DNA of 64,000 bases, from contig CAZAEI010000003.1 in assembly GCA_964484305.1 (NCBI GenBank), positions 4,672 through 68,671 of the forward strand. Direction: 5' to 3'. Source of the stretch: an uncultured archaeon. GTDB lineage: Archaea; Aenigmatarchaeota; Aenigmatarchaeia; QMZP01. Shown piece by piece: positions 1 through 64,000 of the stretch (position 1 is its first letter; each line of letters opens with the position of its first letter). Under the pieces are notes generated by a model that made no database searches, was not told the DNA's origin, and worked only from the letters and a program-made list of their open reading frames with translations. The position numbers and the translations under genes were made by a program.

Positions 1-361
1 CCTTCAGCTCGTTCCGGGCTGCCTCGGGTCTTGTGAACCCCCTTCCCTGGAGCTCATCAGGTACCGAGAGGAAGACCCTGAGCCTCTTGAGGGCCTCGCT
101 GCCCCTGGGCTTCTTGGGAAGCATGCCCCTTATGAACCTCTTGAGGACCTCGTCAGGCCTCCTCGGGTAGAAGGGTCCGTGGTAGGGGTCCCCCCTTTCC
201 ACCTTCTCCCTCATGTTCCTGACCGTGTACCTGGGGTTTCCTGATACCACAGCCTTCTCGGCATTGACAATATATACATGCCTGCCCTTTAAAAGCTCCT
301 TGGCCGCCACCGAGGCGAGCCTCCCTGCAACGCAGTCCTCTGCGTCTATAAACATGTCCAT
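1..361 (-). CDS. rpl13: 50S ribosomal protein L13 (uL13), partial; C-terminus runs off the window
   Basis: Reverse-strand translation from ATG at 361: MDMFIDAEDCVAGRLASVAAKELLKGRHVYIVNAEKAVVSGNPRYTVRNMREKVERGDPYHGPFYPRRPDE..., a typical archaeal L13. It sits downstream of L18e, the conserved archaeal gene order. Not in the ORF track because no stop lies in the window. Confidence 0.9.
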   Translation of the reverse strand, partial: MDMFIDAEDCVAGRLASVAAKELLKGRHVYIVNAEKAVVSGNPRYTVRNMREKVERGDPYHGPFYPRRPDEVLKRFIRGMLPKKPRGSEALKRLRVFLSVPDELQGRGFTRPEAARNELK

Positions 362-374
362 GTAAACACCTTCG

Positions 375-734
375 CTATCCCAGTATCCTTACCCTCTCTC
401 CCCTGGGGTGCTTCTCCACGAGCTCGCTTATCGTGAGGCAGGCCCCGCCGGCCTTCTTTATCTTCTTCTCGGCATCCTCAGAGAACTTCATGGCAGCCAC
501 TGTAACAGGTTTTGTCACATCCCCCGAACCCAGGACAACCCCCGGAACCACAGCCACCTGGCCCTTCTCCAGGTTCCTCTCAAGCAGGTAGAGATTGACC
601 TCGTGCCTTCTCCTGCCGGGCCTGTTCAGGAGCCCTGCCACGGCCTTCCATATCGGGGCCTTGTTCTCAAGGCTGGCCAGGTTCAGCCTCTCTATGGTCT
701 CCCTGAGCACAGGGTTCTTGTCACGCACCTTCAT
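375..734 (-). CDS. rpl18e: 50S ribosomal protein L18e (eL18)
   Basis: 119-aa ORF MKVRDKNPVLRETIERLNLASLENKAPIWKAVAGLLNRPGRRRHEVNL... matches the L18e family pattern; adjacent to L13. Confidence 0.9.
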   Translation of the reverse strand: MKVRDKNPVLRETIERLNLASLENKAPIWKAVAGLLNRPGRRRHEVNLYLLERNLEKGQVAVVPGVVLGSGDVTKPVTVAAMKFSEDAEKKIKKAGGACLTISELVEKHPRGERVRILG

Positions 735-862
735 TTAATCACCTTGATTGCAAAAGACGGCCAGCGGCCGTCAAACGGCTTTAACCATTATTGGTTAACC
801 AATTACTATACAATCTACATAACTGTGTATTTAAATGTTTACAGGGATGCCATGAAAAGATA

Positions 863-1135
863 TGAGGGGGGCCGGAATTCAGCCGCTTTACCGGGAGTAG
901 ACCGGTAGAGGGCACGACTTGCGGACTTGCGTCCGAAGCCCTCTGCGGTTTCGAACCGACGAAGGCATCTCACCCAATCCTCCCTCTCGGGAGGCAGGCA
1001 CTGAGCCACAGGATTTCTCATTATGCATCCGCACTCGATACTCAAGCCGGTTCTTTCCTTCCCGACCCGCCGTATAAGGGAAGGTCGGGCAAGATAGCTT
1101 GAGTCCTGCCCCTTTGACCACTCGGGAACCCCCTC
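863..1135 (-). tRNA. tRNA-Leu(CAA) interrupted by three introns (about 83, 33 and 73 nt)
   Basis: Minus-strand cloverleaf: acceptor GAGGGGG/CCCCCTC+A, D arm CCC-GAGTGGTCAAA-GGG, anticodon arm CAGGA-CTCAAGA-TCCTG, long variable arm TGGCTCAGTGCCTTC, T arm GTCGG-TTCGAAA-CCGGC. It forms only after removing 1015-1097 (position 37/38; BHB central helix CTCA/TGAG), 967-999 (variable arm; central helix CTCA/TGAG) and 873-945 (T arm; inferred from restored T-stem and acceptor pairing, BHB not obvious). Mature length is about 84 nt. Confidence 0.7.
1057..1090 (-). repeat. CCCGACC...GGTCGGG hairpin element, short copy inside the tRNA-Leu anticodon-loop intron
   Basis: Minus-sense GCCCGACCTTCCCTTATACGGCGGGTCGGGAAGG. 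It shares the termini CCCGACCTTCC / GGGTCGGGAAGG with the copies at 3538-3604 and 12824-12892. Confidence 0.6.
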
Positions 1136-1237
1136 ATCCCCGCTTACGAGAGTCTGCCGACTTCTGCAAGCGGGGGAGCAACTAGAAAGATTACCAATTA
1201 ACGGCTTAAAAACGTTTTGTGCCAAGAATCAGAGGCT

Positions 1238-1861
1238 CTAGGTCATTTCCTTGAGCTCGGTCTTTATCTTTTCCATCTGCTCATAGATGCCCTTTACGTA
1301 CTTATCAACGTCGCCCGGTGCGTCTATGTCAAAGTCCTCTATGGCGCTGGCCCTTAGGAGTTTGGAGTCAAGGATTGCTATAATCGTATTGAAATCGTCA
1401 AGGGCCTTGTTTGCTATCGAGATTCCCGTGGTCATCTCCTTCTCTATGTCTGACAGTGCATCCATTGCATCCCTCAGGCTGAGCGAATAGGACTTGAGCT
1501 TCTGAAGGTTCTTCACTATGTCAGTGTACTTGTCTATCTTGATGAATACGGGCGGTGAGCCGTGGATATCCCTGGCCTCCCCCCTTGGCTTGCCCCCTGT
1601 TTCAGGCAGCTTCAGGGGCTCAGCCACACCCCTGGCCTTTGCCTCAGGGGCAGCCGCGGCTGGCGGCGCGGGCTCTTCCTTTACCTCCGGCTTTCTTGGC
1701 GCTGCCGGGGCGGGGAGGTCAATATCAGAAGACGGGGCAGGTGGAACCGGCATCCCGGGAGGCACTGGCATCGCCCTGTCAGGGGCCGGCGGCATCCCGG
1801 CAGGCACCGGGACATCCGGCGCTTTCTTCCTAATCTTGGGCAAATCAATCATCACAACCAC
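1238..1861 (-). CDS. hypothetical protein with Pro/Ala-rich N-terminal half and coiled-coil C-terminal domain
   Basis: 207-aa ORF. The C-terminal part (FIKIDKYTDIVKNLQKLKSYSLSLRDAMDALSDIEKEM...) looks like a real folded domain. The overlapping + strand ORFs are low-complexity. Confidence 0.6.
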   Translation of the reverse strand: MVVMIDLPKIRKKAPDVPVPAGMPPAPDRAMPVPPGMPVPPAPSSDIDLPAPAAPRKPEVKEEPAPPAAAAPEAKARGVAEPLKLPETGGKPRGEARDIHGSPPVFIKIDKYTDIVKNLQKLKSYSLSLRDAMDALSDIEKEMTTGISIANKALDDFNTIIAILDSKLLRASAIEDFDIDAPGDVDKYVKGIYEQMEKIKTELKEMT

Positions 1862-1902
1862 TACAATAATAATTGTTTCCCAACTTATATATGTTTTAAT
1901 AA

Positions 1903-2054
1903 TGCGCCGACCGGGATTCGAATTCCCGAGCCAATCTTTAACCGAGTCAAAGAGGCTTCCCGGGTCACAGGCTTGGAAGGCCTATCCCAATCACAGGCAG
2001 AAGTCTCAGGATTTCCAAGTGACTGTCTGGATCCTACCACTAGACTATCGGCGC
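1903..2054 (-). tRNA. tRNA-Gly(UCC) with two introns (about 45 nt between D arm and anticodon stem; 36 nt at 53/54 in the T arm)
   Basis: Minus strand: GCGCCGA-TA-GTCT-AGTGGTA-GGAT ... A-TAGGC-CTTCCAA-GCCTG-TGAC-CCGGG ... TTCGAAT-CCCGG-TCGGCGC-A. The T-arm intron (1923-1958) has a canonical BHB: central helix CCCG/CGGG, bulges GGA and AAT, inner helix AGCC/GGCT. Boundaries of the first intron (about 1986-2030) are uncertain. Confidence 0.75.
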
Positions 2055-2185
2055 ATTGTTTTGAATATTGAATACACCTATTTAAATCTTGCAAAGCCCG
2101 GAGGGATATCGTCTTGCAGAAGCCCTTTCATGTTTCTTTCGGACGCGTTTCTTGAGGAAGTTGTTAACTCCTGTAAAGAAAGGTG

Positions 2186-2749
2186 TCAGAAGTCGAAGTC
2201 TATTTTCTGCTTCTCAGATGGGCTGGCGCTCTCTGTTGACGGGGCTTCATGTTCCTCAGGGACATCCCTCTCCTCTGGAGGGCTCTCTGCAGGTTTTTGT
2301 TCGGCAGGCCTTTCTGCAGACCCTCCCTTGGGTATGCTGCCCGCTATCTTCTTTGCAATCGAATCCATGCTGGCCTCGTCCTGCTTCTTTATAGGCAGGA
2401 CGCCCTCAAGCCCCAGGCCCTTTTCGGCCTCGGTCCTGGGTATGATGTGGAAGAGTATGTGGGGAACCAGCTGCCCTGCCATCTGGCCGTTGCTCTGGCT
2501 TATGGATATACCCCTTGCGCCCGTGGCCTTCCTCACCCCTATGGCAACCCTCCTGATGGCCTTCACGAGGACGGTGGCATCATCCTCGCTTGCACTGAAG
2601 ATGTCCTCTATGTGCTTCTTTGGAATCACGAGGGTGTGCCCCGGATTCCTGGGGTTGATGTCAAGGAAGGCCAGGTTATGTTCATCCTCATAGACCTTTC
2701 TGATCGGAATCTCACCTTTAACTATCTTACAGAATATACAATCTTCCAT
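2186..2749 (-). CDS. HIT (histidine triad) family nucleotide hydrolase/transferase with acidic Pro/Glu-rich C-terminal tail
   Basis: 187 aa; CIFCKIVKGEIP..., NPRNPGHTLVIPKKH, intact triad VPHILFHIIPR. Confidence 0.85.
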   Translation of the reverse strand: MEDCIFCKIVKGEIPIRKVYEDEHNLAFLDINPRNPGHTLVIPKKHIEDIFSASEDDATVLVKAIRRVAIGVRKATGARGISISQSNGQMAGQLVPHILFHIIPRTEAEKGLGLEGVLPIKKQDEASMDSIAKKIAGSIPKGGSAERPAEQKPAESPPEERDVPEEHEAPSTESASPSEKQKIDFDF

Positions 2750-2753
2750 AAAA

Positions 2754-3194
2754 TCACCTATTTTGGTATTTGGACTTAATCTTTTTAACCATTCCGTCTT
2801 TCTCTTTATCAGGAATCTTCTTGACAGGGAGTATACCCTCGAGGCTTACCGGGTCCTCGCTGGAAAACCTTGGAATCACACGGAACTTTATGTGCTTGAT
2901 GACCTGGCCTGCCGAGGCCCCGCTGCTCTGGGAGATTAACACCCCGTCAGCTTTTGTTCCCCTGAGTATGCCTATCGAGACCTTACGCACTGCCTTGAAG
3001 AGGTGGCATGCCTCCTCCTCGGGGAGGTCCATAATAGTCTCGTGGTGATTGTTTGTTACAACCACTGTGTGGCCGGGGTTCCTGGGATTGATGTCCAGAA
3101 AGGCAGTGGTCCACTTGTCCTGGTAGACCTTCTTGGCCTTTATAACACCCTTCACTATCCCGCAGAATATGCAGTCCCTTACACTCGTGGCCAT
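2754..3194 (-). CDS. HIT-like paralogue with degenerate histidine triad
   Basis: 146 aa; CIFCGIVKG..., NPRNPGHTVVVTNNH. The triad position reads VIKHIKFRVIPR (H-x-K-x-R instead of H-x-H-x-H). Confidence 0.8.
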   Translation of the reverse strand: MATSVRDCIFCGIVKGVIKAKKVYQDKWTTAFLDINPRNPGHTVVVTNNHHETIMDLPEEEACHLFKAVRKVSIGILRGTKADGVLISQSSGASAGQVIKHIKFRVIPRFSSEDPVSLEGILPVKKIPDKEKDGMVKKIKSKYQNR

Positions 3195-3236
3195 TGCAAC
3201 CCTTGTGTTAATAATTGCAGGGCATTATTTAAATAA

Positions 3237-3398
3237 TGGGGCCACCCGGATTTGAACCGGGGTCGGCGGCTCTTCATGAACCCGTCTCTTTCGGAAGCGA
3301 GCGGAACGCAGTGAAGCGAAGCTCCTTTTCCGTGAACGCTTTTCTGAAAAAGGGTTCTCCCAAAGCCGCAATGCTAGACCAAGCTACACCATGGCCCC
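3237..3398 (-). tRNA. tRNA-Pro(UGG) with 87-nt intron at 37/38
   Basis: Minus strand: GGGGCCA-TG-GTGT-AGCTTGGTCTA-GCAT-T-GCGGC-TTTGGG[intron 3272-3358]A-GCCGC-CGAC-CCCGG-TTCAAAT-CCGGG-TGGCCCC-A. BHB geometry is kept: 7 nt on each strand between the anticodon stem and the intron helix GAACCC/GGGTTC. The central helix itself is weak. Confidence 0.8.
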
Positions 3399-3461
3399 GT
3401 TACCTTTCACCCGACTTGGCTGTGCGGTGTAAGTCGGGCAACATCCTTTGTATATTCTGGG
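3387..3461 (-). repeat. tRNA-Pro 5' end + leader hairpin + promoter-like box (unit 1 of a local duplication)
   Basis: acaccatggccccgttaccttt ... hairpin cccgactt/aagtcggg (3408-3440) ... ctttgtatattctgg. Repeated at 3517-3625. Confidence 0.7.
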
Positions 3462-3516
3462 AATTTGGCTTAAGCCTTTGTCTTTGTGGAAGGACTTGTC
3501 CTCCTGTAAAGGCTTA

Positions 3517-3625
3517 ACACCATGGCCCCATTACCTTTCCTTCCCGACCCAACTTGTCTGCCTGTGCCGGAGGCACAGGACTGGACTGGTTCGGAAGGTC
3601 GGGTGAATGCTTTGTATATTCTGGA
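3517..3625 (-). repeat. Duplicate of the tRNA-Pro promoter/leader plus the first 13 nt of the tRNA (unit 2), carrying the long hairpin element
   Basis: acaccatggccccattaccttt and gctttgtatattctgg match unit 1. The hairpin core is replaced by the 67-nt element 3538-3604. No full tRNA follows the 13-nt GGGGCCATGGTGT fragment. Confidence 0.65.
3538..3604 (-). repeat. CCCGACC...GGTCGGG hairpin element, long copy
   Basis: Reverse complement is about 90% identical to 12824-12892. Inner stem CCTGTGCC/GGCACAGG is conserved while the loop differs (TCC vs GAG). Confidence 0.7.
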
Positions 3626-3665
3626 ACAGGTATTTAAATCAAAAACCTGTCTATTATCACAACAG

Positions 3666-3862
3666 GCCTCGGTAGCTCAGTTGGGTAGAGCGATTAGACA
3701 GGATGTCTCGTAAGCCTCGTAACTGGGCGGGAAAGCAATAGGTCGAGGGTTCGACATGACCCCTTTTCAAGAAAAAGCGTCAACGGAAAAAGGAGGCTAC
3801 TCCACTTCGTTTCGTTACGCCTTCCAAATGAAAAACGGTTCAAGGGAATCCCTCCCGGGGCT
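3666..3862 (+). tRNA. tRNA-Thr(CGU) with three introns (18, 12 and 93 nt)
   Basis: GCCTCGG-TA-GCTC-AGTTGGGTA-GAGC-G-ATT[3696-3713]GC-CTCGTAA[3723-3734]GCAAT-AGGTC-GAGGG-TTCGA[3755-3847]AT-CCCTC-CCGGGGC-T. Removing the two mini-introns creates a perfect anticodon arm ATTGC-CTCGTAA-GCAAT. Intron 1 fits BHB (central helix GCGA/TCGT, inner GAC/GTC) and so does intron 2 (central helix CTCG/CGGG). Mature length 74 nt. Confidence 0.75.
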
Positions 3863-3867
3863 TTTAT
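3850..3867 (+). repeat. att-like core = 3' end of tRNA-Thr (first copy)
   Basis: ccctcccggggctt (3850-3863) recurs at 4843-4856. ctcccggggcttttat (3852-3867) recurs at 5740-5755. Confidence 0.7.
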
Positions 3868-4277
3868 TTTTCCAACAAATCAGATACAAAAGACCTCAGG
3901 TTTTTTATCCTTGATATGACGGTATTAGCTTCTTCTGCGGATATGGATTTTCCATAGTAGTTAAGTGCATTCCTCACTTTTCTGACATCATCAAATTCGT
4001 CTCCCTTTCTACTTTCTCTTATAATCTCTTTCAGAAAAGCAGTATAACATTCATGGTTGTATACCTTGTATCCTTTTTTAAGAGCAAGAGCCTCCAGAAG
4101 TTCCCGTAACGAATCATAAGCCAGGGAAAGCTTAGAAGCCGCTGTTATATCACTCATGTCGAGCCTGCTTTCAGATTCCAGTTTGTTTCTGCTTGATATG
4201 ATTAAGGACTTTATGAAATTCATATCAGGCTTCACACCTTTAACTATCCCTTTATTGTTACATTCCTCCCAGTCCAT
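3864..4277 (-). CDS. HEPN domain protein (putative toxin of an MNT-HEPN pair)
   Basis: 137 aa, all-alpha; C-terminal VRKVRNALNYYG motif in the position of the HEPN Rx4-6H motif. Its start abuts the stop of the nucleotidyltransferase gene. Confidence 0.7.
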   Translation of the reverse strand: MDWEECNNKGIVKGVKPDMNFIKSLIISSRNKLESESRLDMSDITAASKLSLAYDSLRELLEALALKKGYKVYNHECYTAFLKEIIRESRKGDEFDDVRKVRNALNYYGKSISAEEANTVISRIKNLRSFVSDLLEK

Positions 4278-4787
4278 CTATATCGATGCTCCTCCTACCA
4301 ATACATACCCATTCAGTATATTATTTGCAAGTTCCTTGTTTTTCACATTTGTGATTGATTCAAACCAGAATATCTGTATTTTCCTTTTTATTTTCTTCTC
4401 AAATGTCTCTATATTTAATTCTTTTTCATGTGCAAAAACAGCCAGATCCACGTCAGATTCTCGCCTCACTTCAGCCTTTGAAAGAGAACCAAACAGAATT
4501 ATTGCTGGGCTCGTAAGCTTCTTTTCCATGTAAGCTGTTGTTTCTTTCAGCTTATACCTCCAATATATTCTTGACAAATCAATGAAATCTTTACTTTCCT
4601 TGTTTGCATAGAATAATATGAGATTTTTGTAAATCTTCTTTTGCAGAAGATTTTCAGCACGGTAAGAAGCCAGCAGCTTGGATGCTGTTGGGGGTGATAT
4701 GTGTATAATCTTGGCATATTCCCTTACATTAATCCTTCTGTAGCAATCCTCAAAAAATGGCCTTAATTCGTTAATTATCCTTATCAT
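4278..4787 (-). CDS. wHTH + minimal nucleotidyltransferase (MNT) domain protein (putative antitoxin)
   Basis: 169 aa; FGSLSKAEVRRESDVDLAVF is the GSx(n)DxD pol-beta-type NTase motif. The N-terminal part looks like an HTH (YAKIIHISPPTASKLL). Confidence 0.8.
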   Translation of the reverse strand: MIRIINELRPFFEDCYRRINVREYAKIIHISPPTASKLLASYRAENLLQKKIYKNLILFYANKESKDFIDLSRIYWRYKLKETTAYMEKKLTSPAIILFGSLSKAEVRRESDVDLAVFAHEKELNIETFEKKIKRKIQIFWFESITNVKNKELANNILNGYVLVGGASI

Positions 4788-4842
4788 GTGTTAAATATTG
4801 TTTACAGTTGTTTAAATAATTTAACGTTGCTCCTCTCTTAGA

Positions 4843-4856
4843 CCCTCCCGGGGCTT
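4843..4856 (+). repeat. att-like direct repeat (second copy of tRNA-Thr 3' end)
   Basis: ccctcccggggctt is identical to 3850-3863. Confidence 0.65.
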
Positions 4857-5060
4857 CAGTCCAACTTGTCCACATTAGGAGAAGTGATAGATATAGTTGG
4901 ATTCAGAATTTATAAACTATAAACATAATTCGGCTTTGCTCACATATTCGTTTCTGCTCACAAATTAGTCCTGTTTGTCGGTTCCTTCCTTTTAGTTGTG
5001 CAATAAGAAGTGCTGGTCCTTATCCGATTGCTGACCAAGTAGGTGATCATAAAAACCTAC

Positions 5061-5282
5061 CTACTTCTTCTCTTTATACTTTATTCCAAACCACGTTGCA
5101 ACAGCAGTTACGACTACTATGATAACCGTTAAAGTTGGCTGGCTTAATGGATGAAGTATCTCATTAATGATTATTACCAGACCTTCAACCAATACAGCGA
5201 GCGTAGCTAATGCTGCTGTTGATAAGCCATATATTTTTGACATAATAATAATTGAAGTTCTATTATAAATAGATTTATTCAC
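5061..5282 (-). CDS. small two-TM membrane protein, hypothetical
   Basis: 73-aa ORF with two hydrophobic helices, inside the AT-rich island and flanked by imperfect direct repeats. Confidence 0.4.
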   Translation of the reverse strand: MNKSIYNRTSIIIMSKIYGLSTAALATLAVLVEGLVIIINEILHPLSQPTLTVIIVVVTAVATWFGIKYKEKK

Positions 5283-5739
5283 CGAGTCGTTTGCTCATAA
5301 ATCAACAATCTGCTCACAAATTGGGGAATTATCGGTCATTCTTGAGCAAAGCTACATAATTCGGTTACTTGCTCAACGCATTACCAACGGTTTCCAGGTA
5401 ATCTATTGTGATATTTATCGTCTGATAGGGATCTTTCGGATTCAAAGTGATATCCATAGGGAAAACAGGCATTGTGGCATAACCAGGCAGTTCATAAACA
5501 GAACAAGTGCCATCCCACATGCATATTTTTTCCAGTTAAAAAAGTTAAAAGATACTGGAGAATATTCTTCCAGAGAGTCAACCGAGACATTCAATATGGT
5601 TTCTGGCATCACTTTTAGTCTGATTTCTTTCGGGGCAAAAAATCTTCCGTTAAAAAGCTTGTTTTCATTCATCTGATCAGAACCTACCATCAGATTATAG
5701 TAACAAAAGCCACAAATATAGACAGAACAGTTCAGTGCT

Positions 5740-5755
5740 CTCCCGGGGCTTTTAT
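5740..5755 (+). repeat. att-like direct repeat (third copy of tRNA-Thr 3' end)
   Basis: ctcccggggcttttat is identical to 3852-3867; GC content recovers just downstream. Confidence 0.65.
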
Positions 5756-5799
5756 CATTAAACCAACCATTAAATACCAGGAACTGCAAGATTCTATTC

Positions 5800-6078
5800 A
5801 TGAAGACAGAGCTGTTGGTTAAACCTCCCCGCAGCAGGCTGCTAAAGGCCCGCAGGGTAATCCTTTCTCCCGGAGAGGAAGTGGGCGAGCACAAGACAGA
5901 GGAAAGAGAGGAACTGATAATTGTATTAAGCGGGACAGCCAGCCTTCTGAAGGGAGATGATGTCATTGAGCTGAATGAGGGGGAGGCTCATTTCATTGAG
6001 GAGGGCCTGACGCACAATGTCAGGAACAATTCCGGCAGGGTGCTGGAATATATATATGCGGCTGGCCTCTTCGGTTGA
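5800..6078 (+). CDS. cupin domain protein
   Basis: 92 aa; GEEVGEHKTEEREELIIVLSGTASLLKGDDVIELNEGEAHFIEEGLTHNVRN fits the two-motif cupin beta-barrel pattern. Confidence 0.7.
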   Translation: MKTELLVKPPRSRLLKARRVILSPGEEVGEHKTEEREELIIVLSGTASLLKGDDVIELNEGEAHFIEEGLTHNVRNNSGRVLEYIYAAGLFG

Positions 6079-6080
6079 GG

Positions 6081-6764
6081 TCACTTCTGGCCCTTGAAGG
6101 CGATTCCGGGCAAGCTTTTTACAGTGCCTTGGTCAGCATCGACCAGTATGGTGTCCCCGGTTTTTATCAGGCTGGTTGCGTTGCCTGTCCCCACAACAGC
6201 GGGCAGGCCCCTCTCCCTGGCCAGTATCGCGAGGTGGGAGAGCCTGCCCCCCTGGTCTGTCACCACGGCCCTGGCACTGCCGAGGTACCCGGCCGCTTCA
6301 GAACCAGCATGCTCCATGACTATTATGCTCTCAGGCGGGGCCTTATCGATCGGGCTGTCCCCGGACACGACATATGCTGTCCCACTCACCCTTCCGCCGG
6401 CCACAGGGTGCCCGCTCACCCCGCTCTCATCCCCGGGCCTGCGGGCCTTGTACTCATCATCCTTCATGTGCTCTATTGCATATCTGAATACCTTCTCGAA
6501 GTCCATGTCCCTGACCTTCATCAGCAGGAGAAGCTGAACCAGGGCCTGGCCATAGGCCGCGGTCTCACCTGATTTGGACATGCCTTTAACATACCTGGTC
6601 TCGGGCTGGTGCCTCTTGTCGTGGTAGATGAACTTGGCCAGGTCAAGCTGGCCCACAAGCACGGCGAGCCTGAAGAGGTCGTTCTGGTGGAGCTGCCTCT
6701 TGAGTATCTCTATGACCTCCTCCTCGAGCTCCTTCACGGTCATTGATGAATAATCCCTGGCCAT
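6081..6764 (-). CDS. two-domain protein: N-terminal all-alpha (MazG-like?) domain + C-terminal PEP-utilising-enzyme mobile (phosphohistidine swivel) domain
   Basis: 227 aa. C-terminal GSARAVVTDQGGRLSHLAILARERGLPAVVG is the classic PEP-utiliser phosphohistidine motif. Confidence 0.8.
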   Translation of the reverse strand: MARDYSSMTVKELEEEVIEILKRQLHQNDLFRLAVLVGQLDLAKFIYHDKRHQPETRYVKGMSKSGETAAYGQALVQLLLLMKVRDMDFEKVFRYAIEHMKDDEYKARRPGDESGVSGHPVAGGRVSGTAYVVSGDSPIDKAPPESIIVMEHAGSEAAGYLGSARAVVTDQGGRLSHLAILARERGLPAVVGTGNATSLIKTGDTILVDADQGTVKSLPGIAFKGQK

Positions 6765-6858
6765 TGTGAATATTTGCAGGGTCTTTTTATAAACCTTCAG
6801 CCACCCTGACCGGGTAACGGCCTTCAGGTTTTAATAGCACGGGTGCCAATTATATTGC

Positions 6859-8052
6859 ATGAAGTACCTCCTGGTTGTCCTTGACGGTGCCGGAGACCGT
6901 GGAGACAATACCCCCCTCCAGGTCGCCCACAAACCGAACATAGACTCCCTCTCTGCTGCAGGCAAGAATGGCCTGCTCGATCTGGGCTACAGGAAGGAGG
7001 TCAACTCCGATGTCGGCTACCTGACGCTTCTCAGTTGCTACTCCAAGGGCGAGTATCCCGGCCGTGGATATATAGAGGCCCTTGGGGTGAACATCCTCCC
7101 GGGGAAGAATGACCTCTGCATAAGGGGAAACTTCGCGACCCTGGACTCCAGTGGGAATGTCAAGGACAGGCGAGCGGGCAGGGACGAGACCGGCCTCAGG
7201 GGGCTTGCTGAGAAGCTGGACGGCATGGAGATAGACGGTGTGGGATTCACTGTGATAAACTCAACCGGCCACAGGGTTGTGATTGTGGCATCGGGGCCCG
7301 GGCTATCTGGCAGTGTCATGCCCAATGACCCCATGAAGACAGGGGTTCCGCTCCCCCAGGTGACTGTCAAGAACACAAAGGCCAGGTTCACGGCCTCGGT
7401 ACTGAACAAGTTCGTTTACAGGGCAAACAAGATCCTTTCCAGGGAGCCTGTAAACAGGAGGCGGAAGCTTCCGGCCAACACAATCCTTTTCAGGAACATC
7501 GGCATGAAGAGGGAGACCGAGGGCTTTGAGGACAGGTTCGGGCTCAGCGGGTGCTGTGTGGCCGGGGTCAATGTGGCCAGGGGCGTGGCAAGGTTCCTGG
7601 ACATGGATGTCATGGAGGTGAAGGGTGCGACAGGGAGGCCTGACACCGACCTTGCAAGCAAGAGAAGGGCCACTGCCAAGGCCCTCAAGAAGTATGACTT
7701 TGTCTTCCTTCACATCAACGGGACCGACACACTGGCCCACGACAGGAACAGGTCAGGCAAGGCAGTGTTCATAGAGAAGATTGACAGGGAGCTGGGTAAG
7801 CTCATGGAGGGCATAAACCTTGAGGAGACCTGCATCGTTGTTACATGCGACCACAGGACAGTGAGCCTGCCGCTTTCAGAATACAAGGATTACGAGCACA
7901 CCAGGGACCCCGTGCCCATCGTGATATCCGGGGACGGCATAAAGCCCGATGAGGTCAAGGCCTTTGACGAGCAGTCGGTCAAGAGGGGCTCCCTCAAGAT
8001 GTCGGGGACAGAGCTGGTCCCCCTCCTTCTGATGCTGACCAAGAAGCGATAA
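6859..8052 (+). CDS. apgM: 2,3-bisphosphoglycerate-independent phosphoglycerate mutase, archaeal type
   Basis: 397 aa; MKYLLVVLDGAGDR..., NPNIDSL-like HKPNIDSLSAAG, C-terminal TCDHRT...; length and layout typical of ApgM. Confidence 0.9.
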   Translation: MKYLLVVLDGAGDRGDNTPLQVAHKPNIDSLSAAGKNGLLDLGYRKEVNSDVGYLTLLSCYSKGEYPGRGYIEALGVNILPGKNDLCIRGNFATLDSSGNVKDRRAGRDETGLRGLAEKLDGMEIDGVGFTVINSTGHRVVIVASGPGLSGSVMPNDPMKTGVPLPQVTVKNTKARFTASVLNKFVYRANKILSREPVNRRRKLPANTILFRNIGMKRETEGFEDRFGLSGCCVAGVNVARGVARFLDMDVMEVKGATGRPDTDLASKRRATAKALKKYDFVFLHINGTDTLAHDRNRSGKAVFIEKIDRELGKLMEGINLEETCIVVTCDHRTVSLPLSEYKDYEHTRDPVPIVISGDGIKPDEVKAFDEQSVKRGSLKMSGTELVPLLLMLTKKR

Positions 8053-8055
8053 AGC

Positions 8056-8463
8056 ATGCCTTTGTGGCCATTCAGGAACATACAAAGCTTTAAAGCGTCG
8101 GCTGCAGGAGCTGCAGGGCTTGGTCTAGCTGCTGCAGAGAATAAATACAGACTTATAACAAGGGCTTATTCTGCTATAGGGGATGCTATTGCAGGTGCAT
8201 TAAATATTCATGATATAGAGCTTGACGGCACAGCACTAATCAATAAAGGGGCAGCTGTTGGGTACGAGGCTGATAGGATTGCTAATGATATCTTCAGATT
8301 TTATGAAAGCAGAAACATCGACCCTGGCTACATAAAATATGATTTAATCGGAGCGATGGGAAGGAAACTAAAAGAAGAATATGGATATTCCGGGCAAACC
8401 AGCGGAATTGAGAAATTGCCAGTACCCAAGGACTATGCCGAACACATAAACAGAACTGATTAG
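8056..8463 (+). CDS. hypothetical protein
   Basis: 135-aa ORF starting 4 nt after the apgM stop; lower GC than its neighbours; no recognisable motif. Confidence 0.45.
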   Translation: MPLWPFRNIQSFKASAAGAAGLGLAAAENKYRLITRAYSAIGDAIAGALNIHDIELDGTALINKGAAVGYEADRIANDIFRFYESRNIDPGYIKYDLIGAMGRKLKEEYGYSGQTSGIEKLPVPKDYAEHINRTD

Positions 8464-8478
8464 AAAGAATGTAACTGT

Positions 8479-8516
8479 GGCCTTCTCTAAAAGTTTATAT
8501 ACAGCCAACCTCTTCA
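8479..8516 (+). promoter_or_regulatory. promoter-like unit 1 (BRE/TATA aaaagtttatata) upstream of psmA
   Basis: tggccttctctaaaagtttatatacagccaacctcttcac; imperfectly repeated at 8545-8585. Confidence 0.4.
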
Positions 8517-8544
8517 CATTTTGCTTAAGCTTTTGCGGAAGCGA

Positions 8545-8585
8545 TGGCTCCTGTAAAAGCTTATATATCAGAAACCTCTATTAAC
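8545..8585 (+). promoter_or_regulatory. promoter-like unit 2 (aaaagcttatata) upstream of psmA
   Basis: tggctcctgtaaaagcttatatatcagaaacctctattaac; about 70 nt upstream of the psmA ATG. Confidence 0.45.
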
Positions 8586-8635
8586 TGTTAATACCGGGAC
8601 GGTTTATGAAGATTAAAATTTAGACAGGAGGATTT

Positions 8636-9334
8636 ATGGCACAGCCCATTCCGCAGAACTACATGGCCTATGACAGGACCATCGTCGTGTTCTCCCCGGA
8701 CGGGAGGCTCTTGCAGGTGGAATACGCCAGGCAGATGGTAAAGAACGGCATCACCTCCCTTGGCATTAAGCTCAAGGACGGCGTGCTCCTGGGTTCTGTC
8801 CGGACACCCTCACCCCTTGCAGTGACGCAGTCGTACAAGAAGATATATGAGATTGATGCGAGCATAGCCGCGGTCAGCGCCGGCTCCCTGGCCGATGCCA
8901 GGAACCTTATAGACCTGGCAAGGATGAAGGCACAAATCAACATGATAACCTACAGTGAACCCATATCAGTCAGTTCCCTCACAAAGGCTGTCTCAGACAG
9001 AAAGCACCTGGTCACGCAGTACGCCGGGGTCAGGCCCTATGGTGTGGGTCTCCTTATCGGTGGCGTTGACAAGGCAGGAGCCAGGCTGTTCGAGACCGAG
9101 CCCTCGGGGACCATGATAGAATGGAACGCCCAGGCCATTGGAAGGGGCGCTGACAAGGCAAGGAAGGCCCTATCAGGATGGAAAGAGGGCATGGACATCA
9201 AGTCAGGCGCCCAGCTGCTGGTGAAGGCCCTTAAGGCAGGCGAGAAGGAGGCCAGGACCGAGAACATCGAGGCAATCTATGTCACCAGGGGCAAGATAGA
9301 GAGGGTTTCACTCAAGGAATCAAAGAAGGGCTGA
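8636..9334 (+). CDS. psmA: proteasome subunit alpha
   Basis: 232 aa; YDRTIVVFSPDGRLLQVEYA N-terminal signature; AGGAGG Shine-Dalgarno upstream. Confidence 0.95.
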   Translation: MAQPIPQNYMAYDRTIVVFSPDGRLLQVEYARQMVKNGITSLGIKLKDGVLLGSVRTPSPLAVTQSYKKIYEIDASIAAVSAGSLADARNLIDLARMKAQINMITYSEPISVSSLTKAVSDRKHLVTQYAGVRPYGVGLLIGGVDKAGARLFETEPSGTMIEWNAQAIGRGADKARKALSGWKEGMDIKSGAQLLVKALKAGEKEARTENIEAIYVTRGKIERVSLKESKKG

Positions 9335-9365
9335 TTCTTGGAATCTTTGTCAAGGAGTTGATACA

Positions 9366-10067
9366 ATGGTTTCTGTAGAGGATGCAGTCATAGCAAGGAT
9401 TGAGAGGTCGGGCATTCATTTCGAGCTCATGGTTGACCCTGAACTGGCCCTGGACTTCAGGGGGGGCAGGGATGTCTCCCTGGAGAATGTCCTGGCTGTC
9501 CGTGAGGTGTTCAAGGACGCCGGAAGGGGCGAGCGGGTATCCGAGGAGGAGCTCCAGAAGGCATTTCATACAACAGATATTTGGAAGATTGCTGAGGTCA
9601 TAATCAGGCATGGGGATGTCCAGATAACCACCGAGCACCGAAGGAGGCTCGTGGAGGAGAGGAGGAAGCAGATTGCCGGCATAATATCCAGACAGGGCAT
9701 GGACCCCAGGACCAATCTCCCCCATCCCCCCCAGAGGATTCTCAATGCCATGGATGAGGCCAGGGTCCATGTGGACCCCTTCAGGCGGGCCCCGGACCAG
9801 GTCGAGGACATCCTCTCCAGGATACAGGAGATTCTTCCGATAAGCATGGAGAGGGTCGAGGTCGAGCTGAGGGTTCCCCTCCAGTTCGCCGGAAAGGCCA
9901 ACTCGGTTATAAGGGAAATCACCCCTGTCAAGAAGGAGGAGTGGAGGCCGGATGCCTGGGTAGCCACCATAGAGATAGCCGCGGGCATGCAGTCAGAGAT
10001 ATACGGCAAGCTCAATGAGCTCACATCAGGCCAGGCCGAGACAAGGATGGTCAGGAAGGGCCTCTGA
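9366..10067 (+). CDS. sdo1: SBDS/Sdo1 family ribosome maturation protein
   Basis: 233 aa; RIERSGIHFELMVDPELALDFRGG... and conserved position next to psmA and the exosome genes (archaeal exosome superoperon). Confidence 0.9.
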   Translation: MVSVEDAVIARIERSGIHFELMVDPELALDFRGGRDVSLENVLAVREVFKDAGRGERVSEEELQKAFHTTDIWKIAEVIIRHGDVQITTEHRRRLVEERRKQIAGIISRQGMDPRTNLPHPPQRILNAMDEARVHVDPFRRAPDQVEDILSRIQEILPISMERVEVELRVPLQFAGKANSVIREITPVKKEEWRPDAWVATIEIAAGMQSEIYGKLNELTSGQAETRMVRKGL

Positions 10068-10135
10068 GCCGTTAACTATATAAACTGTGATTTTAACTTT
10101 CGAAGAACGATATGAGAGACAAGAGAGGTGTTAAC

Positions 10136-10816
10136 ATGAGCGAGATGATAAAGAACGACAGGGACTTTGTTATCCCTGGCGATGAGATAATAAACAGCAT
10201 GAATTATCTTCCCGGCAGGAACTGCTTCAGGGAAGGAAATTCGATATATTCCAAGAGGATAGGGCTGGTAAGCGTGAGGGGAAGGGTGATATCCGTCATA
10301 TCACTCTCCGGAGTCTATGCCCCCAGGGGAGGCGACATGGTGATAGGCAGGGTGAAGGATATCCACTCAGCCGGCTGGGTTGTGGACATCAACTCCATTG
10401 GTGAAGCCTTCCTGCCCCTCTCAGGGGTCAGGGAATTCATAGACACCACAAAGACCGACCTGTCCAAGTTCTATGCTGTGGGTGATGTGATATACGCCAA
10501 GATAGGCCATGCCAACTCCCACACCATACACCTTTCCATGCAGGACCCGAGGGCCAGGAAATTCAGGTCAGGCAGGATAGTGGAGATGAACCCCGCAAAG
10601 GTCCCGAGGCTTATCGGAAAGGAGGGCTCCATGATAAACGTGATAAAGGACAAATCCGGGTGCAGGATAAATGTGGGGCAGAACGGCCTGGTCTGGTTCG
10701 AGGGTGAAAAGGAAGACCTCGTGGCCGATGCGATAAGGATTGTAGAGAGGGACGCTGCCATGGACGGCCTTACAAACAGGGTGTCCTCGATGCTTAATGG
10801 CAAGGAGTTAAGGTGA
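10136..10816 (+). CDS. rrp4: exosome complex RNA-binding protein Rrp4 (S1 + KH)
   Basis: S1-like core and KH motif GKEGSMINVIKDKSGCRINV. The ATG at 10136 is preceded by GAGGTG; the ORF track offers an upstream ATG at 10112. Confidence 0.9.
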   Translation: MSEMIKNDRDFVIPGDEIINSMNYLPGRNCFREGNSIYSKRIGLVSVRGRVISVISLSGVYAPRGGDMVIGRVKDIHSAGWVVDINSIGEAFLPLSGVREFIDTTKTDLSKFYAVGDVIYAKIGHANSHTIHLSMQDPRARKFRSGRIVEMNPAKVPRLIGKEGSMINVIKDKSGCRINVGQNGLVWFEGEKEDLVADAIRIVERDAAMDGLTNRVSSMLNGKELR

Positions 10817-10821
10817 TATAT

Positions 10822-11643
10822 ATGAAGAGAAAAGACGGAAGAAAACCAGGGGATTTGAGGCCGGTAGAGATAAAGGCCGGCGTGATAGAGCAGGCCGACG
10901 GTTCGGCCATGGTCAGGATGGGCCGGACGATTGCGATGGCTGCTGTTTACGGCCCCAGGGAGATGCACCCCAGGAGGATGCAGAAATCCGATAGGGCATT
11001 CCTCAAGACCATATACAGGATGGCCCCCTTCTCGACAACAGACAGGTGCAGACCAGGGAGGTCGAGGAGGAGCCAGGAGATATCCATGGTGACCAGGGAG
11101 GCTCTGGAGCCCGCTATCTTCCTTGAGGAGTTTCCCAAGACAGGTATATACCTGTTCATTGAGATAATACAGGCAGACGCAGGGACAAGGACAGCCGGAA
11201 TCAATGCAGCGAGCGTGGCCCTGGCTGATGCAGGCATACCCATGAGGGACCTCGTGACAGCAGTGGCTGCTGGCAAGGTAGACAATGAATACTTCCTGGA
11301 CCTGGAATACAAGGAAGAGGAAGAGACAGCCGCTGACCTGCCGATTGCATACATGCCAAGGAGCAAGAAGGTAACACTGCTCCAGATGGACGGCGACCTT
11401 TCTGTAAAGGATGTCAAGGCGGTTATGCAGATGGCAATCAAGGGATGCGAGATAATGTATGAAAAACAGAAGCAGGCCCTCAGGGAGCGATGGGAGACCA
11501 GGCCCAAGGAGGCGGGGAGGGAGGCCAGACCCGCGGAGCCTGCAAAGAAGCCCGCTGTAAAGGAGGCCAAACCCCCTCCATCCCCTAAAGGGGACAGCAG
11601 GGGCAAATCCGCAAAGTCCATTAAAACAAGGAAGAAGGAGTGA
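10822..11643 (+). CDS. rrp41: exosome complex exonuclease Rrp41 (RNase PH) with Lys/Pro-rich C-terminal tail
   Basis: RKDGRKPGDLRPVEIKAGV, DGSAMVRMGRT, ADAGTRTAGINAASVALADAG. The ATG at 10822 follows AAGGTGA; the last 50 or so aa are low-complexity and basic. Confidence 0.9.
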   Translation: MKRKDGRKPGDLRPVEIKAGVIEQADGSAMVRMGRTIAMAAVYGPREMHPRRMQKSDRAFLKTIYRMAPFSTTDRCRPGRSRRSQEISMVTREALEPAIFLEEFPKTGIYLFIEIIQADAGTRTAGINAASVALADAGIPMRDLVTAVAAGKVDNEYFLDLEYKEEEETAADLPIAYMPRSKKVTLLQMDGDLSVKDVKAVMQMAIKGCEIMYEKQKQALRERWETRPKEAGREARPAEPAKKPAVKEAKPPPSPKGDSRGKSAKSIKTRKKE

Positions 11644-11648
11644 TTAAG

Positions 11649-12419
11649 ATGATACTGCAAAACCAGTACATACTGAACCTGGCCTCAAAGGGCCAGAGGA
11701 TTGACAAGAGAGGACCTGACGAATACAGGAAGATAGTGGTTGAAAAGAGCCCCATAGAGAAGCCAGAGGGCTGCGCCAGGGTCACCCTGGGCGAGACCGT
11801 GGTCATGGCAGGGGTCAAGATGGGAATAGGAACTCCCTTCTCTGACAGGCCTGATGAGGGGGTCCTGATGGTGAATGCTGAATTCTCTCCCATAGCAAGC
11901 CCTGACTTCGAGAGTGGCCCTCCCAGCGAGGAGGCTGTGGAGCTGGCCAGGGTCGTGGACAGAGGAATCAGGGAGAGCCACGCAATCGACCTCAAGAAGC
12001 TCTGCATCAAGAAGGCCGAGAAGGTCTGGATGGTGAACGTGGACATCCACATCCTGAACCACACAGGCAACCTGATAGACGCTGCTGCGCTGGCTTCCAT
12101 AGCTGCGCTCTGGGAGGTCAGGATGCCCGAGCTCAAGGGTGACGAGATAAACTACGATAAGAAGACCAACAAGAAGCTGCCCATATCTTCCAAGCCCGTG
12201 CCCGTAACCTTTGCAAAGGTTGAGGGGAGCCTCTTCATGGACCCCAGCCTCGAGGAGGAAGAGGTGATGGGGGCCAGGCTCACTGTCACCACCAAGGATG
12301 ACGGGAACATCGTGGCCCTCCAGAAGGGCGGCACAGCTACCCTTACGCAGGATGAGATAGAGAACGCCTTTGGCCTGGCCGAGAAGAAGGCCAGGGAGCT
12401 GAGAAGGCTTCTGAACTAG
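11649..12419 (+). CDS. rrp42: exosome complex protein Rrp42
   Basis: GQRIDKRGPDEYRKIVVE..., RNase PH-like fold. ATG at 11649 is 8 nt after GAAGGAG, with start/stop coupling to rrp41. Confidence 0.9.
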   Translation: MILQNQYILNLASKGQRIDKRGPDEYRKIVVEKSPIEKPEGCARVTLGETVVMAGVKMGIGTPFSDRPDEGVLMVNAEFSPIASPDFESGPPSEEAVELARVVDRGIRESHAIDLKKLCIKKAEKVWMVNVDIHILNHTGNLIDAAALASIAALWEVRMPELKGDEINYDKKTNKKLPISSKPVPVTFAKVEGSLFMDPSLEEEEVMGARLTVTTKDDGNIVALQKGGTATLTQDEIENAFGLAEKKARELRRLLN

Positions 12420-12449
12420 GGCCCTGGGCTCAGGACTCAAAGTGATAAC

Positions 12450-12659
12450 ATGGGAAGGACAAAGAAGGTCGGGGTGGCAGGGAAGCACGGAAGCCGCTAC
12501 GGAAGGGCAATCAGGACGAGGGTTATCAAGGCGGGTTCCCAGAAGAGGTTCCGCTGCCCGTCCTGCATGAAGCTCACCCTGAAGAGGGAGTCTGCGGGCA
12601 TCTGGAGCTGCAGCAGGTGCGGTACCAAGCTTGCTGGAAAAGCATATAAGCCAGAGTAG
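12450..12659 (+). CDS. rpl37ae: 50S ribosomal protein L37Ae (eL43)
   Basis: 69 aa; MGRTKKVGVAGKHGSRYG..., C4 zinc ribbon CPSC...CSRC. Confidence 0.9.
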   Translation: MGRTKKVGVAGKHGSRYGRAIRTRVIKAGSQKRFRCPSCMKLTLKRESAGIWSCSRCGTKLAGKAYKPE

Positions 12660-12680
12660 TTATTATAATAAGGTGGTCGC

Positions 12681-12818
12681 GTGTACAAGTGCCTGGGCTG
12701 CGGAAGGAAAATCGAGATTGATTTGAGGACAACCAAGAAGGTTATCTGTCCGTTCTGCGGCTACAGAATTATCAAGAAGACCCGCTCCGCTGTTATAAAG
12801 AAGGTCCAGGCCAGGTAG
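12681..12818 (+). CDS. rpoP: DNA-directed RNA polymerase subunit P (Rpo12)
   Basis: 45-codon ORF (GTG start after AAGGTGG): VYKCLGCGRKIEIDLRTTKKVICPFCGYRIIKKTRSAVIKKVQAR. Zinc ribbon CxxC...CxxC; conserved position after L37Ae. Below the ORF-track size cut-off. Confidence 0.8.
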   Translation: MYKCLGCGRKIEIDLRTTKKVICPFCGYRIIKKTRSAVIKKVQAR

Positions 12819-12823
12819 ATATT

Positions 12824-12892
12824 GCCCGGCCTTCCGAACCAGTCCAATCCTGTGCCGAGGGCACAGGCAGACAAGTTGGGTCGGAAGGAAAA
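12824..12892 (+). repeat. CCCGRCC...GGTCGG hairpin element, long copy, between rpoP and pfdB
   Basis: gcccggccttccgaaccagtccaatcctgtgccgagggcacaggcagacaagttgggtcggaaggaaa; reverse-complement match to 3538-3604. Confidence 0.7.
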
Positions 12893-12909
12893 ACACCGAT
12901 TGGAGGCAT

Positions 12910-13254
12910 ATGGTGGAAGAAAACCAGCAGCAGCTTCTGCAGAGTGCGGCAGTGCTCCAGCAGCAGCTCCAGAACATCATGGCCCAGAAGGAGGCCATAG
13001 GGACCCATGTGCTTGAGATAAAGAAGGCCCTTGACGAGCTCGGGAAATCCAAGGAAAGCGAGGTCTACAAGATTTCCGGGCCAATCCTGATAAAGTCCCC
13101 CAGGGCAGGTGTCCTAAAGGAGCTCAGGGAGAGGGACGAGATGTTCGACCTCCGCTTCAAATCCATGGAAAAGGAGGAGAAGCGAATCAAGTTAAGGATA
13201 GAGGAGCTGAGGGAAAGGCTGGTCAGGGGCATGAAAGAGCCTGTGGGGGGTTAG
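12910..13254 (+). CDS. pfdB: prefoldin subunit beta
   Basis: 114 aa coiled-coil/beta-hairpin/coiled-coil: QQLQNIMAQKEAIGTHVLEIKKALDEL...VYKISGPILIK. Confidence 0.9.
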   Translation: MVEENQQQLLQSAAVLQQQLQNIMAQKEAIGTHVLEIKKALDELGKSKESEVYKISGPILIKSPRAGVLKELRERDEMFDLRFKSMEKEEKRIKLRIEELRERLVRGMKEPVGG

Positions 13255-13263
13255 GTGATTTCC

Positions 13264-13512
13264 ATGGACAGTGAAGAGGTCAACAGCCTGCTTCAGGAGA
13301 TTATAACTGACAGGGGGGTTCCCAGGAACATCAAGGCATCGCTTGAGGAGTCCATCTCCATCCTTAACGGGAGTGATTCCGAGGAGGAGAAGGTAGCGTC
13401 CATAATATCCGTGCTTGACGATGCCTCGGGTGACCCGAACCTCTCCTTTCACACCAGGACCAAGATATGGAACATGGTGTCCGTTCTGGAGAGCCTGAAG
13501 CAGGGGCCCTGA
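13264..13512 (+). CDS. UPF0147-like small conserved archaeal protein
   Basis: About 82 aa; ...VLDDASGDPNLSFHTRTKIWNMVSVLE; typical partner downstream of prefoldin beta. An alternative GTG start lies at 13255. Confidence 0.7.
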   Translation: MDSEEVNSLLQEIITDRGVPRNIKASLEESISILNGSDSEEEKVASIISVLDDASGDPNLSFHTRTKIWNMVSVLESLKQGP

Positions 13513-13723
13513 CTGGCAATAATCAGGCCGGCAGCGCGGCCAGGCCTGAGTTCCCACCTCTGATTTAATTCCCTGGAATACCCAGGTATGCCTAAATGCT
13601 TATAAATCTTTCAGCAATATAGTCTACAGCGCTTATGGTGTCCCAAGGGAACAACCCACACTAAAAGCATGCTGGTTGTTTCCTTGTTGTGCTGTGGTGC
13701 GTTTGTGATGAGGAGGTTCTTAT

Positions 13724-14074
13724 ATGGGACTTAGAGATATGCTTTCCAGGAAGGATGAGGAATACGATGAGTTCTCCGGCGAGGAGTACATGGAGGTCAA
13801 TCTCATGGATGCCGATGAGAGGAAGATGGGCAAGCTCGGCATCAGGATAGAGAGCCTGGAGGAGTTCGCAGACACCGAAAGAATCCTCAAACAGATCAGG
13901 GAGGGTTCTGTGATATTCCTGAAGATAAAGGGCATCAGGGACAAGGACATGGGCGAGCTCAAGAGGGCAGTGGACAAGCTCAAGAAGGGTGTTGCTGCCA
14001 ACAACGGCGACATAGCCGGGGTCGAGCAGGATTGGCTCATTCTCAGCCCGCACTATGCAATGATTCACAGGTAG
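13724..14074 (+). CDS. sepF: cell division protein SepF homologue
   Basis: 116 aa; ...REGSVIFLKIKGIRDKDMGELKRAVDKLKKGVAANNGDIAGV matches the SepF/DUF552 C-terminal domain. Confidence 0.8.
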   Translation: MGLRDMLSRKDEEYDEFSGEEYMEVNLMDADERKMGKLGIRIESLEEFADTERILKQIREGSVIFLKIKGIRDKDMGELKRAVDKLKKGVAANNGDIAGVEQDWLILSPHYAMIHR

Positions 14075-14163
14075 GGCCTAGGCAATAACGGCCCTGCCTG
14101 CTTTATTATAGAACAGAAATTAGAATCCCTAATTAAGTATAGATTTCTAAGCCTGGGACATTT

Positions 14164-16035
14164 CTAGTTAATCCTCACGGACTCCAGGTTCTTGGGTGCG
14201 AGGGTCTCGGCCCTGAAGGACTTATGGCAGTCCCTGGCCATCTCGAGGCACTTGGCTGCCTCGCCGTGCTGGACTATTATCCTCTCGGGCCTTGCCCTGA
14301 GCTTGTGGAGCCAGGACATGAGCTGGCTCCTGTCCGAGTGGCCCGTCAGGCCCGAGACGGTGTCAACGTTCATCTCTATCCTGATGGTCTGGGTCTTTCC
14401 CCCGTTGCCATAAATCGGGATTTCCCTCCACCCCTTCTGTATCCTCCTTCCCAGGGTCCCCTCCCCCTGGTATCCCACAAAGAGGAGGGTGTTCTTCTTG
14501 CCCAGGGCCAGTCCCCTGAGGTATTCGATTGCAGGACCGCCTATGAGCATGCCTGACGTGGCAATGATGACAGCCGGCTCGCCGCTGTCTATTATGCCGT
14601 CCCTCTCCTTGGGGACGACCCTCTTGAACCTGTCATAGAGGAAGGGGTTCCTGCCCCTGTGGAAGATGTCCCTCTGCAGGTAGTGGTTGAGGTACTCGGG
14701 ATAGGCTGTGTGTATGGCAGTGGCATCCCATATCATACCCTCCATGTATATGGGGTACTGGAACTCCCTGGCAGCCAGTATGGCCATGATCTCCTGGCCA
14801 CGGCCGACCGCGAAGCTCGGTATCAGGACCTTTCCGCCCTGCTTCATTGTCATCTCAATGACCTGCATGAGCTTCTCCTCGGCCTCCCTCCTTGAGGGCA
14901 GGATATCCCTTGATGCCCCGTAGGTGGACTCTATTATGACGGTCTCGGCCCTGGAGAAGTCAGTGAATGCGGGATCAAAGAGCCTTGAGGGCCCGAACTT
15001 CAGGTCAGCTGTGTAGAGTATGTTGTGAAGGCCCTCTCCCACATGGATGTGGGTAAGGGCAGAGCCCAGGAGGTGTCCCGCGGGCTGCAGGGTAAGCCTC
15101 ATGTCGCTCGTTATGTCAGAGACCTCCCCGTAGTCAAGGGTAATGGAGTGCTTTACAGCCTTCTCCACTGCCTTCTTTGGGTAGCTCTCCTTCCCGTTCT
15201 TGTGGCAGACGTCGATGTAGTCCAGGCAGAGAAGGGTCATGAGGTCCCTGGTGGGCGCGGTGCAGTAGAGCGGCCCCTTGTATCCCTCCTCATACAGGCG
15301 GGGAATCAGGCCGCAGTGGTCCAGGTGGGCGTGTGATAAGACAATTGCGTCAATCTTGTCCAGGTCGAACTCAGGGGCCTCCACCATGGGGCCCTGGTTA
15401 TTGGAAACGTCAACGCCGAAGTCAAGCAGGACATTGCTCCTCCTGGTCTGCAGGAGCGTGCATGACCTCCCGACCTGGCGGTAGCCCCCCAGGGCAGTGA
15501 ACCTTATCCAGTCCCTGTTCTTGTCAAGGGGCGGCCTCTCCTCATTTATCCTGGTGCCTATCGTGTTGAGGAACTTCTTCCTGTAGCCTATCTCGCTGTG
15601 CAGGAGGTTCCGAACCGCCCTCACTATTTCAGAGTTTATGGCAGGGGCGCGCTCTATCTTGGGGAGCCAGAGGCTCTGCTCCTTTATCTTCCTGAAGGTC
15701 TCCCCACCCTTGCCTATCACAAGGCCTGGCTTCTGGGACTCTATGATGACCTTGCCCAGCTCGGGCTCGAAATAGACTGCCTTTATTCCAGCGTCCTCGG
15801 GAACGATCTTCTCTATGACCTTCTTGGCCTTCTCGGGCTCCAGGGCAATCGAGAGGTCCGGCCTCACCTCTACCCGCTTCTTGAGCTCCCTGACAATATC
15901 CCTGACAGGCCCCTCACTGTTCCTGAAGAAGTCCTTGTTCTTGGTGTATATGACTATCTCCGAGCCCTCGAACTTGACCTCGGTTATGTCAGCGTCCCTG
16001 GGCAGGTTGCTCTGGAGTTCCTTAAGAATGCTCAT
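14164..16035 (-). CDS. cpsf1: archaeal CPSF1-type beta-CASP ribonuclease with N-terminal KH domains (aCPSF1/FttA)
   Basis: KH region ([14 protein letters not shown]), metallo-beta-lactamase motif [10 protein letters not shown], beta-CASP C-terminus. Start taken at MSILKEL (16035); the ORF track extends to 16077. Confidence 0.93.
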
Positions 16036-16160
16036 TTTATCTTCCTTACATCTGGTTATATCACAACAAGAGAACAATCACCACCAATCAATACGATAGC
16101 GTGTTTTTAGTGGGGATTGTTTCCTTGGAACATAAGTCTGCACTGGATTGGAAGAACCAA

Positions 16161-16790
16161 TCAGGCAACAAGCTTCTTTACGTCTTCGTCGCTAAGCATT
16201 TTATAGCCGCGGGAATCTATAACAACGATATCGATTCCGTCCCCGCCTGATGCGATGTCCCTCTTGGTGGCTGCTCTCACCGCGCGTGCCACCAGCTTCT
16301 TGGCATCCTCCACCGGCATGCCTGGCCTGAACTTGTCCTCCAGGACCCCGAAGGCCATCACAGAGCCGGAGCCTGTGGAGAAATACTCCTTCTCATCTGA
16401 AAGCCCCCCTGAGGGGTCGAGGCTGTAGAGGCAGGGCTTGCTGTCGTACCCGCCTATCACGAGCTGGACTATGTAGGGATAGAACCTCCTGGAGTAGAGT
16501 ATGTTGGACACCAGCGCGGCAGCGCCCTTTACGCTGGCCTTGTCGCCCTCATTGAGTTCGAAGAGCCTGAGCTCGGCCTTGATGTATCTGACCAGGGCCT
16601 GGGCGTCCCCGACCACGCCTGCTGTGGTCACTGCGAGCCTGTCATCGAGCTGCAGTATCTTGGGGAAGTGCTTGCTGGACACCAGGTAACCCATGGTGGC
16701 CTTCCTGTCGGCCCCGAGCACAACAGCGCCGTCGGCAATGACGCCCACGGTGGTCGTTCCTGTTTCCATCTGCTTTGGTCTCTCTGCCAT
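16161..16790 (-). CDS. psmB: proteasome subunit beta
   Basis: 209 aa; propeptide then active-site TTTVGV: MAERPKQMETG|TTTVGVIADGAVVLGADRKATMG. Confidence 0.95.
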   Translation of the reverse strand: MAERPKQMETGTTTVGVIADGAVVLGADRKATMGYLVSSKHFPKILQLDDRLAVTTAGVVGDAQALVRYIKAELRLFELNEGDKASVKGAAALVSNILYSRRFYPYIVQLVIGGYDSKPCLYSLDPSGGLSDEKEYFSTGSGSVMAFGVLEDKFRPGMPVEDAKKLVARAVRAATKRDIASGGDGIDIVVIDSRGYKMLSDEDVKKLVA

Positions 16791-17005
16791 GTTATCCCTT
16801 CAGAACCAGCTTAAAGATATTGTGCAAAGGCTATTTATAAGCTTTATGGTTCCTTCCTCAACTAACTGAATATGAAGGCATTTTAAAATAAAAAATACAA
16901 GCAACGTCACTGAGAGCTTTATAAACCATTATTGTAACTATTAAATAGTCACAAAAATATGTGAGAGCTGAAAAGAATCATGGTTACAAAGGAGGTTTGA
17001 CTGCA

Positions 17006-18328
17006 ATGAAAACTACATATGAAGGGGATATAACCTATCGGAAGGCCAAGGAAGTCTTGATGGGAAATGCCATGCCAGAAGGAAATCCCATCGGGCTTAT
17101 TGCAGGTGATAGAGAAAGTTACAGAAATAATGTCTGGGGCAGGGACGGGCTTATATCTTGCCTTGCCATGAGCAATTCTGGAGATGAGGATTTAATCTAT
17201 CTGGCTGAAAAAACAATCGATACCTTGGCTGAAAAACAGTACAAGGACGGCCAGATACCAAACAAGGTTCCAGTCGACGGAAGTGAGCCAAGTTTTGGTA
17301 AAGCAGGATGTGTAGATGCCAGCCTTTGGTATCCTGTTGCTCTCTGGAACCACTACAAAAATACAGGGATAGCGAGTTTTCTTGAGAGAAACAGGCGAAG
17401 AGCCGAAGAGGCCATAAAATGGGCAAACTCCCTTGACCAGAACAATGACTATCTTATAGAAGCCAACGCCCGTTCGGACTGGCTTGACTTATATGGAAGA
17501 CCCGGAAGGGTTTTATACAACCAGATCTTGAACTTCATGGCGTTGAAATCCCTTTACAATATACAGGAAGAGATGAGTGAACCAAAGGTCATAAACTGGC
17601 CTTTGGGACCAGAGGAACTCCATGAAAGAATAGAGATGGTCAGGAAAAACATACAAAGGTTCTTGTGGCCAAAAGAAGATTATATCGAAGACATAGAAAA
17701 GGAATATGGATATAACCACTCATGGATACATCAGGATTTCCGTAAGGCTTTGGCTGAAAAAAAGGAACTGGAAAAAAGAGGGGAGGAGTATTTTCTGGCA
17801 GCTGTTGATTTTGATAGGGTCGACTGGAGGTTTGACACTATTGCAAACACTCTCGCAATCTTATCCGGGATAGCTGATGAGGAGCAGACATCCCATATAA
17901 TCGATTATATGAAAAACCATAGAATCTTAGAGCCATATCCTGCAAAATCATTAAACCCTCCTGTAACCCCAGAGGACCCTGAGTATAGATTAATCTTCCC
18001 AGACTCAGATTTTGAGTATTCAGATGAACCTGGACTGCATAAGGAAAGGACAACTCCGGGAAATTACCATAACGGTGGGATATGGCCTTGGGTAGGAGGG
18101 TATGCCGTTTTGGCAGAGGAAAGGGCAGGCGAAGATGTTTCCGAAGATATTGATAGCCTGGGAAGGCTGAATTCCATTTATGATTATGGATTTATAGAGT
18201 GGATAAATTCTAGGGGAGATGCTGAGGGTCCAAGGGGAACCACTCGCCAATCCTGGTCAGCAGCCAACTACATGCTTTTGCATCAAAAGATTTCAGGCAA
18301 AAATACAGTGTTTGATGATTTAATGTGA
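17006..18328 (+). CDS. (alpha/alpha)6-barrel glycoside hydrolase, amylo-alpha-1,6-glucosidase (GDE_C) / GH100 invertase-like
   Basis: NVWGRDGLISCLAMS, DASLWYPVALW, GNYHNGGIWPWVGGYA motifs. ATG at 17006 lies 10 nt after AAGGAGG; the ORF track starts at GTG 16961. Confidence 0.75.
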   Translation: MKTTYEGDITYRKAKEVLMGNAMPEGNPIGLIAGDRESYRNNVWGRDGLISCLAMSNSGDEDLIYLAEKTIDTLAEKQYKDGQIPNKVPVDGSEPSFGKAGCVDASLWYPVALWNHYKNTGIASFLERNRRRAEEAIKWANSLDQNNDYLIEANARSDWLDLYGRPGRVLYNQILNFMALKSLYNIQEEMSEPKVINWPLGPEELHERIEMVRKNIQRFLWPKEDYIEDIEKEYGYNHSWIHQDFRKALAEKKELEKRGEEYFLAAVDFDRVDWRFDTIANTLAILSGIADEEQTSHIIDYMKNHRILEPYPAKSLNPPVTPEDPEYRLIFPDSDFEYSDEPGLHKERTTPGNYHNGGIWPWVGGYAVLAEERAGEDVSEDIDSLGRLNSIYDYGFIEWINSRGDAEGPRGTTRQSWSAANYMLLHQKISGKNTVFDDLM

Positions 18329-18473
18329 AACAACTAAAAAACCTACACTTGTTCCACAACTACCGAATCAACTTTAAGTGCAGGTTATTAAGTTGATTCA
18401 GTATAAAATGACATCAGACCATAAATGGAATTTATAAATGATTAAATTTCAATATAGCTGGGGCGCTTAAGGC

Positions 18474-19664
18474 TTGAACATATGCATGGTTTACTGGTTT
18501 TATCCTCCTGTTATTGGAGGCACGGGTATATATCTCGAGAACCTGAGCAAGTATCTGGCAAAGAAAGGTACCAGAATTGAGTTACTAACAGGGCCTGTTA
18601 AGGGTGCAAGGAAAATACAGAGATTCGGCAGGTTAACAATCAGAAGAACCCCTTCCCTGAGCATTCATGGAAAAGAAGACCCCCAAAAGAGGGGATACGA
18701 GCTATTGGAATATCTTCAAGACATCATACAGGAGAAAGATATTTCCGTGGTTTCTGCCCAGAATTTTCACATAGGCATTTGCCCAGCACACACCCTTACC
18801 GTGAATTCTGCCTGCCTGAATACAGCGACTCCGCTGATAAACACAATGCACAACTATTGTGAAAGCAGGCTCGACAAGACCATGTTGGCTAATATGATGT
18901 GGAGTAAGGTGATTGGAACAACAAGAAACATGACAGAGCATGCCTATGAGGCAGGAGTTCCCATAGAAAAGATAAATTGCATATACAATGGGATAAGCAT
19001 AAAGAGGTTCCGGCCCGGCAAAAGCGACTCCTGGCTTCGCAATAAATACCACATCAAGGAGAGGGATTTTGTCATAGTCTGCCCGACCAAGCTCATAAGC
19101 CTTGATACAGGTGAACCCCTCTTTGAAAGAAAGGGTTTAATAACCCTGCTGAAGGCAGTCTCTATTGTCAACCAGGCAAAGAAGAATATAAAGCTTGTGA
19201 TTACGGGGGCGTCACCCAATCCGTTATTCATGCATGAGTACAGGGATGCAGTAAAGAAACTGAAGGACATGGCAAGGCTTTATGGAATCGGCAACAAGTT
19301 CATAATCACAGAAGGCGTCAAATCAAAATATATTCCGGCACTCTACAATGGTTCTGATTTGATGGTTCTTGCATCAAAAGATGAGCCGTTCGGCCTGGCA
19401 TACATAGAGGCAATGGCCTCTGGGCTGCCTGTAATAGGAGCAAGCAGCGGGGGCGTGCCTGAAATCATACAGAATGATGTAAATGGCTATCTGACCCCGG
19501 CAGATGACCATGTCGAGCTGGCAAAGAGAATCCTGTGGCTATTGAATGATAAGAAAAAGATGGAAAGATTTGGGGAAAACGGAAGAAAAGTGGCCGTTCA
19601 GAGGTTCTCCCTCAGAAGAATGGCAGAAGAGACAATGAAGGTATATGAGTCCGTTGTTAAATAA
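18474..19664 (+). CDS. GT4-family glycosyltransferase
   Basis: 396 aa; N-terminal MNICMVYWFYPPVIGG, C-terminal SKDEPFGLAYIEAMASGLPVIG (E-x7-E). Confidence 0.85.
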   Translation: MNICMVYWFYPPVIGGTGIYLENLSKYLAKKGTRIELLTGPVKGARKIQRFGRLTIRRTPSLSIHGKEDPQKRGYELLEYLQDIIQEKDISVVSAQNFHIGICPAHTLTVNSACLNTATPLINTMHNYCESRLDKTMLANMMWSKVIGTTRNMTEHAYEAGVPIEKINCIYNGISIKRFRPGKSDSWLRNKYHIKERDFVIVCPTKLISLDTGEPLFERKGLITLLKAVSIVNQAKKNIKLVITGASPNPLFMHEYRDAVKKLKDMARLYGIGNKFIITEGVKSKYIPALYNGSDLMVLASKDEPFGLAYIEAMASGLPVIGASSGGVPEIIQNDVNGYLTPADDHVELAKRILWLLNDKKKMERFGENGRKVAVQRFSLRRMAEETMKVYESVVK

Positions 19665-19696
19665 GGTTCATAATAAAAACATTACATATTATAAAT

Positions 19697-20836
19697 ATGT
19701 TTAATCACCACATGGGGGCTTTCCACTATTTGCCGTTCTTGAAAAAGCAGCTTAATGAAATATATATAGTTCATTCTCTTGATGCCTTCGTATTCTCTTT
19801 AATAGGTATTTTCGTTCCAATTTATTTGTTGACGTTGGGATATTCTGTCTCCCAAGTCTTAATATTCTATATAATAAAACAACTGGCCGTATGTGTTTTT
19901 TCATTCCTTGCCGGATACGTCTCCAATCATTTTGGTCTAAAGCACACCATGCTGATGAGGTTTCCTGTCGTATCAGCCTTTTTGATAATGCTTTATTCAT
20001 TGGATTCAGTTGCCTTTCCTCTGACCCTGATTGCAGTATTGGGAGGGTTTCAGACTGCTTTGTATTGGATGCCGTTGCATTCCCTCTTCTCCCGAAGTTC
20101 AGATAAGGTTCACATGGGCACTGAGGTAGGCAAATTGTATTCCTTTCCAAGGCTGGCAAGCGTTATAGCTCCTTTAATTGGCGGTTTCATAGCCATATTT
20201 TTCGGATTCAGTACCCTGTTCATTGTTGCGATGATATTTCTGGCTGTTTCGGTAATCCCTCTTTTCTATTCCTCTGAAGTCAAGCCACACGTCAATTTTC
20301 AGATTAAAAGGGGAACAATGATATTTAAGAGATATCCCAGATATTTTCTTGGCGTAGGTGTGAACCATCTGGGGGGAATTACAGAATCCGTTATCTGGCC
20401 CATCTTTGTATATCTGATTCTGGCAAACGTCTTATCCGTCGGGATGGTCGGTACCTTATTAAGTCTAGGAACAATTCTGTTTACCCTGATTTCCGGCAGA
20501 CTATCTGACATGTTTGACAGAAAGCGTATCATCAGAATCGGTGCAATGATTATGATTATGGTCTGGTTATTGAGATTCTTTGCCAGCACCGAGGCATCCT
20601 TTTATTTACTTACAGTCATGGCGGGCTTTTTTACAGTCCTGATCCTGGTTCCATTCACATCAGTAACCTACGGCCTTGCAAGGAGGGGCAATATTGACGA
20701 GTTCATAATATTCAGGGAGATGCCGGTTGCACTGGGTAGAGTATTTATCTTGTTGCTGGCTCTAATCTTTGTTAATCAATTGGGATTCACTTTTCTGTTC
20801 ACGGGCATCTCTCACCTTTTCCTAGTGCTCTTCTGA
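19697..20836 (+). CDS. MFS-type transporter (paralogue of 47901-49052)
   Basis: 379 aa, about 12 hydrophobic helices. The N-terminus aligns with the 47901-49052 product (LKKQLNEIY.../LKRELKEIY...). Confidence 0.8.
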   Translation: MFNHHMGAFHYLPFLKKQLNEIYIVHSLDAFVFSLIGIFVPIYLLTLGYSVSQVLIFYIIKQLAVCVFSFLAGYVSNHFGLKHTMLMRFPVVSAFLIMLYSLDSVAFPLTLIAVLGGFQTALYWMPLHSLFSRSSDKVHMGTEVGKLYSFPRLASVIAPLIGGFIAIFFGFSTLFIVAMIFLAVSVIPLFYSSEVKPHVNFQIKRGTMIFKRYPRYFLGVGVNHLGGITESVIWPIFVYLILANVLSVGMVGTLLSLGTILFTLISGRLSDMFDRKRIIRIGAMIMIMVWLLRFFASTEASFYLLTVMAGFFTVLILVPFTSVTYGLARRGNIDEFIIFREMPVALGRVFILLLALIFVNQLGFTFLFTGISHLFLVLF

Positions 20837-20841
20837 ATCCA

Positions 20842-22020
20842 TCACTTCTTAAACATGCCATTCAGCTTCAGGTAGATGGCGTTGGTCCAGCCAAAGCCTG
20901 GCTGGGTTGGGTATCTGTCCTGCTTGCCTACAGTGCATCTTACAACATTATACTTCTCCCAGAACTTACCCGTCTTTTCAAAAACCCTTTTGTTCATACC
21001 AAGCCATTTCATCGCTATCCTTTCAGCATCCATCTCGTAACCATATCTCAAGAGTCCCTGTATCACAATCCACTGCTGGTTTGGCCACCCGTTGGGATAG
21101 TCCCACTGCTTGAACTTCTTTGAAAGACCTTCTTTTTGCGTGTTCGCCAGGCCACCCTTGCATTCGAATTCTCTGAGGTTCCTTACCATCTTCTTTGCCA
21201 TATGCTCGGTGGTTATGCCTGCCCACATGGGATAATACCCCGCAAGTGAGTAGAATTTGCTTCTGAGCTTTCTTTTGTAGTTGTAATCAAAGAACAGGCC
21301 CCTCTTCTCGTTCCACATGAGCTTAATCATGTTCTTTTTTCTATTCCTTGTCATCCTTGCATATTTCCTTACCTTGACTGGATTCCCGAGAAGGGAATAT
21401 ATCTTCTTCAGGTCTGTCTCGTATTTGTATAGCAATGAATTGAGGTCAACCGGGAGGTAGTTAAGGCAGTTTTCCTTGTACCTCGATGTCATATCCCAGC
21501 CGGATTCGTGCTCTGCTGTCAGGTGTGTCAAGAAGTGGGAGGTATATCTTGAAAGGCCGTTGTAAACCAGGTGACCCTCCTTTGCATGATAGACCCTTGC
21601 CATCCAGTAGTCCCTGAGTTCTTCCTCAACAATCCTTGTCATCTTCCTGAGCCATACCCTGTCCTTTGTGGCTTCATAGATATCCAGAATCATTGATGTC
21701 AGAAATGGGGGCTGGGACAACCCCAGGTCATAGAACCTGTTCCTCGCAGGAATCACGCCGAACCTCATATAAAGGTAGGCGAAGTTCTCAACCATTCCCT
21801 TTGCAAGCCCTATTTTGCCAGATTCAATCAGTCCAAGGTTCTGGAAATAACTATCCCAGTACCAGATATCGTTTTTGTATCTTGTATGATTTGGTGAAAT
21901 AAACGGTTTCGGCAGGCCTATGCGGATGCCTGCATCCTTGGGTTGATAGCAAAGTGTCCTTTTCCAGTATCTTTTGATATAACTCAGTTCATTCATTACT
22001 ATAACATTCTTTCCCATCAT
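20842..22020 (-). CDS. trehalase (GH37 family)
   Basis: 392 aa; WYWDSYF, ESGWDMTSR, QWDYPNGWPNQQ, GFGWTN are hallmark GH37 trehalase motifs. Confidence 0.85.
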   Translation of the reverse strand: MMGKNVIVMNELSYIKRYWKRTLCYQPKDAGIRIGLPKPFISPNHTRYKNDIWYWDSYFQNLGLIESGKIGLAKGMVENFAYLYMRFGVIPARNRFYDLGLSQPPFLTSMILDIYEATKDRVWLRKMTRIVEEELRDYWMARVYHAKEGHLVYNGLSRYTSHFLTHLTAEHESGWDMTSRYKENCLNYLPVDLNSLLYKYETDLKKIYSLLGNPVKVRKYARMTRNRKKNMIKLMWNEKRGLFFDYNYKRKLRSKFYSLAGYYPMWAGITTEHMAKKMVRNLREFECKGGLANTQKEGLSKKFKQWDYPNGWPNQQWIVIQGLLRYGYEMDAERIAMKWLGMNKRVFEKTGKFWEKYNVVRCTVGKQDRYPTQPGFGWTNAIYLKLNGMFKK

Positions 22021-22394
22021 TTATATTTCTAGTTTTCAGAACTCAAACCCGACGATCCAGAAAACTTTATATATCACAAATGGAATAATATATCACTTGG
22101 TTGGGGAACCAGGTATAGAACCCGATTGCACTGATATGGAAACCAGAAACAGTAGGCCACAACTCAATTGGGGAATTGAGTTTGCCTGATGAACATGGGG
22201 AATTTTTCTTATTCTGAAGAATCTTAAATAAAATAGGAAAGGGTGTTTAAAAAAGATTTCGATACCCGAATACAACCTTTGAAATGAATACATCAGAGAA
22301 TACATATCGGGTTTCGGGGGCATGTGGCATAAAGGGCTCGCATCATGCCGAAAATCAGGCCCTTTCCTTTCAAAACAAATCAGGAGGGAAGGAA

Positions 22395-23630
22395 ATGGAA
22401 TCATTAGTTCAGGAGGTTTTTGAAAGAAGCTTCAGGGAGAACAAGGAAAAGGAAACACAGGAACCGGCAAAGCAGGAGCCGTTCCAGTCAGGGCCTGTGC
22501 AGGAAGCCCCTGTTCAGCAGCCCGTACAGGAGGATACCCCGGACGACAAGCCGGTTTATTCGGTGTTCTCCCCGTCCGAGGACACCGCAAAGAGCATCCA
22601 GGACGAGTTCGGGCTTGATGTGAAGGAGGCAAAAATCGTAATCCTCGGGCTGGGCGGTGCCGGAAACAACTGCATAACCAGGCTTACCGAGATGGGGGTC
22701 GAGGGGGCCTCAACCATAGCAGTCAACACCGATGTGAAGCACCTCTCAGTCTCAAAGTCCGACAGCAAGCTGCTCGTGGGAAGGGACCTGACCAGGGGCC
22801 TCGGGGCGGGGGGCTATCCCGATGTCGGAAAGCGCGCCGTGGAGGAGTCAGAGAAGGAACTCAAGAAGGCCCTTGAGGGCACGGACATGATATACCTCGT
22901 GGCCGGCCTTGGAGGCGGAACAGGAACAGGAGGCGCCCCTACCATTGCAAGGATAGCCAAGGAGATGGGCTGCATCGTGATAGGCTGCACCACCATGCCC
23001 TTCAAGATTGAGGGCGCCCGGATAGGCAAGGCCGAGGACGGGCTCTACCAGCTGAGGCAGGTCTGCGACACCGTTATAGTGATAGAGAACGACAGGCTCC
23101 TCAAGATAGCAGGCGACCTCCCGCTCCAGCAGGCATTCGGGGTGGCGGACAACCTCATCTCAACAATAATAAAGGGAGTGACAGAGACCATAGCGACGCC
23201 TAGCCTCGTGAATCTGGACTATGCGGATGTCAAGACCATCATGCACAGCGGCGGCGTGGCGGCAGTAGGGTTTGGCGAGTCAGACACCAAGAACAGGGCC
23301 GAGGAGGCTGTGGTGAAGGCCATGAGCAACCCGCTCCTCGAGGTCAACTACGACGGCGGCACAGGGGCCCTTCTGCACATCACGGGCGGCCCTGACCTCA
23401 AGCTGGACGAGGTCAACATGATTGGGGAGTATGTCTCCAAGCAGCTTGACCCGGACGCCCAGGTTATCTGGGGGGCCAGGATAAACCCCGACTTCAAGGG
23501 CAAACTGAGGGTGATAACCATAATAACAGGCGTCAAGTCACCCTACATACTGGGGCCGGTGGCAAGGGAAGAGCCAGCCAAGAGGGACTTCTCCCAGGAA
23601 CTCGGCATCCCGATTGTCACACGGGCCTAG
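22395..23630 (+). CDS. ftsZ: cell division GTPase FtsZ with Gln/Pro-rich N-terminal extension
   Basis: GLGGAGNNCITRL and GLGGGTGTGGAPTIARIAKE tubulin signatures. ATG at 22395 follows AGGAGGG; the ORF track begins at 22284. Confidence 0.95.
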   Translation: MESLVQEVFERSFRENKEKETQEPAKQEPFQSGPVQEAPVQQPVQEDTPDDKPVYSVFSPSEDTAKSIQDEFGLDVKEAKIVILGLGGAGNNCITRLTEMGVEGASTIAVNTDVKHLSVSKSDSKLLVGRDLTRGLGAGGYPDVGKRAVEESEKELKKALEGTDMIYLVAGLGGGTGTGGAPTIARIAKEMGCIVIGCTTMPFKIEGARIGKAEDGLYQLRQVCDTVIVIENDRLLKIAGDLPLQQAFGVADNLISTIIKGVTETIATPSLVNLDYADVKTIMHSGGVAAVGFGESDTKNRAEEAVVKAMSNPLLEVNYDGGTGALLHITGGPDLKLDEVNMIGEYVSKQLDPDAQVIWGARINPDFKGKLRVITIITGVKSPYILGPVAREEPAKRDFSQELGIPIVTRA

Positions 23631-23727
23631 GGAATCAGGCACGGCTGCGGCACGATAGCCGCAGCCCTCCCTCCTGATTTTGATAATCTTGTTTCTCAAG
23701 AATCATACAACTGGTTTGAGTGCCTCT

Positions 23728-23961
23728 TCATTCGCCCATGCTGCTAGTTTTGGAAGGAATTTGTGGCTCTTTGAGAGTAATATGATCCACAGGGGGCCCA
23801 AAATCATGCCCTCTTATCAGTTCAACTAAATGGTATTTGCAAGACCCTCTCCAGTTTTCATAACATGGTTCAACCACGCCTTTATCATCAAAGCTATCCC
23901 ATAACAAATCATAAACATTCTTTCTGTCACAACCCTCATACTCGCAGCGATGGTAGCTCAT
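23728..23961 (-). CDS. hypothetical small Cys/His-containing protein
   Basis: 77-aa ORF (HRCEYEGC...C...CKYH) in a locally AT-richer stretch; no family recognised. Confidence 0.4.
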   Translation of the reverse strand: MSYHRCEYEGCDRKNVYDLLWDSFDDKGVVEPCYENWRGSCKYHLVELIRGHDFGPPVDHITLKEPQIPSKTSSMGE

Positions 23962-23982
23962 ATTAATTGTTAGGGAAAAACT

Positions 23983-24732
23983 TTAAACCCACAGGAACGA
24001 AACCAGGTAGGCCAGGCCATAGAGGACCATGCCCACCACCATGTCTATCACTCCGAGAATAAGGGAGGCGAATCCCGCTATCAGGGCGAAGACCGGTGAC
24101 AGGACAATCAGGAGGACCACACACACCCCCAGCACAAGCACGCCCTTCATGGAGCGCTTTAAGTCATAGAAGAGGGCAAACATGCCCCCTGTCATGACCC
24201 CGGCCAGGTGTGCGATGTTCGCCACGTTCCGGGTGAGCTCGGCGAACTGCTCGGGCCTGAAATAGACTGCCAGGGTCTCGAATATGACGAAGGCTATGGC
24301 CACCACACCGAGGGGCAGCGGGAATATGTAGAGGTGTATCCTCTTTATGGGGTTGAGGAGCATGGCAGCACCCATGACCCCGAACACGCAGCCCGAGGCC
24401 CCGACCACCGGCATGGTTTCGGTGAACATGTAGACAAAGCTGCCCAGGAGGCCGCTGATGAAGTAGATGGAGAGGAACCACTGTCTGCTCACCTCCTTCT
24501 CAAGGACCTTGCCGAAGAAGAAGAGGCCCAGCATGTTGAAGAACAGGTGGGAGGCCGAGACGTGCATGAACAGGCTCGTGAACCACCGCCACACCTCGAG
24601 CTTGGTTGCCCATGAGAAGGAGAAGAGGTTGAATGCAGCCTCAGTGTTCGGGAGGCTGAACACCAGTATGAATACCAGTGTATTGATTATCATCAGGCCC
24701 CAGGTGAGGGGGTGCTCCTCGAAGCTGACCAT
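23983..24732 (-). CDS. rhomboid family intramembrane serine protease
   Basis: 249 aa, multi-TM; WRWFTSLFMH, catalytic GASGCVFGVMGA and HLAGVMTGG. Confidence 0.85.
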   Translation of the reverse strand: MVSFEEHPLTWGLMIINTLVFILVFSLPNTEAAFNLFSFSWATKLEVWRWFTSLFMHVSASHLFFNMLGLFFFGKVLEKEVSRQWFLSIYFISGLLGSFVYMFTETMPVVGASGCVFGVMGAAMLLNPIKRIHLYIFPLPLGVVAIAFVIFETLAVYFRPEQFAELTRNVANIAHLAGVMTGGMFALFYDLKRSMKGVLVLGVCVVLLIVLSPVFALIAGFASLILGVIDMVVGMVLYGLAYLVSFLWV

Positions 24733-24768
24733 CTTAAATTATATATGCCAGGGAATAAAAATATAGTC

Positions 24769-25431
24769 ATGAGGAAACTCCCTGAAGGGGAAACCGAGAG
24801 GCTTCTGAAGAAGTTCCGGATTCCCTACCCCAGGCACATCCTGGCCAGGACCGAGGAAGCCGCTGTCAAGGCGGCCGGGAAGATTGGCTTTCCTGTCGTG
24901 ATGAAGGTCTCCAGCCCTGACATAATCCACAAGACCGATGCCAAGTGCGTGATAATCAACATCAGGGACACGGGCTCGGCAAGGGCTGCCTACAGGCAGA
25001 TTCTCAGGAACGCGAGGAAATTCAAGCCCAGGCCCAGGGTTGAGGGTGTCTCGGTCTGCCAGATGGTTCCTTCAGGGACCAGGGAGGTCATAGTGGGAAG
25101 CAAGCAGGACCCCCAGTTCGGCCCTGTCCTGATGTTCGGCCTGGGAGGGATTTTTGTCGAGGTCCTCAGGGATGTCTCCTTCAGGCTCATACCCCTTGAA
25201 AGGAGGGATGCCAGGGAGATGCTCAGGGAAATCCGTGGCTTCAGAATCCTGGAGGGCGTGAGGGGCCAGAAGCCCGTGAACTTCAGGACCCTGGAGGACA
25301 CTGTAATGAAGGTCTCCAGAATGGTCTGGGCCAACTCGGGAAAGGGAAGGAAAATCCAGGAGCTGGATATCAACCCGCTCTTTGTTGACGAGAAGAGGGT
25401 CTGGGCGGCCGACGTGAGGGTGCTGGTCTGA
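24769..25431 (+). CDS. acdB: acetate-CoA ligase (ADP-forming) beta / ATP-grasp domain protein
   Basis: About 220 aa; KKFRIPYPRH...GFPVVMKVSSPDIIHKTDAKCV...ELDINPLF, typical of the ACD beta (ATP-grasp_5) domain. Start chosen to avoid overlap with the rhomboid gene. Confidence 0.8.
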   Translation: MRKLPEGETERLLKKFRIPYPRHILARTEEAAVKAAGKIGFPVVMKVSSPDIIHKTDAKCVIINIRDTGSARAAYRQILRNARKFKPRPRVEGVSVCQMVPSGTREVIVGSKQDPQFGPVLMFGLGGIFVEVLRDVSFRLIPLERRDAREMLREIRGFRILEGVRGQKPVNFRTLEDTVMKVSRMVWANSGKGRKIQELDINPLFVDEKRVWAADVRVLV

Positions 25432-25441
25432 TAATTAATAT

Positions 25442-27010
25442 TTACAAAGAGATTTCATAGGCATTGGCCAGCCTGTCCAGGGTTTTCTCTGCCTCTTTTA
25501 ACTGATTATCCGCCCTCTCTAACGCGTTCCCTGTGTTCCTTTCATGAATGAATATGTTTCTGATATCCTCCCCGGCTTCAGTATCTATCACACCGCCGCC
25601 AACAAGCTCCCCCACGGTCTCTTCCATTACTTCAGGCGTTACGGTCTTTCCTTTGGTCTTTTCAACAATCATGTCATATGCCCCCGGCACACCAGATGCC
25701 CTAAGTATCGTCTGCATGCTTGCAGAAGCTATGGCAGGGTTCTCCAGAAGCTCCTTATCTATGCCATCGAAGTTCGGGTATGTTCTCTCAAGGTCTTCAT
25801 ATATTCTCCCGATAGCAATCCCTATGTTTGACATGGGCACAGGAAAATATCTCTTTAAGAAATTTCTTCTCAGGTCTCCCTGCTTTCTCTGCTTGGCCAG
25901 CAAATCGAAGACTTCAAGCTCGGCATCTGCCAGGGTAATAGAAGTCTCGCCCCCCTCTGTTCTCCATGGGTTGACCTTCTGCGGCATTATGGAGGAGCCC
26001 CTGTCCTGCTTCTTTGTCTTCTTTTTCAGTATCTTCCTGCTTAGGTATGAGCTGTAGTCGTCCGCCCATTTCAATAGGGGCAGATTGGCCCGTTTTATGA
26101 TATCAACCAGTTCAAGAAATCTCATGTTGGATTCGTCCTGGTCACATGCGGGCTGGTATTCGAGCTCCACCCCCTCTATCAATCTCCTGTAGAAGGATTG
26201 CCAGTCATGGCCGGGATAGGCAGCTATCATGGCTGAATCGTTTCCGACAGCCCCTCCCATCTTCCCGTAGAGCCTGAATGGTAAATACCCGCTCTCTCCA
26301 CTAACAACCAGTTTGGATATTTCCTGGTCTAGGGCAGAGGCTATATTCGCAACAACCTTCTTTAGGGGGGTGGGAACGGCGTTCTGCTCATGTGTCTGGG
26401 CAGCTATCACGGTAAAGGGTCGGGGATAACCCTTCGGCACTTTGTGCCATTCCTCTGCCTTTCTGATAAACAGATTCTGCAGGCCTGCAATCAGCGGGAC
26501 ATAATATTCTTTCATTATATCCCTTACCATGAGGCTGAATACGTTGCTGTCCATGTCTGCAGACGTTCTGCCAATATGCATTGCCCTTTCCATAAGGTCT
26601 GGATCGAAGATGTCTCCCATGTTGTACAGGGCCAGAATGGTCATTGCTACAACGTCGTGGTCTGTTTCCTTTTCTATCCTCTTGAACCTCACAAAATCCA
26701 GTTCAGAGAAACCTGTGTAGAGTTCTCTGAGGGCCTTTCTCTGATTGTCGCTGAAGGGATGTTCGATTAATCTTTTTCTGGGCCCCCCGTAATTCTGGAA
26801 TTCGTCACCAAGCCCTATTAGGTATTCCGATTCAAGGGCCAGTCTCCTCCTGACCCATTCGAACTCAGAGGTTATGTGCCTCAGGGGTTCCGTATATCTA
26901 GCATAACGGCCTTCTTGGGGAGTAAAGGCGTGCATTGTCCTGATATCATATTCCGTGGGCTCAATGTCCAGGTCCTCAGGAGTGAGCCCTGCCTTTGACA
27001 AGGGGTCCAT
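25442..27010 (-). CDS. purB: adenylosuccinate lyase-like (fumarate-lyase superfamily) protein, long form
   Basis: 522 aa; GSSIMPQKVNPW lyase-1 signature. Adjacent and divergent to purC. AT-richer than the flanks. Confidence 0.8.
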   Translation of the reverse strand: MDPLSKAGLTPEDLDIEPTEYDIRTMHAFTPQEGRYARYTEPLRHITSEFEWVRRRLALESEYLIGLGDEFQNYGGPRKRLIEHPFSDNQRKALRELYTGFSELDFVRFKRIEKETDHDVVAMTILALYNMGDIFDPDLMERAMHIGRTSADMDSNVFSLMVRDIMKEYYVPLIAGLQNLFIRKAEEWHKVPKGYPRPFTVIAAQTHEQNAVPTPLKKVVANIASALDQEISKLVVSGESGYLPFRLYGKMGGAVGNDSAMIAAYPGHDWQSFYRRLIEGVELEYQPACDQDESNMRFLELVDIIKRANLPLLKWADDYSSYLSRKILKKKTKKQDRGSSIMPQKVNPWRTEGGETSITLADAELEVFDLLAKQRKQGDLRRNFLKRYFPVPMSNIGIAIGRIYEDLERTYPNFDGIDKELLENPAIASASMQTILRASGVPGAYDMIVEKTKGKTVTPEVMEETVGELVGGGVIDTEAGEDIRNIFIHERNTGNALERADNQLKEAEKTLDRLANAYEISL

Positions 27011-27119
27011 GAAATAACTTCAGTAATAAGTTTTTTAACCTTTTAACCAAGCCGGATACAATCATGGGTTTCTGGGATGATTTCCCTTTAAATTATTTTC
27101 TGCTAATTCTTAGTTTAGT

Positions 27120-28067
27120 ATGTTCGAGATCGATGTTAACTATCCCACACTGAGAGAATCCAACATTTCTGGTTTGGAACTTGATAGGAGAGGGAAGGTC
27201 AGGGATGTTTACCAACTTGAGGATGGAAACCTTTCTATGGTGACAACCGATAGGATATCAACACATGATGTTGTTTATAAGCAATGCATAACACACAAAG
27301 GTTATGGTTTGGTTCAAACAACTGCTCACGCCTTTCCTATCACAGCCCATATTATACCAAACCATTTCATAAGCTCTCCTGATCCAAATGTGATGCTTGT
27401 AAAGCCCGCCGAATTATATCCCATAGAGGTAATAGTAAGGGGCATACTCACTGGTTCTGCATGGAGAGAATATAAAAAAACGGGCAGTGTGCTGGATCAT
27501 GAGCTGCTAAAGGGGATGAAAAAGAACCAAGGGTTCGATAAACCCATCGTGACACCATCAACCAAGGCAGAAGAGGGACTGCATGATATATATCTAACAC
27601 GTCAGCAGGCAAGGGATATCGTAGGACCTATATGGGACGAAATAGGGAGAATATCACTGCAGCTGTATGATTTTGGCAATGCTGTGGCCATGAAACATGG
27701 TGCAATGCTCGCTGATACTAAATTTGAATTTGGGAAGGATGCTAATGGCTCTCTTATCCTTGTTGATGAATTGTTTACACACGATTCATCAAGATTCTTA
27801 GATGTTGATGATTATGAGAAAGCTTTTGCTGAAGACAGAGAGCCTGACTGGATAGACAAACAGCTAGTGAGAAACTATGCAGAATCGCTTGGCTTCAGTG
27901 GTGAAGGAGAAGCACCCAAGTTGCCTGATTATATAATAAAGGGGGCTGCTGAACGAGTATTGAAGGTTTATACTATATTGTCGGGAGAAGACCTTCCAGC
28001 GCCGGCAGAGCCGCCTACTGATGAGAGGATAGCAAGGAATCTCAGAAATGCAGGATTAATTGGCTAA
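27120..28067 (+). CDS. purC: phosphoribosylaminoimidazole-succinocarboxamide (SAICAR) synthase
   Basis: 315 aa; GKVRDVY, TTDRISTHD, ADTKFEFG motifs. Confidence 0.9.
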   Translation: MFEIDVNYPTLRESNISGLELDRRGKVRDVYQLEDGNLSMVTTDRISTHDVVYKQCITHKGYGLVQTTAHAFPITAHIIPNHFISSPDPNVMLVKPAELYPIEVIVRGILTGSAWREYKKTGSVLDHELLKGMKKNQGFDKPIVTPSTKAEEGLHDIYLTRQQARDIVGPIWDEIGRISLQLYDFGNAVAMKHGAMLADTKFEFGKDANGSLILVDELFTHDSSRFLDVDDYEKAFAEDREPDWIDKQLVRNYAESLGFSGEGEAPKLPDYIIKGAAERVLKVYTILSGEDLPAPAEPPTDERIARNLRNAGLIG

Positions 28068-28070
28068 TAA

Positions 28071-28514
28071 CTACGTGCTTACCATGACCCCGCCCAGCCC
28101 GGCGGCAGCGAACTTGTGGATTATTTCTGCTATGGAGTTGAGGATGCCCTGGGCCTCTCCCATGTCCATGGAGAGCTTCTCGGGCTCCAGAATCTCTATG
28201 CTGGAGGGTGCATAGGAGACAACGACCCTCACGAGCTGGTCAAAATTCCTGGTGAGCGCATCAACGTCGACTATCCGGGAGTAGGCCTTCTCTATCCTTG
28301 GCGCGGGCTTCTCGACTTCCTGGGTTTCATGGAACCTCCTGTCAAGAATCATCGTCCCTTCCTCCTGCTCCATCTTCTCTACGTGCTTGCTCAGGGCGGA
28401 TTCGGCAGCCTCCCTGTTTATGGCAAGGACCTCGATAATCATGGTTGACTTTATCCAGCCCTCCCTGAGGCGCTTGTCCGCAAGCCTCTGCTTCTTGTCA
28501 TCCATAGAAAACAC
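28071..28514 (-). CDS. hypothetical protein
   Basis: 147-aa ORF with backbone-like codon usage; no motif recognised. Confidence 0.55.
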   Translation of the reverse strand: MFSMDDKKQRLADKRLREGWIKSTMIIEVLAINREAAESALSKHVEKMEQEEGTMILDRRFHETQEVEKPAPRIEKAYSRIVDVDALTRNFDQLVRVVVSYAPSSIEILEPEKLSMDMGEAQGILNSIAEIIHKFAAAGLGGVMVST

Positions 28515-28528
28515 ACCCGTATTAGTCG

Positions 28529-28921
28529 TTATTTGCCTTCCTGCTTATTTAAGTCTTGCGCCCCGTAGAGCATGGCCTTGGCGCGCTCGAGCTGCTCGCT
28601 CTCCAGCCTGAGGACCTCCTCGAGCATCTCCCTCTCGGCCTTGAGGAGCGGGCCCTCCCTGTCCATCATGTTCAGGTATATGGAGATGTTGTTCTGGATT
28701 ATGCCAACAACGTCCCTGGGGTCCGGCTCGAGGTTCCGGCCCAGGCGCACGCCCCTCCTGTAGAGGCACGGGTCCACTCCCCACTTGCTTTTCAGGTAGT
28801 TGCAGGCCACCTCACCGACCCTGCACTCTGCGCAGCTCACCCAGTCCTGGCCCTGGCTGGTGGTCAATACCATGCAGGAGTTCTCCTCATCCTTCTCTGC
28901 CTTCAGGAGCCTGACCTCCAT
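28529..28921 (-). CDS. hypothetical protein (Cys-containing N-terminus, coiled-coil C-terminus)
   Basis: 130-aa ORF between the radical-SAM gene and the previous hypothetical gene, same strand. Confidence 0.5.
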   Translation of the reverse strand: MEVRLLKAEKDEENSCMVLTTSQGQDWVSCAECRVGEVACNYLKSKWGVDPCLYRRGVRLGRNLEPDPRDVVGIIQNNISIYLNMMDREGPLLKAEREMLEEVLRLESEQLERAKAMLYGAQDLNKQEGK

Positions 28922-28966
28922 TATCCCACCTCCATGTATATTATTAATCGCAATCTATTTTAGTGC

Positions 28967-30019
28967 CTATTTCAGTGCGCTCCACTTCCTCCCTGCCAGG
29001 GCGAGCCTGTGGCCGCAGGTGCAGGTATCCCTCATGGCCGCGACCCCGAAGCCGTGCCTCTCTATCAGGGGCCTGCCGCACTCCGGGCAGTATGTTGTCT
29101 CGCCCCTGTGGCCCGGGACGTTTCCTATGTAGACGTATCTGAGGCCCTCCTTTACGGCTATACTGTGGGCCATCTCAAGGGTCCTGGTCGGGGTCGGCTC
29201 TGCGTCCCTCATCCTGAATTGCGGGTGAAACCTCGAGAAGTGTATGGGTGTATCAGGTCCCAGGTTCTTCCTGACCCACCTGGAGATATCGGTCAGGACC
29301 TTCCTTGAATCATTGTATCCAGGGATTACCAGGGTGGTGACCTCAACCCAGACCCCCTGCTCCCTATAGAGCATGGCCGCCCTCTTTACAGCGGCCTCGC
29401 CAGGGGCATTGCAGAGCTTCCTGTAGAAGGACTCGGAGCCCTTGATGTCAATATTGATGGCGTCCAGGTAGCGGCTGGCCTCCATGACAGGCTCCGGGCT
29501 GGTGAACCCGTTGGAGACCCAGCAGTTGTAAAGACCTGACCGCCTGGCCAGCTTCATGGTGTCAAGGGCATACTCGAAGAATATCGTGGGCTCGGTATAT
29601 GTATAGGAGATGCCCTCCACGCCCTGTTTCCTGGCAATCTCCACAATCCTCTCAGGGGGAATGTGCTCCCCAACTATCCCGGCTCCTGCAGCACTAGGCT
29701 CTTCCCCAGGTGAGTTGTTCTGAAACTGCGGGTGGGATATCTCCCAGTTCTGGCAGAACTTGCAGTCAAGGTTGCACCCCACCGTGCATATGGAGAGGCA
29801 GTTAGAGCCCGGCGCGAAGTGATAGAGCGGCTTCTTCTCTATGGGGTCCACCGCCATGGAGCACAGCCTCTCATAGACAAGGCTGTAGAGCACGCCTGCC
29901 TGGTTCTCCCTGACCCCGCAGAAACCCCTCCTGCCAGGGAGAATCACGCACTTCCTGGGGCAGAGGAGACACTGAACCTTCTTCCCCTCCAGCTTCCTGT
30001 AGAACAGGGCCTCCTTCAT
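28967..30019 (-). CDS. amrS: AmmeMemoRadiSam-system radical SAM enzyme (PFL-activase-like)
   Basis: 350 aa; KVQCLLCPRKCVI...GFCGVR N-terminal Cys cluster and CNLDCKFCQNWEIS (CxxxCxxC). Confidence 0.85.
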   Translation of the reverse strand: MKEALFYRKLEGKKVQCLLCPRKCVILPGRRGFCGVRENQAGVLYSLVYERLCSMAVDPIEKKPLYHFAPGSNCLSICTVGCNLDCKFCQNWEISHPQFQNNSPGEEPSAAGAGIVGEHIPPERIVEIARKQGVEGISYTYTEPTIFFEYALDTMKLARRSGLYNCWVSNGFTSPEPVMEASRYLDAINIDIKGSESFYRKLCNAPGEAAVKRAAMLYREQGVWVEVTTLVIPGYNDSRKVLTDISRWVRKNLGPDTPIHFSRFHPQFRMRDAEPTPTRTLEMAHSIAVKEGLRYVYIGNVPGHRGETTYCPECGRPLIERHGFGVAAMRDTCTCGHRLALAGRKWSALK

Positions 30020-30198
30020 GCAATTCTTTTATCCCAAGGCTTAAAATCTCTTCCGGGCACTGGCCTACCGGAACTCTTATAATTCCGCTTGGCAATAATC
30101 TAACACCACTTTGTTTCCCTTCACTACCTAAGCGCCTGCAGGTGGCTTAGCCACCTGATTGTGTTTTTTGTACAGGTGAAGGGTGTGCATTTTGGGTG

Positions 30199-31272
30199 AT
30201 GCCCATCTACGAGGAGAACAGGATAATCAGGGACGCCCGCGTCCTGAGGGAGCAGTTCATACCCAGCAGGGTCCTCCACAGGGAGGGCCAGCTCGATGCC
30301 ATAAGGGACTGCCTGAAGCCCATCCTCAAGGACACGGAGCCCAGGAACACCATTGTCTTTGGAAGCCCGGGGACAGGCAAGACCTGCATCGCAAGGTTCG
30401 TGGCCGAGGAGCTCTCTGCCCACAGCACCTCGGTCCAGAACAGCTACATAAACTGCTGGGAGTGCTCCTCCAGGTTCAAGATACTCTACAGCATACTCCA
30501 GGACATGGGCCTCACACTCTCGGTTCACAGGAAGGGCACGCCCACTGACGAGCTGCTTGAGAGCCTGAGGAAGCGGCTTGAGCAGCGCTACTGCGTGATA
30601 ATCCTCGATGAGGTGGACAGGCTCGATGACGACATGGTCCTCTACGACCTGGCCACCCTGCAGGGGGTATGCCTCATACTGATTTCAAACACAGAGACAG
30701 TCCTCCATAACGCAGACCCCAGGGTCAGGAGCCGCCTGGCCTCTTCAGAGCGCCTGGAGTTCCCGGTCTACAGGGACGGGGAGATTCTCGACATACTCAG
30801 GGACAGGGCTGAGTGGGGGCTGCTTCCGGGGGTGGTCAAGCCAGCCCAGCTCGAGAGGGTGGCCTCTACCTCAGGGGGCGATTCCCGGGTTGCCATAGAG
30901 ACCCTCAGGATAGCTGCCGATGAGGCTGAGAACAAGGACCTTGAGAAGATACCGGACAGCTCGATAGACAGGGCCCTCCCCAGGGCCCTGGTGAGCAGCA
31001 GCGAGAGGAACATCGAGATGCTCTCCCCTCACCAGAGGCTCATCATGGAGATACTCAACCTGGAGGAGACCATTGATGGCGGGGAGCTCTTGAAGAGGTT
31101 CCAGAGGCTCTCCGGCCAGAGGGGCCTCAGCAATGTCACAGACAGGACATTCAGAAACCATATGGACCGGCTGGCCCACCTGGGCCTGGTCAGTTCAGAG
31201 GGCAAGGCCAGGTGGAGGGTCTATTCCGTTGTACGGCCAGGGGGCTCTAACGGAAATCCGGGTTCCGGATAA
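30199..31272 (+). CDS. cdc6: Orc1/Cdc6 replication initiator
   Basis: Walker A GSPGTGKT, Walker B VIILDEVD, C-terminal winged helix. Confidence 0.95.
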   Translation: MPIYEENRIIRDARVLREQFIPSRVLHREGQLDAIRDCLKPILKDTEPRNTIVFGSPGTGKTCIARFVAEELSAHSTSVQNSYINCWECSSRFKILYSILQDMGLTLSVHRKGTPTDELLESLRKRLEQRYCVIILDEVDRLDDDMVLYDLATLQGVCLILISNTETVLHNADPRVRSRLASSERLEFPVYRDGEILDILRDRAEWGLLPGVVKPAQLERVASTSGGDSRVAIETLRIAADEAENKDLEKIPDSSIDRALPRALVSSSERNIEMLSPHQRLIMEILNLEETIDGGELLKRFQRLSGQRGLSNVTDRTFRNHMDRLAHLGLVSSEGKARWRVYSVVRPGGSNGNPGSG

Positions 31273-31771
31273 AACCGATATCATGCGGCCATAACGGAAA
31301 AAAGGAAAACGGAAACGTCCTATCCATAGGTTTATATTGGGCCAGGGTCAAGCCCTTTTTATGGGGGCGATATGCCTTCATGATATCCTCAAGGATATTG
31401 CCTCCAATGATAGTGATTCCATGACCCGCGTTGCCACCGCTGCCAGAACGGAACCAGGTGTCGATGAATGGAAGCCCACCCAGGCCGGCCACGAGACGCC
31501 ATCCCTTCTCTCCTTCACCAGAAGGGAGGAGAGTGTGGAGGAAACCCACGGGGACATTTCAGAGCTCCTGACCAGGAAGTTCAGGGAGTTCTTCCCCTAG
31601 CACAAACCCGCTTAAGGAGGCGATTCCATGAATTCTGTGAGAAATCTCCTGGAAGCCATAAACAATTTCCTGTTCCCCTACAGCTATCTCCAGAGCCCGG
31701 GCTTCGAGGTCTCCAGGAACCTCATGCCCTGGGACAGGATGCTCAGGAGCCTCTCCTAGAACCAGGCGGAA

Positions 31772-33055
31772 TTACTTCTTGACCAGCTTGCGCTGGTTCC
31801 CCATATAGGGCCTCAGGGCCTTGGGAATCAGGACAGAGCCGTCCCTCTGCTGGTGTACCTCCAAGAGGGCCACCATGGTCCTTGACGTGGCCAGGGCCGT
31901 GTTGTTGAGGGTGTGGACAAAGCCCGCTGGGGCCTGGCCCTCCCCCTCCCTGAACTTTATGTTCAGCCTTCTGGCCTGGTAATCCGTGCAGTTGGAGTTC
32001 GAGCCGATTTCCCTGTACTGGCCATCGGCCATCCACACCTCTGTATCGTACTTCTTGGCAGCCAGGCTTCCGATATCACCCGTGCACACATTCACCACCC
32101 TGAAGGGAAGCTCCAGGGCCTTGTAGAGGCCCTCGGCATTCCTCTGGAGCTCCTCGAGAATCCTCCATGAGTCCCTGGGGTGGCAGAAGACAAACTGCTC
32201 CACCTTATTGAACTGGTGCATCCTGAAGAGGCCCTTGGTGTACTTGCCATGGGAACCGACCTCCCTCCTGAAACAGGGAGAGACCCCGCAGAGCCTGATG
32301 GGCAGGTTCCTGAGCTCCAGGGTCTCGTCCATGAACATGGCAGCCATGGGGTGCTCGGATGTCGCAATGAGGTAGAGGTCCTCATCCTCGACCTTGTACA
32401 TGACGTTCTCGAAATCCCCCAGGTCGGTCACCCCCTCATAGGGCTTCCTTGACATCATAAGGGGCGGCTCCACCGGGGTAAAGCCCCGCTTGACAAGGAA
32501 GTCCACAGTGAACTGCATGATTGCGTAGTCCAGCCTTGCCAGGTCTCCCTTGAGATAGAAGAACCCCGAGCCAGCAACCTTGGCCGCCCGCTCCGAGTCT
32601 ATCATGCCCAGGTCCTCGGCAATCTCCAGGTGGTTCCTGGGCCTGAAGCCGAACCTTGGAATCCTGCCCCAGTGCCTTACGGGGACGTTGCCACTCTCGT
32701 CCCTGCCCCTGGGCACGCTCTCGTGGAGTATGTTGGGGAGCCTCATCAGGGCGTCCCTGTTCAGGCTCTGCAACTCTTGGACCCTGGCCTCCAGGGCCCT
32801 TATCTCCCCGGGGAGATTCTTCATCTCCCTGATTTTCTTCCCGGCGGGCCTGCCATCCCTCTTGAGCCCGGCAATCTCCTCTGTGACCGTGTTGCGCTTC
32901 CTCCTCAGCCCCTCAAGCCTTTGCAGGCCTGAGCGCCATTCCTTATCGTTCTTTATCAGCCTCTCCAGGAGCTCGAGCTTGTCCTTCTCGCCCCTCTTCC
33001 TGAGGTCCTTCCTGACTATCCCGGGGGTTTCCCTGATGAGCTTTATGTCAAGCAT
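31772..33055 (-). CDS. serS: seryl-tRNA synthetase
   Basis: 427 aa; N-terminal coiled coil; class II motifs FRREVGSHGKYTKGLFRMHQFNKVE, GDIGSLAAKKYD. Confidence 0.95.
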   Translation of the reverse strand: MLDIKLIRETPGIVRKDLRKRGEKDKLELLERLIKNDKEWRSGLQRLEGLRRKRNTVTEEIAGLKRDGRPAGKKIREMKNLPGEIRALEARVQELQSLNRDALMRLPNILHESVPRGRDESGNVPVRHWGRIPRFGFRPRNHLEIAEDLGMIDSERAAKVAGSGFFYLKGDLARLDYAIMQFTVDFLVKRGFTPVEPPLMMSRKPYEGVTDLGDFENVMYKVEDEDLYLIATSEHPMAAMFMDETLELRNLPIRLCGVSPCFRREVGSHGKYTKGLFRMHQFNKVEQFVFCHPRDSWRILEELQRNAEGLYKALELPFRVVNVCTGDIGSLAAKKYDTEVWMADGQYREIGSNSNCTDYQARRLNIKFREGEGQAPAGFVHTLNNTALATSRTMVALLEVHQQRDGSVLIPKALRPYMGNQRKLVKK

Positions 33056-33219
33056 TTCTGCACCCTGCTAAAAGAGAGGCCTAACTACAGACCTCCCAGA
33101 GGCTTGCCTCTCTCCATATCCTTCCGTACACCGACATGTGAAGGTTGGGGTCTACCACGAAACCACCTATAGAATTATACGGGTCATTATTAATAAAAAG
33201 CGGTCATGAGATAATCTTA

Positions 33220-33795
33220 TTATAAGGAGATATCAAAACCAGGTAAGAACGAATATCTGTTTCTTGATATTTTTTTTCTAAGGGCAGCTTCAGCAGAAGG
33301 ATGCCCCTTGGCAATATAATTGTAATCAAACCATTCACAAAGGTTTCTGATTTCGCATGTATATAATCCACATGCAAGGGGCTTAACTTCATGTATTATA
33401 CACTTGCCCATCTTGTCATGTGGTAGCCTATCATAACATTCTGTTCCTAGGAACCTCAACCCGACAGAATCTTTTAAGAATTTAGAGATAGACGATTGCT
33501 CAATCTTCCCTTCCTCTGTACGTGGAACCTCCTCAAAGAAGATGCACCTTCCATCCAAGTATCTGGGAAAAAGTAACTTCCTGCCCAGATAGATATCCCC
33601 TTCAAGGTATTTGGAATACAGCTCCTCAGGTGTGATACCTAATTCATTCTCTGCAAATGTCTCTATCCTCTTGATTTCATCCTCAAGAATAGGCGGTGTA
33701 CGTTTGCAACACGAAAGCCCCCGTTGACACTTGTGTGTGCTTCCTAATTCCAGCGCCCTCTCGGGCGAATCATCTGCAGAAAGTACATATTCCAT
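33220..33795 (-). CDS. YkgJ/UPF0153-like CxxCxxCC zinc/iron-chelating domain protein
   Basis: 191 aa; HKCQRGLSCCKRTPP N-terminal motif plus later Cys residues; markedly AT-rich gene in a GC-rich neighbourhood. Confidence 0.65.
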   Translation of the reverse strand: MEYVLSADDSPERALELGSTHKCQRGLSCCKRTPPILEDEIKRIETFAENELGITPEELYSKYLEGDIYLGRKLLFPRYLDGRCIFFEEVPRTEEGKIEQSSISKFLKDSVGLRFLGTECYDRLPHDKMGKCIIHEVKPLACGLYTCEIRNLCEWFDYNYIAKGHPSAEAALRKKISRNRYSFLPGFDISL

Positions 33796-33842
33796 AATCT
33801 TCTAGATGTTACTAATTAATTTATAAGCAAAACAGCAAGCTA

Positions 33843-36800
33843 TCAGTAATCATTCCAGGCCTTTATCCTGAGGTCATCCAGGCCCTTGCTGTTTATTGTC
33901 CTTATGAAGAGCCTCGCGAGCTGGGGGTTGGTTATCAGGGATATCGAGAAGTCCACGGCCATCCTCCTTATGTAGTATTCATCGTCCATGGCCCTGTTCT
34001 CGCCCTCTTCAGGGACATTTATCACAAGGTCCAGGCCGCCCCCGGCCATGCGGTCTGAGATGTTGGGCTTCCTTTTCTCGTGGATCTTGTGGAGCATGGT
34101 GTTTTCAACGCCATTCTGCCCGAGAAACCTTGAAGTCATCTCAGTGGCATAGATATCGAAGCCCCGGGCCCCGAGGCTCCTTATGGACTCGAGGGATTTG
34201 ACCTTGTTCTCGTCCCCGCCGAGCGATACCAGGACGCTCTTGTCGGGAATCCTGTATCCAGTGGACAGCATGGCCTTGAGGAAGGCCTCCTCCAAATCGT
34301 CTCCCATGCAGGCGACCTCACCCGTGGACGACATCTCCACGCTGAGCGTGGGGTCAGCGCCCCTTAGCCTGGAAAATGAGAACTGTGGCGCCTTCACGCC
34401 GATGTAGTCGATGTCCCATATGCTCCTCGTGCTCCGGGCCTTCTTCCCCATCATTACCTTGGTCGCAATCTCTATGAAGTTGCTCTTGAGGACCTTGGAT
34501 ACGAAGGGAAAGGACCTCGAGGCCCTGAGGTTGCACTCTATGACAGCGACCCTGTTGTCCTTGGCCAGGAACTGTATGTTGAAGGGCCCTGTTATCTCAA
34601 GGGACTCTGCGACCTTCCTGGCGATGCTCTCTATCCTCTTGACGGTCTCCACATAGGTCTTCTGGGGCGGGATAACCATTGTGGCATCACCTGAATGCAC
34701 GCCGGCATTCTCCACGTGCTCTGAGACAGCCCAGGCCACGACCTCACCCCTACTGGCAACCGCGTCTATCTCCACCTCCCTGGCGTTCTGGACGTACTTG
34801 CTTATGACAACGGGGTGCTCCCTAGAGACATCGGATGCCTTCCTGAGGTAGCGCTCAAGGCCCTCTTCATTAAAGATTACTGTCATGGCAGAGCCTGAAA
34901 GGACATAGGACGGCCTTACCAGGACAGGGTATCCCACCCTCCTGCAGAAGCCCCTGGCCCCGTCGAGGCTTTTAAGCTCCTTCCACATGGGCTGGTCTAT
35001 TCCCAGGCTGTCCAGAAGACTCGAGAACTTGTGCCTGTCCTCGGCCCGGTCTATGTTCTCGGGTGAGGTCCCGAGAATCCTGGCCCCGTGCCTGTGGCAT
35101 CTCAGGGCGATGTTGTTGGGTATCTGGCCCCCCATGGAGACCATGATACCCAGGGGCTTCTCCTTCTCATATATGTCCATGACGGCCTCGAAGCTCAGCT
35201 CATCAAAGTAGAGCTTGTCGCATATGTCGTAGTCAGTGCTCACGGTCTCGGGGTTGTTGTTGACCATTATCGTCCTGTATCCGAGCTTCCTCAGTGTTGT
35301 CACTGCATTGACGCAGCACCAGTCGAATTCCACAGAGGAGCCAATCCTGTAGGCCCCTGACCCGAGGACAATGACCTGGCCCTTCTCCCTGAAATCCAGG
35401 TCGTCCTCGCTGCCGTGATAGGTCAGGTAAAGGTAGTTGGTCTTTGCCGGGTACTCGGCTGCGAGGGTGTCAATCTGCTTTACAGCTGGTGTGACATCCA
35501 TTCCCTGCCTCAGTTTCCTGGCATCCAGTTCGTCAATGCCCAGGGTGTTTCCTATCTGCCTGTCCGAGAAGCCCGCCTGCTTGGCCCTGAGAAGGATGCC
35601 TCTTGAAAGGCCTTCTGGCCCGGTTTCCCTGAGCATGGATTCCATCTCCACTATCTTTCCCATCCTGTGGATGAACCACCTGTCAATCCTGGAGAGCTGG
35701 TGAATCCTGTCAACCGAAAGGCCCCTCTTGAGGGCATCTGCTATGGCAAATACCCTCTTGTCAGTGGGGCTCCTCAGCTCCCCCTCGAGTTCATCGAACG
35801 CTATGCCGGGGTTGCAGACCAGCCCCTCCATGCCTATGTCAAGCATCCTTATGGCCTTCTGGAGGGCCTCCTCAAAGGACCTTCCAATGGACATGACCTC
35901 GCCAACCGACTTCATCTCGGAACCGATTCTCTTGCTGACCCTCCTAAACTTCTGGAGATCCCATCTGGGGGCCTTGACAACGACATAATCAAGGGCAGGC
36001 TCGAAGCAGGTCATGGTCTTCTTGGTTATGGTGTTCTCAAGCTCCGTAAGGGCGTATCCCAGGGCCAGCTTGGTGGCTATGAAGGCGAGCGGGTAGCCGG
36101 TGGCCTTGCTCGCAAGGGCAGAGCTCCTGGAGAGCCTGGCATTGACCTCGATAATCCTGTAGTCATCGGATTCCGGGTCAAGTGCGAACTGTATGTTGCA
36201 TTCCCCGACGACGCCTATGTGCCTTATGAGCCTTATCGAGAGCTCCCTGAGCTTATGGTACTCGTGGTTGTTGAGTGTCTGGGTGGGCGCGATCACAATG
36301 CTCTCTCCTGTATGAATTCCCATGGGGTCGAAGTTCTCCATGTTGCAGACGGCTATGCAGTTGTCCCTGCGGTCCCTGACAACCTCGTACTCTATCTCCT
36401 TCCAGCCATCCAGGTATTCCTCTATAAGGACCTGCTTGGTATGGGTCAGGGCCTTTTTCACCTTCTCCCCGAGCTCCTTCCTGTTGCGGGATATTCCGCT
36501 GCCCTTGCCCCCCAGCGCATAGGCCACCCTTGCCATGACAGGGTAGCCTATCCGGTCAGCGGCCTCGAGCGCCTCTTCAATGCTGCCTACAGCAGAGCTC
36601 CTGGGGACCTTGAGGCCTATCTCTGAAAGCTTCTTTACAAAGAGTTCCCTGTCCTCTGTGTTCCTGATGGCCTCCACAGGGGTTCCGAGCACCCTCACCC
36701 CGTACCTGTCCAGGACCCCCGAATCAGCGAGCTCGACCCCCACATTGAGCGCGGTCTGGCCGCCAAAGGAGAGCAGGATACCGTCAGGCCTCTCCCTCTC

Positions 36801-37022
36801 TATGACACCCCTGACAAAATGCGGGGTTAGCGGAAGGAAATAGACCCTGTCCGCCATGTAGTCAGAGGTCTGTATTGTCGCTATGTTGGGGTTTATCAGG
36901 ATTACCTCTATACCCTCCTCCTTCAGGGCCTTGATTGCCTGGGAACCGGAGTAGTCAAACTCGCCTGCCTGGCCGATTTTAAGAGCTCCGCTGCCCAGCA
37001 CTAATATCTTTTTTGGTTTCAC
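33843..37022 (-). CDS. carB: carbamoyl-phosphate synthase large subunit
   Basis: 1059 aa, two ATP-grasp halves; N-terminus KKILVLGSGALKIGQAGEFDYSGSQA. Confidence 0.96.
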   Translation of the reverse strand: MKPKKILVLGSGALKIGQAGEFDYSGSQAIKALKEEGIEVILINPNIATIQTSDYMADRVYFLPLTPHFVRGVIERERPDGILLSFGGQTALNVGVELADSGVLDRYGVRVLGTPVEAIRNTEDRELFVKKLSEIGLKVPRSSAVGSIEEALEAADRIGYPVMARVAYALGGKGSGISRNRKELGEKVKKALTHTKQVLIEEYLDGWKEIEYEVVRDRRDNCIAVCNMENFDPMGIHTGESIVIAPTQTLNNHEYHKLRELSIRLIRHIGVVGECNIQFALDPESDDYRIIEVNARLSRSSALASKATGYPLAFIATKLALGYALTELENTITKKTMTCFEPALDYVVVKAPRWDLQKFRRVSKRIGSEMKSVGEVMSIGRSFEEALQKAIRMLDIGMEGLVCNPGIAFDELEGELRSPTDKRVFAIADALKRGLSVDRIHQLSRIDRWFIHRMGKIVEMESMLRETGPEGLSRGILLRAKQAGFSDRQIGNTLGIDELDARKLRQGMDVTPAVKQIDTLAAEYPAKTNYLYLTYHGSEDDLDFREKGQVIVLGSGAYRIGSSVEFDWCCVNAVTTLRKLGYRTIMVNNNPETVSTDYDICDKLYFDELSFEAVMDIYEKEKPLGIMVSMGGQIPNNIALRCHRHGARILGTSPENIDRAEDRHKFSSLLDSLGIDQPMWKELKSLDGARGFCRRVGYPVLVRPSYVLSGSAMTVIFNEEGLERYLRKASDVSREHPVVISKYVQNAREVEIDAVASRGEVVAWAVSEHVENAGVHSGDATMVIPPQKTYVETVKRIESIARKVAESLEITGPFNIQFLAKDNRVAVIECNLRASRSFPFVSKVLKSNFIEIATKVMMGKKARSTRSIWDIDYIGVKAPQFSFSRLRGADPTLSVEMSSTGEVACMGDDLEEAFLKAMLSTGYRIPDKSVLVSLGGDENKVKSLESIRSLGARGFDIYATEMTSRFLGQNGVENTMLHKIHEKRKPNISDRMAGGGLDLVINVPEEGENRAMDDEYYIRRMAVDFSISLITNPQLARLFIRTINSKGLDDLRIKAWNDY

Positions 37023-38065
37023 GTCTTGCTACCCCCTTCATTCTTAACCACCTTGAGGAATCTCTCGAAGAGGAATCTCGTGTCCACCGGACCCGGCGAG
37101 GCCTCCGGATGGAACTGCACAGACATGAAGGGCCTTTTCTCGTGCCTTATCCCCTCGTTGCTCCTGTCATTGACATTGACAAACCATTCCCTCCATCCAT
37201 CGGGCAGGCTTTTTATATCTACGGCAAAGCCGTGGTTCTGGGAGGTTATGTAGCACCGTTCTGTCCCCTTCTCGATGCAGGGCTGGTTCTGGCTGCGGTG
37301 GCCGAATCTTAGCTTGTAGGTGTCTGCTCCTGCGGCGAGGCCTAGTATCTGGTTGCCCATGCACACACCCATGGTGGGCAGCCCGTGTTCGAGGGCAGCC
37401 CTGGCAGCCTTCACTGCCCCGCACCTTTTCGGGTCACCCGGGCCGTTCGAGATGACCAGGCCCCCGGGGCCGTACTCCATGATTCTGTCAAAGGGGGTGT
37501 CCACGGGGAATGCAGTGACCTGAAGGCCCAGGGAAACCAGGGAATCTGTTATGCTCCTCTTCACCCCGCAGTCGATAAGGGCTACCCTGAGCTTACCCCT
37601 GCCGAACTCCTTCACGGACTTGCATGTAACCTCGCTTGTGAGGTCCCGTCTGTTGGGGTCCTTAACTCCCCTCGCCTCCTCCCTGAGGGTTTCCAGGTCT
37701 ATCCCGTCCTCGGAGACCTGGAGAATCCCCAGCATGGTCCCCTTCTCCCTGAGTCTCTTGGTGAGGGCCCTGGTGTCCAGCCCCTGGATTCCGGGGATGC
37801 CGTTCTCACTGAGCCAGGCATCAAGGCTTTTTCCAGAGGAGTGGTGCGAGGGCTCGCTGCAGAGCTGGGTGACTGCATAGCCCGTTATCTTGGGCCCGTC
37901 AGACTGGAAATCACTGCTTGAAACCCCGTAGTTTCCTATCAGGGGATAGGTCTGCACAAGAACCTGTCCCCAGTAGGATGGGTCGGTTATGCTCTCGGTG
38001 TATCCCACCATGCCTGTGTTGAAGACAACCTCACCGGAAACCTTACAGGTGGCACCAAAACCCAT
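37019..38065 (-). CDS. carA: carbamoyl-phosphate synthase small (glutaminase) subunit
   Basis: 348 aa; catalytic GVCMGNQIL, QFHPEASPGP; 4-nt overlap with carB. Confidence 0.95.
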   Translation of the reverse strand: MGFGATCKVSGEVVFNTGMVGYTESITDPSYWGQVLVQTYPLIGNYGVSSSDFQSDGPKITGYAVTQLCSEPSHHSSGKSLDAWLSENGIPGIQGLDTRALTKRLREKGTMLGILQVSEDGIDLETLREEARGVKDPNRRDLTSEVTCKSVKEFGRGKLRVALIDCGVKRSITDSLVSLGLQVTAFPVDTPFDRIMEYGPGGLVISNGPGDPKRCGAVKAARAALEHGLPTMGVCMGNQILGLAAGADTYKLRFGHRSQNQPCIEKGTERCYITSQNHGFAVDIKSLPDGWREWFVNVNDRSNEGIRHEKRPFMSVQFHPEASPGPVDTRFLFERFLKVVKNEGGSKT

Positions 38066-38232
38066 ACCTTCAAAAATTGTCCCGTCCCTTAAAACCAGTG
38101 CAGCTCCTTTAGTTTCTTTGATAAGAACCCACCAATAGTTAGATGTTTAAGTATTTAAAAATACAGCCTGGCCAATTAAAGCAGCCATCATCCATATTGT
38201 TAACAGAAGGATTTATGGCAGGGGTGGTTGAA

Positions 38233-39993
38233 ATGGAAAAGAAGATACGCTCTCCAATCGTGGTCATGCTCGGACATTGATTATCCTTGTGATAACCAGC
38301 CGAAAACGTTGACCACGGAAAGACTTCAATACTTGACAACATCAGGGAAACCGCTGTCACCAAGACAGAGCCAGGACTCATAACCCAGCATATATCGGCC
38401 TCCTACATCCCCAGGAATATCATAGTAGAAAGGTGCGGGAAGATGCTTGATAAGCTTGGCATAGAATTCACAATCCCGGGCATTCTTGCTATCGACTCCC
38501 CGGGCCACGAGGCCTTCACCACACTCAGGAAGAGGGGTGGGGCAATAGCAGACCTCGCGGTCCTTGTCATCGACATAAACGAGGGCTTCAAGCCCCAGAC
38601 CGAGGAGAGCCTGAACTATCTCAAGCAGTTCAAGACCCCCTTTGTGGTCGCCGCAACCAAGATAGACAGGATTGCGGGATGGTCCCTTTCTCCCGGGGCG
38701 TGCTTCTCCGAGGCCTATGAGAACCAGCCCGAGAGGTCCAGTGAGGAGCTGGACAACAAGCTCTACCGCCTGATAGGCCAGCTGGGGGAGAGGGGCTTCT
38801 CTGCAGAGAGGTTCGACAGGGTCCAGGACTTCACCAAGCAGATTGCGGTCGTCCCGCTCTCAAACGCATCCGGCGAGGGCATACCCGACCTGCTCGTTAT
38901 GCTGGGGGGCATTGCCCAGAGGTACCTCAAGGAGCGGCTCGAGCTGACGCCGGGATGGGGCAAGGGAACCGTCCTGGAGGTCAAGGAGTACCGGGGCCTC
39001 GGGACAACGGTTGATGTCATACTGTATGACGGGGAGATAAGGCGCGGGGATACCCTGGTAATAGGGGGGGAGAAGACTGCCGTCACCAAGGTGCGGGCCC
39101 TCCTGACGCCAAAGCCGCTCAGGGAGCTAAGGATAGAGAAGGACTTCAGGACCATACCATCTGTCCGGGCTGCTGCGGGAATCAAGATATCAGCCCCCGG
39201 CCTTGAGGGGGTCATTGCAGGCTCCCCCTTAAGGGCAGTGAGCAACGAGAGGGATATTGACCAGGCCACCAAGGAGGTCAGAAGCGAGATGTCCGAGGTC
39301 GAGCTCGAGACCGACCATGAGGGTGTTGTCCTCAAGGCCGATACCCTGGGAAGCCTGGAGGCCCTAATAAAGACCCTCAGGGATGCGGGCATCAAGGTCA
39401 GGAAGGCCCGCGTCGGGGCAGTGACCAAGAGCGACATAGCCGAGCTCAGGTCCCTGGGGGAGCCCATGATATTCGCCTTCGGGGTGAGGATTCCCCCTGA
39501 AATAGGGAAGCTTGCCGAGGACAATTCAGTAAAGATATTCTCCTCTGACGTGATTTACCGCCTTGTCGAGGAGCACGAGAAGTGGAATAAGGACAGGAAG
39601 CTCAGGGAGGAGGAGGCCCTCCTGGCCAGCGTGTCCAGGCCCGCGAGGGTGAGGGCCCTGCCCGGATACGTCTTCAGGCAGAGCAAGCCGGCAGTCTTCG
39701 GCGTCGAGGTGATGAAGGGCATAATCCGCCCGGGCGCCACCCTCTCCAATAAGGGAAGGGACATCGGCGAGATAAGGGAGATACAGTCCAGGGGCGAGAA
39801 CGTCAGGGAGGCCGAGGCAGGGGAGAGGGTTGCCCTGTCCATGGCCGGCGTTGTGGTGGGCAGGGATGTAGAGGAGGGGGATGAGCTCGATGTCAGGGTG
39901 ACCGATAAGGACAGGGAGGTCCTGAAGAAGCTCAAACCAAGGCTCAGGGGAGACGAGCTCGAACTCCTGGAGGAGATGGATAATGTTTCCTGA
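38233..39993 (+). CDS. infB: translation initiation factor aIF5B (IF2 homologue), interrupted by a 30-nt putative BHB intron (exons 38233-38275 and 38306-39993)
   Basis: Exon 1 encodes MEKKIRSPIVVMLGH. After the insert the frame reads VDHGKTSILDNIRETAV...ITQHISA...DSPGHEAF...ATKIDR. The G1 motif GHVDHGKT is split by tga-containing sequence. The joined length is 576 aa, normal for aIF5B. Confidence 0.8.
38276..38305 (+). other. putative bulge-helix-bulge pre-mRNA intron in infB (30 nt)
   Basis: Outer helix cgtggtca(38259-66)/tgaccacg(38310-17). Central 4-bp helix tcgg(38270-73)/ccga(38300-03). Bulge aca(38274-76) and A-rich bulge(38304-07). Inner helix ttgattatc/gataaccag with loop cttgt. Cutting 2 nt 3' of each central-helix strand gives GGA CAC GTT GAC CAC = GHVDH. 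Confidence 0.65.
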
Positions 39994-40456
39994 TAAATCC
40001 CATGGGAAGAGAATAATCAGGATAGAAACACTGAGGGAGATGGTGAAGCCCCGCCACGGCTACAGGATAACCACCGTGGACCCGGTCATAGTCAGGTCAG
40101 GAAGGGTTCTTCTCCAGAAGCGCTCCTTTGGCCTCTTCAAGGGTTTTTGGGTCCTTCCCGGCGGTAGGGTGGATGCAGGCGAGGACACCTGGAGTGCCTG
40201 TACCAGGGAGGCCAGGGAAGAGACCGGCCTCAGGGTGAGCATAGTAAGGATGATGGGCTTCTATGATGACCCCGACAGGGACCCTGAGAAGCACGCTGTG
40301 AGCATGGCCTTCCTCTGCAGGCCCCTGGGCGGAAGGCTCAGGAAATCCAGTGAGGCCACTGAGATTAAATGGTTCCCCCTGGACAGACCTCCTAGGAAGC
40401 TCGGCTTCGACCACGCCAGAATCATATCCGATGCAAAAAGGCTGTTGGGAAGGTAA
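39983..40456 (+). CDS. NUDIX hydrolase
   Basis: 157 aa; Nudix box GGRVDAGEDTWSACTREAREETGL. Confidence 0.85.
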   Translation: MFPDKSHGKRIIRIETLREMVKPRHGYRITTVDPVIVRSGRVLLQKRSFGLFKGFWVLPGGRVDAGEDTWSACTREAREETGLRVSIVRMMGFYDDPDRDPEKHAVSMAFLCRPLGGRLRKSSEATEIKWFPLDRPPRKLGFDHARIISDAKRLLGR

Positions 40457-40985
40457 GCTTGTTCTTAACCCACAGAAGCCAGACAATCCATATACCAAGG
40501 ACCAGGGCCACGAGGCCTGCCTGGAAGAGCCAGTCATGTATAACAAGGGCCGCATCCGTCCCCCACGCCCCTTGGGCCGCGACCACCCCGGTGACCCTGG
40601 CCAGGTTTCCCAGCCATATCAGGGGCATCCCCAGGGCAAGGCCCCAGGCCCTCCTCCTCAAGGATATCCCGGGGACCGCGAGCACCAGGGCGAAGAGGAA
40701 GAGCATGCTCTTCCAGCCCGTGCAGTCGGGGATTATGAAGAACCCGAAGCCGTCGGCAGTCAGGCCTGTCCCCTCCTGGACCACCCCATATCCGGCTGCC
40801 TGGAGGAGCCAGGCAGACTGGGAGGCCACAGCAAGCTGGAGTGGATACAGGTCAAGGCCCAGCCATATCACAAGGTAGAGCGGAAGGGCCAGCACACATA
40901 CCCTTACAAGGAACTCGAGCATGCGCATCATCCTGGCCTGCCTGGGCGTCAGCCTGGCCCCCAGGAAGGAAACCCCCGGCTTCAT
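40422..40985 (-). CDS. small archaeosortase/exosortase-family transpeptidase
   Basis: 187 aa, multi-TM; catalytic-Cys motif FIIPDCTGWKSM, conserved Arg (LGNLARV) and His (VIHDWLF). Confidence 0.75.
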   Translation of the reverse strand: MKPGVSFLGARLTPRQARMMRMLEFLVRVCVLALPLYLVIWLGLDLYPLQLAVASQSAWLLQAAGYGVVQEGTGLTADGFGFFIIPDCTGWKSMLFLFALVLAVPGISLRRRAWGLALGMPLIWLGNLARVTGVVAAQGAWGTDAALVIHDWLFQAGLVALVLGIWIVWLLWVKNKLTFPTAFLHRI

Positions 40986-41015
40986 AATTTATATATATCC
41001 GGCCAATAATATAAC

Positions 41016-41573
41016 ATGGAGTTCCGGATATCCATAAACGAAAAACACCTCGTTCTTATTCTGGCAAGCATCTCTGTTCTTGCATGCATAGGGCTTGTTG
41101 TCGCTTACGGAACCAGTAACCCCTCTGTGATGGGTCACACCTGGGGCGAGATAGAGTGCTCGGGATGCATCACATCAGCCGACATAGGAGACGGCCAAGT
41201 CGCATCAGCCGACCTGGCCGATAATGCAGTAACCACAGCCAAGATAGCTGACGGCCAAGTCACAAACGCCAAGATTGCCTCAATGGACTGGGGTAAAATA
41301 ACAACAGGCGTGCCATCCGGCCTCAGTGACGGGGACGACGACAACTACGCATCATGCAATTGGCCCGGAGCATATACTCTATCGACGGTAGTGGGTGCAA
41401 CGCAATCCTGCAGCGGTTGTTGCACTGTTGGTACTTACTGTGCACAAGCTTGTCAACGAGACCGTATTGATACCTTAGCTGCAACATGCACCTCAGCTAT
41501 TGTGACAGCAATGACCTACACTGTGGGCTCATACGGTACATGTTACTGTCCAACTGAATGCTATAGTATTTGA
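41016..41573 (+). CDS. membrane-anchored/secreted protein with tandem xADGQVTxAKIA-type repeats and Cys-rich C-terminus
   Basis: 185 aa; N-terminal TM (HLVLILASISVLACIGLVVAYG); ITSADIGDGQVASADLADNAVTTAKIADGQVTNAKIAS; 13 Cys in the C-terminal half. Confidence 0.65.
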   Translation: MEFRISINEKHLVLILASISVLACIGLVVAYGTSNPSVMGHTWGEIECSGCITSADIGDGQVASADLADNAVTTAKIADGQVTNAKIASMDWGKITTGVPSGLSDGDDDNYASCNWPGAYTLSTVVGATQSCSGCCTVGTYCAQACQRDRIDTLAATCTSAIVTAMTYTVGSYGTCYCPTECYSI

Positions 41574-41831
41574 GACAACAATCCTCTACAAGCTAACAGT
41601 TCTGAACCCGATTTCGGCATCAAGGGGACTGTCCCTGATATCAGAATCTGATGACAGGTATCCGGTGATGGAGCATGGCGACGAAGTCTATGTCGAGTTC
41701 GAGCAGACGCCCAAACCCAAAGATGGGTTTTCCAGAAGAGTGGAGGCCAGGGCAGAGGGCCATTGCATTCTTCAATAAATCAGAGTGGCTGGCAACTGGC
41801 GTGTGCTGGTCTGTTCTGAATCCTCTGGAAG

Positions 41832-42413
41832 TCATTCTTTGTGTTTGAAAAACCCCTCTATGCCCCTCTTGACGTGGTCCCCATTCAGGATTACCCTGGC
41901 CCTGACGAAGTTCTCCAGGCCGGGGCTGCCTGAGAGGCCCAGGGCCCTGAGCCTCTTTTCGACCCTTTTCATGGTGGGCCTGATTGTGTTGTAGGCATGG
42001 AGGGCAGAGGCCAGGGCGTCCCTTTCGTGCTGGTTCGGCCTTTCCTCCCTGTCCCTGAGGAATCTCCTGGCCAGGAGGTTCTTTTCCTTCTTGGAGAGGT
42101 TCTCCCCGGGCACGACAAGCCTGGCGGAGAACGTGGCGGCCAGCCTCTCCACTGCCGCGGGGGCAGGCCTCCTGTCCGCAGCCACCATGACAGGCCTTCC
42201 CAGCCCTACCAGATGCCTGGATATCTCTGCTCTGGTCATGTTCTTCCTGCTCACCAGGGAAATCAGGCTCCCGCCCGTGTCAAGCACGGCTATTGCAGTC
42301 GTGGTCCCGGGGTCGACACCGATGATTATGGGAAGCGGGTAGTTAGGCAGCCTATCACCTGAACCCTTCACCATGGTAAGCATATCACTCCTGTCCTCTA
42401 CTATAGGGCACAA
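41832..42413 (-). CDS. RNase H-fold (DUF460-like) nuclease domain protein, possibly truncated
   Basis: 193 aa; PIIIGVDPGTTTAIAVLD resembles the DUF460/YqgF-like N-terminal motif. Full-length family members are much longer. Confidence 0.55.
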   Translation of the reverse strand: MCPIVEDRSDMLTMVKGSGDRLPNYPLPIIIGVDPGTTTAIAVLDTGGSLISLVSRKNMTRAEISRHLVGLGRPVMVAADRRPAPAAVERLAATFSARLVVPGENLSKKEKNLLARRFLRDREERPNQHERDALASALHAYNTIRPTMKRVEKRLRALGLSGSPGLENFVRARVILNGDHVKRGIEGFFKHKE

Positions 42414-42469
42414 GACGATGTGTGCAGACTCACCGGTTGGTATTTAATTAAAAGAAATAAATATACTGC

Positions 42470-42745
42470 ATGGAATACCCAGGCTCGGTTCTCACCAGGA
42501 ACAAGAGGGGTGAGGCCGAGGTGAGGAACCTGCTGGAGCGTGGGGAATTCGTCCGTTACAACTACACAGACCCGGAGACGGGAAAGGTCGTGGAGTCCGG
42601 TAAGACAAGCATCATACTCATGTCAGAAAGGGGTGTGCAGCACCTCTTCCTGATACCACTCAAGGACGGCCACTTCCTGACTGTGGCTGACAGGGATAAA
42701 AAACTCAGGCATGTCTGGGACGGCAGCAAGGCCGTCAGGGTCTAG
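42470..42745 (+). CDS. hypothetical protein
   Basis: 91-aa ORF; no motif recognised. Confidence 0.45.
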   Translation: MEYPGSVLTRNKRGEAEVRNLLERGEFVRYNYTDPETGKVVESGKTSIILMSERGVQHLFLIPLKDGHFLTVADRDKKLRHVWDGSKAVRV

Positions 42746-42965
42746 TCAGAACTAATCATGATAGAAGAGAAAGCCAGAGCTGCTCTCAAGAATGTCACTA
42801 GAACCAAATTATTCTATAGGCTAAATGATCTGAGAGGAGAAGGACTAATAAAAGGTAGATTCGTTGGTCCCGGCAAAAGTGTCTGGATTTGGTGAAGGAG
42901 GGAAGCTTTCAGTGATATAACTCCTTCTCAGTAACGAAAAGTATTTAAACATTTCTCTGCAATAA

Positions 42966-43814
42966 ATGGTTATGTCAACAGAAACAGGTTCAAAAGCAGT
43001 AATCTTTGAAAAGCGGAAGATTTATCCTACTGGAACGACTGTTGGCAGGGCCAGGCCCATGGAGTTACAGGGAGAATACGGACCAGAAATAACACAATTT
43101 AATGAAGTATACAGCATTCTTGCAACCCTTGAAGACACAGCAACGCTTGGTGATATGGCAAAACTGTTTGAACACTATCTGCAGTCAGAGCTTGGCGTGC
43201 TTGACTTGAAAAATGAACAGGACACCCTTCTCAAATACCTCTTTGCTGAAACAGGAAAGGGAAACGTCTGTGCCAATGCTGCTAATTACAGTTTCAATGA
43301 CAGTGGTCTAAAGAAAATCCACGAAAGCGACAGGCGCGTTTTATGGGTTGTGCGGCCTGAGTATCTTGATCATAAAAACATTAAGGGAGGAGAAGAATAC
43401 CCAGAATGCGTTCCCATAACAGGCTGGATTGCATTCCCAGAAGACACAGGAAAGGGGCTCTTTCGAAGAACCAAAGACGGTGAGGTGTTGGGAATACCTG
43501 AATTCACTGTTCCCACCAAGGAGGAAGCCAAAAGGACCTTCATTGACAGGGGATTTTCAGAAAAATTTGCAGAGAATGCCGTTTCTAAATGGTACAGTAG
43601 AGGTGAGGGTGATGGAGTATCCGCTGTGGTTCGCTATTCCGGCGGCAGGAACGGTCAGTTCGTTGCGAATGCCGATGAGCATCCGTCGGACAGGAGCTCG
43701 AGTTTCGGTCGGTTCCCTTCCAGTAGGTCGCCGAGCGGAGCGAGGCACGCCGGTAAGAATGAAATTGCCGACCAGTTGGTAGCTCTGGCTGCTCAGTTGA
43801 GATCAAAAGGATAA
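42966..43814 (+). CDS. DGR variable (target) protein with C-terminal C-type-lectin/FGE-like variable region
   Basis: 282 aa. The C-terminus ...SAVVRYSGGRNGQFVANADEHPSDRSSSFGRFPSS... is encoded by VR. No signal peptide or TM segment is evident. Confidence 0.85.
   Translation: MVMSTETGSKAVIFEKRKIYPTGTTVGRARPMELQGEYGPEITQFNEVYSILATLEDTATLGDMAKLFEHYLQSELGVLDLKNEQDTLLKYLFAETGKGNVCANAANYSFNDSGLKKIHESDRRVLWVVRPEYLDHKNIKGGEEYPECVPITGWIAFPEDTGKGLFRRTKDGEVLGIPEFTVPTKEEAKRTFIDRGFSEKFAENAVSKWYSRGEGDGVSAVVRYSGGRNGQFVANADEHPSDRSSSFGRFPSSRSPSGARHAGKNEIADQLVALAAQLRSKG
43620..43733 (+). repeat. DGR variable repeat (VR)
   Basis: Aligns to TR (offset 470, then 494). All 13 mismatches in about 107 aligned nt fall at TR adenines (43630, 43641, 43642, 43645, 43662, 43663, 43667, 43674, 43689, 43696, 43702, 43704, 43723). 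Homology decays after 43726 in an IMH-like way. Confidence 0.9.
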
Positions 43815-44089
43815 ATGTCACCACATCTAATTCTATTCATCTCTCTGGTAACAGGGAGATCACCAGAAAGCTGGGCATCAGTGTCGATATGTCCATTGGA
43901 CATGCCGAGTATATGCGTGAACTACATGCCTGGTTATAGTGCTATGAGGCGTTAGTTTCATGGCCATAAAATACAGCGGCGATACCGATAATATGAGGTA
44001 AAGCCGCAGTGTGCATCCGAAACAATACTGCTTATAAGAAGGTGAGCAGCCACACTACAAGATGCATTTAGTAACACAGGCTACAAGGG

Positions 44090-44227
44090 TCCGCTGTGGA
44101 TCGCTATTCCAACGACAGGAACGGTCAGTTCAATGCAAATGCCAATGAGCATCCGTCGAACAGGAAATCTCTTGCTTGTAGAGACCTGAACTCGAATATC
44201 GGTCGGTTCCCTTCCAATAGTCCGCTG
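44090..44227 (+). repeat. DGR template repeat (TR), containing a 24-nt TR-only insert
   Basis: Adenine-rich AAY codons in the VR frame (aac gac agg aac ... aat gca aat gcc aat). Lies immediately upstream of avd. Confidence 0.9.
44167..44190 (+). other. putative bulge-helix-bulge intron within the DGR template RNA (24 nt)
   Basis: Outer helix tcga(44156-59)/tcga(44192-95). Central helix cagg(44161-64)/cctg(44185-88). Bulges aaa(44165-67) and aac(44189-91). Inner helix tctct(44168-72)/agaga(44180-84) with a 7-nt loop. Excision makes TR co-linear with VR. Confidence 0.6.
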
Positions 44228-44260
44228 CTTTCTGGGTCATGTTTCCCTAGGTGTTCACAA

Positions 44261-44614
44261 ATGTCCTATACCCTTCTGTTCCAAAAAACATATGACCTTG
44301 TAAAGTGGATATACCCAACTGTCAACAAATTTCCTCGGAAACAGAGACTTACTCTCTCACAGAGAATTGAGGTAACCACAATCAGAATACTCGAATTGGT
44401 TATTGATCTCAGTGACCGAGATACTGCAGTTAACAGAAAGAAAATCCTCCATGAACTTCATAAACTCCAGATTCTCCTGCGTCTGTGCAAGGATCTTTCT
44501 TACCTGAGCTTCAAGCGATACGCATATGTGAGTTTCCTGATTACCGAAATAATTCAGATATTGGACAAGTGGGGGGGGGGGTCTCGTGGAGGTCTGCAGA
44601 AATTTGTTTCCTAA
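44261..44614 (+). CDS. avd: DGR accessory variability determinant (Avd; four-helix-bundle, 23S rRNA-IVS protein family)
   Basis: 117 aa from ATG 44261: MSYTLLFQKTYDLVKWIYPTVNKFPRKQRLTLSQRIE.... The longer track ORF (from 44096) merely reads through TR. Confidence 0.8.
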   Translation: MSYTLLFQKTYDLVKWIYPTVNKFPRKQRLTLSQRIEVTTIRILELVIDLSDRDTAVNRKKILHELHKLQILLRLCKDLSYLSFKRYAYVSFLITEIIQILDKWGGGSRGGLQKFVS

Positions 44615-45653
44615 GCTTTGCTCATTCAGGAATCTTGAGCTTGCATACAGAAAAGCAAGAAGAAACAAGCGATGCAAACCAGCAGTCCAGAAATTTGAAA
44701 TGCATCTGGAGCAGAACATTCTCCAGCTCAAACATGAGCTTGAAACAGGAGCATACACTCCCCGTCCACTCAGACAATTTGTTATCCGAGATACAAAGAC
44801 AAGGGTGATTTCCGCTTCCCGTTTCAGGGACAGGGTAGTTCATCACGCTCTGTGTAATACCATCCAGCCAATCCTTGAGAAATCATTCATTCATGATTCC
44901 TGCGCAAACCAGATAGGGAAAGGGGCGAGCAGAGCATTAGAACGGTTTGATACATTCAAGAGAAGGGTCTCGGAAAACGGCAGACTTGTGAACAAACCAA
45001 TCACCACTAGCATAGTGATTGGATACGTATTGAAAGCAGATATCAGGCATTATTTTGATACTGTTGATCACGAGGTGTTGCTTACCATCATCCAAAAGAA
45101 AGTCAAGGACAAGCGGGTAATGGGATTGATAAAGAAAATTCTGGACAATCACTACATTCCAACCCCTGGAAAAGGTATGCCTCTCGGGAATCTCACTAGC
45201 CAGTTCTTTGCAAATGTATATCTGAATGAACTTGATTATTTTGTGAAGCATATATTGAAAGCAAGACACTACATCAGATATGTTGATGATTTTGTTGTGC
45301 TGCACAAATCACGAGAGTGTTTGGAGCAACATAAAAGGCAGATTGAAGACTTTTTACAAACACTCAAACTTGAATTGCATCCAGAAAAGTCCAAGATCTA
45401 TTTGCTCTGCAAAGGAACGTCATTTCTTGGTTTTCGTGTGTTCTATCATCATAAACTTGTCAAGAAAAACAATCTGCGAAGAATGAGAAAGAGGGTTTCG
45501 GAATTTCGGTCAGTGTATGGTAAGAATGAAGAGTTTGATCAAGAAATATTGAGAAGTTTTACCGGTTGGTGCGCTTATGCTATGCAGGGAGATACGTACA
45601 AGTTTCGAAAAAGAATGATGGAAGAACTCACAGGAGGCGAACATGCCCTTTAA
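44586..45653 (+). CDS. DGR-type reverse transcriptase
   Basis: 355 aa (GTG start); PLGNLTSQFFANVYLNELD (the DGR-specific SQ motif) and YVDDFVV catalytic box. Confidence 0.9.
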   Translation: MEVCRNLFPKLCSFRNLELAYRKARRNKRCKPAVQKFEMHLEQNILQLKHELETGAYTPRPLRQFVIRDTKTRVISASRFRDRVVHHALCNTIQPILEKSFIHDSCANQIGKGASRALERFDTFKRRVSENGRLVNKPITTSIVIGYVLKADIRHYFDTVDHEVLLTIIQKKVKDKRVMGLIKKILDNHYIPTPGKGMPLGNLTSQFFANVYLNELDYFVKHILKARHYIRYVDDFVVLHKSRECLEQHKRQIEDFLQTLKLELHPEKSKIYLLCKGTSFLGFRVFYHHKLVKKNNLRRMRKRVSEFRSVYGKNEEFDQEILRSFTGWCAYAMQGDTYKFRKRMMEELTGGEHAL

Positions 45654-45729
45654 CGGCCTTTAAATATGTTTTTCCGTACACGCTTTTGTGGAAGTGGTAT
45701 CGACAGCTATGTCATTAACTTTGTTGGTG

Positions 45730-45855
45730 GCGCGTGCCGAAGGCACTGCGCTGGCGAGACGTGCCGGTTACCGAAGGTAATCTTGTGGCTTTGCCGCGAG
45801 AGTTGTGCCACATCTCTTATGCTAGGGCACAAGACTGCCTGCTCCGAAGGAGCAG
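45730..45855 (+). other. cluster of four stable hairpins downstream of the RT gene (candidate structured RNA or bidirectional terminator)
   Basis: H1 45730-45751 gcgcgtgcc-gaa-ggcac(t)gcgc. H2 45766-45782 ggttacc-gaa-ggtaatc. H3 45803-45832 ttgtgcc...ggcacaa. H4 45839-45855 ctgctcc-gaa-ggagcag. Three of them share a CC-GAA-GG apex. Confidence 0.35.
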
Positions 45856-45887
45856 CGTAAAGGCACAGTAACTCCTGTAAAAGGGTG

Positions 45888-46181
45888 TTAAACAACACGG
45901 GGTCCCCTGATGTAGCCGTCTTCCCTGTTCCTGAGGTTCCTGAGAAGCCTCTCCCTGGGGATGCTTGGCTCCACCATGTCATCCCTCAGGACATTCCTTA
46001 GCTCCACTGGCTGGAAGGTGGGCTTTACCCCCTTTGTGGGGATTTTCTGTAGGGTCCTGAATGCCGAGAGGACATCGTCCAGGTCCCTGGAGAGCCTGGC
46101 CAGCTCACTCTCTGTCAGGTCGAGCCTGGCAAGCCCGGCCACCCTCTTGACTGTCTTTCTGTCCACCACCACAATATCCAC
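45888..46181 (-). CDS. gatC: Asp/Glu-tRNA amidotransferase subunit C
   Basis: 97 aa; VKRVAGLARLDLTESELARLSRDLDDVLSAFRTLQKI... Confidence 0.85.
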   Translation of the reverse strand: MDIVVVDRKTVKRVAGLARLDLTESELARLSRDLDDVLSAFRTLQKIPTKGVKPTFQPVELRNVLRDDMVEPSIPRERLLRNLRNREDGYIRGPRVV

Positions 46182-46202
46182 CCAGGTTTCTTGGTTAACC
46201 CT

Positions 46203-47366
46203 TCACTCCCCTTGTTTATGTTGCCTTTCGGGGCTTAATAACCTTAACGCCTCCTCGGGCTTCCCGTGGACGAGGAGGTCGAACACACCCTCATATATCT
46301 CCTGTTCAAGGCCAGCCTCCCCGAGGTTCTGTCTGAGGAGCTTCCTTCCGAGCTCCTGGACAGAGATGGTATGCTCCCTGATGCCCACTGCCTGGGGCTT
46401 CTCCTCCCCCGTCTCATGCCTAACCGAGAGGATGGTCCTGTCCCCGAATCTTGAGTTCAGGCCGGGCAGGTCAGGGACCATGCCCCTTACCCTTATGAGG
46501 GGCTTCTTTTTGTGCGGGTGTTCCAGCAGACTCTCCAGTTCGGCCTCGAGCCTCTCCTGGGAGCCCTGGTGCTCAAGATAGTAGACCCTTCTCTGGACCT
46601 CCAGGGGGATGAATGCGGCATCGCCTGATTTCGTGTCGAATATCCAGAAGCCCTTGGGGGCGACAGCCTCCCTTGTGAGCTGGGTGGTTGTGAGGGAGCC
46701 CGGTATGAGGAGGGGCGAGCCCGAGTAGCTGGACTTCTTGCTTTCGTGGACATGGCCGAGCACATAGAGGTCGAAGCCCTTGGGAAGCCTTTCCAGTGGA
46801 AGGAGATGCTCCGCATAGATGAAGGGCGAGATGGACTGGTGCAGCATCATGATGCTGAAGCATCCCCTCTGGGGCCTGGGGTTCCACCTCTGCAGGACAG
46901 CCCCTGAGAACTGTTCAGGGACCCCGGACATGCCCTGGATGCATACCTGCTCCCCGGCCTTCTCCAGGATTACGCCGTTGCAGTGCAGGTATATAAGGAA
47001 TCCAGCCTTCTCCAGGGCCTGGACAGGGTTTATCAGACCCCTGACCCTCCTCTCATGGGTCCCGTGTATGGCGACAACCGGTATGCCCTGCTGGTGCAGG
47101 GGGGTGAGCTCCTCCACATTTTTGCCTATTCCGCGGACGAGCCTCGTGCCGTTTTCGGCAGCAAGGGGCTTTATGAGGAGCTCCATGCCCCTTGTCAGGG
47201 TCTCTGTGGAGGGGGTCCTGCTGTCGAACAGGTCCCCGGCCACGAGGATGAGGTCGCATCCCATGGCCTTGTCCAGGGCCTCACCAAGGGCCTCGAAGGG
47301 GTCACTGGCAAGCTCGCTTCCCGAGCCGTATCCCAGATGGAAGTCAGATATTATGGCCAGCTTCAT
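46203..47366 (-). CDS. mre11: Mre11-type DNA repair metallophosphoesterase
   Basis: MKLAIISDFHLG, VAGDLFD, AIHGTHERR, LGHVHE phosphoesterase motifs. Start taken at MKLAII (47366). Confidence 0.85.
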   Translation of the reverse strand: MKLAIISDFHLGYGSGSELASDPFEALGEALDKAMGCDLILVAGDLFDSRTPSTETLTRGMELLIKPLAAENGTRLVRGIGKNVEELTPLHQQGIPVVAIHGTHERRVRGLINPVQALEKAGFLIYLHCNGVILEKAGEQVCIQGMSGVPEQFSGAVLQRWNPRPQRGCFSIMMLHQSISPFIYAEHLLPLERLPKGFDLYVLGHVHESKKSSYSGSPLLIPGSLTTTQLTREAVAPKGFWIFDTKSGDAAFIPLEVQRRVYYLEHQGSQERLEAELESLLEHPHKKKPLIRVRGMVPDLPGLNSRFGDRTILSVRHETGEEKPQAVGIREHTISVQELGRKLLRQNLGEAGLEQEIYEGVFDLLVHGKPEEALRLLSPERQHKQGE

Positions 47367-47422
47367 GGTATCCCTTGAGAATATACTCACAAACAATTTA
47401 AAATCCCCTGCCAATTATATCC

Positions 47423-47872
47423 ATGAAGCTTGACATCAAGGAATTCGAAGGGAAGGTAAAGCCAATAAGGGACACTGACACATATTCTGTGCACGACCTT
47501 GAATACCTTGACCACCTCAATGTCTCCATGACCATACTCCACCCGGGAAAGTCCACAGCGGGCCACGAGCACGAGGGGATAGATGAGGTCTATGTTGTGA
47601 TGGACGGCAGGGGGGAACTGCAGCTCGATGAGAAGAGGTTTCCCATAGACACGGGCGACATAATCCTTATAAGGGGCGGGCAGTACCACCAGAGCTTCAA
47701 CACAAGCAGTGAGGACCTTGTTTTCATATGCATATTCGAGAAATATGAGGGCAGGGGAGGAAGCAAGCCCGTGAAATACGCTGGGCAGGCTGACCAGCCC
47801 GGGAAGCCGAAGGCGGATATCGAAAGGCTCAAGAAGGATCTGATGGAGACCATAGAGAGGGATACCAGCTAA
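47423..47872 (+). CDS. cupin domain protein (cupin-type sugar-phosphate isomerase-like)
   Basis: 149 aa; GKSTAGHEHEGIDEVYVVMDGRGELQL resembles the TxGHxH...E.Y cupin metal site. Confidence 0.7.
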   Translation: MKLDIKEFEGKVKPIRDTDTYSVHDLEYLDHLNVSMTILHPGKSTAGHEHEGIDEVYVVMDGRGELQLDEKRFPIDTGDIILIRGGQYHQSFNTSSEDLVFICIFEKYEGRGGSKPVKYAGQADQPGKPKADIERLKKDLMETIERDTS

Positions 47873-47900
47873 GCCGATTTCATGGGGTTTCTTTCCCGGC

Positions 47901-49052
47901 CTACCTGAAGCTCACCAGAACCAGGGACACCAGTGCAGCCAGGATGAATGTTGACCTGATTATTTCCGCGGTCCCGAAATCCAGGGCCGCTGCAATCAGT
48001 ATAAGGACCAGTATGGGAATGCCCTGTCCCAGGTAAAGCCAGAAGTGCCTGAATACCACGCTGTTGGGGGCCCCCTTCTTCTTGGCGAACTCGACGAAGT
48101 CAGCATAAATGGATATGGATAACGAAGTTATGATGAAGCCGCCAATCAGTGAGAGCACCATGAACTCGAGTTCCGAGTCGGCAAGGAACCTCATGACCCA
48201 GAGGCCTGCGCAGAGGAAGGCCCCTATCCGGGTGACCCTCCTCCTCCCCCTCATGGTGTTGCTGGCATGCCCAACCAGGAGCGTGAATATAATCATGCCC
48301 ATGCCCATCAGGGAGGCCGCAATGCCCAGGGAGATGAAGCCGTAATTTATGAACACATGGAGGGACCAGAAGACAAAGTCGGCAGTGGATACAATCCCCA
48401 GGACAAAGTAGTACAGTGCACGCCTCATGTCCATCGAGAGGTTTATGTTCTTCAGCCTGAACAGGCCGATCCTGTAGTCGCTTGAAAGGAACAGGGGAAC
48501 GACAGAGAGGAATATGATGCCCACGGAGACTGCAAAGAGCCAGTGGAAACCCATGAGGGTGAGGACCGCTGCCCCGGCAAGGGGCCCCATGACAGCGGCC
48601 ATGTAGGGAAGCCCGTAGAGGAGTCCGGTCTCCTCACCCTTCCTTACCCTGTCAGAGGCATTGACATACTCTATATTGAACGAGACCCAGTAGAGGGAGG
48701 CTGACATGCCGCCCAGAAGGACAGCGGGCCAGTAGAGCCCCGGCAGGCCTTCGATGTTCATGACCATGGCAAGGTATGATATCAGTATGGGTGCCCTCAG
48801 GAGGATAGTGTGCTTGACCCCTATACGGGCATCTATCCTGGCTGAGAGCGTGCAGAGGAAAGCCGACACAATAGACTGGACGAGCACGAATGCAGCCGTC
48901 TCCGCGAGGCTGTACCCAATCTCCAGAAGGTATGCGGGAATGAAGATGCATATCAGGAAGAGGCCGAAGGTCTCTATTATCTGGTTGCTGTATATCTCCT
49001 TGAGCTCCCTCTTCAGGTGGGGAATTTTGTGCAGCCTGTAGAAGTTGTGCAT
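47901..49052 (-). CDS. MFS-type transporter (paralogue of 19697-20836)
   Basis: 383 aa, multi-TM; N-terminal similarity to the island-encoded MFS protein. Confidence 0.8.
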   Translation of the reverse strand: MHNFYRLHKIPHLKRELKEIYSNQIIETFGLFLICIFIPAYLLEIGYSLAETAAFVLVQSIVSAFLCTLSARIDARIGVKHTILLRAPILISYLAMVMNIEGLPGLYWPAVLLGGMSASLYWVSFNIEYVNASDRVRKGEETGLLYGLPYMAAVMGPLAGAAVLTLMGFHWLFAVSVGIIFLSVVPLFLSSDYRIGLFRLKNINLSMDMRRALYYFVLGIVSTADFVFWSLHVFINYGFISLGIAASLMGMGMIIFTLLVGHASNTMRGRRRVTRIGAFLCAGLWVMRFLADSELEFMVLSLIGGFIITSLSISIYADFVEFAKKKGAPNSVVFRHFWLYLGQGIPILVLILIAAALDFGTAEIIRSTFILAALVSLVLVSFR

Positions 49053-49119
49053 TCATGAATCACCAGGAGAGTGGATATAGACCTATTGTCCCGGCCGGAA
49101 TAAAAAGGCCTTTCTCATG

Positions 49120-49380
49120 CTACTCAAGAATCTCGACCCTGCCGCCCAGGGCGTCGCCAGGGAGGCCCCTTGAGAACCTGGCTCTGAGGACACCTCTCGT
49201 GCCGTGGACCTGGGTTATCTTGCCGAATATCTCCCTGCCTGCGGGGGACTTCCAGGTCACCCTCCTGCCAATAAACCCGGAGGCCATGGCCTTGGTGTCG
49301 CACCCCCCTACCTCTATCAGGAACTGGTTTGTGGTCTGGGTGTGCCTCCCCCTTCTGTAACTAACCAGGGTTGCTTTCAT
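49120..49380 (-). CDS. rpl35ae: 50S ribosomal protein L35Ae (eL33)
   Basis: MKATLVSYRRGRHTQTTNQFLIEV...GKITQVHGTRGVLRARF; start taken at the internal Met of the track ORF. Confidence 0.85.
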   Translation of the reverse strand: MKATLVSYRRGRHTQTTNQFLIEVGGCDTKAMASGFIGRRVTWKSPAGREIFGKITQVHGTRGVLRARFSRGLPGDALGGRVEILE

Positions 49381-49416
49381 ACCAGTTATTAAACGCAGCA
49401 TGCATATAAATAGCTT

Positions 49417-49692
49417 ATGAACATCCAGGAGACTGACCAGGCCCTCATAGTTTCTGTAAGGGTTAGGCCAGATTCACCGGGATTCAGGCTCTCCAGAAGG
49501 GCTGACGGCCTGGTCATGGAGCTTGCCAGCCCTGCCCGTGAGGGCCGCGCAAACCAGGAGATAATGAGGGAGCTCCCCAGGCTCCTGAGGTGCGAGGTCA
49601 GGATACTCAGCGGCCTGAAGTCAGGGAAGAAGCTGCTCCTTCTCAGGGGCCTCACAAAACAGGACCTGGAGCTTGTGCTAGAATCCCGTTAG
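49417..49692 (+). CDS. DUF167/YggU (UPF0235) family protein
   Basis: 91 aa; LIVSVRVRPDSPGFRLS...LASPAREGRANQEIMREL pattern. Confidence 0.7.
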   Translation: MNIQETDQALIVSVRVRPDSPGFRLSRRADGLVMELASPAREGRANQEIMRELPRLLRCEVRILSGLKSGKKLLLLRGLTKQDLELVLESR

Positions 49693-50178
49693 CCAGTCTA
49701 GCACCCCGGGCCCCACTAAGTAGCCCACATAGGCCGCTATCGTGAACTGCAGGACCCTCCCGACAAGGGAGGCCAGCAGGAACTTCCTGAAGTCCAGCCC
49801 GAATATTCCAGAGGTCCAGGTGAAGACCTTGAAGGGTATCGGGGAGAAAGCCGCTATAAGGACAGCCCAGGCACCCCAGCGGTCGTACCACTTCTCGACC
49901 CTGGGTATGTGCTTCCTGAAGAGCCTCTCGGCCACGGGCCTGCCCAGCTTGAGTCCCAGGGCATAGCCTATAACAGCCCCTATCAGGGAGCCGGCAGTGG
50001 CGACCAGGATTATGGTCACGGGGTCAATGCCCATGGCCGTGAACGGGGCGATAAAGGTGGCGGTGGGGACAGGGAATATAAAGGATTCCAGGACAGCAAT
50101 GACAAAGGCCCCTGCAAGGCCGTAGGCCTGCACAAAGGCCTGGACCCACAGAATGAATTCCCCTAACACCCGAATCAC
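49678..50178 (-). CDS. DedA/SNARE-associated (YqaA-like) membrane protein
   Basis: 166 aa; LESFIFPVPTATFIAP..., AFSPIPFKVFTWTSG. Confidence 0.8.
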   Translation of the reverse strand: MIRVLGEFILWVQAFVQAYGLAGAFVIAVLESFIFPVPTATFIAPFTAMGIDPVTIILVATAGSLIGAVIGYALGLKLGRPVAERLFRKHIPRVEKWYDRWGAWAVLIAAFSPIPFKVFTWTSGIFGLDFRKFLLASLVGRVLQFTIAAYVGYLVGPGVLDWLTGF

Positions 50179-50220
50179 TTAATAGAATTAGGCCTGGCCT
50201 CTTAATAAATGGAGGTGGGT

Positions 50221-51531
50221 TCAGGATGTCACGAACCCGTCCCTGCCCGTCTCCATCTCCACTGGTATCTTTATGGGGTTCTCATGGCCTTCCTGGCCCC
50301 CGGCCCCCTCTGGCTTTTCTTCCCGGCCGGGCCCGGCCGCCCCGCCTTGGTCAGGAGCGGCCTGTATCTCTGGAAGCCCCGCGGCCCTCCTAAGTTCCCC
50401 GGCCCTGTCTGTCCGCTCCCAGGTGAAGTCAGGGTCATTCCGGCCGAAGTGGCCGTAGGCAGCTGTCTTTCTGAAGATGGGCTTCCTCAAATCCAGGTAC
50501 CTGATTATCTCTGCAGGCCTGAGGTCGAACTGCTGCTCCACAATCTCCCTGAGCTTCTCATCAGGGACCTTCCCGGTCCTGAAGGTATTCACCATCAGGG
50601 AGACCGGCTTCGCTACCCCGATGGCATAGGCTATCTGGATTTCGCACCTGTCCGCAAGCCCCGCTGCCACGATGTTCTTGGCTATGTGCCTGGCCATGTA
50701 GGAGGCTGACCTGTCCACCTTGCTTGGGTCCTTTCCTGAGAAGGCGCCGCCCCCGTGGGAGCCGTGGCCCCCGTAGGTATCGACTATGATTTTCCTTCCC
50801 GTGAGGCCGGAGTCTCCCGGCGGCCCGCCTATCACGAACCTTCCGGTGGGGTTGATGTGGAAGGTCGTCTTCTCGTCTGTCCAGTCCCCACACACCGGTC
50901 TTATTATCTCCTCCATTATCCCCTTTCTGATATCCTCATCTGCTATGTCCGGGGAATGCTGCGCGGCTATCACGACAGTCTCCACCCTCAGGGGGGTCCC
51001 GTTGTCATACTCGACAGTCACCTGGGACTTGCCGTCAGGCCTCAGCCACGGAAGGGTTCCACTCTTCCTGGCCTCTGTGAGCTTCATGGCAAGCTTGTGG
51101 GCGAGTGTGATGGGAAGCGGCATGTATTCAGGGGTTTCATTGCTGGCGTAGCCGAACATGAGGCCCTGGTCCCCTGCTCCCTGCTCCTTATGGAGGCCTT
51201 CCCCTTCTGATACCCCCTGGGAGATGTCAGGGCTCTGCTCGTGGAGGGAGACCAAGACCGCGCACTGGTCAGCATTAAAGCAGTACTCAGGCTTGTCGTA
51301 ACCGACATCCCTGACCGTGTCCCTTACTACTGATTGGACATCTATGTATCCCTTGGTTGTGACCTCCCCCGCAATGACTATCAGTCCTGTGGTTGTCAGG
51401 GTCTCCACAGCCACCCTTGAATAGGGATCTTGTTTTATCAGTTCGTCCAGAACAGCATCCGATATCTGGTCGGCGATTTTATCGGGATGTCCAGGGGTTA
51501 CTGATTCTGAAGTAAACAAATACGTTGCCAT
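50221..51531 (-). CDS. metK: S-adenosylmethionine synthetase, bacterial/eukaryal MetK type, with low-complexity C-terminal extension
   Basis: [63 protein letters not shown]. The ATG at 51531 lies 7 nt after AGGAGG. Confidence 0.95.
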
Positions 51532-51533
51532 AT

Positions 51534-52499
51534 TCAACCTCCTCCCTTAGCTTCTAAAAAGATTTTATATTGTTGGTATTTTCTCTGTAAAAACAGATGA
51601 GCGTCTTTGTATATCCAGTCCGCTAGTCCCTTACCTCTACTACATGAATACTGAACTATGAATGTATTATTGCTTATTTTTCGGATTCTAGAAACAACAC
51701 CAAGATTTTCTCTAATTTTTTCTACCATCTTCTTCAAGAACTCTGGTGAACCAGAAGAAACCGTTATTTCAAAATAAGGGCTTCTTTTTCTTTCAACATA
51801 TCTTACATTTCCATCACCATCAATAATACCCCTAATAAAATGTCGTAGATAGTCTGTTGGTATATCCGGGAATTTTACTATAAGAGATTTTCGGGGAATA
51901 ACTCCTAGCTCCATAAGTCTCAAACATATTTTCTTATTATTTACTATCAATCTGTTCGATTTTGTCTTTTCAGCATAAAGTAAAGGCTTTGTGCTTAGAA
52001 GTAGTTTTCTTATTCTTACCAGATGAATTCTATCTTTTTCTGATGCTGTTATTGTAAGAGATTGGTAACCTTTTGAAGGATTCCAAGCCACATTCCCATC
52101 AGCAAATATATAACCCAGAATATATGCTGAATCTTCGTTCCATTCATTAAAAAAAGATTCGTTAACGGTGTGTTTTTTGTGGCGAAACCCCAGCTCTGCA
52201 CTCCATTTGTTTATCGTTGTCTTCCCCACACCCAATCTTCTTGCTATCTCCCTCTGTGAGACTTTTCCTAAATTCGATTCAATAAAGGAGATCATTGACT
52301 GTTTTTTCTTTGGATCGATTTTTGTGCCCATAGATAGATTTATGGTTTTATCGCATAAATATGTCGGGTGACCTTCTATATATGGCTCTGAATCATATAA
52401 GCACAATTCCATGCTAATCATCTTAATCTTTCCAACCCAGCGAGACTGGATTAAGAAAATCTTATAAATCCACCCATTTATATAAGTTTCAATATACAA
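51534..52499 (-). CDS. free-standing double-motif LAGLIDADG homing endonuclease with N-terminal HTH
   Basis: 321 aa; [10 protein letters not shown] and [11 protein letters not shown] motifs; [22 protein letters not shown]. Strongly AT-rich. Its last codons (GGA GGA GGT TGA) supply the metK Shine-Dalgarno. Confidence 0.85.
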
Positions 52500-52577
52500 T
52501 AGTATAATTCAATAACCACCAGTTATAATCAGCGCATGCCTGACCAGGCCAACAGGGCCGGGCAGGGAGGAAGGGGA

Positions 52578-53108
52578 ATGCTGATAACAAGCAGGCTGAT
52601 AAGGGAGCTCAGGAACGAGGCAGGGCTTTCCCAGGCCAGCCTGGCCAAGCTGGCCAAGCTGTCCCAGGCCCACATAGCCAAGATAGAGGCCGGCAAGGTC
52701 GACCCGAGGCTCTCAACAGTGAACAGGATTCTTTATATACTGGAGAGCAGGGAGAGGAGGAAGCGCTGCAGGAGCGTCATGAACCCGAACATAATCTCCA
52801 CTGACCCGGACATGCTTGTGTATGAAACCATAAAAATCATGCACGAGCACAAGATATCCCAGATTCCTGTCATGAAGGGCCAGGTTCAGGTGGGGAGCAT
52901 AGACGAGGCCACCATAATCAAGAACATGGGGCGCAACCTGAAAAGGCTCCAGGTAAAGCACATAATAGACAGGCCCTTTCCCGTGGTGGATGTCAGGGAC
53001 CCTGTGGAGGTAATCAAGCCCCTCCTGGACTTCCATCCTGCGGTCCTGGTCGCAGAGAAGGGGAAAATCAGGGGAATCATAACAAAGAGCGACCTGCTGA
53101 GGGTGTAG
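52578..53108 (+). CDS. XRE-type HTH + CBS-pair domain regulator
   Basis: LRNEAGLSQASLAKLAKLSQAHIAKIEAGKVDP followed by two CBS motifs; start taken at MLITS. Confidence 0.8.
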   Translation: MLITSRLIRELRNEAGLSQASLAKLAKLSQAHIAKIEAGKVDPRLSTVNRILYILESRERRKRCRSVMNPNIISTDPDMLVYETIKIMHEHKISQIPVMKGQVQVGSIDEATIIKNMGRNLKRLQVKHIIDRPFPVVDVRDPVEVIKPLLDFHPAVLVAEKGKIRGIITKSDLLRV

Positions 53109-53118
53109 AATCCCAAAT

Positions 53119-54384
53119 CTACTCCAGGAGCTGCTTCACGAACTTCCTGGGGCTGAACATCTCAACACTGGAGTATTCCTGGCCGGTTCCCAAGAATAGT
53201 ATGGGCTTCCTTATGGTGTGAACGACAGAGAGTATGGAGCCTCCCCTGGGGTTGACATCGGTCTTGGTCATGACCACGCAGTCCACGTCCACGGCCTCGT
53301 GGAACTTCCTGGCCTGCTCCACGGCATCGCTTCCTGTCAGGGAGTCCACCACCAGGACCTTGAGCTCCGGTTTGTTGACCCTCACGACCTTACTTAACTC
53401 ATCCATGAGGTTCCTGTCGGTGTGGGCCCTCCCTGCTGTGTCAGCCAGGACAACATCAAGCCTGTTCTTCCCGGCATACTTCACGGCATCGAATACCACT
53501 GCCGCTGAGTCAGAGCCGTACTGGTGCTTTATGACCTTGATTCCCAACCTCTCCCCGTGGACCTCGAGCTGCTCGATTGATGCGGCGCGGAATGTGTCAG
53601 CTGCTGCGAGGACGGGCCGGAAGCCCTTCCCCTTGAGGTAGCTCGCACACTTGGCGATGCTTGTGGTCTTGCCCGAGCCATTGAATCCCAGGAAAACCAT
53701 GAGGAGCGGCCTGCCCTCCTTGCGGGATTTCTTTATCAATCCCTCCAGGTCAATGCTCCCCTGGTCCACTATCTCGAGGAGGCTCTCCTCAAAGGCCTTC
53801 TCAACAGCTTCAGAGGCCCTGCCCCTTCTGACCTCGCTACTCACAAGCCTCTCCTTGAGCTTCTCCTTGAGGGAGTCCACAACCCCGAGGGCCACGTCGC
53901 TCTGCAGGAGCTCAACCTCTCCGTCTCCGAAGAAATCATCAATATCCCTTTCAGTGAGTTCCCTGGCAGAGACCCTCTCCCTGATTCCCCTCAGACTGGC
54001 AAGCCTGCTCCTCTTTTCAGGCTCCTCCTTGGGTTTCTCAAACAAGGGCTCTTCAGCCTTGAACTCCTCAACTTCGGACTCCTCAATCTCTGGCTTTTCT
54101 TCAACCCCTTCAGGTTTCCTTTCAGGGGGTTTTTCTGTTACCGGTTCTTCGGCGATTTCTTCCTTCTCGATATTTTCTCTTTTTTCTTCACCGGGCTTGG
54201 CTTTAGGAAGCCTTTTAGGCCTGACCCTTCTGGCAGGCCCAGGCCTGGCTACTCCAGGCCTTTTAGGCCTCTCCTCGACCTTCCCTTCAGCAGGCTTCTC
54301 CACAGCGGGGGTCTCGGCCTTGTTGGAGAGCCTGGCCACGCCCTCCCTGAGCTTCTTCTTGAGCGAATCAAACATGTTCATCAA
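53119..54384 (-). CDS. ftsY: signal recognition particle receptor FtsY
   Basis: Acidic N-terminal region; GFNGSGKTTSIAK, DTAGR, TKTD GTPase motifs. The true start may be the MFDSLKK Met at 54375. Confidence 0.92.
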   Translation of the reverse strand: MMNMFDSLKKKLREGVARLSNKAETPAVEKPAEGKVEERPKRPGVARPGPARRVRPKRLPKAKPGEEKRENIEKEEIAEEPVTEKPPERKPEGVEEKPEIEESEVEEFKAEEPLFEKPKEEPEKRSRLASLRGIRERVSARELTERDIDDFFGDGEVELLQSDVALGVVDSLKEKLKERLVSSEVRRGRASEAVEKAFEESLLEIVDQGSIDLEGLIKKSRKEGRPLLMVFLGFNGSGKTTSIAKCASYLKGKGFRPVLAAADTFRAASIEQLEVHGERLGIKVIKHQYGSDSAAVVFDAVKYAGKNRLDVVLADTAGRAHTDRNLMDELSKVVRVNKPELKVLVVDSLTGSDAVEQARKFHEAVDVDCVVMTKTDVNPRGGSILSVVHTIRKPILFLGTGQEYSSVEMFSPRKFVKQLLE

Positions 54385-54558
54385 CCCCCGTCGCTTCGCG
54401 ACGGCACGTACATTTCACCATCTGGCTTCGTTCATCCACTGCAAGCCAGCATGCACACCATCACTGCAGCTCTGCATTCTTGCAGGTGTGCACTCCAGTT
54501 AATTAATGTGGGGCATTCGTATTAAATATTTAAATACTCAATAACCAAGTGAGGTCCC

Positions 54559-55587
54559 ATGGAGCCGCACATACTTGAACTTCCGAGAAGGGTGGTTGTA
54601 GGCAAGGGCGTCATAGACGGCATAGGAAGGGATTACGAGATTCTGGGGCTGTCCGAGAGGCCGCTCATCCTTGCAGACGACGCAACCCTGAAGATAGCGG
54701 GCGAGAGGGTTGCTGCCTCCCTCTCCAGGTTCAGTCCGGCCAAGGAGATCGTCAGGGATTCCACAACAGAGGAGGCCGAGAGGATATCCGGCCTCGCAGC
54801 GGGCCATTCGTGCATAATCTCGGTTGGCGGGGGAAGGGTGATAGACATAGGCAAGGTTGCGGCCTTTAGGAATGGACTGCCCTTCATATCCGTCCCGACC
54901 GCACCCTCGCATGACGGCATAGCATCAGAGAGGGCCAGCCTGACCCATGGGAACAGCAAGGCCTCGGTAAGGGCCAGGCCGCCGCTCGCAATCATAGCTG
55001 ACATCAGGATTCTCATGAGCGCCCCCCACAGGCTCATAGCCTCGGGCTCGGCTGACGCGATATCCAATCTCACCGCTTTCCAGGACTGGAATCTCGCAAG
55101 GGACAGAGGGGAGTACTACTCAAGGTATGCCGCGTCGCTTGCCATGTTCTCGGCAGAGATTGTCATAGACTCGGCGGGGCTCATCCGTGAGAGGAAGGAG
55201 CGCGGCATAAGGAACCTCATGGAGGCCCTTCTGACCTCGAGTATATCCATGTCCATGGCAGGCTCCTCAAGGCCGGCCTCGGGCTCTGAGCACGCATTCT
55301 CCCATGCCCTGGACAGCCTTGGTTCAAAGGCCCTGCACGGGGAGCAGTGTGGTGTAGGCTCGATAATGATGGCCAGCCTCCAGGGAGGGGACTGGAAGAG
55401 AATCAGGGACGCCCTGAAGGAGGCCGGGGCCCCTGTAACAGCCAGAGAGCTCGGGGTCCCTGACGGGCTCGTGGTAGAGGCCCTTGTAAAGGCCAGGGGT
55501 GTCAGGGAGCGCTACACAATACTCAACGAGAAGCCCCTTGATGAGGAGAGGGCGAGGGAGCTCGCCAGGGCCACGGGCGTTATATAA
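54559..55587 (+). CDS. egsA: NAD(P)-dependent glycerol-1-phosphate dehydrogenase
   Basis: 342 aa; GGGRVIDIGKVAAF, iron-ADH-like fold. Adjacent to GGGP synthase (archaeal lipid pathway). Confidence 0.9.
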   Translation: MEPHILELPRRVVVGKGVIDGIGRDYEILGLSERPLILADDATLKIAGERVAASLSRFSPAKEIVRDSTTEEAERISGLAAGHSCIISVGGGRVIDIGKVAAFRNGLPFISVPTAPSHDGIASERASLTHGNSKASVRARPPLAIIADIRILMSAPHRLIASGSADAISNLTAFQDWNLARDRGEYYSRYAASLAMFSAEIVIDSAGLIRERKERGIRNLMEALLTSSISMSMAGSSRPASGSEHAFSHALDSLGSKALHGEQCGVGSIMMASLQGGDWKRIRDALKEAGAPVTARELGVPDGLVVEALVKARGVRERYTILNEKPLDEERARELARATGVI

Positions 55588-55683
55588 CATGAACAATCAG
55601 GCCCAAGGGCCTGCATGTGATGGCACAAGGCAACATATAAGTATTTAAGCCCATATTATGAGTATAGCCCGGAAGGTGTACCC

Positions 55684-56463
55684 ATGAAGCTGTTCAGGAA
55701 GAGGGGCCGCAGGAAATGGGTGATGAAGTACATCAGCAAGAAGAGGAAGTCAGGCCCGCTTCACTTCACCCTTATCGACCCGGACAAGCAGAAGCCATCG
55801 GAGGCGGCCAAGCTTGCTGTGAAGGCAAGGGAACTGGGGACCGATGCAATCATGATAGGGGGCTCCCAGGCAGCGCAGGCCTTATACCTGAACGACACAA
55901 TCAGGGCCATAAAGGACAAGACCGACCTGCCTGTCATACTCTTCCCGAGCTCGCATTCAGGGGTCTCGCCCTATGCGGACGCCGTATTCTTCATGAGCCT
56001 CCTTAACTCCCGCTCGCCCGCATACCTGATTGATGAGCAGGTCAAGGGGGCTGTCCTGGTCAAGAGCTACGGTATCGAGACCCTCCCCATGGGATACCTG
56101 ATAGTGGAATCAGGAAACATGACCTCTGTGGCATGGGCCGGGGATGTCAAGCCGCTTCCCAGGGACAAGCCGGAGTTCGCGGTGGCCTATGGCCTGGCAG
56201 CCAAGTACTTCGGCATGAGGTTCGTATACCTCGAGGCAGGCTCAGGGGCCGAGAAGCCCGTGCCGAACGATACCATAGCGGCCACCAAGGACGCTATCTC
56301 CGGAAACGGGACCATACTCATTGTTGGCGGGGGCATCAGGGACGAGAAGACAGCAAGAGACAAGGTCCGCTCGGGGGCCGACATCATTGTCACAGGGACC
56401 ATAGCCGAGAAGGACCCCGAGGCCTTGGGCCGGATAATCAGGGCTGTTAAGAAGAGCAGATAG
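55684..56463 (+). CDS. geranylgeranylglyceryl phosphate synthase (PcrB family)
   Basis: LHFTLIDPDKQ, YLEAGSGA, IVGGGIRD motifs. An alternative start lies at 55723. Confidence 0.9.
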   Translation: MKLFRKRGRRKWVMKYISKKRKSGPLHFTLIDPDKQKPSEAAKLAVKARELGTDAIMIGGSQAAQALYLNDTIRAIKDKTDLPVILFPSSHSGVSPYADAVFFMSLLNSRSPAYLIDEQVKGAVLVKSYGIETLPMGYLIVESGNMTSVAWAGDVKPLPRDKPEFAVAYGLAAKYFGMRFVYLEAGSGAEKPVPNDTIAATKDAISGNGTILIVGGGIRDEKTARDKVRSGADIIVTGTIAEKDPEALGRIIRAVKKSR

Positions 56464-56511
56464 GGCTCTGGGACTGCAGTTCTTTTTATACCTTTCTGGA
56501 GAATCAGGGAA

Positions 56512-56528
56512 ATATAACAGTGTTATAT
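56512..56528. promoter_or_regulatory. 17-bp perfect palindrome ATATAACA-G-TGTTATAT upstream of the SLT operon (putative operator)
   Basis: Identical 19-mer atataacagtgttatatca recurs at 60885-60903. About 55 nt upstream of ATG 56583, followed by an AT-rich TATA-like stretch. Confidence 0.5.
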
Positions 56529-56582
56529 CACTCCCTGTCCGTCCAAGCAACAATATAATATATCAAAACCAATTATAAGAAT

Positions 56583-57158
56583 ATGAAAGGCTTTGAGACA
56601 ATTGGGCAAGGAATGAAGGTCATTCTTGCTGTATTTGTGGGTGTTGTTACTTTCTTAATAGTCACCCAAACATGGGCTTCCCTTGGTCCTTCAGGATCTG
56701 ATGGGCCTGCCACAGGATTTGATTTCCTGATAAACCATGCAGCCCTCAGGTACGGCGTAGAGGCAACCCTCATAAAAGCCGTGATAAAGCAGGAGAGCAA
56801 CTTCGACCCTGCAGAAAAATCCGATGCAGGTGCCAAGGGCCTCATGCAACTCATGCCCAGTACAGCAGAGGGCCTCGGGAAACCCACCACACCAGAGGGA
56901 AAATATTGCAACCTCGACATAACCGACCCCTTCGACCCGGAACAGAACATAAACGGGGGGACCTGCTACCTGTCATATTTATTGGACAGATACGATAATA
57001 ATAAAGAGCTGGCCCTGGCCGCATACAACGCAGGACCAACAAGGGTCGATGCCTGCAAATGCGTTCCAAACATACCGGAAACCCAGCAGTATGTCAGACT
57101 CGTGACAAATTACTACGATGAATACAAGGGTCAGGGCGGCTTGACGGCGGTTGGATGA
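56583..57158 (+). CDS. membrane-anchored lytic transglycosylase (SLT/GH23 domain)
   Basis: 191 aa; IKQESNFDP (catalytic Glu), GLMQLMP, AAYNAGP. N-terminus MKGFETIGQGMKVILAVFVGVVTFLIV. Confidence 0.9.
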   Translation: MKGFETIGQGMKVILAVFVGVVTFLIVTQTWASLGPSGSDGPATGFDFLINHAALRYGVEATLIKAVIKQESNFDPAEKSDAGAKGLMQLMPSTAEGLGKPTTPEGKYCNLDITDPFDPEQNINGGTCYLSYLLDRYDNNKELALAAYNAGPTRVDACKCVPNIPETQQYVRLVTNYYDEYKGQGGLTAVG

Positions 57159-57340
57159 CCTTGGACAAAAATGTAACTGCAATGATGGGCCAGATAACAA
57201 TAGAGTTCAGCATATGGTTTTTTGTGAAGATTGTGCTTTTCCTTCTGCTGTTCCTGATACTTTTCCTTTTCGTTCCATCCACCCTGCATGCAGCTGCTGA
57301 GTGGATTGGAGGACTCTTTGGGGGCGGGGGCTCCCCGTAG
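57155..57340 (+). CDS. small hydrophobic protein, prepilin-like N-terminus
   Basis: 61 aa; MMG|QITIEFSIWFFVKIVLFLLLFLILFLFV; ATGA start/stop overlap with the SLT gene. Confidence 0.55.
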   Translation: MTLDKNVTAMMGQITIEFSIWFFVKIVLFLLLFLILFLFVPSTLHAAAEWIGGLFGGGGSP

Positions 57341-57354
57341 CGAGGCGCTTAGTT

Positions 57355-60195
57355 ATGAAAAAACCACAAAGAAGAAAGGGAATGAAGGGCTTTGAAATAG
57401 GCATCAACATGATGGTCCTCACAGTCTTTGCTTTCATCGGCATAGGCCTTGCTTTTGTGGCATTCATTGCCACCACCGAATACTTCCCCGAACTCCAGGA
57501 TTGGCTGCTCAACTTATTCAACGAAACCCTCACCCCGGATATGAAAGATAACTATGAGATTACCAAGGTCTCTATGCAGGCCCTGGTGTGCGCCATAAAC
57601 ACCGTAGCGACAGGGGAGGAATACACAGCAGACGGCTGCTCTAAATTCTATACCAGCACTCCCCCAAAAACCAGTGATGAGCCCGGATCGGTTTTTCCTA
57701 ATATCCCTGATTCTCCTGTTGTACCAGAATATGGGGCTGATACCCCGCCACAATATGATCCAGGTGTAGGCAACATGGTCTCCAAGGACTACAGTGACTT
57801 CATGACAGGCCTCGCAACCAGAGATACACAAAAAAAACAAAAAACCGTGTTTACATGCAATCAAGGATACACTGAATGTACATTATACAACTTCAGGCTT
57901 CCCCAGGAATTTGGTGGCGTAAAAGGCACAGCCGAAGAGTGGGTTAAAGGTTGTGGAGATCCGGACTTCCTTATGTACTGGCAGGAATTCCCAGAGGGTG
58001 AAGACCAATCATGGAACAGCTTCCGAACCTGGGCAGAAAACGTATATGATATAATCTTTGCGTGGTGGGGCGCGGGCAAAGTGTTTAGAATCGGTAAGGG
58101 CACTGCAAAGATCACGTTCCAATACACTGTAAAGAAGGGGATATATTCTGCTAAGGATGTTTATGCTAGAATAGTCTATAGGGATCCGCTCGAATATTTC
58201 GTTAAACATACACTAAATCAGAAATCGAGTGCAACACTAAAACAAGAACTGGGAAAAATCGGAGAAGAAATATTATCTAAAAAGCTAATGGGTAAAGAGA
58301 TAGCCACTCTCGCAAAGCGCGGTATTGCAATAACTCCATGGACGGTAGCGGCTGCTCTTATTGACAGCATCAATGCCAAATACAAGCAGTATACCAACTC
58401 AATTGTGTTGAAGATTCCCTTTAATGACCCAGAGAACAAATCACTCCAGCTTAACGGCGAACCCGTGTTTCTAAAGAACAAGAAAACGTCATTCTATATG
58501 GTCTCTCCCTGTGATGCAAACCTCAAGGTAGAGAGGGTTGTTGCAGAGTGCAACGCCAAAGAAACTAATAGTGGCAAAATCACTAGTTTTGCATACGACC
58601 TGACATCCGGTTCAATGAGATGCTATGAGCCGGATTTTGAAGATTACAAGGAGATTCCGGCTTCTGAAATTGAGTGCAGGAAAGACAAAAATATAGCAGA
58701 ATACTTCCCTGGAGAGGATCCCACGATTCCAAGTATAATATCAGGTATTGAGGGAAAGGATGAGCTAAGGATATCAAATCTTGCCGAATCAAAGGACGTA
58801 CTAAACATAAGGGACCCAATCCACGGTGTTACCTTCATTCTCGAGAAGAAAAGAGTTACAATTGAAGAGCCAACCGAAATAGGGTTTATTGAAAATGAAA
58901 TTGATGCTTGGGAAATAACACGTATAACCTTTGAGAACACTGACGGATCAGAAAAGACATTCAATGTAGTTGACGGAAAAACAACAAACCCCGAATTCAT
59001 CGACCTCGGTTACAGCGATCCACCGGAATTGGGAAAATACATATTCAACTACATTGACCCAGAAAGTGGTCTAATCAAAATAGAAATAAAACCAGACAAT
59101 TTCAATATAGAGTTCGATAGCTCAAAGAGCGACATTTCAGGCATCACAAGGGAGCGTGGCAAAAATCTTCAATGTACCTGTGAATACACAGGCCGATTTA
59201 CCGATCACAAAGCAGTAGGGTTAACAGCAGACCAGATTATCTCTGAATGTGATGATTATGTCAGATCACATTATCTTGGCAGTTATAAAGGAGCCAGCGA
59301 CCTCATGTTTTACGACTGCAATGAGGTGGGAACACCCGAAACCCCTGATGGAAATGTTAATGTAGAGAGATGTGAGTGTGCGTTTAAGATGGGTTCTTCC
59401 ACAGAAAAATATTATGTCTATGGAAAGGATGAAGCAGACGCTACTGAAAAATGTCAGGACGATTTCGCATCCTTCCAGAATACAAAAAACAAGCCAAGCG
59501 AGCTAACGATATCAAACTGCCAGCCAATCCAAGGAGATTTCGAAGATGTTGAAAACGATTGTCCTCAATGCGGGGAATACAAGAAGATTTTAGAGAATAT
59601 CAAATTGATTAAGTTTGAGGAAAGGGTTGAAAAGATTGAAACTGATGTTGGAGATAAAAATCTTGAATATAATTCACTTATCATTGTTCGTGATGACTAC
59701 AGTGTTGTATTCACTGACAAGGACAGCAAGGTTAGAGAAACAATAGAAGAAATGGAAAAAAGAGAAGCAGACGGGATTGCCGAGACAATAGGAATAGATA
59801 AAAAGGCATGGTATGAGATTTTTTGGTATTCGTTTCCTGACCAGGTACTTCTGGAGGACATGGATTTTGATGGCAAGATAGACATTGTCAGCACAAAGCT
59901 GGACTGCAAGATACCTGGCGTGACCGTGGAACTGGTGGAAAGGAACAGCCTTGGAGATGAACCCAACTTCTGCTTTGCTCCAGGAAGCAAGATAAGGACT
60001 GCCATAAGATGGGTCCCTGAGGCAGGCATTCTGCTTGGAGGTGTTGCAGGCCTTCTAGGCGGGCCGTTAGCCGGAGTGAGTGTCCCAGGCGGTATGGTGG
60101 TTGGACAGAGGGTTGGCGCAGCAATCTTCACGGCATATGTGGTGGTTGAGAAATTCACAGGAAGCGCGGACATATGGCCCGGAAAGGATACCTGA
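57355..60195 (+). CDS. 946-aa surface protein with prepilin-like N-terminus, duplicated Cys motif and Gly-zipper hydrophobic C-terminus
   Basis: MKKPQRRKGMKG|FEIGINMMVLTVFAFIGIGLAFVAF. C-terminal AGILLGGVAGLLGGPLAGVSVPGGMVVGQRVGAAIF. No catalytic motif recognised. ATG at 57355 follows the stop of the previous ORF. Confidence 0.8.
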   Translation: MKKPQRRKGMKGFEIGINMMVLTVFAFIGIGLAFVAFIATTEYFPELQDWLLNLFNETLTPDMKDNYEITKVSMQALVCAINTVATGEEYTADGCSKFYTSTPPKTSDEPGSVFPNIPDSPVVPEYGADTPPQYDPGVGNMVSKDYSDFMTGLATRDTQKKQKTVFTCNQGYTECTLYNFRLPQEFGGVKGTAEEWVKGCGDPDFLMYWQEFPEGEDQSWNSFRTWAENVYDIIFAWWGAGKVFRIGKGTAKITFQYTVKKGIYSAKDVYARIVYRDPLEYFVKHTLNQKSSATLKQELGKIGEEILSKKLMGKEIATLAKRGIAITPWTVAAALIDSINAKYKQYTNSIVLKIPFNDPENKSLQLNGEPVFLKNKKTSFYMVSPCDANLKVERVVAECNAKETNSGKITSFAYDLTSGSMRCYEPDFEDYKEIPASEIECRKDKNIAEYFPGEDPTIPSIISGIEGKDELRISNLAESKDVLNIRDPIHGVTFILEKKRVTIEEPTEIGFIENEIDAWEITRITFENTDGSEKTFNVVDGKTTNPEFIDLGYSDPPELGKYIFNYIDPESGLIKIEIKPDNFNIEFDSSKSDISGITRERGKNLQCTCEYTGRFTDHKAVGLTADQIISECDDYVRSHYLGSYKGASDLMFYDCNEVGTPETPDGNVNVERCECAFKMGSSTEKYYVYGKDEADATEKCQDDFASFQNTKNKPSELTISNCQPIQGDFEDVENDCPQCGEYKKILENIKLIKFEERVEKIETDVGDKNLEYNSLIIVRDDYSVVFTDKDSKVRETIEEMEKREADGIAETIGIDKKAWYEIFWYSFPDQVLLEDMDFDGKIDIVSTKLDCKIPGVTVELVERNSLGDEPNFCFAPGSKIRTAIRWVPEAGILLGGVAGLLGGPLAGVSVPGGMVVGQRVGAAIFTAYVVVEKFTGSADIWPGKDT

Positions 60196-60208
60196 ATCGC
60201 ATCCTATT

Positions 60209-60820
60209 CTAAGTACCAGGTCCTAAGGAGTTCACAACATATTTAGCTGGCTTACTTAGAGTCCTCTGATTCTTCGGAACCTCAAATATTGAGAATACTA
60301 TGGAAAGACCATTCTCATAAAAAACTTTATAACCCTGTCTCCAACGACCTCCGGTTTCAATGGGTTCAATCTCTGTTACTCTCACCCCCTCAAACCCTCT
60401 AAGGTAATCCTTGTAACCTTCTACATTCCCTTCCATGTAGACATCTCTCTCACCTGACTCAAGGGCTGCGGCAAAGGACTCCATGAAAGCATCATGACTG
60501 GACATATCAAGGGCATGTTTCTTGGGAGTAGTTGCCCCCTCGATTTCTTTTGTTGGGTATGCTGTCTTAGGAAGCTCTAGTGATGCTCTGGGCATTTCTT
60601 TTTCAGACAACTGCAGGGTTACGGGCGCCGGCTCCCTTACTACATTTACTTGGGTCTCGTCCACATCACCGCCCATGTATTTCGAGCCAAGCCATCCCAA
60701 AAGAGCAACGCCTGCGGCCACAGGAACCCCTATCCCTACTATCCGTTTTATCCGCCTTTGCCCCTTCCAGTTGATTGGGGTTTTGTAAAGCTCATCTGCA
60801 GTAGTTGTGCTGTTTGCCAT
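60209..60820 (-). CDS. single-pass membrane protein, hypothetical
   Basis: 203 aa; basic stretch KGQRRIKR followed by TM IVGIGVPVAAGVALLGWLG. It is the only minus-strand gene in the cluster. Confidence 0.6.
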   Translation of the reverse strand: MANSTTTADELYKTPINWKGQRRIKRIVGIGVPVAAGVALLGWLGSKYMGGDVDETQVNVVREPAPVTLQLSEKEMPRASLELPKTAYPTKEIEGATTPKKHALDMSSHDAFMESFAAALESGERDVYMEGNVEGYKDYLRGFEGVRVTEIEPIETGGRWRQGYKVFYENGLSIVFSIFEVPKNQRTLSKPAKYVVNSLGPGT

Positions 60821-60884
60821 ACAAACACCTCTTGTGAGTAGTTAATTCGACCATTTATAAAGGTTTTGGTGTGCAATTGTCGAT

Positions 60885-60901
60885 ATATAACAGTGTTATA
60901 T
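60885..60901. promoter_or_regulatory. second copy of the 17-bp palindrome ATATAACA-G-TGTTATAT (putative operator in the divergent intergenic region)
   Basis: Lies between the minus-strand gene start (60820) and the small-protein gene start (60981). Confidence 0.5.
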
Positions 60902-60980
60902 CAAGCCCCGTGGCGGCCATCCCTCAATTTCAACCGACCGAGGACAAACGATTAAATAAACCCCCAGACAATATATAACC

Positions 60981-61127
60981 ATGGAAATCACAATAAGGAC
61001 GATGCTAATTGTGGTTGTCGCTCTGATTGTTATCCTCGTCGCTCTGACGGTTGTGCTCAACCTCAGCGGGGGATCAAACAACGCAATAACCGGCCTCTTT
61101 GACTGGATAAAGAGCATGATGGGTTAG
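60981..61127 (+). CDS. 48-aa hydrophobic protein (Flp/pilin-like?)
   Basis: MEITIRTMLIVVVALIVILVALTVVLNLSGGSNNAITGLFDWIKSMMG. Below the ORF-track cut-off; first gene after the palindrome. Confidence 0.45.
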   Translation: MEITIRTMLIVVVALIVILVALTVVLNLSGGSNNAITGLFDWIKSMMG

Positions 61128-61201
61128 CACAGGTTAGCTTCCCGGCAAACAATAATTCTATACGCGGCTTGAATATAAACATCCTCCTTGTATAATAAAG
61201 T

Positions 61202-61876
61202 ATGAACATGAAATGCAAGGGAGCGACAAACACAGCACTTATAATCATAGGGAGCATAGTCTTTCTCCTCTTTGTGCTCGGCATCTTTATCTACAGTATC
61301 TGGCCCTGGATTTATTATGGACCGTTCAGCCCCTGCTACGCATCTGCTTACTCCAGCGTCAGGACCCTGGCAGGCTTCGACCTTCTCAGGGACCCCCAGA
61401 CCATTGCACTGGGAAAATGCGTCAGCGCGCTCTATCTTGTAAATGGAAATGAGCTGGACGAAATCTCAGAGAAGATAGGCAAAAACTTCAAAAAGGAGCT
61501 GGACTGCGATGAAGGGGGAAAGAGCTATGTCATAGCAGTCCCCATCATCGAGGGCGGGGAGTGGACATGGAACATCTTCAAGTGGCCAAAAGAGATGCTC
61601 AATGGGTTAAAGCAGCGATATGTCCAAAAGGTCTGGCCGGGGGCCATCTGCAGGATTCTCAGCGAAGAAAGGAAATTCGCCTACACCGCATATTTCGAGG
61701 GCGACAATACATACTGTGTTGACATAACCAAGGACATGCATGCCTCCACCTACTCTATAGACTGTTGCAAAGGCACCTGCAAAGAATGTGGGGCCAACCC
61801 CAACAATCCAGGAATGTTCTACGACGAGGAGGACACCAAGGGCATATGGGATAGGTGCGAGGGAGAGATTTCATGA
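61202..61876 (+). CDS. prepilin-like N-terminus protein, Cys-rich
   Basis: 224 aa; MNMKCKG|ATNTALIIIGSIVFLLFVLGIFIY; C-terminal CCKGTCKECG. Confidence 0.65.
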   Translation: MNMKCKGATNTALIIIGSIVFLLFVLGIFIYSIWPWIYYGPFSPCYASAYSSVRTLAGFDLLRDPQTIALGKCVSALYLVNGNELDEISEKIGKNFKKELDCDEGGKSYVIAVPIIEGGEWTWNIFKWPKEMLNGLKQRYVQKVWPGAICRILSEERKFAYTAYFEGDNTYCVDITKDMHASTYSIDCCKGTCKECGANPNNPGMFYDEEDTKGIWDRCEGEIS

Positions 61877-61889
61877 GGAGAGGGATATC

Positions 61890-62282
61890 ATGAGGGGCGA
61901 TGTGCCCCTGACGGTCCAGGTAATCTTTGCAGGACTCCTTGTAATGGTGGTTCTGTACTTCGTGTGGCAGGATGTGATGGTGCCTTCTGTAAGGAGCTAT
62001 GGAAACGAGCACGCCCACTTGACTGCCCAGGCAATTGCAACTGCTGTCAATTCACTCTCCAGGGAGGAGCAGGGAACCTTCTACAGGGAACTGGGCCTTG
62101 CCTGGGACATTGGTGTATTTCACAAGGATGATGATGCCTACGTATCCGTATCCCACGGAGAATTCAAGAGCGGTGACATAATCATCCTTTATGATATTGA
62201 CGATTTCACAGCAAGCGATATCAGCAGCATTTATGTTGTCAAGGAGCTGGGCAAGAAGGCAAGGCTAACGGAGAAGATATAA
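61890..62282 (+). CDS. prepilin-like N-terminus protein
   Basis: 130 aa; MRG|DVPLTVQVIFAGLLVMVVLYFVW. Confidence 0.6.
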   Translation: MRGDVPLTVQVIFAGLLVMVVLYFVWQDVMVPSVRSYGNEHAHLTAQAIATAVNSLSREEQGTFYRELGLAWDIGVFHKDDDAYVSVSHGEFKSGDIIILYDIDDFTASDISSIYVVKELGKKARLTEKI

Positions 62283-62746
62283 TGGGAGAGTACCAGCTGA
62301 TATACACGGCCATAGCGGCTATTGTATTCGTGACAGCCATAATAGGCGGGAGATTCTTCATAGTAAGCAACTTTGTCCAGGCGGACATCGAGTCCCAGAC
62401 AACCACGAGGGAACTCAATGCCATGTCCCTTTCATATAATATTCTGGACTGCCTCAAACAGGATGGAGACTCTGTCCAGGCGGGATTCCTTGATGGCAAC
62501 ACAGGCAAGAATATCTGCGAGCTCTGCGGGATATGCAGCCTGATTTCAGAAGCCATGGTTACAGACCTGGAAGCATCAGAAAGGGAATGGGAATTCAAAT
62601 ATTCTGCTGTATCCAAGCTCCCCCAGACTCTCAGTGACAAGCTGCTCGTGTGGAGAGATGACAGAAACAAGAAATCATACTCAGTCTATCTTGACATAGA
62701 CTACGGAGAAGAATCTCATATGGGGATGCTTGATGTAAATGTCTAG
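62282..62746 (+). CDS. prepilin-like N-terminus protein
   Basis: 154 aa; MG|EYQLIYTAIAAIVFVTAIIGG; TAATG overlap with the upstream gene. Confidence 0.6.
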   Translation: MGEYQLIYTAIAAIVFVTAIIGGRFFIVSNFVQADIESQTTTRELNAMSLSYNILDCLKQDGDSVQAGFLDGNTGKNICELCGICSLISEAMVTDLEASEREWEFKYSAVSKLPQTLSDKLLVWRDDRNKKSYSVYLDIDYGEESHMGMLDVNV

Positions 62747-63755
62747 GAAGATGAAGGGTGGGGAACTAACGGTATTCTTTATCATTGCAGGAGCAGCAGC
62801 CCTTGTCGGGCTTTTTATAATACTGAACATGATTCATACGAATTCAGTTCTCCAGGTAAAGAAGACAATAACACTCTCCACTGACCTGAGCGACCAGGGG
62901 ACGGCTGCCCTGGGCCTTCTGAACAGGGAACATCAGGGAAAGAAGTACATAACTGTTTTGGGAGAATCAGTTGCAGAAAACTATGCTTCACAACCCCAGG
63001 ATGCCTACAATTCCCTCAAGGCCACACTCAAGGAGCTAGAGAAGGGTTTCAGCTTTAAATTCCAGGAGAACCCCGACCTCAATACAGGGGAGCCCCAGAA
63101 ATCCGCGACATATGGGGAATGCGGTCACACAGAATCAGACCTTGGCATAAAGCTGACCTGGCCTTCTGAAACCGAGAGGGTCACATCTGGCTTCGGCTAC
63201 AGGAACACCCCGAGGCCCTGCTACTGCCACAGCGGCCTGGACATAGCCAGCGGGCAAGGAAAAGGCGATGAGGCCAGGGCTGCATACGACGGAACGGTCA
63301 TCTTCCTTTACGACAACTGCAAGGAATCCCCCAACTGCTTCCTAGAACCGGACAATAGTAACTGCGGGTGCGGCAGCGGTTATGGAAACAGAATCACATT
63401 GAAACACATTTCCACGAACGGCATGGAGTTCTACACCCACTACTGCCACCTCAGTGAAATCAATGTAGAGAACAGGCAGGAAGTCAGGGCCGGCCAGGTC
63501 ATTGCAAAGACAGGCAACACAGGCCGCTCAGAGGCAATCCACCTACACTTTGAGCTGTCCACAGCAGAAAAACCAACAAAGGATACCAATGCAATCAATC
63601 CCTGCCCGTATTTTGATAACCCTCCTGACAAATGCCAGCAGGTCGAGACAGAGAGTTGTGATGTGACAGCAGGGGCCAACACATTCAATGTTGAAATACC
63701 CCTTCCCGGTGCTGTAACAGGTAAGCTGAAGGGAAAGGTTGTGATGGAAAAATGA
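62739..63755 (+). CDS. M23 (LytM/lysostaphin-type) metallopeptidase with prepilin-like N-terminus
   Basis: 338 aa; MSRKMKG|GELTVFFIIAGAAALVGLFIIL. M23 motifs HSGLDIA (HxxxD) and AIHLHFE (HxH), with a Cys-rich insert between them. Confidence 0.9.
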   Translation: MSRKMKGGELTVFFIIAGAAALVGLFIILNMIHTNSVLQVKKTITLSTDLSDQGTAALGLLNREHQGKKYITVLGESVAENYASQPQDAYNSLKATLKELEKGFSFKFQENPDLNTGEPQKSATYGECGHTESDLGIKLTWPSETERVTSGFGYRNTPRPCYCHSGLDIASGQGKGDEARAAYDGTVIFLYDNCKESPNCFLEPDNSNCGCGSGYGNRITLKHISTNGMEFYTHYCHLSEINVENRQEVRAGQVIAKTGNTGRSEAIHLHFELSTAEKPTKDTNAINPCPYFDNPPDKCQQVETESCDVTAGANTFNVEIPLPGAVTGKLKGKVVMEK

Positions 63756-64000
63756 CAAAAAAAAGAAAGGGAATAGCTGACATAATGATTCTTATGGGAA
63801 TGATAATAGGGATTGTGTTAATCTTCTTCGATTTCACCCCATTCTGGGCCGAGGGCGATACCTACAGGGTTGTCCTCCATACGCACATGTACGGCATGAG
63901 CAATGCCCTGGATGGCGCCGAACTCTACGTTTCCACATCCCTGGACTATTCAGTCTACCAGGCAATCTATGACGCCCTTAAAGGTTTCAACAGCGAGACC
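63752..64000 (+). CDS. prepilin-like N-terminus protein, partial (runs off window)
   Basis: MTKKRKG|IADIMILMGMIIGIVLIFF...; ATGA overlap with the M23 gene. Confidence 0.55.
   Translation, partial: MTKKRKGIADIMILMGMIIGIVLIFFDFTPFWAEGDTYRVVLHTHMYGMSNALDGAELYVSTSLDYSVYQAIYDALKGFNSET

What the first reader, a model, noticed from the sequence alone, without database searches (positions are those of the whole stretch)
38233..38320. aIF5B (infB) P-loop is split by a 30-nt stop-containing insert with BHB geometry: candidate archaeal pre-mRNA intron
The reading frame MEKKIRSPIVVMLGH (from 38233) runs straight into tga. Thirty nt later the same protein continues as VDHGKTSILDN..., so the universally conserved G1 motif GHVDHGKT is interrupted. 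The insert is flanked by:
- an 8-bp exon-exon helix cgtggtca/tgaccacg
- a 4-bp central helix tcgg(38270-73)/ccga(38300-03)
- a 3-nt bulge aca and an A-rich bulge, each 3' of a central-helix strand
- a 9-bp inner hairpin (ttgattatc-cttgt-gataaccag)

The BHB cutting rule removes 38276-38305 and yields GGA CAC GTT GAC CAC = G-H-V-D-H, exactly in frame. The full-length product would be 576 aa. Without splicing, only an N-terminally truncated protein lacking the P-loop (Met at 38443) could be made from an essential gene. BHB introns in protein-coding genes are established essentially only for cbf5 in Crenarchaeota, so one in infB would be new.
Basis: partly seen in the sequence, partly recalled or inferred. 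Interest (0 to 1): 0.85.

Follow-up and report, generated by a model that had tools for sequence, protein, structure and literature searches.

The report
Mini-intron splitting an archaeal translation-factor gene
The essential translation initiation factor gene aIF5B of this DPANN (Aenigmatarchaeota) archaeon is interrupted, inside the codons for its GTP-binding loop, by a 30-base insert shaped like the introns archaea cut out of tRNAs; related inserts sit at the same spot in relatives and in the paralogous aIF2-gamma gene, which would add a rare new case of messenger-RNA splicing in archaea.

Summary
The aIF5B frame (ATG 38233) runs MEKKIRSPIVVMLGH into TGA. Thirty bases later, in the same frame, it resumes as VDHGKT.

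The insert is not an artefact. It is identical in six independent assemblies, and the gene is under purifying selection (dN/dS about 0.15).

I found 10 distinct inserts at this site in Aenigmatarchaeota-like contigs: 7 in aIF5B besides the window's, and 3 in the paralogue aIF2-gamma. They are 27, 28, 30 or 34 nt long. Two more, of 29 and 34 nt, lie 9 nt downstream in aIF5B.

All fold into the same slightly relaxed bulge-helix-bulge shape. Pairing holds in 90% of cells and 9 pairs show compensatory changes, one of them in the 4-bp exon:intron helix. The standard cutting rule restores GHVDHGK and a full-length ORF in all 12, including the five whose length is not a multiple of three.

The best explanation is a BHB pre-mRNA intron removed by the tRNA-splicing endonuclease and RtcB. 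This is inferred; there is no RNA evidence.

The papers I found name only cbf5 and one Haloferax 5' UTR as known mRNA cases.

The intron is scattered across the aIF5B tree and also occurs in a paralogue, which hints at mobility.

The parts
38233..38275 (+). Exon 1 of aIF5B (infB): ATG ... GGA C. It encodes MEKKIRSPIVVMLG plus the first base of the His codon.
   Evidence: The exon-1 peptide is conserved in the intron-bearing orthologues L087, L088, L089, L092, L093, L097 and L100.
38276..38305 (+). 30-nt BHB-type mini-intron. Removing 38277-38306 gives the same product. It carries in-frame stops TGA, TGA and TAA.
   Evidence: It is identical in six assemblies. Orthologous introns of 27-34 nt exist. 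Its removal restores GHVDHGK.
38306..39993 (+). Exon 2 of aIF5B: A CGT TGA CCA ... through the stop codon. Together with exon 1 it gives a 576-aa protein.
   Evidence: Pfam GTP_EFTU, GTP_EFTU_D2, IF-2 and GTP_EFTU_D4 hit the 516-aa called product.
38258..38268 (+). 5' strand of the outer (exon-exon) helix. It pairs with 38307-38318, and U38309 is bulged.
   Evidence: Two pairs show compensatory changes in relatives. Five of 8 intron-bearing aIF5B alleles pair at 8 of 8 positions, against a mean of 4.3 and a maximum of 6 in 72 intron-less alleles.
38270..38273 (+). Central 4-bp helix, exon strand UCGG. It pairs with CCGA at 38300-38303, which lies in the intron.
   Evidence: All 40 of 40 cells are paired across 10 sequences. 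L100 has UUGG/CCAA, a compensatory double change.
38274..38276 (+). 5' bulge ACA. The predicted 5' cut is after C38275.
   Evidence: A three-nucleotide bulge (ACA, or GCA in L088) is present in all site-A members.
38277..38299 (+). Inner hairpin of the intron: 9-position stem with one A.C mismatch, loop CUUGU.
   Evidence: Six of its 9 pairs show compensatory changes among relatives.
38300..38303 (+). Central helix, intron strand CCGA.
38304..38306 (+). 3' bulge AAA, with unpaired C38269 opposite. The predicted 3' cut is after A38305.
   Evidence: AAA is invariant in all site-A members.
38307..38318 (+). 3' strand of the outer (exon-exon) helix.

Best explanation
The 30 nt at 38276-38305 are an archaeal bulge-helix-bulge (BHB) intron inside the aIF5B coding sequence.

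**Proposed steps.**
1. In the primary transcript, exon 1 and exon 2 pair with each other to form the outer helix.
2. The exon bases UCGG pair with the intron bases CCGA to form the 4-bp central helix.
3. The rest of the intron forms a hairpin.
4. This leaves ACA and AAA as the two staggered 3-nt bulges.
5. The tRNA-splicing endonuclease EndA cuts after the second base of each bulge (after C38275 and after A38305).
6. RtcB joins the exons to give ...CUC GGA CAC GUU GAC CAC..., and probably circularises the 30-nt intron.
7. Only the spliced mRNA encodes full-length aIF5B (576 aa) with an intact GHVDHGKT P-loop.

**Shown versus inferred.** Shown here:
- the interruption;
- the conserved, covarying structure;
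- exact restoration of frame and motif by the BHB rule in every family member;
- purifying selection on the gene.

Inferred: the identity of the enzymes, and that cleavage and ligation actually occur.

**Family context.** The element belongs to a family of 27-34-nt introns found at the same nucleotide position in aIF5B and in the paralogue aIF2-gamma of Aenigmatarchaeota-like archaea.
For: - **Real sequence.** The insert is identical in six independent assemblies.
- **Functional gene.** The infB-NUDIX-EpsH arrangement matches the orthologues. dN/dS is 0.15-0.17 between intron-bearing orthologues.
- **Presence and absence.** 76 of 80 genome loci have an uninterrupted GHVDHGKT, 3 have variant or no-insert P-loops, and L019 has an insert. 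The closest intron-less orthologue is 86% identical.
- **Same-site introns, aIF5B.** Found in L087 (87% identical), L088 (81%) and L089 (65%, 27 nt), and in L092/L095, L093, L097 and L100 (28 nt).
- **Same-site introns, aIF2-gamma.** Found in L094/L096 (30 nt), L091/L098 and L101-L104 (34 nt).
- **Structure is conserved, sequence is not.** Minimum-free-energy folds give the same architecture in 10 of the 11 site-A members folded. 90.4% of cells are paired, against 18-47% in slid controls. Nine pairs have compensatory changes, a value reached by 0 of 500 shuffles. The central helix is paired in 40 of 40 cells and includes one double change, C-G to U-A, made by a synonymous CTC-to-CTT change plus an intron G-to-A change.
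- **Cutting rule works.** It restores GHVDHGK and a full-length ORF in 12 of 12 distinct inserts. Five have lengths of 28, 29 or 34 nt, so they cannot be read through.
- **Stops are not conserved in position.** At least one is always present.
- **Exon-exon helix.** It is far stronger in intron-bearing alleles than in 72 intron-less alleles.
- **Same genome has heavily interrupted tRNA genes.** tRNA-Pro has an 87-nt intron, and a tRNA-Gly-like gene has two insertions at non-canonical positions.
- **Size matches the known case.** cbf5 mRNA introns are 16-44 bp (PMC2738675).
Against: - There is no RNA-level evidence: no spliced transcript, circular intron or junction peptide. No full-length 100%-identical protein appears in the protein database.
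- The motif is not a strict hBHBh'. C38269 lies opposite the 3' bulge, and in the site-B family the central helix has 3 Watson-Crick pairs plus an A.G.
- The EndA type of this lineage was not determined, and no EndA or RtcB gene lies in the window.
- Seven of the eight metagenome loci (L091-L098) were retrieved with a pattern that fixed TCGGRCATTG...CCGRAAACGT. Invariance of those bases within that subset is therefore by construction. The independent evidence comes from L087, L088, L089 and L100-L104, which were found through truncated gene calls.
- Folding z-scores of single sequences are moderate (-2.0 to -4.1).
Confidence: 0.8

Rival explanations
1. The insert is excised from the RNA, but by machinery other than EndA/RtcB: an unknown structure-specific nuclease plus ligase, or a small self-cleaving and self-ligating RNA. 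The resemblance to a BHB would then be partial coincidence.
For: The motif deviates from the strict BHB: a 1x3 loop at site A and an A.G within the central helix at site B. No enzyme was identified in the window.
Against: - The two unpaired triplets are staggered across exactly 4 bp in every site-A member.
- The standard cut position gives the right product in 12 of 12 inserts.
- EndA and RtcB are universal in archaea (established knowledge).
- DPANN EndAs carry a loop associated with disrupted tRNA genes (PMC5829648).
- No Rfam ribozyme or other family matches the region.
- 27-34 nt is too small for known self-splicing introns.
Confidence: 0.09
2. Programmed translational bypassing, as in phage T4 gene 60. 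The ribosome would take off at the codon before the stop and land about 30 nt downstream, so no RNA processing would be needed.
For: A stop codon directly follows CAT in the window, and a hairpin starts at the take-off site. Both are reminiscent of gene 60.
Against: - There is no matching landing codon. Take-off would be at CAU or GGA, but the bases before GUU are AAC, and landing there would give G-N-V.
- The codon after CAU is UGG, not a stop, in L087, L088 and L093.
- Compensatory changes maintain the exon:intron 4-bp helix and the exon-exon helix, which bypassing does not require.
- The site-B introns would need different take-off and landing rules.
Confidence: 0.03
3. A disabled gene or a sequencing or assembly artefact. 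infB would be a pseudogene here, or the 30 nt would be spurious.
For: Gene callers report only a 516-aa product lacking the P-loop (P0001).
Against: - The insert is identical in six assemblies from six samples.
- dN/dS is about 0.15 and there is no other disruption over 576 codons.
- Exon 1 is conserved.
- The same kind of insert occurs in lineages down to 65% protein identity and in aIF2-gamma on contigs of 108-305 kb.
- The insert's structure covaries.
Confidence: 0.02
4. A small DNA-level mobile element (a MITE-like hairpin) that is tolerated because aIF5B is translated from Met 38443, or made as two pieces, without any removal of the insert.
For: The distribution is patchy on the aIF5B tree and the element occurs in a paralogue. 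A hairpin is present.
Against: - A protein starting at 38443 lacks the G1 motif, which is universally required in translational GTPases (established knowledge).
- Exon 1 stays under coding constraint.
- There are no terminal inverted repeats or target-site duplication.
- The exon bases co-vary with the insert.
Confidence: 0.03

Closest known systems
cbf5 (pseudouridine synthase) pre-mRNA intron of Crenarchaeota (Watanabe 2002; Yoshinari 2006; Yokobori 2009, PMC2738675)
   Same: - A short intron (16-44 bp there, 27-34 nt here) inside a protein-coding gene.
- A BHB-type structure at the exon-intron borders.
- Too short to encode a protein.
- Presence or absence varies among related lineages.
- Presumed removal by EndA.
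   Different: - The genes differ (aIF5B and aIF2-gamma) and so does the lineage (DPANN/Aenigmatarchaeota).
- The intron splits the P-loop codons.
- The same intron type occupies the homologous position in two paralogues.
- A second site lies 9 nt away.
- cbf5 splicing is shown experimentally; splicing here is not.
BHB introns of archaeal pre-tRNAs and the BHB processing stems of pre-rRNAs
   Same: - A 4-bp helix flanked by two 3-nt bulges.
- The cut falls after the second bulge base.
- Flanking helices are present, and the exon pairs with the intron.
- The same window holds intron-bearing tRNA genes.
   Different: - The substrate is an mRNA, with no tRNA body.
- The outer helix is made of two coding segments.
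- One extra unpaired base lies opposite the 3' bulge.
BHB intron in the 5' UTR of HVO_1309 mRNA, Haloferax volcanii (PMC7714728)
   Same: An mRNA substrate of the archaeal splicing endonuclease.
   Different: That intron lies in the untranslated leader and does not interrupt a reading frame. It is from a euryarchaeon and was shown by CRISPRi and in-vitro cleavage.
HAC1/XBP1 unconventional mRNA splicing (IRE1 plus RtcB or Trl1) in eukaryotes
   Same: A protein endonuclease cuts an mRNA at two structured sites, a tRNA ligase joins the exons, and the reading frame changes after splicing.
   Different: The nuclease is different (IRE1), as is the recognition motif (two stem-loops with 7-nt loops). 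It operates in eukaryotes and is regulatory.
Inteins and homing-endonuclease-associated elements in P-loops of archaeal NTPases; archaeal IF-2 is among the top intein hosts (PMC4760082)
   Same: They target the most conserved coding sequence of an essential NTPase, show a patchy phylogenetic distribution, and are removed so that the host protein stays intact.
   Different: Inteins are removed at the protein level and are hundreds of codons long. The element here is 27-34 nt, non-coding, and removed at the RNA level. That the IF-2 intein sits in the P-loop itself is my recollection and was not verified here.
Translational bypass in phage T4 gene 60
   Same: A short non-coding gap with a stop codon and a hairpin lies inside an essential ORF.
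   Different: Matching take-off and landing codons are absent here, and the stop is not conserved.

Membership tests
Archaeal BHB intron (substrate of EndA/RtcB) | Two 3-nt bulges on opposite strands, separated by a 4-bp helix | tested here: met
   UCGG 38270-73 pairs with CCGA 38300-03. The bulges are ACA 38274-76 and AAA 38304-06. The same arrangement appears in 10 of the 11 site-A members folded. Caveat: one unpaired C (38269) faces the 3' bulge, so the motif is relaxed rather than strict.
Archaeal BHB intron (substrate of EndA/RtcB) | Helices flanking both bulges (h and h'), maintained in evolution | tested here: met
   The outer helix has 10 pairs and the inner hairpin 9. Overall 90.4% of cells are paired and 9 pairs have compensatory changes, a value reached by 0 of 500 shuffles. 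Slid controls give 18-47% paired.
Archaeal BHB intron (substrate of EndA/RtcB) | Cutting after the second base of each bulge yields the functional mature RNA | tested here: met
   The rule restores GHVDHGK and a full-length ORF in 12 of 12 distinct inserts of 27-34 nt, including five whose length is not a multiple of 3.
Archaeal BHB intron (substrate of EndA/RtcB) | Cleavage by the splicing endonuclease, giving 2',3'-cyclic phosphate and 5'-OH ends | not testable with these tools
   Needs an in-vitro EndA assay or RNA-end mapping.
Archaeal BHB intron (substrate of EndA/RtcB) | Exon ligation by RtcB and a spliced transcript or circular intron in vivo | not testable with these tools
   No transcriptome data were available. 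No full-length 100%-identical protein is in the protein collection.
Archaeal BHB intron (substrate of EndA/RtcB) | The host encodes an EndA able to handle relaxed or non-canonical substrates | tested here: inconclusive
   No EndA or RtcB was found among the window's ORFs. Indirect support: the window holds tRNA genes with a relaxed BHB and with insertions at non-canonical positions. DPANN alpha4 EndAs with the L3 loop are linked to disrupted tRNAs (PMC5829648).
cbf5 intron family of Crenarchaeota | Located at the conserved site in the cbf5 gene of Desulfurococcales or Sulfolobales | tested here: not met
   The host genes are aIF5B and aIF2-gamma. The relatives are named Candidatus Aenigmatarchaeota. 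It works like the cbf5 intron but is not a member of that family.
Programmed translational bypass (T4 gene 60 type) | Matching take-off and landing codons, with a stop codon directly after take-off | tested here: not met
   No matching codon precedes GUU. The next codon is UGG instead of UGA in L087, L088 and L093.
Self-splicing group I or group II intron | A catalytic core of hundreds of nucleotides, recognisable by Rfam models | tested here: not met
   The insert is 30 nt. There are no Rfam matches at 38150-38420 even at E up to 10, apart from two noise hits.
Intein | An in-frame insertion that encodes a protein-splicing domain | tested here: not met
   The insert is 27-34 nt, carries stop codons, and some lengths are not a multiple of 3.

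The most novel reading that the evidence does not exclude
These are not relics of one ancient insertion. They form a family of mobile BHB mini-introns that repeatedly home to the P-loop-coding sequence GGNCA^CGUNGAYCAYGG of translational GTPases. They carry their own 4-nt guide (CCGR), which pairs with the exon.

**Observations this would explain:**
- the same intron in the paralogues aIF5B and aIF2-gamma;
- its occurrence in at least four separate aIF5B clades whose sisters lack it;
- a second insertion site 9 nt downstream.

Possible routes of spread are reverse splicing followed by reverse transcription, gene conversion between paralogues, or a free-standing homing endonuclease whose target the intron disrupts.

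It would be the first site-specific, recurrently gained endonuclease-spliced intron in archaeal protein-coding genes. It would offer a simple model for how protein-spliced introns colonise coding sequence.
Probability: 0.4. Interest if true: 0.9.

Novelty: new member of a known kind. Interest (0 to 1): 0.8.

Why it matters
**Rarity.** For more than twenty years the only accepted endonuclease-spliced intron inside an archaeal protein-coding sequence has been the one in crenarchaeal cbf5. One 5' UTR case in Haloferax was added in 2020 (PMC7714728).

**What this adds.**
- Two further genes, both essential translation initiation GTPases.
- A different superphylum (DPANN).
- An intron that cuts through the codons of the most conserved motif of the protein.

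**Consequences.**
- Expression of aIF5B and aIF2-gamma in these organisms would depend on the tRNA-splicing machinery.
- Public gene calls for these proteins are truncated (516 instead of 576 aa; 382 instead of about 400 aa) and need correcting.
- The recurrence at one nucleotide position in paralogues makes the question of how BHB introns are gained directly testable.
- The covariance model and the junction sequence give concrete handles for RNA-seq, RT-PCR and in-vitro EndA assays.

Tried and rejected
- **Other copies in the window.** Covariance model R1 found only 38256-38324; the next best hit scored 12 bits.
- **Generic BHB scans.** Two scans with an ORF-bridging test gave candidate counts of 58, against 23-39 in shuffled sequence, and no convincing second mRNA intron. 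The strict scan even missed the infB intron because of its bulged U, so its sensitivity is limited.
- **Plain ARAGORN and Rfam at gathering threshold.** These found no tRNA. Only intron-aware or permissive settings did.
- **The 450-aa ORF fused upstream of aIF2-gamma exon 1 in L091/L098/L101-L104.**
  - It carries a 'GLFEAEGS' motif that looked LAGLIDADG-like.
  - Pfam and PDB sequence searches gave nothing.
  - It is unrelated to the window's genuine LAGLIDADG_3 protein.
  - I dropped the homing-endonuclease reading of that ORF.
- **Site-B relatives.** A search for close relatives of the L019 intron found none within 76% identity. The second site-B case (L099) came from a truncated gene call instead.
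- **Read-through or recoding.** Rejected because of three different stops, including TAA, and frame-shifting lengths.
- **Bypassing, pseudogene, artefact, MITE.** Considered and rejected as described under the rival explanations.
- **Literature.** Six searches found no report of introns in aIF5B or aIF2-gamma. Subscription-only papers are not covered.
Full report
**1. The observation**

The window reads ATG (38233) GAA AAG AAG ATA CGC TCT CCA ATC GTG GTC ATG CTC GGA CAT TGA. Translated from 38233, the frame gives MEKKIRSPIVVMLGH*LSL**PAENVDHGKTSILDN..., and then runs open to the stop at 39993.

The universal G1 motif GHVDHGKT is therefore split between H and V by 30 nt that carry three in-frame stops. 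The only ORF a gene caller can report is 38443-39993, 516 aa.

The unconstrained RNA fold of 38250-38325 reproduces them:
- an outer helix, 38258-68 with 38307-18, with U38309 bulged;
- C38269 unpaired;
- UCGG 38270-73 paired with CCGA 38300-03;
- ACA 38274-76 and AAA 38304-06 unpaired;
- a hairpin at 38277-99.

The fold energy is -21 kcal/mol, with z = -2.5. This is a bulge-helix-bulge shape with one extra unpaired base opposite the 3' bulge.

**2. Not an artefact and not a dead gene**

The truncated product (P0001) is encoded on nine contigs. The six I read come from five JGI samples and one Logan run, and all carry the identical insert.

The gene sits in the same carB-carA | infB-NUDIX-EpsH arrangement as its orthologues. 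Between intron-bearing orthologues dN/dS is 0.15-0.17, with no other disruption.

The organism is an Aenigmatarchaeota-like DPANN archaeon. The nearest species representatives are 65% identical and are named that way.

**3. Presence, absence and a family**

Of 80 orthologous loci from species-representative genomes, 76 have an uninterrupted GHVDHGKT. Three have a variant P-loop without an insert. One, L019, has a different insert.

Truncated gene calls in the protein collection led to orthologues with an insert at exactly the window's position:
- L087 (87% identical, 30 nt);
- L088 (81%, 30 nt);
- L089 (65%, 27 nt);
- L100 (28 nt).

The closest intron-less orthologue is 86% identical.

A pattern scan of JGI metagenomes added three more distinct aIF5B cases (L092/L095, L093, L097). 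Unexpectedly, it also found the same element at the homologous GH|VDHGK position of a different gene. Pfam GTP_EFTU plus eIF2_C identify that gene as aIF2-gamma. Its introns are 30 nt in L094/L096 and 34 nt in L091/L098.

Truncated aIF2-gamma calls then gave four more contigs of 17-181 kb from four samples (L101-L104), carrying a diverged 34-nt version. Named relatives of these aIF2-gamma proteins are again Aenigmatarchaeota.

A second insertion site lies 9 nt downstream (GHVDHG|KT). It is occupied in L019 (34 nt) and L099 (29 nt) by introns with different hairpins.

**4. Structure is conserved, sequence is not**

Minimum-free-energy folds of 10 of the 11 site-A members tested give the same architecture.

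On a MAFFT alignment of nine sequences, 89.9% of cells form pairs, against 20-45% when partners are slid. Eight pairs have changes on both sides, a value reached by 0 of 500 shuffles.

On the model-guided alignment of ten sequences, the figures are 90.4% and nine pairs.

Helix by helix:
- **Inner hairpin.** It is almost completely replaced in sequence between members. For example, UUGAUUAUC...GAUAACCAG becomes UUGAUGCCA...UGGCGUCGA, yet it still pairs.
- **Central exon:intron helix.** It is paired in 40 of 40 cells.
  - In L100 it is UUGG/CCAA instead of UCGG/CCGA. That double change combines a synonymous Leu codon change in the exon with a G-to-A change in the intron.
  - This case was found through a protein, not through the pattern.
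- **Exon-exon helix.** It also covaries: A-U becomes U-A or G-C, and G-C becomes A-U. It pairs at 8 of 8 positions in five of eight intron-bearing aIF5B alleles, against a mean of 4.3 and a maximum of 6 in 72 intron-less alleles.

Caveat: seven of the metagenome loci were retrieved with a pattern that fixes part of the central helix and the bulges. Invariance there is partly by construction.

**5. The cutting rule works every time**

The rule cuts after the second base of each bulge. It restores GHVDHGK and a full-length ORF in all 12 distinct inserts.

Five of them are 28, 29 or 34 nt long. They shift the frame and cannot be tolerated by read-through.

Stop codons inside the inserts are not conserved in position. 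The codon after CAU is UGG in three members. Exon 1 peptides remain conserved.

**6. Mechanism**

The most economical explanation is that the pre-mRNA folds into this BHB, EndA cuts at the two bulges, and RtcB ligates. The result is GGA CAC GUU. The His codon is rebuilt from C in exon 1 and AC in exon 2.

The enzymes and the reaction are inferred, not shown.

Context from the same window fits an organism with a busy and tolerant splicing endonuclease:
- A tRNA-Pro(UGG) gene has an 87-nt intron whose BHB is relaxed.
- A tRNA-Gly(UCC)-like gene aligns end to end with the Rfam tRNA model. It carries a 48-nt insertion near the D-arm and 36 extra nt in the T-loop.

Kaneta et al. (PMC5829648) report that DPANN alpha4 EndAs carry an extra loop (L3) associated with increased tRNA gene disruption.

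**7. Rivals**

- **Translational bypass.** It fails for lack of matching take-off and landing codons and of a conserved stop. It also does not explain covariation of the exon:intron helix.
- **Pseudogene or artefact.** Excluded by replication across assemblies, purifying selection and conservation across lineages.
- **A tolerated DNA element with translation from Met 38443.** This would give a GTPase without its P-loop, and it does not explain the conserved exon 1.
- **An unknown RNA-excision machinery.** This cannot be excluded, but nothing calls for it.

**8. Distribution and possible mobility**

On a neighbour-joining tree of aIF5B, the site-A intron occurs in at least four separate places:
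- the clade of the window, L087 and L088, which is sister to an intron-less clade;
- L089, which stands alone;
- the pair L092 and L093;
- L097.

Each has intron-less neighbours. Together with the paralogous aIF2-gamma site and the second aIF5B site, this points either to many losses or to repeated site-specific gain. I could not discriminate between them.

No homing endonuclease is consistently nearby:
- The window has a free-standing LAGLIDADG_3 gene 12 kb away.
- The L101-type aIF2-gamma loci have an RVT_1 gene upstream and a LAGLIDADG_3 gene downstream.
- The other intron-bearing loci have neither.

**9. Comparison with what is known**

The closest known system is the cbf5 pre-mRNA intron of Crenarchaeota: 16-44 bp, a BHB, with gain and loss (PMC2738675).

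PMC7714728 states that cbf5 was the only BHB intron reported in an mRNA until its own 5' UTR example in Haloferax. A 2025 structural paper on EndA still cites only the cbf5 work for mRNA introns.

Six full-text searches found nothing on aIF5B or aIF2-gamma introns.

The element here works like the cbf5 intron. It is not a member of that family, because both the genes and the phylum differ. I file it as a new member of the known kind 'BHB intron in an archaeal pre-mRNA'.

**10. Verdict**

- Confidence that it is an EndA-type BHB intron: 0.8.
- Interest: 0.8.

Noticed in passing
window 1903-2054 (-): A tRNA-Gly(UCC)-like gene missed by ARAGORN and by Rfam at gathering score. The Rfam tRNA model aligns end to end (24.8 bits), with a 48-nt insertion in the D-arm/26-27 region and 36 extra nt in the T-loop. 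That amounts to two introns at non-canonical positions.
   Followed up: partly
window 3237-3398 (-): tRNA-Pro(UGG) with an 87-nt intron at 37/38, found only with ARAGORN's intron option. By hand parsing, its BHB is relaxed: only 2 of 4 central pairs form.
   Followed up: partly
window 42966-45653 (+): A complete diversity-generating retroelement.
- The target ORF is 42966-43814, with its variable repeat at 43620-43731.
- The template repeat is at 44090-44225, with adenine-specific mismatches.
- The RT-16 RNA lies at 43901-44089.
- bAvd is at 44096-44614 and the reverse transcriptase at 44586-45653.
   Followed up: yes
window 51534-52499 (-) and 50221-51537 (-): A free-standing two-motif LAGLIDADG_3 protein with an N-terminal HTH directly abuts a bacterial-type S-adenosylmethionine synthetase gene (metK). 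It is not similar to the ORF upstream of aIF2-gamma in L091.
   Followed up: partly
L019 1453-1486 and L099 (about 2470-2498): A second intron site in aIF5B lies 9 nt downstream of the window's site (GHVDHG|KT). The introns are 34 and 29 nt. Both have a central helix AUGG/CCAG with an A.G pair, bulges CAG or CAU and AAA or AGA, and a covarying outer helix. Both restore the frame when cut by the BHB rule.
   Followed up: partly
L101 1072-2481 (also L104, L098 5550-6959, L091): A conserved 469-aa ORF of unknown function runs in frame into exon 1 of aIF2-gamma, and its stop codon lies inside the intron. Splicing would therefore fuse the two reading frames unless aIF2-gamma starts at its own GGAGGT-preceded ATG. 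An RVT_1 gene lies upstream and a LAGLIDADG_3 gene downstream.
   Followed up: partly
protein collection: P0001, P0009, P0018, P0081, P0085, P0121, P0132, P0140, P0147, P0246, P0250, P0251: Public gene calls for aIF5B and aIF2-gamma from these lineages are N-terminally truncated (516-559 aa instead of about 575; 381-382 aa instead of about 400) because the intron is not recognised.
   Followed up: yes
window 56583-63755 (+): An SLT lytic transglycosylase (56583-57158), a 964-aa ORF with no Pfam match (57301-60195) and an M23 peptidase (62739-63755) lie together. These are murein-targeting enzymes in an archaeon, possibly for interaction with a host.
   Followed up: no
L088 2327-2692: A 121-aa fragment with a weak HTH_OrfB_IS605 match lies about 150 nt upstream of the intron-bearing infB in this orthologous locus. 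It is probably incidental.
   Followed up: no

Follow-up and report, generated by a model that had tools for sequence, protein, structure and literature searches.

Why does the template repeat (TR) of an archaeal DGR carry a block of 24 nt that is missing from its variable repeat (VR)? The question is raised by a locus in a 64,000-nt stretch of DNA from an uncultured archaeon, referred to here as the window. The initial annotation of this DNA had read the block as an archaeal bulge-helix-bulge (BHB) intron, and had proposed that the TR transcript is spliced before it serves as the template for mutagenic cDNA. This proposal is now supported by the boundaries of 28 inserts, by covariation in the helices, by two intron-less VR alleles and by the presence of BHB splicing in the host, and splicing prior to templating appears to be the only explanation that fits all of the comparative data.

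Organization of the DGR locus

The locus is an active, bona fide chromosomal DGR of an Aenigmarchaeota-like DPANN archaeon. It includes a DGR-type reverse transcriptase (RT), the accessory protein Avd, TR/VR differences confined to TR adenines, and a VR that is diversified within a coding target. The genes are arranged in the order target gene with VR, RT-16 leader, TR, avd and RT (Table 1). The surrounding sequence is chromosomal archaeal DNA with genes for proteasome, exosome, SBDS, FttA, FtsZ, Cdc6, SerRS, CarAB, GGGP synthase and FtsY, and the nearest named relatives of its aIF5B belong to Aenigmarchaeota. The RT has thousands of relatives in DPANN archaea, the best of which is from Aenigmatarchaeota (71% identity), and the nearest ones are DPANN RTs with flanking TR/VR pairs.

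Searches with the target protein produced 0 matches in Pfam, 0 matches in the PDB and only four homologues. Its AlphaFold model had a pLDDT of 33.5, which is too low for a fold search addressing the question of a C-type-lectin or Ig-like fold. Upstream of the TR, the match to the Rfam RT-16 RNA stops exactly at the TR start (44089/44090). Of the 17 related loci with TR introns that were tested, 14 have RT-16 directly against the TR or a short distance 5' of it. RT-16 has been described as an orphan RT-associated RNA motif (PMC5737381), and this Rfam family can now be assigned a role, that of 5' leader in the TR RNA. In the version of the locus with a G10 homopolymer, Avd and RT are fused into a single ORF of 463 aa. 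A reading frame that stays open from the TR into avd or RT was also considered as a feature of these elements, but it was found in 6 of 18 loci, with about one third expected by chance, and was dropped.

Table 1. Positions of the DGR parts, the BHB motif and the host BHB introns in the window
Feature	Position	Strand	Basis or remark
tRNA-Gly(TCC) with two BHB introns	1903..2054	-	Recognized by ARAGORN only after removal of both introns
tRNA-Gly T-arm intron, 36 nt	1923-1958 (plus-strand coordinates)	-	4/4 central helix, same cut rule
tRNA-Gly anticodon-stem intron, 45 nt	1982-2026 (plus-strand coordinates)	-	4/4 central helix, same cut rule
BHB intron inside the aIF5B (infB) CDS, 30 nt	38276..38305	+	BHB register; P-loop interrupted
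DGR target gene, VR near the C-terminus	42966..43814	+	282-aa ORF; the alternative start at 42972 gives 280 aa
Variable repeat (VR)	43620..43726	+	Colinear with the spliced TR; equivalent of the exon-exon junction at 43696/43697
Rfam RT-16 RNA, structured 5' leader	43901..44089	+	51.2 bits, above the gathering score
TR exon 1, A-rich mutagenic part	44090..44166	+	Repeat comparison
BHB (HBh') motif	44156..44195	+	MFE fold; covariation at the orthologous site
TR-only BHB intron, 24 nt	44167..44190	+	Consists of A, TCTCT TGCTTGT AGAGA, CCTG and AA; not in VR
TR exon 2	44191..44220	+	30 nt, mostly invariant, ends with CCAATAG
avd accessory gene, bAvd-like four-helix bundle	44264..44614	+	Pfam PF22296, E = 3e-15
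G11 homopolymer between avd and RT	44571..44581	+	Length varies across assemblies (G11, G10, G9)
DGR reverse transcriptase	44586..45653	+	Pfam RVT_1 (PF00078), E = 4e-22; LGNLTSQ and YVDD

Comparison of the TR with the VR

Repeat detection, MAFFT alignment and base-by-base comparison all showed that the VR (43620-43726) and the TR (44090-44220) are colinear direct repeats. The colinearity originally claimed for 44090-44227 and 43620-43733 holds as far as 44220/43726, where the repeat homology stops, whereas from 44221/43727 onwards the copies differ at non-A positions too. Within the repeats, the start-to-start offset shifts from 470 to 494 nt, which corresponds to a single TR-only block of 24 nt. 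After removal of 44167-44190, exactly 13 TR/VR differences remain over 107 aligned nucleotides, and 13 of 13 fall at TR adenines, in full agreement with the first count. These mutated positions represent 13 of the 29 adenines.

The location of the block was likewise confirmed, as one of four equivalent placements (44164-87 to 44167-90) created by a 3-nt GAA microhomology, with the BHB-predicted 44167-44190 among them. The canonical cuts, placed 2 nt 3' of each central-helix strand, yield the junction CAGGAA/CTCGAA, and the VR reads CAGGAG/CTCGAG, so that the junction anticipated from the cut rule was matched exactly. The last six nucleotides of exon 1, CAGGAA, comprise the 5' central-helix strand and two nucleotides of the bulge. 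The distance between the intron and the 3' end of the TR is 30 nt both in the window and in the five orthologues measured (L001, L003-L006).

Predicted fold of the insert

The minimum free energy (MFE) structure obtained with RNAfold for 44150-44205 is the BHB structure predicted beforehand, and it is retained in the fold of the whole TR as well as in that of the 363-nt leader plus TR. It contains a central helix CAGG/CCTG (44161-64/44185-88), two 3-nt bulges, AAA (44165-67) and AAC (44189-91), and an inner helix (44168-72/44180-84). For these parts, the near-textbook geometry described in the initial annotation stands, but for the outer helix tcga/tcga (44156-59/44192-95) it does not. The outer helix requires a bulged A44160 and, being only 50% paired across the orthologous TRs, is not conserved. 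The motif of the window is therefore of the relaxed HBh' type rather than of the strict hBHBh' type.

The geometry of this single motif, originally the main argument for splicing, is correct but statistically unpersuasive without comparative data. Permissive BHB motifs, defined by a 4-bp helix, 4 bp or more in the inner helix, an adenine at each of two bulge positions and an intron of 15-60 nt, were recorded in a blind scan of all loci at 2.7 per kb in TRs versus 2.1 per kb in the background. Thus, although the folding check reproduced the structure, the scan alone failed to discriminate TRs from background, and the presence of a BHB motif was rejected as evidence in its own right. The z-scores of the fold (-1.38 and 0.11) were not significant. 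Since loose motifs are common and these z-scores lack significance, the case for an intron rests on the coincidence of the motif with the TR/VR indel boundaries. No Rfam intron match was found, and inserts of 15-57 nt are below the size of a group I or group II core (over 200 nt).

TR-only inserts in related DGRs

A survey of other archaeal DGRs for TR-only inserts with BHB flanks, as suggested in the initial annotation, included 80 genome loci with RT relatives and 49 metagenome loci, in which A-biased repeats were chained. The metagenome scan with the RT retrieved relatives of 55% identity or less, with the window's own population absent. A recognizable TR/VR pair was present in 83 archaeal loci including the window. 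In total, 28 TR-only inserts of 15-57 nt were identified in the window and in 17 of the 82 other loci with such pairs, and in these 18 loci the TR is longer than the VR by 15-108 nt. The maximum of three inserts per TR was observed in three loci (L008, L014 and L028). No genuine VR-only insert was found among the archaeal loci with a TR/VR pair, and the two apparent cases (L083 and L125) were rejected as chaining artefacts in AT-rich sequence past the TR end. The control set comprised 55 DGR loci of phage or bacterial origin, all with TR/VR pairs, and showed 0 inserts of at least 10 nt and only +/-3-nt indels.

Introns were detected in 10 of the 12 Aenigmatarchaeota-labelled loci with a TR/VR pair and in none of the Woesearchaeota-labelled loci with such a pair. 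Among the Woese-, Pace- and Nanoarchaeota-type loci examined the TRs are mostly uninterrupted, and intron-bearing TRs are concentrated in Aenigmatarchaeota. One surveyed locus (L010) belongs to the set of Nanoarchaeota single-cell genomes of Paul et al. 2015 (PMC4372165). The TR of L009 is uninterrupted where the window intron would lie (ACAGGAA/CCCGAATATCGG), which shows intron gain or loss within the clade.

For the register test, insert boundaries were taken from the TR/VR comparison alone, and the accepted placements had to reproduce the VR with A-to-N changes allowed. In the BHB register, positions 6-3 nt upstream of the 5' boundary pair with those 5-2 nt upstream of the 3' boundary, followed by an intron-internal helix. 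The survey gave a clear answer, with 23 of the 28 inserts having a 4/4 central helix together with an inner helix of at least 2 bp, and all 28 having at least 3/4. By chance, pseudo-introns placed at random in the same loci with matching lengths, scored as the best of 8 shifts, reached 0.73 of 28 (maximum 5, 2000 trials). Across the 28 introns, in-register pairing is seen in 107 of 112 cells of the central helix (95.5%) and in 97.6% of the cells at the first three positions of the inner helix, and central-helix pairing falls to 16-41% when either boundary is slid by 1-3 nt.

The central helices are formed by 17 distinct H/H' sequence combinations. Pairing at the orthologous site, compared in 10 loci, amounts to 97.5% in the central helix and 93.3% in the inner helix. 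Both partners have changed in two pairs of the central helix, for example with CGAG/CTCG in L028 in place of CAGG/CCTG, and in all three pairs of the inner helix. None of 500 shuffles matched the observed values for four of five measures, including the covariation score, and 5 of 500 did so for the fifth. The predicted junction is identical to the VR in 28 of 28 cases when only A-to-N changes are allowed, with a single non-A mismatch at one junction; in the scored subset, 23 of 24 junctions have 0 non-A mismatches.

VR alleles in the population

The exact target protein was found on nine contigs, four of which reach the TR, and all four TRs are identical to that of the window, intron included. 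Together with L135, these four, which have the window VR allele, make five further independent assemblies with the same intron-bearing TR, which shows that the 24 nt are not an assembly artefact. A second VR allele (P0123/L135), from another run, differs in nine residues, all within the VR and all at TR-A sites. At the DNA level, the L135 VR differs from the window VR only at TR-adenine positions, and these lie on both sides of the junction. The L135 VR is also without the 24 nt, and the L135 TR is identical to that of the window and intron-bearing. Thus, as the initial annotation had anticipated, the TR keeps the block and both known VR alleles lack it.

Integration of cDNA proceeds from the VR 3' end across the junction. 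Because the L135 differences flank this junction, retrohoming has crossed it since the divergence of the two alleles, and the block was not reintroduced. Two flank-mutated intron-less alleles accompanied by identical TRs rule out inactivity of the element, a single deletion event and an error of assembly.

BHB splicing in the host

The initial annotation had stated that its cut rule reproduces the exon junctions of several tRNA introns of the same window. The rule was reproduced for the T-arm intron of tRNA-Gly and extends to the second intron of this tRNA, whereas for tRNA-Leu and tRNA-Thr a relaxed splice-and-scan search of 800-3900 returned noisy candidates only. An intron was also found in tRNA-Pro(TGG).

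An additional BHB intron is located within the aIF5B gene. The insert contains stop codons, its removal restores the P-loop sequence LGHVDHGKT, and in a tblastn search the intact relative P0125 aligned as LGH(10 codons)VDHGKT. Since the P-loop is interrupted, an essential mRNA requires BHB splicing in this host. Apart from aIF5B, a screen of the window for mRNA introns yielded candidates that are all unvalidated.

A relaxed HBh' substrate needs a broad-specificity EndA. DPANN EndAs with an L3 loop have been associated with a broadened substrate range and with more disrupted tRNA genes (PMC5829648). The 46 of 64 listed window ORFs that were scanned against Pfam included neither EndA nor RtcB, an absence which is unsurprising in a window of 64 kb.

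The 28 TR introns and the three host introns, without exception, have A as first intron nucleotide and a 3' bulge that starts with A. This common A/A signature is consistent with the action of one enzyme on both groups.

Probable splicing of the template RNA and alternative explanations

Judging from these comparisons, the TR transcript is very probably spliced at the BHB motif by the tRNA-splicing machinery of the host before reverse transcription. The leader-TR RNA would be transcribed and cut by the host tRNA-splicing endonuclease EndA 2 nt 3' of the CAGG and CCTG strands, that is after 44166 and after 44190, and the TR exons would be joined by the RNA ligase RtcB. The DGR RT-Avd would then copy the spliced RNA into adenine-mutagenised cDNA, and replacement of the VR by this cDNA would make the VR a processed, intron-less copy. 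Cleavage and ligation of the TR RNA, the assignment of both steps to EndA and RtcB, and the occurrence of splicing ahead of reverse transcription are what we infer from the sequence data.

The BHB register of the inserts would be explained equally well if EndA cut the TR RNA but the exons stayed unligated, with the RT switching templates from the 5' end of the 3' exon to the 3' end of the 5' exon and RtcB having no part in the process. Group II-intron-like RTs are known to switch templates. However, all 28 junctions are clean, with no extra or missing nucleotides beyond A-to-N changes, TRs with three introns would demand three consecutive precise switches, and the host must own a working ligase anyway for tRNA-Gly and aIF5B. 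Hence, we regard a route without ligation as unlikely.

It is even less probable that RNA processing plays no role and that the RT, while copying unspliced TR RNA, slips at or jumps over a stable hairpin, or that a looped-out heteroduplex is repaired at cDNA integration. TR/VR length differences have been reported in 7% of DGRs, mostly beside AAC, and slippage was proposed as their origin (Wu et al. 2017, PMC5758913). In the window, the GAA microhomology at the junction and the AAC at 44189-91 would suit such an origin. Slippage indels are small (+/-3 nt in the control set), go in either direction and lie beside AAC repeats, whereas the inserts described here are 15-57 nt long, always TR-only and delimited by BHB motifs. 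A jump at the base of a hairpin would be symmetric, but the observed endpoints are staggered in the manner of EndA, with the 5' strand of the helix kept, the 3' strand removed and the cuts placed 2 nt past the helix. A slide of the endpoints by 1 nt is enough to destroy the pairing, and 8 of the 28 junctions are without microhomology. Moreover, indels in the phage or bacterial loci do not exceed 3 nt, and the inserts track an archaeal lineage rich in BHB introns.

A historical accident, such as a one-off VR deletion or TR insertion in an inactive DGR or an error of assembly, would be the default for one locus taken alone, but it is already contradicted by the identical TR in five further independent assemblies, by two VR alleles that differ on both sides of the junction with no return of the block, and by the recurrence of BHB-register inserts in 17 other loci, and can practically be set aside. 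Splicing of the TR RNA before templating is thus the reading retained below.

Relation to known DGRs and introns

The td-intron experiment is the classic proof of the RNA intermediate of DGRs, and Guo et al. in 2008 reportedly worked with a BPP-1 DGR that had an engineered td group I intron in its TR. In the Bordetella phage TR, an engineered td group I intron is spliced out, and it is the spliced RNA that is copied (Naorem et al. 2017, PMC5703328). The archaeal elements resemble the BPP-1 td experiment in that a TR intron would be removed at the RNA level, leaving an intron-less sequence in cDNA and VR. The td intron of BPP-1 is artificial, self-splicing, of the group I type, about 400 nt long and placed in a bacterial system. 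In contrast, the introns presented here are natural, 15-57 nt long, of the protein-dependent BHB/EndA type, conserved within a lineage and present in up to three copies per TR. The VR as a retrocopy of spliced TR would therefore represent a natural counterpart, in archaeal DGRs, of this engineered experiment.

Archaeal BHB introns are known from pre-tRNA, pre-rRNA and a few mRNAs (e.g. cbf5), where EndA cuts and RtcB joins. The TR introns share with them the 4-bp helix, two 3-nt bulges, fixed cuts in the bulges and an intron-internal helix. They differ in that they interrupt the template RNA of a retroelement, that splicing would be recorded in DNA, in the VR, and that the exon-exon helix is missing. 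Retroelement template RNA would thus form a new class of splicing-endonuclease substrates beside tRNA, rRNA and a handful of mRNAs, and a hypermutation system would be linked to a housekeeping RNA-processing pathway.

We know of no experimental study of archaeal DGRs. The locus shares its RT clade, the presence of Avd, A-to-N mutagenesis and the C-terminal position of its VR with the DPANN archaeal DGRs described previously (PMC4372165, PMC8144416). Introns in the TR are not mentioned in Paul et al. 2015 (PMC4372165) or Roux et al. 2021 (PMC8144416), and a full-text literature search returned no work linking DGRs to BHB motifs or to the splicing endonuclease, with a mention in Paul et al. 2017 still possible. 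With this one exception, the view that a spliced DGR template had not been described before is borne out by the literature searched. The DGR and the BHB intron are each known, and it is their combination and its lineage-wide recurrence that are new.

The proposed process is also similar to RT-mediated intron loss and to processed retrocopies, in which a DNA copy of a spliced RNA is without the source intron. Here it would be a programmed and repeated step of a domesticated retroelement rather than a rare accident, so that RT-mediated intron loss, long hypothesised, would become directly and repeatedly observable in these genomes. On the practical side, DGR finders that use contiguous blastn TR/VR matches will truncate or miss such elements, and published TR/VR indels of DPANN archaea that were ascribed to RT slippage merit re-examination.

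Possible roles and lengths of the TR introns

Candidate explanations for the TR introns include neutral spread into a non-coding RNA, interruption of TR/VR homology at the DNA level, and regulation. It is conceivable, though we consider it rather doubtful, that the introns are selectively maintained throughout the lineage in Aenigmarchaeota-type DGRs, with retrohoming dependent on, and possibly regulated by, host tRNA splicing, with TR/VR homology broken, and with intron retention yielding VR length variants. If this were true, the broken homology would shield the unchanging TR against recombination or self-homing. The excess of in-frame, stop-free intron lengths would then be a sign that occasional retention is used or tolerated, and such retention would amount to alternative splicing written back into the genome.

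Nine of the 28 intron lengths are not multiples of 3, and precise removal is needed because such introns would frameshift the target if they were kept or miscut. The other 19 are divisible by 3, which exceeds the expectation of 1/3 (binomial p = 2e-4), and 16 of these 19 have no in-frame stop. This excess, which simple splicing does not account for, may reflect tolerance of intron retention or the way in which such introns arise. The host introns, with lengths of 45, 36, 30 and possibly 87 nt, are multiples of 3 too.

Leader and introns of the DGR template repeat

For this clade, the orphan Rfam family RT-16 most likely corresponds to a structured leader at the 5' end of the DGR template RNA, a reading based on its position immediately before the TR in both the window and related loci. 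Of the 18 related loci (from the set L001-L066) in which the region upstream of each TR was analyzed, 15 have RT-16 immediately 5' of the TR.

Multiples of three are strongly favoured among the lengths of the TR introns of L001-L066 and the window (19 of 28), and the VR frame is free of stop codons in 16 of the 19 in-frame introns. The host tRNA and mRNA introns (45, 36 and 30 nt) are likewise multiples of three. The TRs of three archaeal loci (L008, L014 and L028) each carry three BHB introns per ~110 nt of exon sequence and therefore reach up to twice the length of the VR, an intron density comparable to that of the most fragmented archaeal tRNA genes.

Coordinates of DGR-associated features, introns and neighbouring genes
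Feature	Locus	Position	Strand	Remark
RT-16	window	43901-44089	+	end coincides exactly with TR start
G11 homopolymer	window	44571-44581	+	between avd and RT
Disrupted tRNA genes	window	about 800-3900	both	apparent dense cluster of heavily disrupted genes
tRNA introns	window	1923-1958, 1982-2026
aIF5B (infB) gene	window	38233-39993	+	with BHB intron
aIF5B mRNA intron	window	38276-38305	+	30 nt
LAGLIDADG_3/HTH ORF	window	51534-52499	-
TR with three BHB introns	L008	1972-2191
TR with three BHB introns	L014	3800-3970
TR with three BHB introns	L028	3812-3971
tRNA genes of 104-142 nt	L009	7500-7997		Rfam model
tRNA genes of 104-142 nt	L005	2221-2324		Rfam model

Introns in host tRNA and mRNA genes

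Near the start of the window, heavily disrupted tRNA genes appear to be densely clustered; in this region ARAGORN and the Rfam tRNA model, both in standard form, detected none or one tRNA. The tRNA-Gly requires removal of two introns, and tRNA-Pro(TGG), at c[3237,3398], contains an intron of ~87 nt, for which a clean BHB was sought and not found; the tRNA-Leu and tRNA-Thr candidates of this region were only noisy. Judging by the length of their tRNA genes, the related Aenigmatarchaeota loci L009 and L005 also have intron-containing tRNAs adjoining their DGRs.

In aIF5B, the P-loop motif is interrupted by a BHB intron whose in-frame stop codons account for the truncated 516-aa protein in the mechanical ORF list; this insert is absent from the 87% identical relative P0125. 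Known protein-coding BHB introns are chiefly those of crenarchaeal cbf5; the present case, in a translation factor of a DPANN archaeon, appears worth noting.

Other features of the window

The G-tract varies between independent assemblies (G11, G10 and G9), and with G10 Avd and RT form a single 463-aa ORF (P0001). These length differences could reflect phase variation or frameshifting controlling RT expression, or could be homopolymer sequencing errors. Elsewhere, a bacterial-type SAM synthetase gene adjoins an ORF with HTH domains and a LAGLIDADG_3 homing-endonuclease-like domain.

Follow-up and report, generated by a model that had tools for sequence, protein, structure and literature searches.

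An uncultured archaeon of the Aenigmatarchaeota (DPANN) carries a chromosomal gene cluster in which two murein hydrolases, a lytic transglycosylase (SLT) and an M23 endopeptidase, lie among several families of small proteins that begin like type IV prepilins. Comparison with related loci showed SLT and M23 to be optional modules grafted onto conserved carrier families, to judge from the aligned sequences. The best reading of the gene content, the leaders and one structural model is pilin-type display of the hydrolases on a cell-surface assembly, and we give it about an even chance of being correct. DPANN were already known to have murein hydrolases, and bacteria to have modular pilins; what is new is that an archaeon combines the two.

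Gene content and chromosomal position of the cluster

The window (the whole 64,000 nt stretch of DNA that was analysed) derives from a DPANN archaeon, its aCPSF1 being 90%, 81% and 72-74% identical to those of Aenigmatarchaeota MAGs. The earlier note on this DNA had taken the host to be archaeal, and aCPSF1, aIF5B, G1PDH and GGGPS, all found on the stretch, bear this out. Ten genes lie between 56583 and 64000, nine on the plus strand and one (203 aa) on the minus strand; the earlier note counted nine products, overlooking the 203-aa gene and a 48-aa gene. What it described as a single nine-gene operon comprises at least two transcription units, separated by about 1 kb in which lie the minus-strand gene and another promoter region. 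The gene overlaps were confirmed (ATGA at 57155 and 63752, TAATG at 62280). The cluster ends ~730 bases beyond the window, after the 324-aa gene, as seen in the related locus L001. Its features are listed below, an arrow marking the putative cleavage site.

56512..56528, unstranded: palindrome ATATAACAGTGTTATAT, candidate operator, upstream of the first transcription unit
56583..57158, plus: 191-aa lytic transglycosylase; MKG↓FETIG leader, one hydrophobic helix, Gly/Ser/Pro linker, SLT (GH23) domain
57155..57340, plus: 61-aa hydrophobic protein, candidate small filament subunit; MMG↓QITIEF..., Gly-rich C-terminus, ATGA overlap with the SLT gene
57355..60195, plus: 946-aa Cys-rich surface protein, candidate adhesin; N-terminal KG and helix, C-terminal hydrophobic Gly-rich segment
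60209..60820, minus: 203-aa bitopic membrane protein; cytoplasmic N-terminus, one TM helix, external domain of ~150 aa; divergent from the second unit
60885..60901, unstranded: second copy of the palindrome, in the divergent intergenic region, beside a TATA-like box, TTTATAAA
60981..61127, plus: 48-aa protein, MEITIRTML...; one hydrophobic helix and a short amphipathic helix, without a Gly leader
61202..61876, plus: 224-aa carrier family; KG↓ATNTALIII, conserved cysteines, orthologues in 8 loci
61890..62282, plus: 130-aa carrier; MRG↓DVPLTVQVIF, pilin-like architecture; stand-alone in the window, SLT-fused in relatives
62282..62746, plus: 154-aa carrier family; MG↓EYQLIYTAI, conserved C-terminal H-x-G-x-L, orthologues in 8 loci
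62739..63755, plus: 338-aa M23 protein; KG↓GELTVFFII leader and helix, carrier module of ~125 aa, inserted M23, last strand IPLPGA
63752..64000, plus: start of the 324-aa carrier family; KG↓IADIMILMG; runs past the window end, full length in L001 (11014-11988)

The cluster thus consists of five conserved carrier families (about 224, 130, 154, 125-140 and 324 aa), accompanied by 2-3 tiny hydrophobic subunits (45-60 aa), a Cys-rich protein of ~950 aa and a bitopic membrane protein. Within the 64 kb window the palindrome occurs only at 56514 and 60887, a count that was reached in none of 100 shuffles, and L007 keeps it in both of the corresponding promoter regions, ~60 bases around the second copy being nearly identical to those of the window. 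Because the same palindrome precedes both units and is conserved in L007, co-regulation of the two units is the best explanation, to which, as part of the whole reading, we attach roughly balanced confidence.

Ten further loci from diverged relatives, in which the cluster proteins are often just 20-45% identical, were available for comparison. Wherever flanks were recovered, the cluster occupies the same site, with G1PDH/GGGPS on one side and Alba/Rpp14 on the other: L007, L097, L100 and L101 have it between G1PDH/PcrB and Alba/Rpp14/GatA, and in L098, L099 and L105 the downstream Alba/Rpp14 flank alone is visible. A search of viral contigs with the cluster gave no match. Because of this fixed site between G1PDH/PcrB and Alba/Rpp14, and because viral contigs do not match, the cluster is not a recently arrived island and is, as far as sequence can tell, vertically inherited.

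These observations bear on the alternative raised in the earlier note, in which the cluster came in horizontally as a conjugation/T4SS-like wall-breaching module, and on a viral version of it. Gram-positive conjugation systems show the same pairing of SLT with a peptidase (the VirB1/CwlT/TcpG pattern), the window SLT is 43-44% identical to the wall-breaching transglycosylase YomI of SPbeta, and GC falls to 0.41 within the cluster. Against these points stand the absence of VirB4, VirD4, relaxase, integrase and capsid genes from the window and eight related loci, the shared position in diverged genomes, the silence of the viral contigs, and the non-enzymatic genes, for which no homologues were found outside this lineage and the related metagenomic loci recovered. 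Nor has the cluster so far turned up on a plasmid or provirus, or beside VirB4/VirD4-type ATPases, in another genome. Taken together, these points make horizontal acquisition of such a module highly improbable.

The hydrolases and the modules that carry them

Both murein hydrolases named in the earlier note are real. The 191-aa SLT protein matches Pfam PF01464 (2.4e-31) and, in NCBIfam, flagellar and Slt70-type transglycosylases; its motifs ES, GLMQ and AYNAG are intact and are kept in L007, L010, L098 and P0053. The 338-aa protein matches M23 (PF01551, 1.3e-19), with intact zinc ligands HxxxD (CHSGLD) and HxH (HLH) that are conserved in 5 orthologues. These catalytic motifs are preserved though the orthologues are just 25-35% identical, and the inactivating substitutions that would have told against function were not seen. 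By sequence, then, SLT and M23 are genuine enzymes and look active. The window SLT is 53% identical to the carrier-fused SLT domain of L105, and the nearest relatives of the hydrolases are phage and bacterial wall-breaching enzymes. The SLT proteins of these loci measure 191-350 aa and belong to Aenigmatarchaeota; in size and host they differ from the DPANN giant SLT, fam00969 (PMC8204110).

The modular nature of these enzymes is apparent when the loci are compared. The SLT domain is fused to the 130-aa carrier in L007, L010, L098 and L105, and within the 130-aa carrier family 6 of 57 clusters have a Pfam SLT domain, at the C-terminus. M23 is inserted ahead of the conserved terminal strand, whereas L007, L100 and L101 have the carrier and its last strand without M23. 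Both enzymes are absent from L100 and L101 and one is absent from L007, L097 and L099, while the carriers remain. In L105 the 324-aa family has extra domains, with faint fn3 and Pur_ac_phosph_N matches. In the SLT fusion and in the M23 insertion alike, one polypeptide joins a hydrolase domain to a carrier, which is a candidate pilin module; the window SLT itself sits on a helix-only anchor and a flexible linker, lacking a pilin head.

That peptidoglycan is the only known substrate of such enzymes, as the earlier note had it, is slightly too strong for GH23, a family that includes a chitinase and other non-murein activities; the mechanism of lytic transglycosylases does require MurNAc-type beta-1,4 linkages. 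The hydrolases could in principle remodel a murein-like or other glycan or peptide wall polymer, the cell's own or that of an archaeal host (pseudomurein, chitin-like or S-layer glycans), in division, growth or docking, and leave bacteria alone. The cluster is core and syntenic, as a housekeeping envelope function would be, the breadth of GH23 leaves room for such substrates, and the DPANN in culture all live with archaeal hosts (PMC8407114, PMC11329633). We nevertheless consider such remodelling unlikely: SLT and M23 are dispensable while the carriers persist, the closest relatives of the enzymes are wall-breaching enzymes of phages and bacteria, no synthesis of murein or pseudomurein in DPANN is reported in the literature found, and the linkage requirement just mentioned applies here as well.

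N-termini and architecture of the carriers

The seven prepilin-like N-termini quoted in the earlier note are all present in their genes, and the list can be extended, as the SLT protein begins in the same manner (MKG↓FETIG). A class III-like N-terminus, that is, a short basic leader with Gly or Ala at -1, is found on most carriers. The motif [KR][GA] directly precedes the first hydrophobic helix in 37 of 53 cluster ORFs; among flank ORFs with an N-terminal TM segment the figure is 1 of 13 (Fisher p = 6e-5, the cluster ORFs being orthologues and hence non-independent). In the 130-aa family (57 clusters in all) a [KR][GAS] leader is seen in 37 of 48 aligned sequences, 23 of them with a 3-residue leader, and the consensus past the cut site is [DAV]-V-S-[EL]-x-I-Q-V. 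Prepilin-like N-termini, as read from these alignments, are a conserved feature across several protein families and no coincidence. Most leaders, judged by eye from the N-termini, fail a strict FlaFind-type pattern.

A structural model is at hand for the 130-aa carrier alone among the five carriers. The AF2 model (pLDDT 95.7, pTM 0.79) has, by its secondary-structure output, a helix of 51 residues (7-57) followed by a beta-sheet with five strand segments, and on this model the 130-aa carrier has a type IV pilin-like architecture. Searches of sequence and structure databases were less telling. The 130-aa profile found its best match among PDB sequences in the N-terminal helix of the P. furiosus archaellin 5o4u, weakly (E = 0.09). 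Pfam and NCBIfam (E <= 0.1-10) returned no pilin, archaellin or class III model for any carrier or small subunit, and Foldseek with the 130-aa model placed no pilin or pseudopilin among the best 50 PDB matches listed (best E 0.14, TM <= 0.28). In profile-profile comparison the carrier families share no homology past the N-terminus.

Assembly genes were sought as well. Around the eight mapped loci, out to ~10 kb, there is no gene for an ATPase, platform or prepilin peptidase, and the annotated stretches of the window contain none either, nor does any PilB/FlaI, PilC/FlaJ or prepilin peptidase gene follow the cluster end past 64000, the region to which the earlier note had pointed for them. Archaeal pilin genes commonly lie apart from the ATPase operon (PMC4858521), and most Aenigmarchaeota MAGs are reported to have FlaI/FlaJ homologues (PMC8407114).

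The N-termini might instead be uncleaved signal anchors of a membrane-tethered complex under or within the S-layer, with SLT and M23 near the membrane. Basic residues ahead of a TM helix are expected of any N-in anchor, and the missing pilin family and fold matches, the lack of assembly genes nearby, the helix-and-linker build of the window SLT and the large 946-aa protein, which seems anchored at both ends, all agree with such a tether. An anchor needs no Gly or Ala at -1, yet this residue is conserved within and across unrelated families; the modelled helix runs unbroken over 51 residues, with beta-strands directly after it and no linker past the TM part; and five small carriers of graded size with tiny subunits are more like a minor-pilin set than like anchored enzymes. 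We see a tethered complex as possible though doubtful, and find it similarly doubtful that the enzymes act just on material pressed to the cell or on murein fragments as food. Pilin-type display, which the earlier note had framed as a pilus- or bindosome-like assembly, keeps the support of the enzymes, the leaders and the one pilin-like model. It is the best reading but an undemonstrated one, because no pilin profile or solved fold was matched and no assembly genes lie within ~10 kb. The 48-aa subunit, with no Gly leader of any kind, is a further point against it.

Proposed mechanism and comparison with known systems

We infer that the Aenigmatarchaeota cluster encodes a multi-subunit cell-surface assembly made of type IV pilin-like proteins. 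Sec would insert the proteins into the membrane, a class III signal peptidase would trim the very short leader (often merely M-[KR]-G), and the ATPase and platform of a type IV filament, with genes elsewhere in the genome, would join the subunits through the N-terminal helices to give a short filament or tip complex. Such an assembly would put a cutter of glycan strands (SLT) and a cutter of cross-links (M23) against the bacterial sacculus, whereby a small nutrient-dependent archaeon could attach to, breach or feed on bacteria. More tentatively, and with distinctly less confidence than we have in display as such, this clade may build a type IV filament or pseudopilus with SLT and M23 as enzymatic tip subunits, which would drill through bacterial peptidoglycan on contact. 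Counting against the display reading, Li et al. argued that the hosts of Aenigmarchaeota are not bacteria (PMC8407114). The cluster offers a concrete, testable handle on whether any DPANN exploit bacteria, as the presence or absence of the hydrolases across Aenigmatarchaeota can be set against co-occurring bacteria. If the carriers are true type IV pilins, Archaea and enzymatic cargo come under the modular-pilin principle too, and there would be a means of cross-domain attachment or predation; if the drill is real, it would rank as the first archaeal type IV filament to be armed with enzymes and would be genetic evidence that bacteria, not archaea, are the hosts or prey of some DPANN. Should the carriers prove not to be pilins, the cluster still encodes a previously undescribed lineage-specific surface complex.

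The closest parallel is found in the bacterial modular pilins, described as widespread in the main text of a survey (PMC8179133). As in PilB and PilC of Streptococcus sanguinis, a small pilin module (class III leader, long N-terminal helix, beta-sheet) carries a grafted functional domain, the grafts differ among relatives, and the genes stand in tandem with other minor pilins (main text of PMC8179133). Here, in contrast, the host is an archaeon, the grafts are GH23 and M23, which the survey's main text does not mention, M23 is inserted inside the carrier, not appended, IPR012902-type and archaeal pilin profiles fail to pick up the carriers, and the filament is a putative one. In gene size and order alone, the cluster also resembles the minor-pilin sets GspH-I-J-K of T2SS and FimU-PilVWXE with PilY1 of T4P: five tandem, translationally coupled genes for pilin-like proteins of graded size (about 125-325 aa), conserved in order, beside a large non-enzymatic surface protein. 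Unlike them, it has no adjoining ATPase, platform or secretin, and no sequence or fold homology was detectable.

Within Archaea, two precedents can be considered. Functional extracellular proteins with a prepilin-type leader (2007, as cited in PMC4858521) likewise have genes unlinked to the assembly ATPase; as presented there, they are solute-binding proteins and proteases of free-living archaea, whereas the present proteins are murein hydrolases in a dedicated, conserved DPANN cluster. Murein hydrolases in an archaeon are less of a surprise than the earlier note supposed, since SLT-domain proteins have been reported in DPANN since 2013-2015 (PMC8204110, PMC9723730) and bactericidal peptidoglycan hydrolases of archaea have been published (PMC12352652). 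Like the present enzymes, fam00969 of Woesearchaeota/Pacearchaeota and the Halogranum-type hydrolases are secreted archaeal GH23 and M23 proteins, with action on bacterial walls thought likely and, in Halogranum, shown (PMC8204110, PMC9723730, PMC12352652). Those proteins are giant (up to 3000 aa) or Sec/Tat-secreted and stand-alone, often with peptidoglycan-binding domains, whereas the Aenigmatarchaeota enzymes are small, have no binding domain, bear prepilin-like leaders and belong to a syntenic carrier cluster.

The remaining proteins of the cluster are less easily placed. Pfam has no family for the 61-aa, 946-aa or 224-aa proteins, and neither Pfam nor NCBIfam matches the 203-aa protein. 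Candidate positional counterparts of the 61-aa protein, chosen by eye, occur in L007 (57 aa, MKG↓Q) and L010 and share a hydrophobic core and Gly-rich C-terminus, although all-vs-all BLAST does not link them. The 946-aa protein (937 aa if the start is MKG↓FEIG) has only 4 non-self homologues among 5.8e9 proteins; these begin LKG↓QTWQVEE, K11 and G12 are invariant, and its AF2 model is poor (pLDDT 38) except at residues 600-730. An in-frame start upstream of the 48-aa gene was looked for and none was found; its orthologues in L007, L010, L099, L101 and L105 begin ME/QF[ST][IVL][RK]. Counterparts of the 203-aa gene lie in the same place, and point the same way, in L007 (240 aa) and L010 (215 aa). 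Most conserved of all is the 324-aa family, which is 42% identical to its L007 member and is found in 9 metagenome loci.

Gene content, host and likely target of the cluster

Two murein hydrolases, a GH23 lytic transglycosylase (SLT) and an M23 metallopeptidase, are encoded within a set of ten genes extending from 56583 to the window end, nine on the + strand and one on the - strand.

Genes of the cluster in the window (coordinates, strand, product)
56583-57158, +, SLT, 191 aa (Pfam SLT, 2.4e-31)
57155-57340, +, 61-aa protein
57355-60195, +, 946-aa protein
60209-60820, -, 203-aa gene
60981-61127, +, 48-aa protein
61202-61876, +, 224-aa protein
61890-62282, +, 130-aa protein
62282-62746, +, 154-aa protein
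62739-63755, +, M23, 338 aa (Pfam M23, 1.3e-19)
from 63752, +, 324-aa protein, start only in the window

An earlier note on this DNA had described a single operon of nine genes. The overlaps on which it drew are present (ATGA at 57155 and 63752, TAATG at 62280), and the ten genes fall into at least two transcription units, because the set is divided by the 203-aa gene on the - strand and by 160 bases of intergenic sequence. Beyond position 64000, where the note had pointed for assembly genes, a 29.7-kb contig with the same locus (L001) shows the cluster completed by the 324-aa gene alone; genes for an ATPase, a platform protein or a prepilin peptidase are absent downstream of the cluster on this contig and were not found in the annotated parts of the 64-kb window either. 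The 324-aa gene is followed by a doubtful 87-aa ORF, by an unrelated pair just beyond the window end (12293-13838 of L001) encoding a 348-aa protein with no Pfam match and a 169-aa DUF6036 protein, and then by housekeeping genes (Rpp14, GatA, an M20 peptidase and GatB). Where L001 has this pair between cluster and Rpp14, an Alba gene is found in the related locus L007 and in other relatives.

The archaeal origin claimed for the host is borne out by aCPSF1, aIF5B, FtsZ, G1PDH and GGGPS, all encoded in the window. In a search of genome contigs, aCPSF1 was 90% identical to that of a Candidatus Aenigmatarchaeota MAG, 69-81% identical to those of further MAGs, among them several with the label Aenigmatarchaeota, and at most 56% identical to those of Nanohalarchaeota and Woesearchaeota. 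Judged from these sequences, the host is assigned to the DPANN archaea. Murein hydrolases are therefore less surprising here, as reports of DPANN proteins with an SLT domain go back a decade (PMC8204110, PMC9723730, PMC10936187); killing of bacteria by archaeal peptidoglycan hydrolases has also been demonstrated (PMC12352652). The known DPANN murein hydrolases are giant or Sec/Tat-secreted stand-alone enzymes, whereas those described here are grafted onto prepilin-like carriers. No earlier report of a conserved archaeal cluster with SLT and M23 on such carriers was found in the literature searched.

Both enzyme assignments hold, with the catalytic motifs of SLT (E-S, GLMQ, AYNAG) and M23 (HxxxD, HxH) present in addition to the Pfam matches. 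Purifying selection has kept the catalytic residues across deep divergence, the SLT shares 43-44% identity with the transglycosylase domain of SPbeta YomI, and the closest relatives of the M23 among phage records are actinophage endolysins and tape-measure proteins; together these features point to genuine murein chemistry. A housekeeping function, with the hydrolases acting on the wall of their own cell, is made less likely by the dispensability of the hydrolase modules within the clade; no report of murein or pseudomurein synthesis in DPANN was found in the literature searched. The most economical target, we infer, would be the bacterial sacculus, for attachment, breaching or feeding. Archaeal hosts have been argued for Aenigmarchaeota by Li et al. 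(PMC8407114).

Inheritance of the cluster and exchange of its modules

Only four non-self homologues of the 946-aa protein were found among 5.8 billion proteins, and a profile search of genome contigs with their alignment gave no match. The same gene set is present on the contigs of these homologues and in nine metagenome loci found through the 324-aa family. The full frame G1PDH-GGGPS-cluster-Alba-Rpp14-GatA was recovered in L007, L097, L100 and L101, the downstream flank only in L098, L099 and L105, and neither flank in L010. This synteny is kept despite only ~20-30% identity of the cluster proteins in the more distant loci, and GC across the loci ranges from 0.37 to 0.52. A dip in GC raised the possibility of a recent genomic island; this was rejected because gene order is conserved at every locus for which flanks were recovered. 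A proviral or conjugative origin was also rejected, since hallmark genes are absent and the cluster does not occur in the viral contigs searched; with the fixed chromosomal position, this leaves the earlier alternative of a T4SS-like or mobile module without support. From the shared gene set, its position and the lack of a viral match, it follows that the cluster belongs to the core chromosome of this clade, in which it is old and has been inherited vertically.

Families were defined by all-against-all BLAST and family alignments; only SLT and M23 belong to Pfam or NCBIfam families. The remaining products comprise a large protein (720-1050 aa), a bitopic minus-strand protein, two or three tiny hydrophobic proteins, and five carrier families in constant order (about 200-240, 130-170, 130-155, 125-140 and 310-370 aa), most of whose members have a [KR]G leader ahead of a hydrophobic helix. 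In L007, L010, L098 and L105 the SLT is added at the C-terminus of the 130-aa carrier family, 6 of whose 57 clusters are SLT-bearing (1.84 billion representatives searched). This carrier is unfused in the window, where the SLT stands at the head of the cluster with its own MKG-plus-helix anchor and is orthologous to the fused SLT of L105 (53% identity). The M23 sits inside the 125-140-aa carrier, immediately ahead of a conserved last strand, [IV]P[LV]PGA; carrier and last strand occur without it in L007, L100 and L101. Since the presence of SLT and M23 varies while the carriers persist, the hydrolases are exchangeable cargo on conserved carriers.

The L105 homologue (6454-8235) of the 324-aa carrier is 593 aa long; faint fn3 and Pur_ac_phosph_N matches fall in its C-terminal extension, which would add a third type to the modules grafted onto carriers of the cluster. 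The N-terminus MKGFE(T)IG is common to the SLT (56583-56610) and the large protein (57382-57410), which suggests that separation of the SLT domain from its carrier and its transfer to the cluster head may have involved copying of the 5' end of one gene.

The carriers as candidate pilins

Of 53 cluster ORFs, 37 have the motif [KR][GA] directly ahead of their first hydrophobic helix, as against 1 of the 13 ORFs in the flanks (p = 6e-5), a comparison among orthologues, which are not independent. The Lys-Gly of the 946-aa protein is invariant, with LKG before QTWQVEE in its homologues. In the 130-aa family the motif is found in 37 of 48 sequences and is followed by the consensus [DAV]-V-S-[EL]-x-I-Q-V; the leader is mostly just M-[KR]-G, and leaders of such shortness are taken by the Sulfolobus peptidase PibD. 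Judged by eye, most leaders fail a strict FlaFind-type pattern, and the 48-aa subunit lacks a Gly leader.

AlphaFold2, given a 48-sequence alignment, predicted the 130-aa carrier with a pLDDT of 95.7 as an unbroken helix (7-57) followed by beta-strands, in secondary-structure terms the pilin 'lollipop' architecture, in a confident model that covers one carrier of five. The best match of this family's profile among PDB sequences was the P. furiosus archaellin (helix only, E = 0.09); the 324-aa family profile gave chance-level matches only. Foldseek with the 130-aa model retrieved no significant match from the PDB or BFVD, and the 50 best PDB matches listed include no solved pilin. None of the cluster proteins matched the curated pilin, archaellin or class III profiles of Pfam and NCBIfam, the small subunits gave nothing relevant against Pfam at E <= 10, and hhalign detected no relationship between carrier families past the N-terminus. 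The model of the 946-aa protein (five-sequence alignment) has a pLDDT of 38, at which its Foldseek matches to ribosomal proteins are meaningless.

Because two defining tests failed, membership of the carriers in the pilin superfamily is not established. Their design would be that of bacterial modular pilins (PMC8179133), and in its genes the cluster is similar to a minor-pilin operon that includes a large tip protein. In archaea it is common for pilin genes not to be linked to the gene for their ATPase (PMC4858521), and FlaI/FlaJ homologues have been reported from most Aenigmarchaeota MAGs (PMC8407114). We lean towards the cluster proteins being processed class III substrates; we put the chances that they form a filament or tip complex displaying the hydrolases, as in the full reading, at about even. 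What the earlier note observed is confirmed in part and its interpretation supported in part.

A candidate operator and other features of the window

The palindrome ATATAACAGTGTTATAT (also written ATATAAC-NN-TGTTATAT) has exactly two copies in the 64 kb; one, at 56512, precedes the first transcription unit and the other, at 60885, the second. This count was reached in none of 100 shuffles. In L007, whose cluster proteins are 25-42% identical, it is found at the same two places within longer conserved promoter stretches. This twofold occurrence, kept in L007, points to a candidate operator common to both units. Despite the divergence of the proteins, long promoter-proximal stretches are near-identical between the window (56464-56582 and 60821-60980) and L007 (9823-10000 and 13708-13849), for example CAACAATATAATATAT..AACCAATTAT and CGAC.ATTTATAAAGGTTTTGGTGTGCAAT. 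The first unit in L007 is preceded by two palindrome copies.

Other features of the window (coordinates, strand, content)
16961-22020, low-GC, adjoining FtsZ: sugar-handling group of a GDE_C/GH100-like protein, GT4 glycosyltransferase, MFS transporter and trehalase-like GH
40422-40985, -, exosortase/archaeosortase (EpsH family) gene, 187 aa
42966-45653, +, low GC (0.44): 282-aa ORF without a family, bAvd accessory protein and RVT_1 reverse transcriptase
50221-52499, -, bacterial-type MetK (TIGR01034, 9e-179) in an archaeon, its start overlapped by a 321-aa ORF with LAGLIDADG_3 and HTH domains

Because of the EpsH-family gene, the 946-aa protein was considered as an archaeosortase substrate; by inspection, its C-terminus has no obvious motif-helix-basic tail order. 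The 321-aa ORF looks like a homing endonuclease, and MetK in L007 is present without it. The module at 42966-45653 looks like a diversity-generating retroelement.
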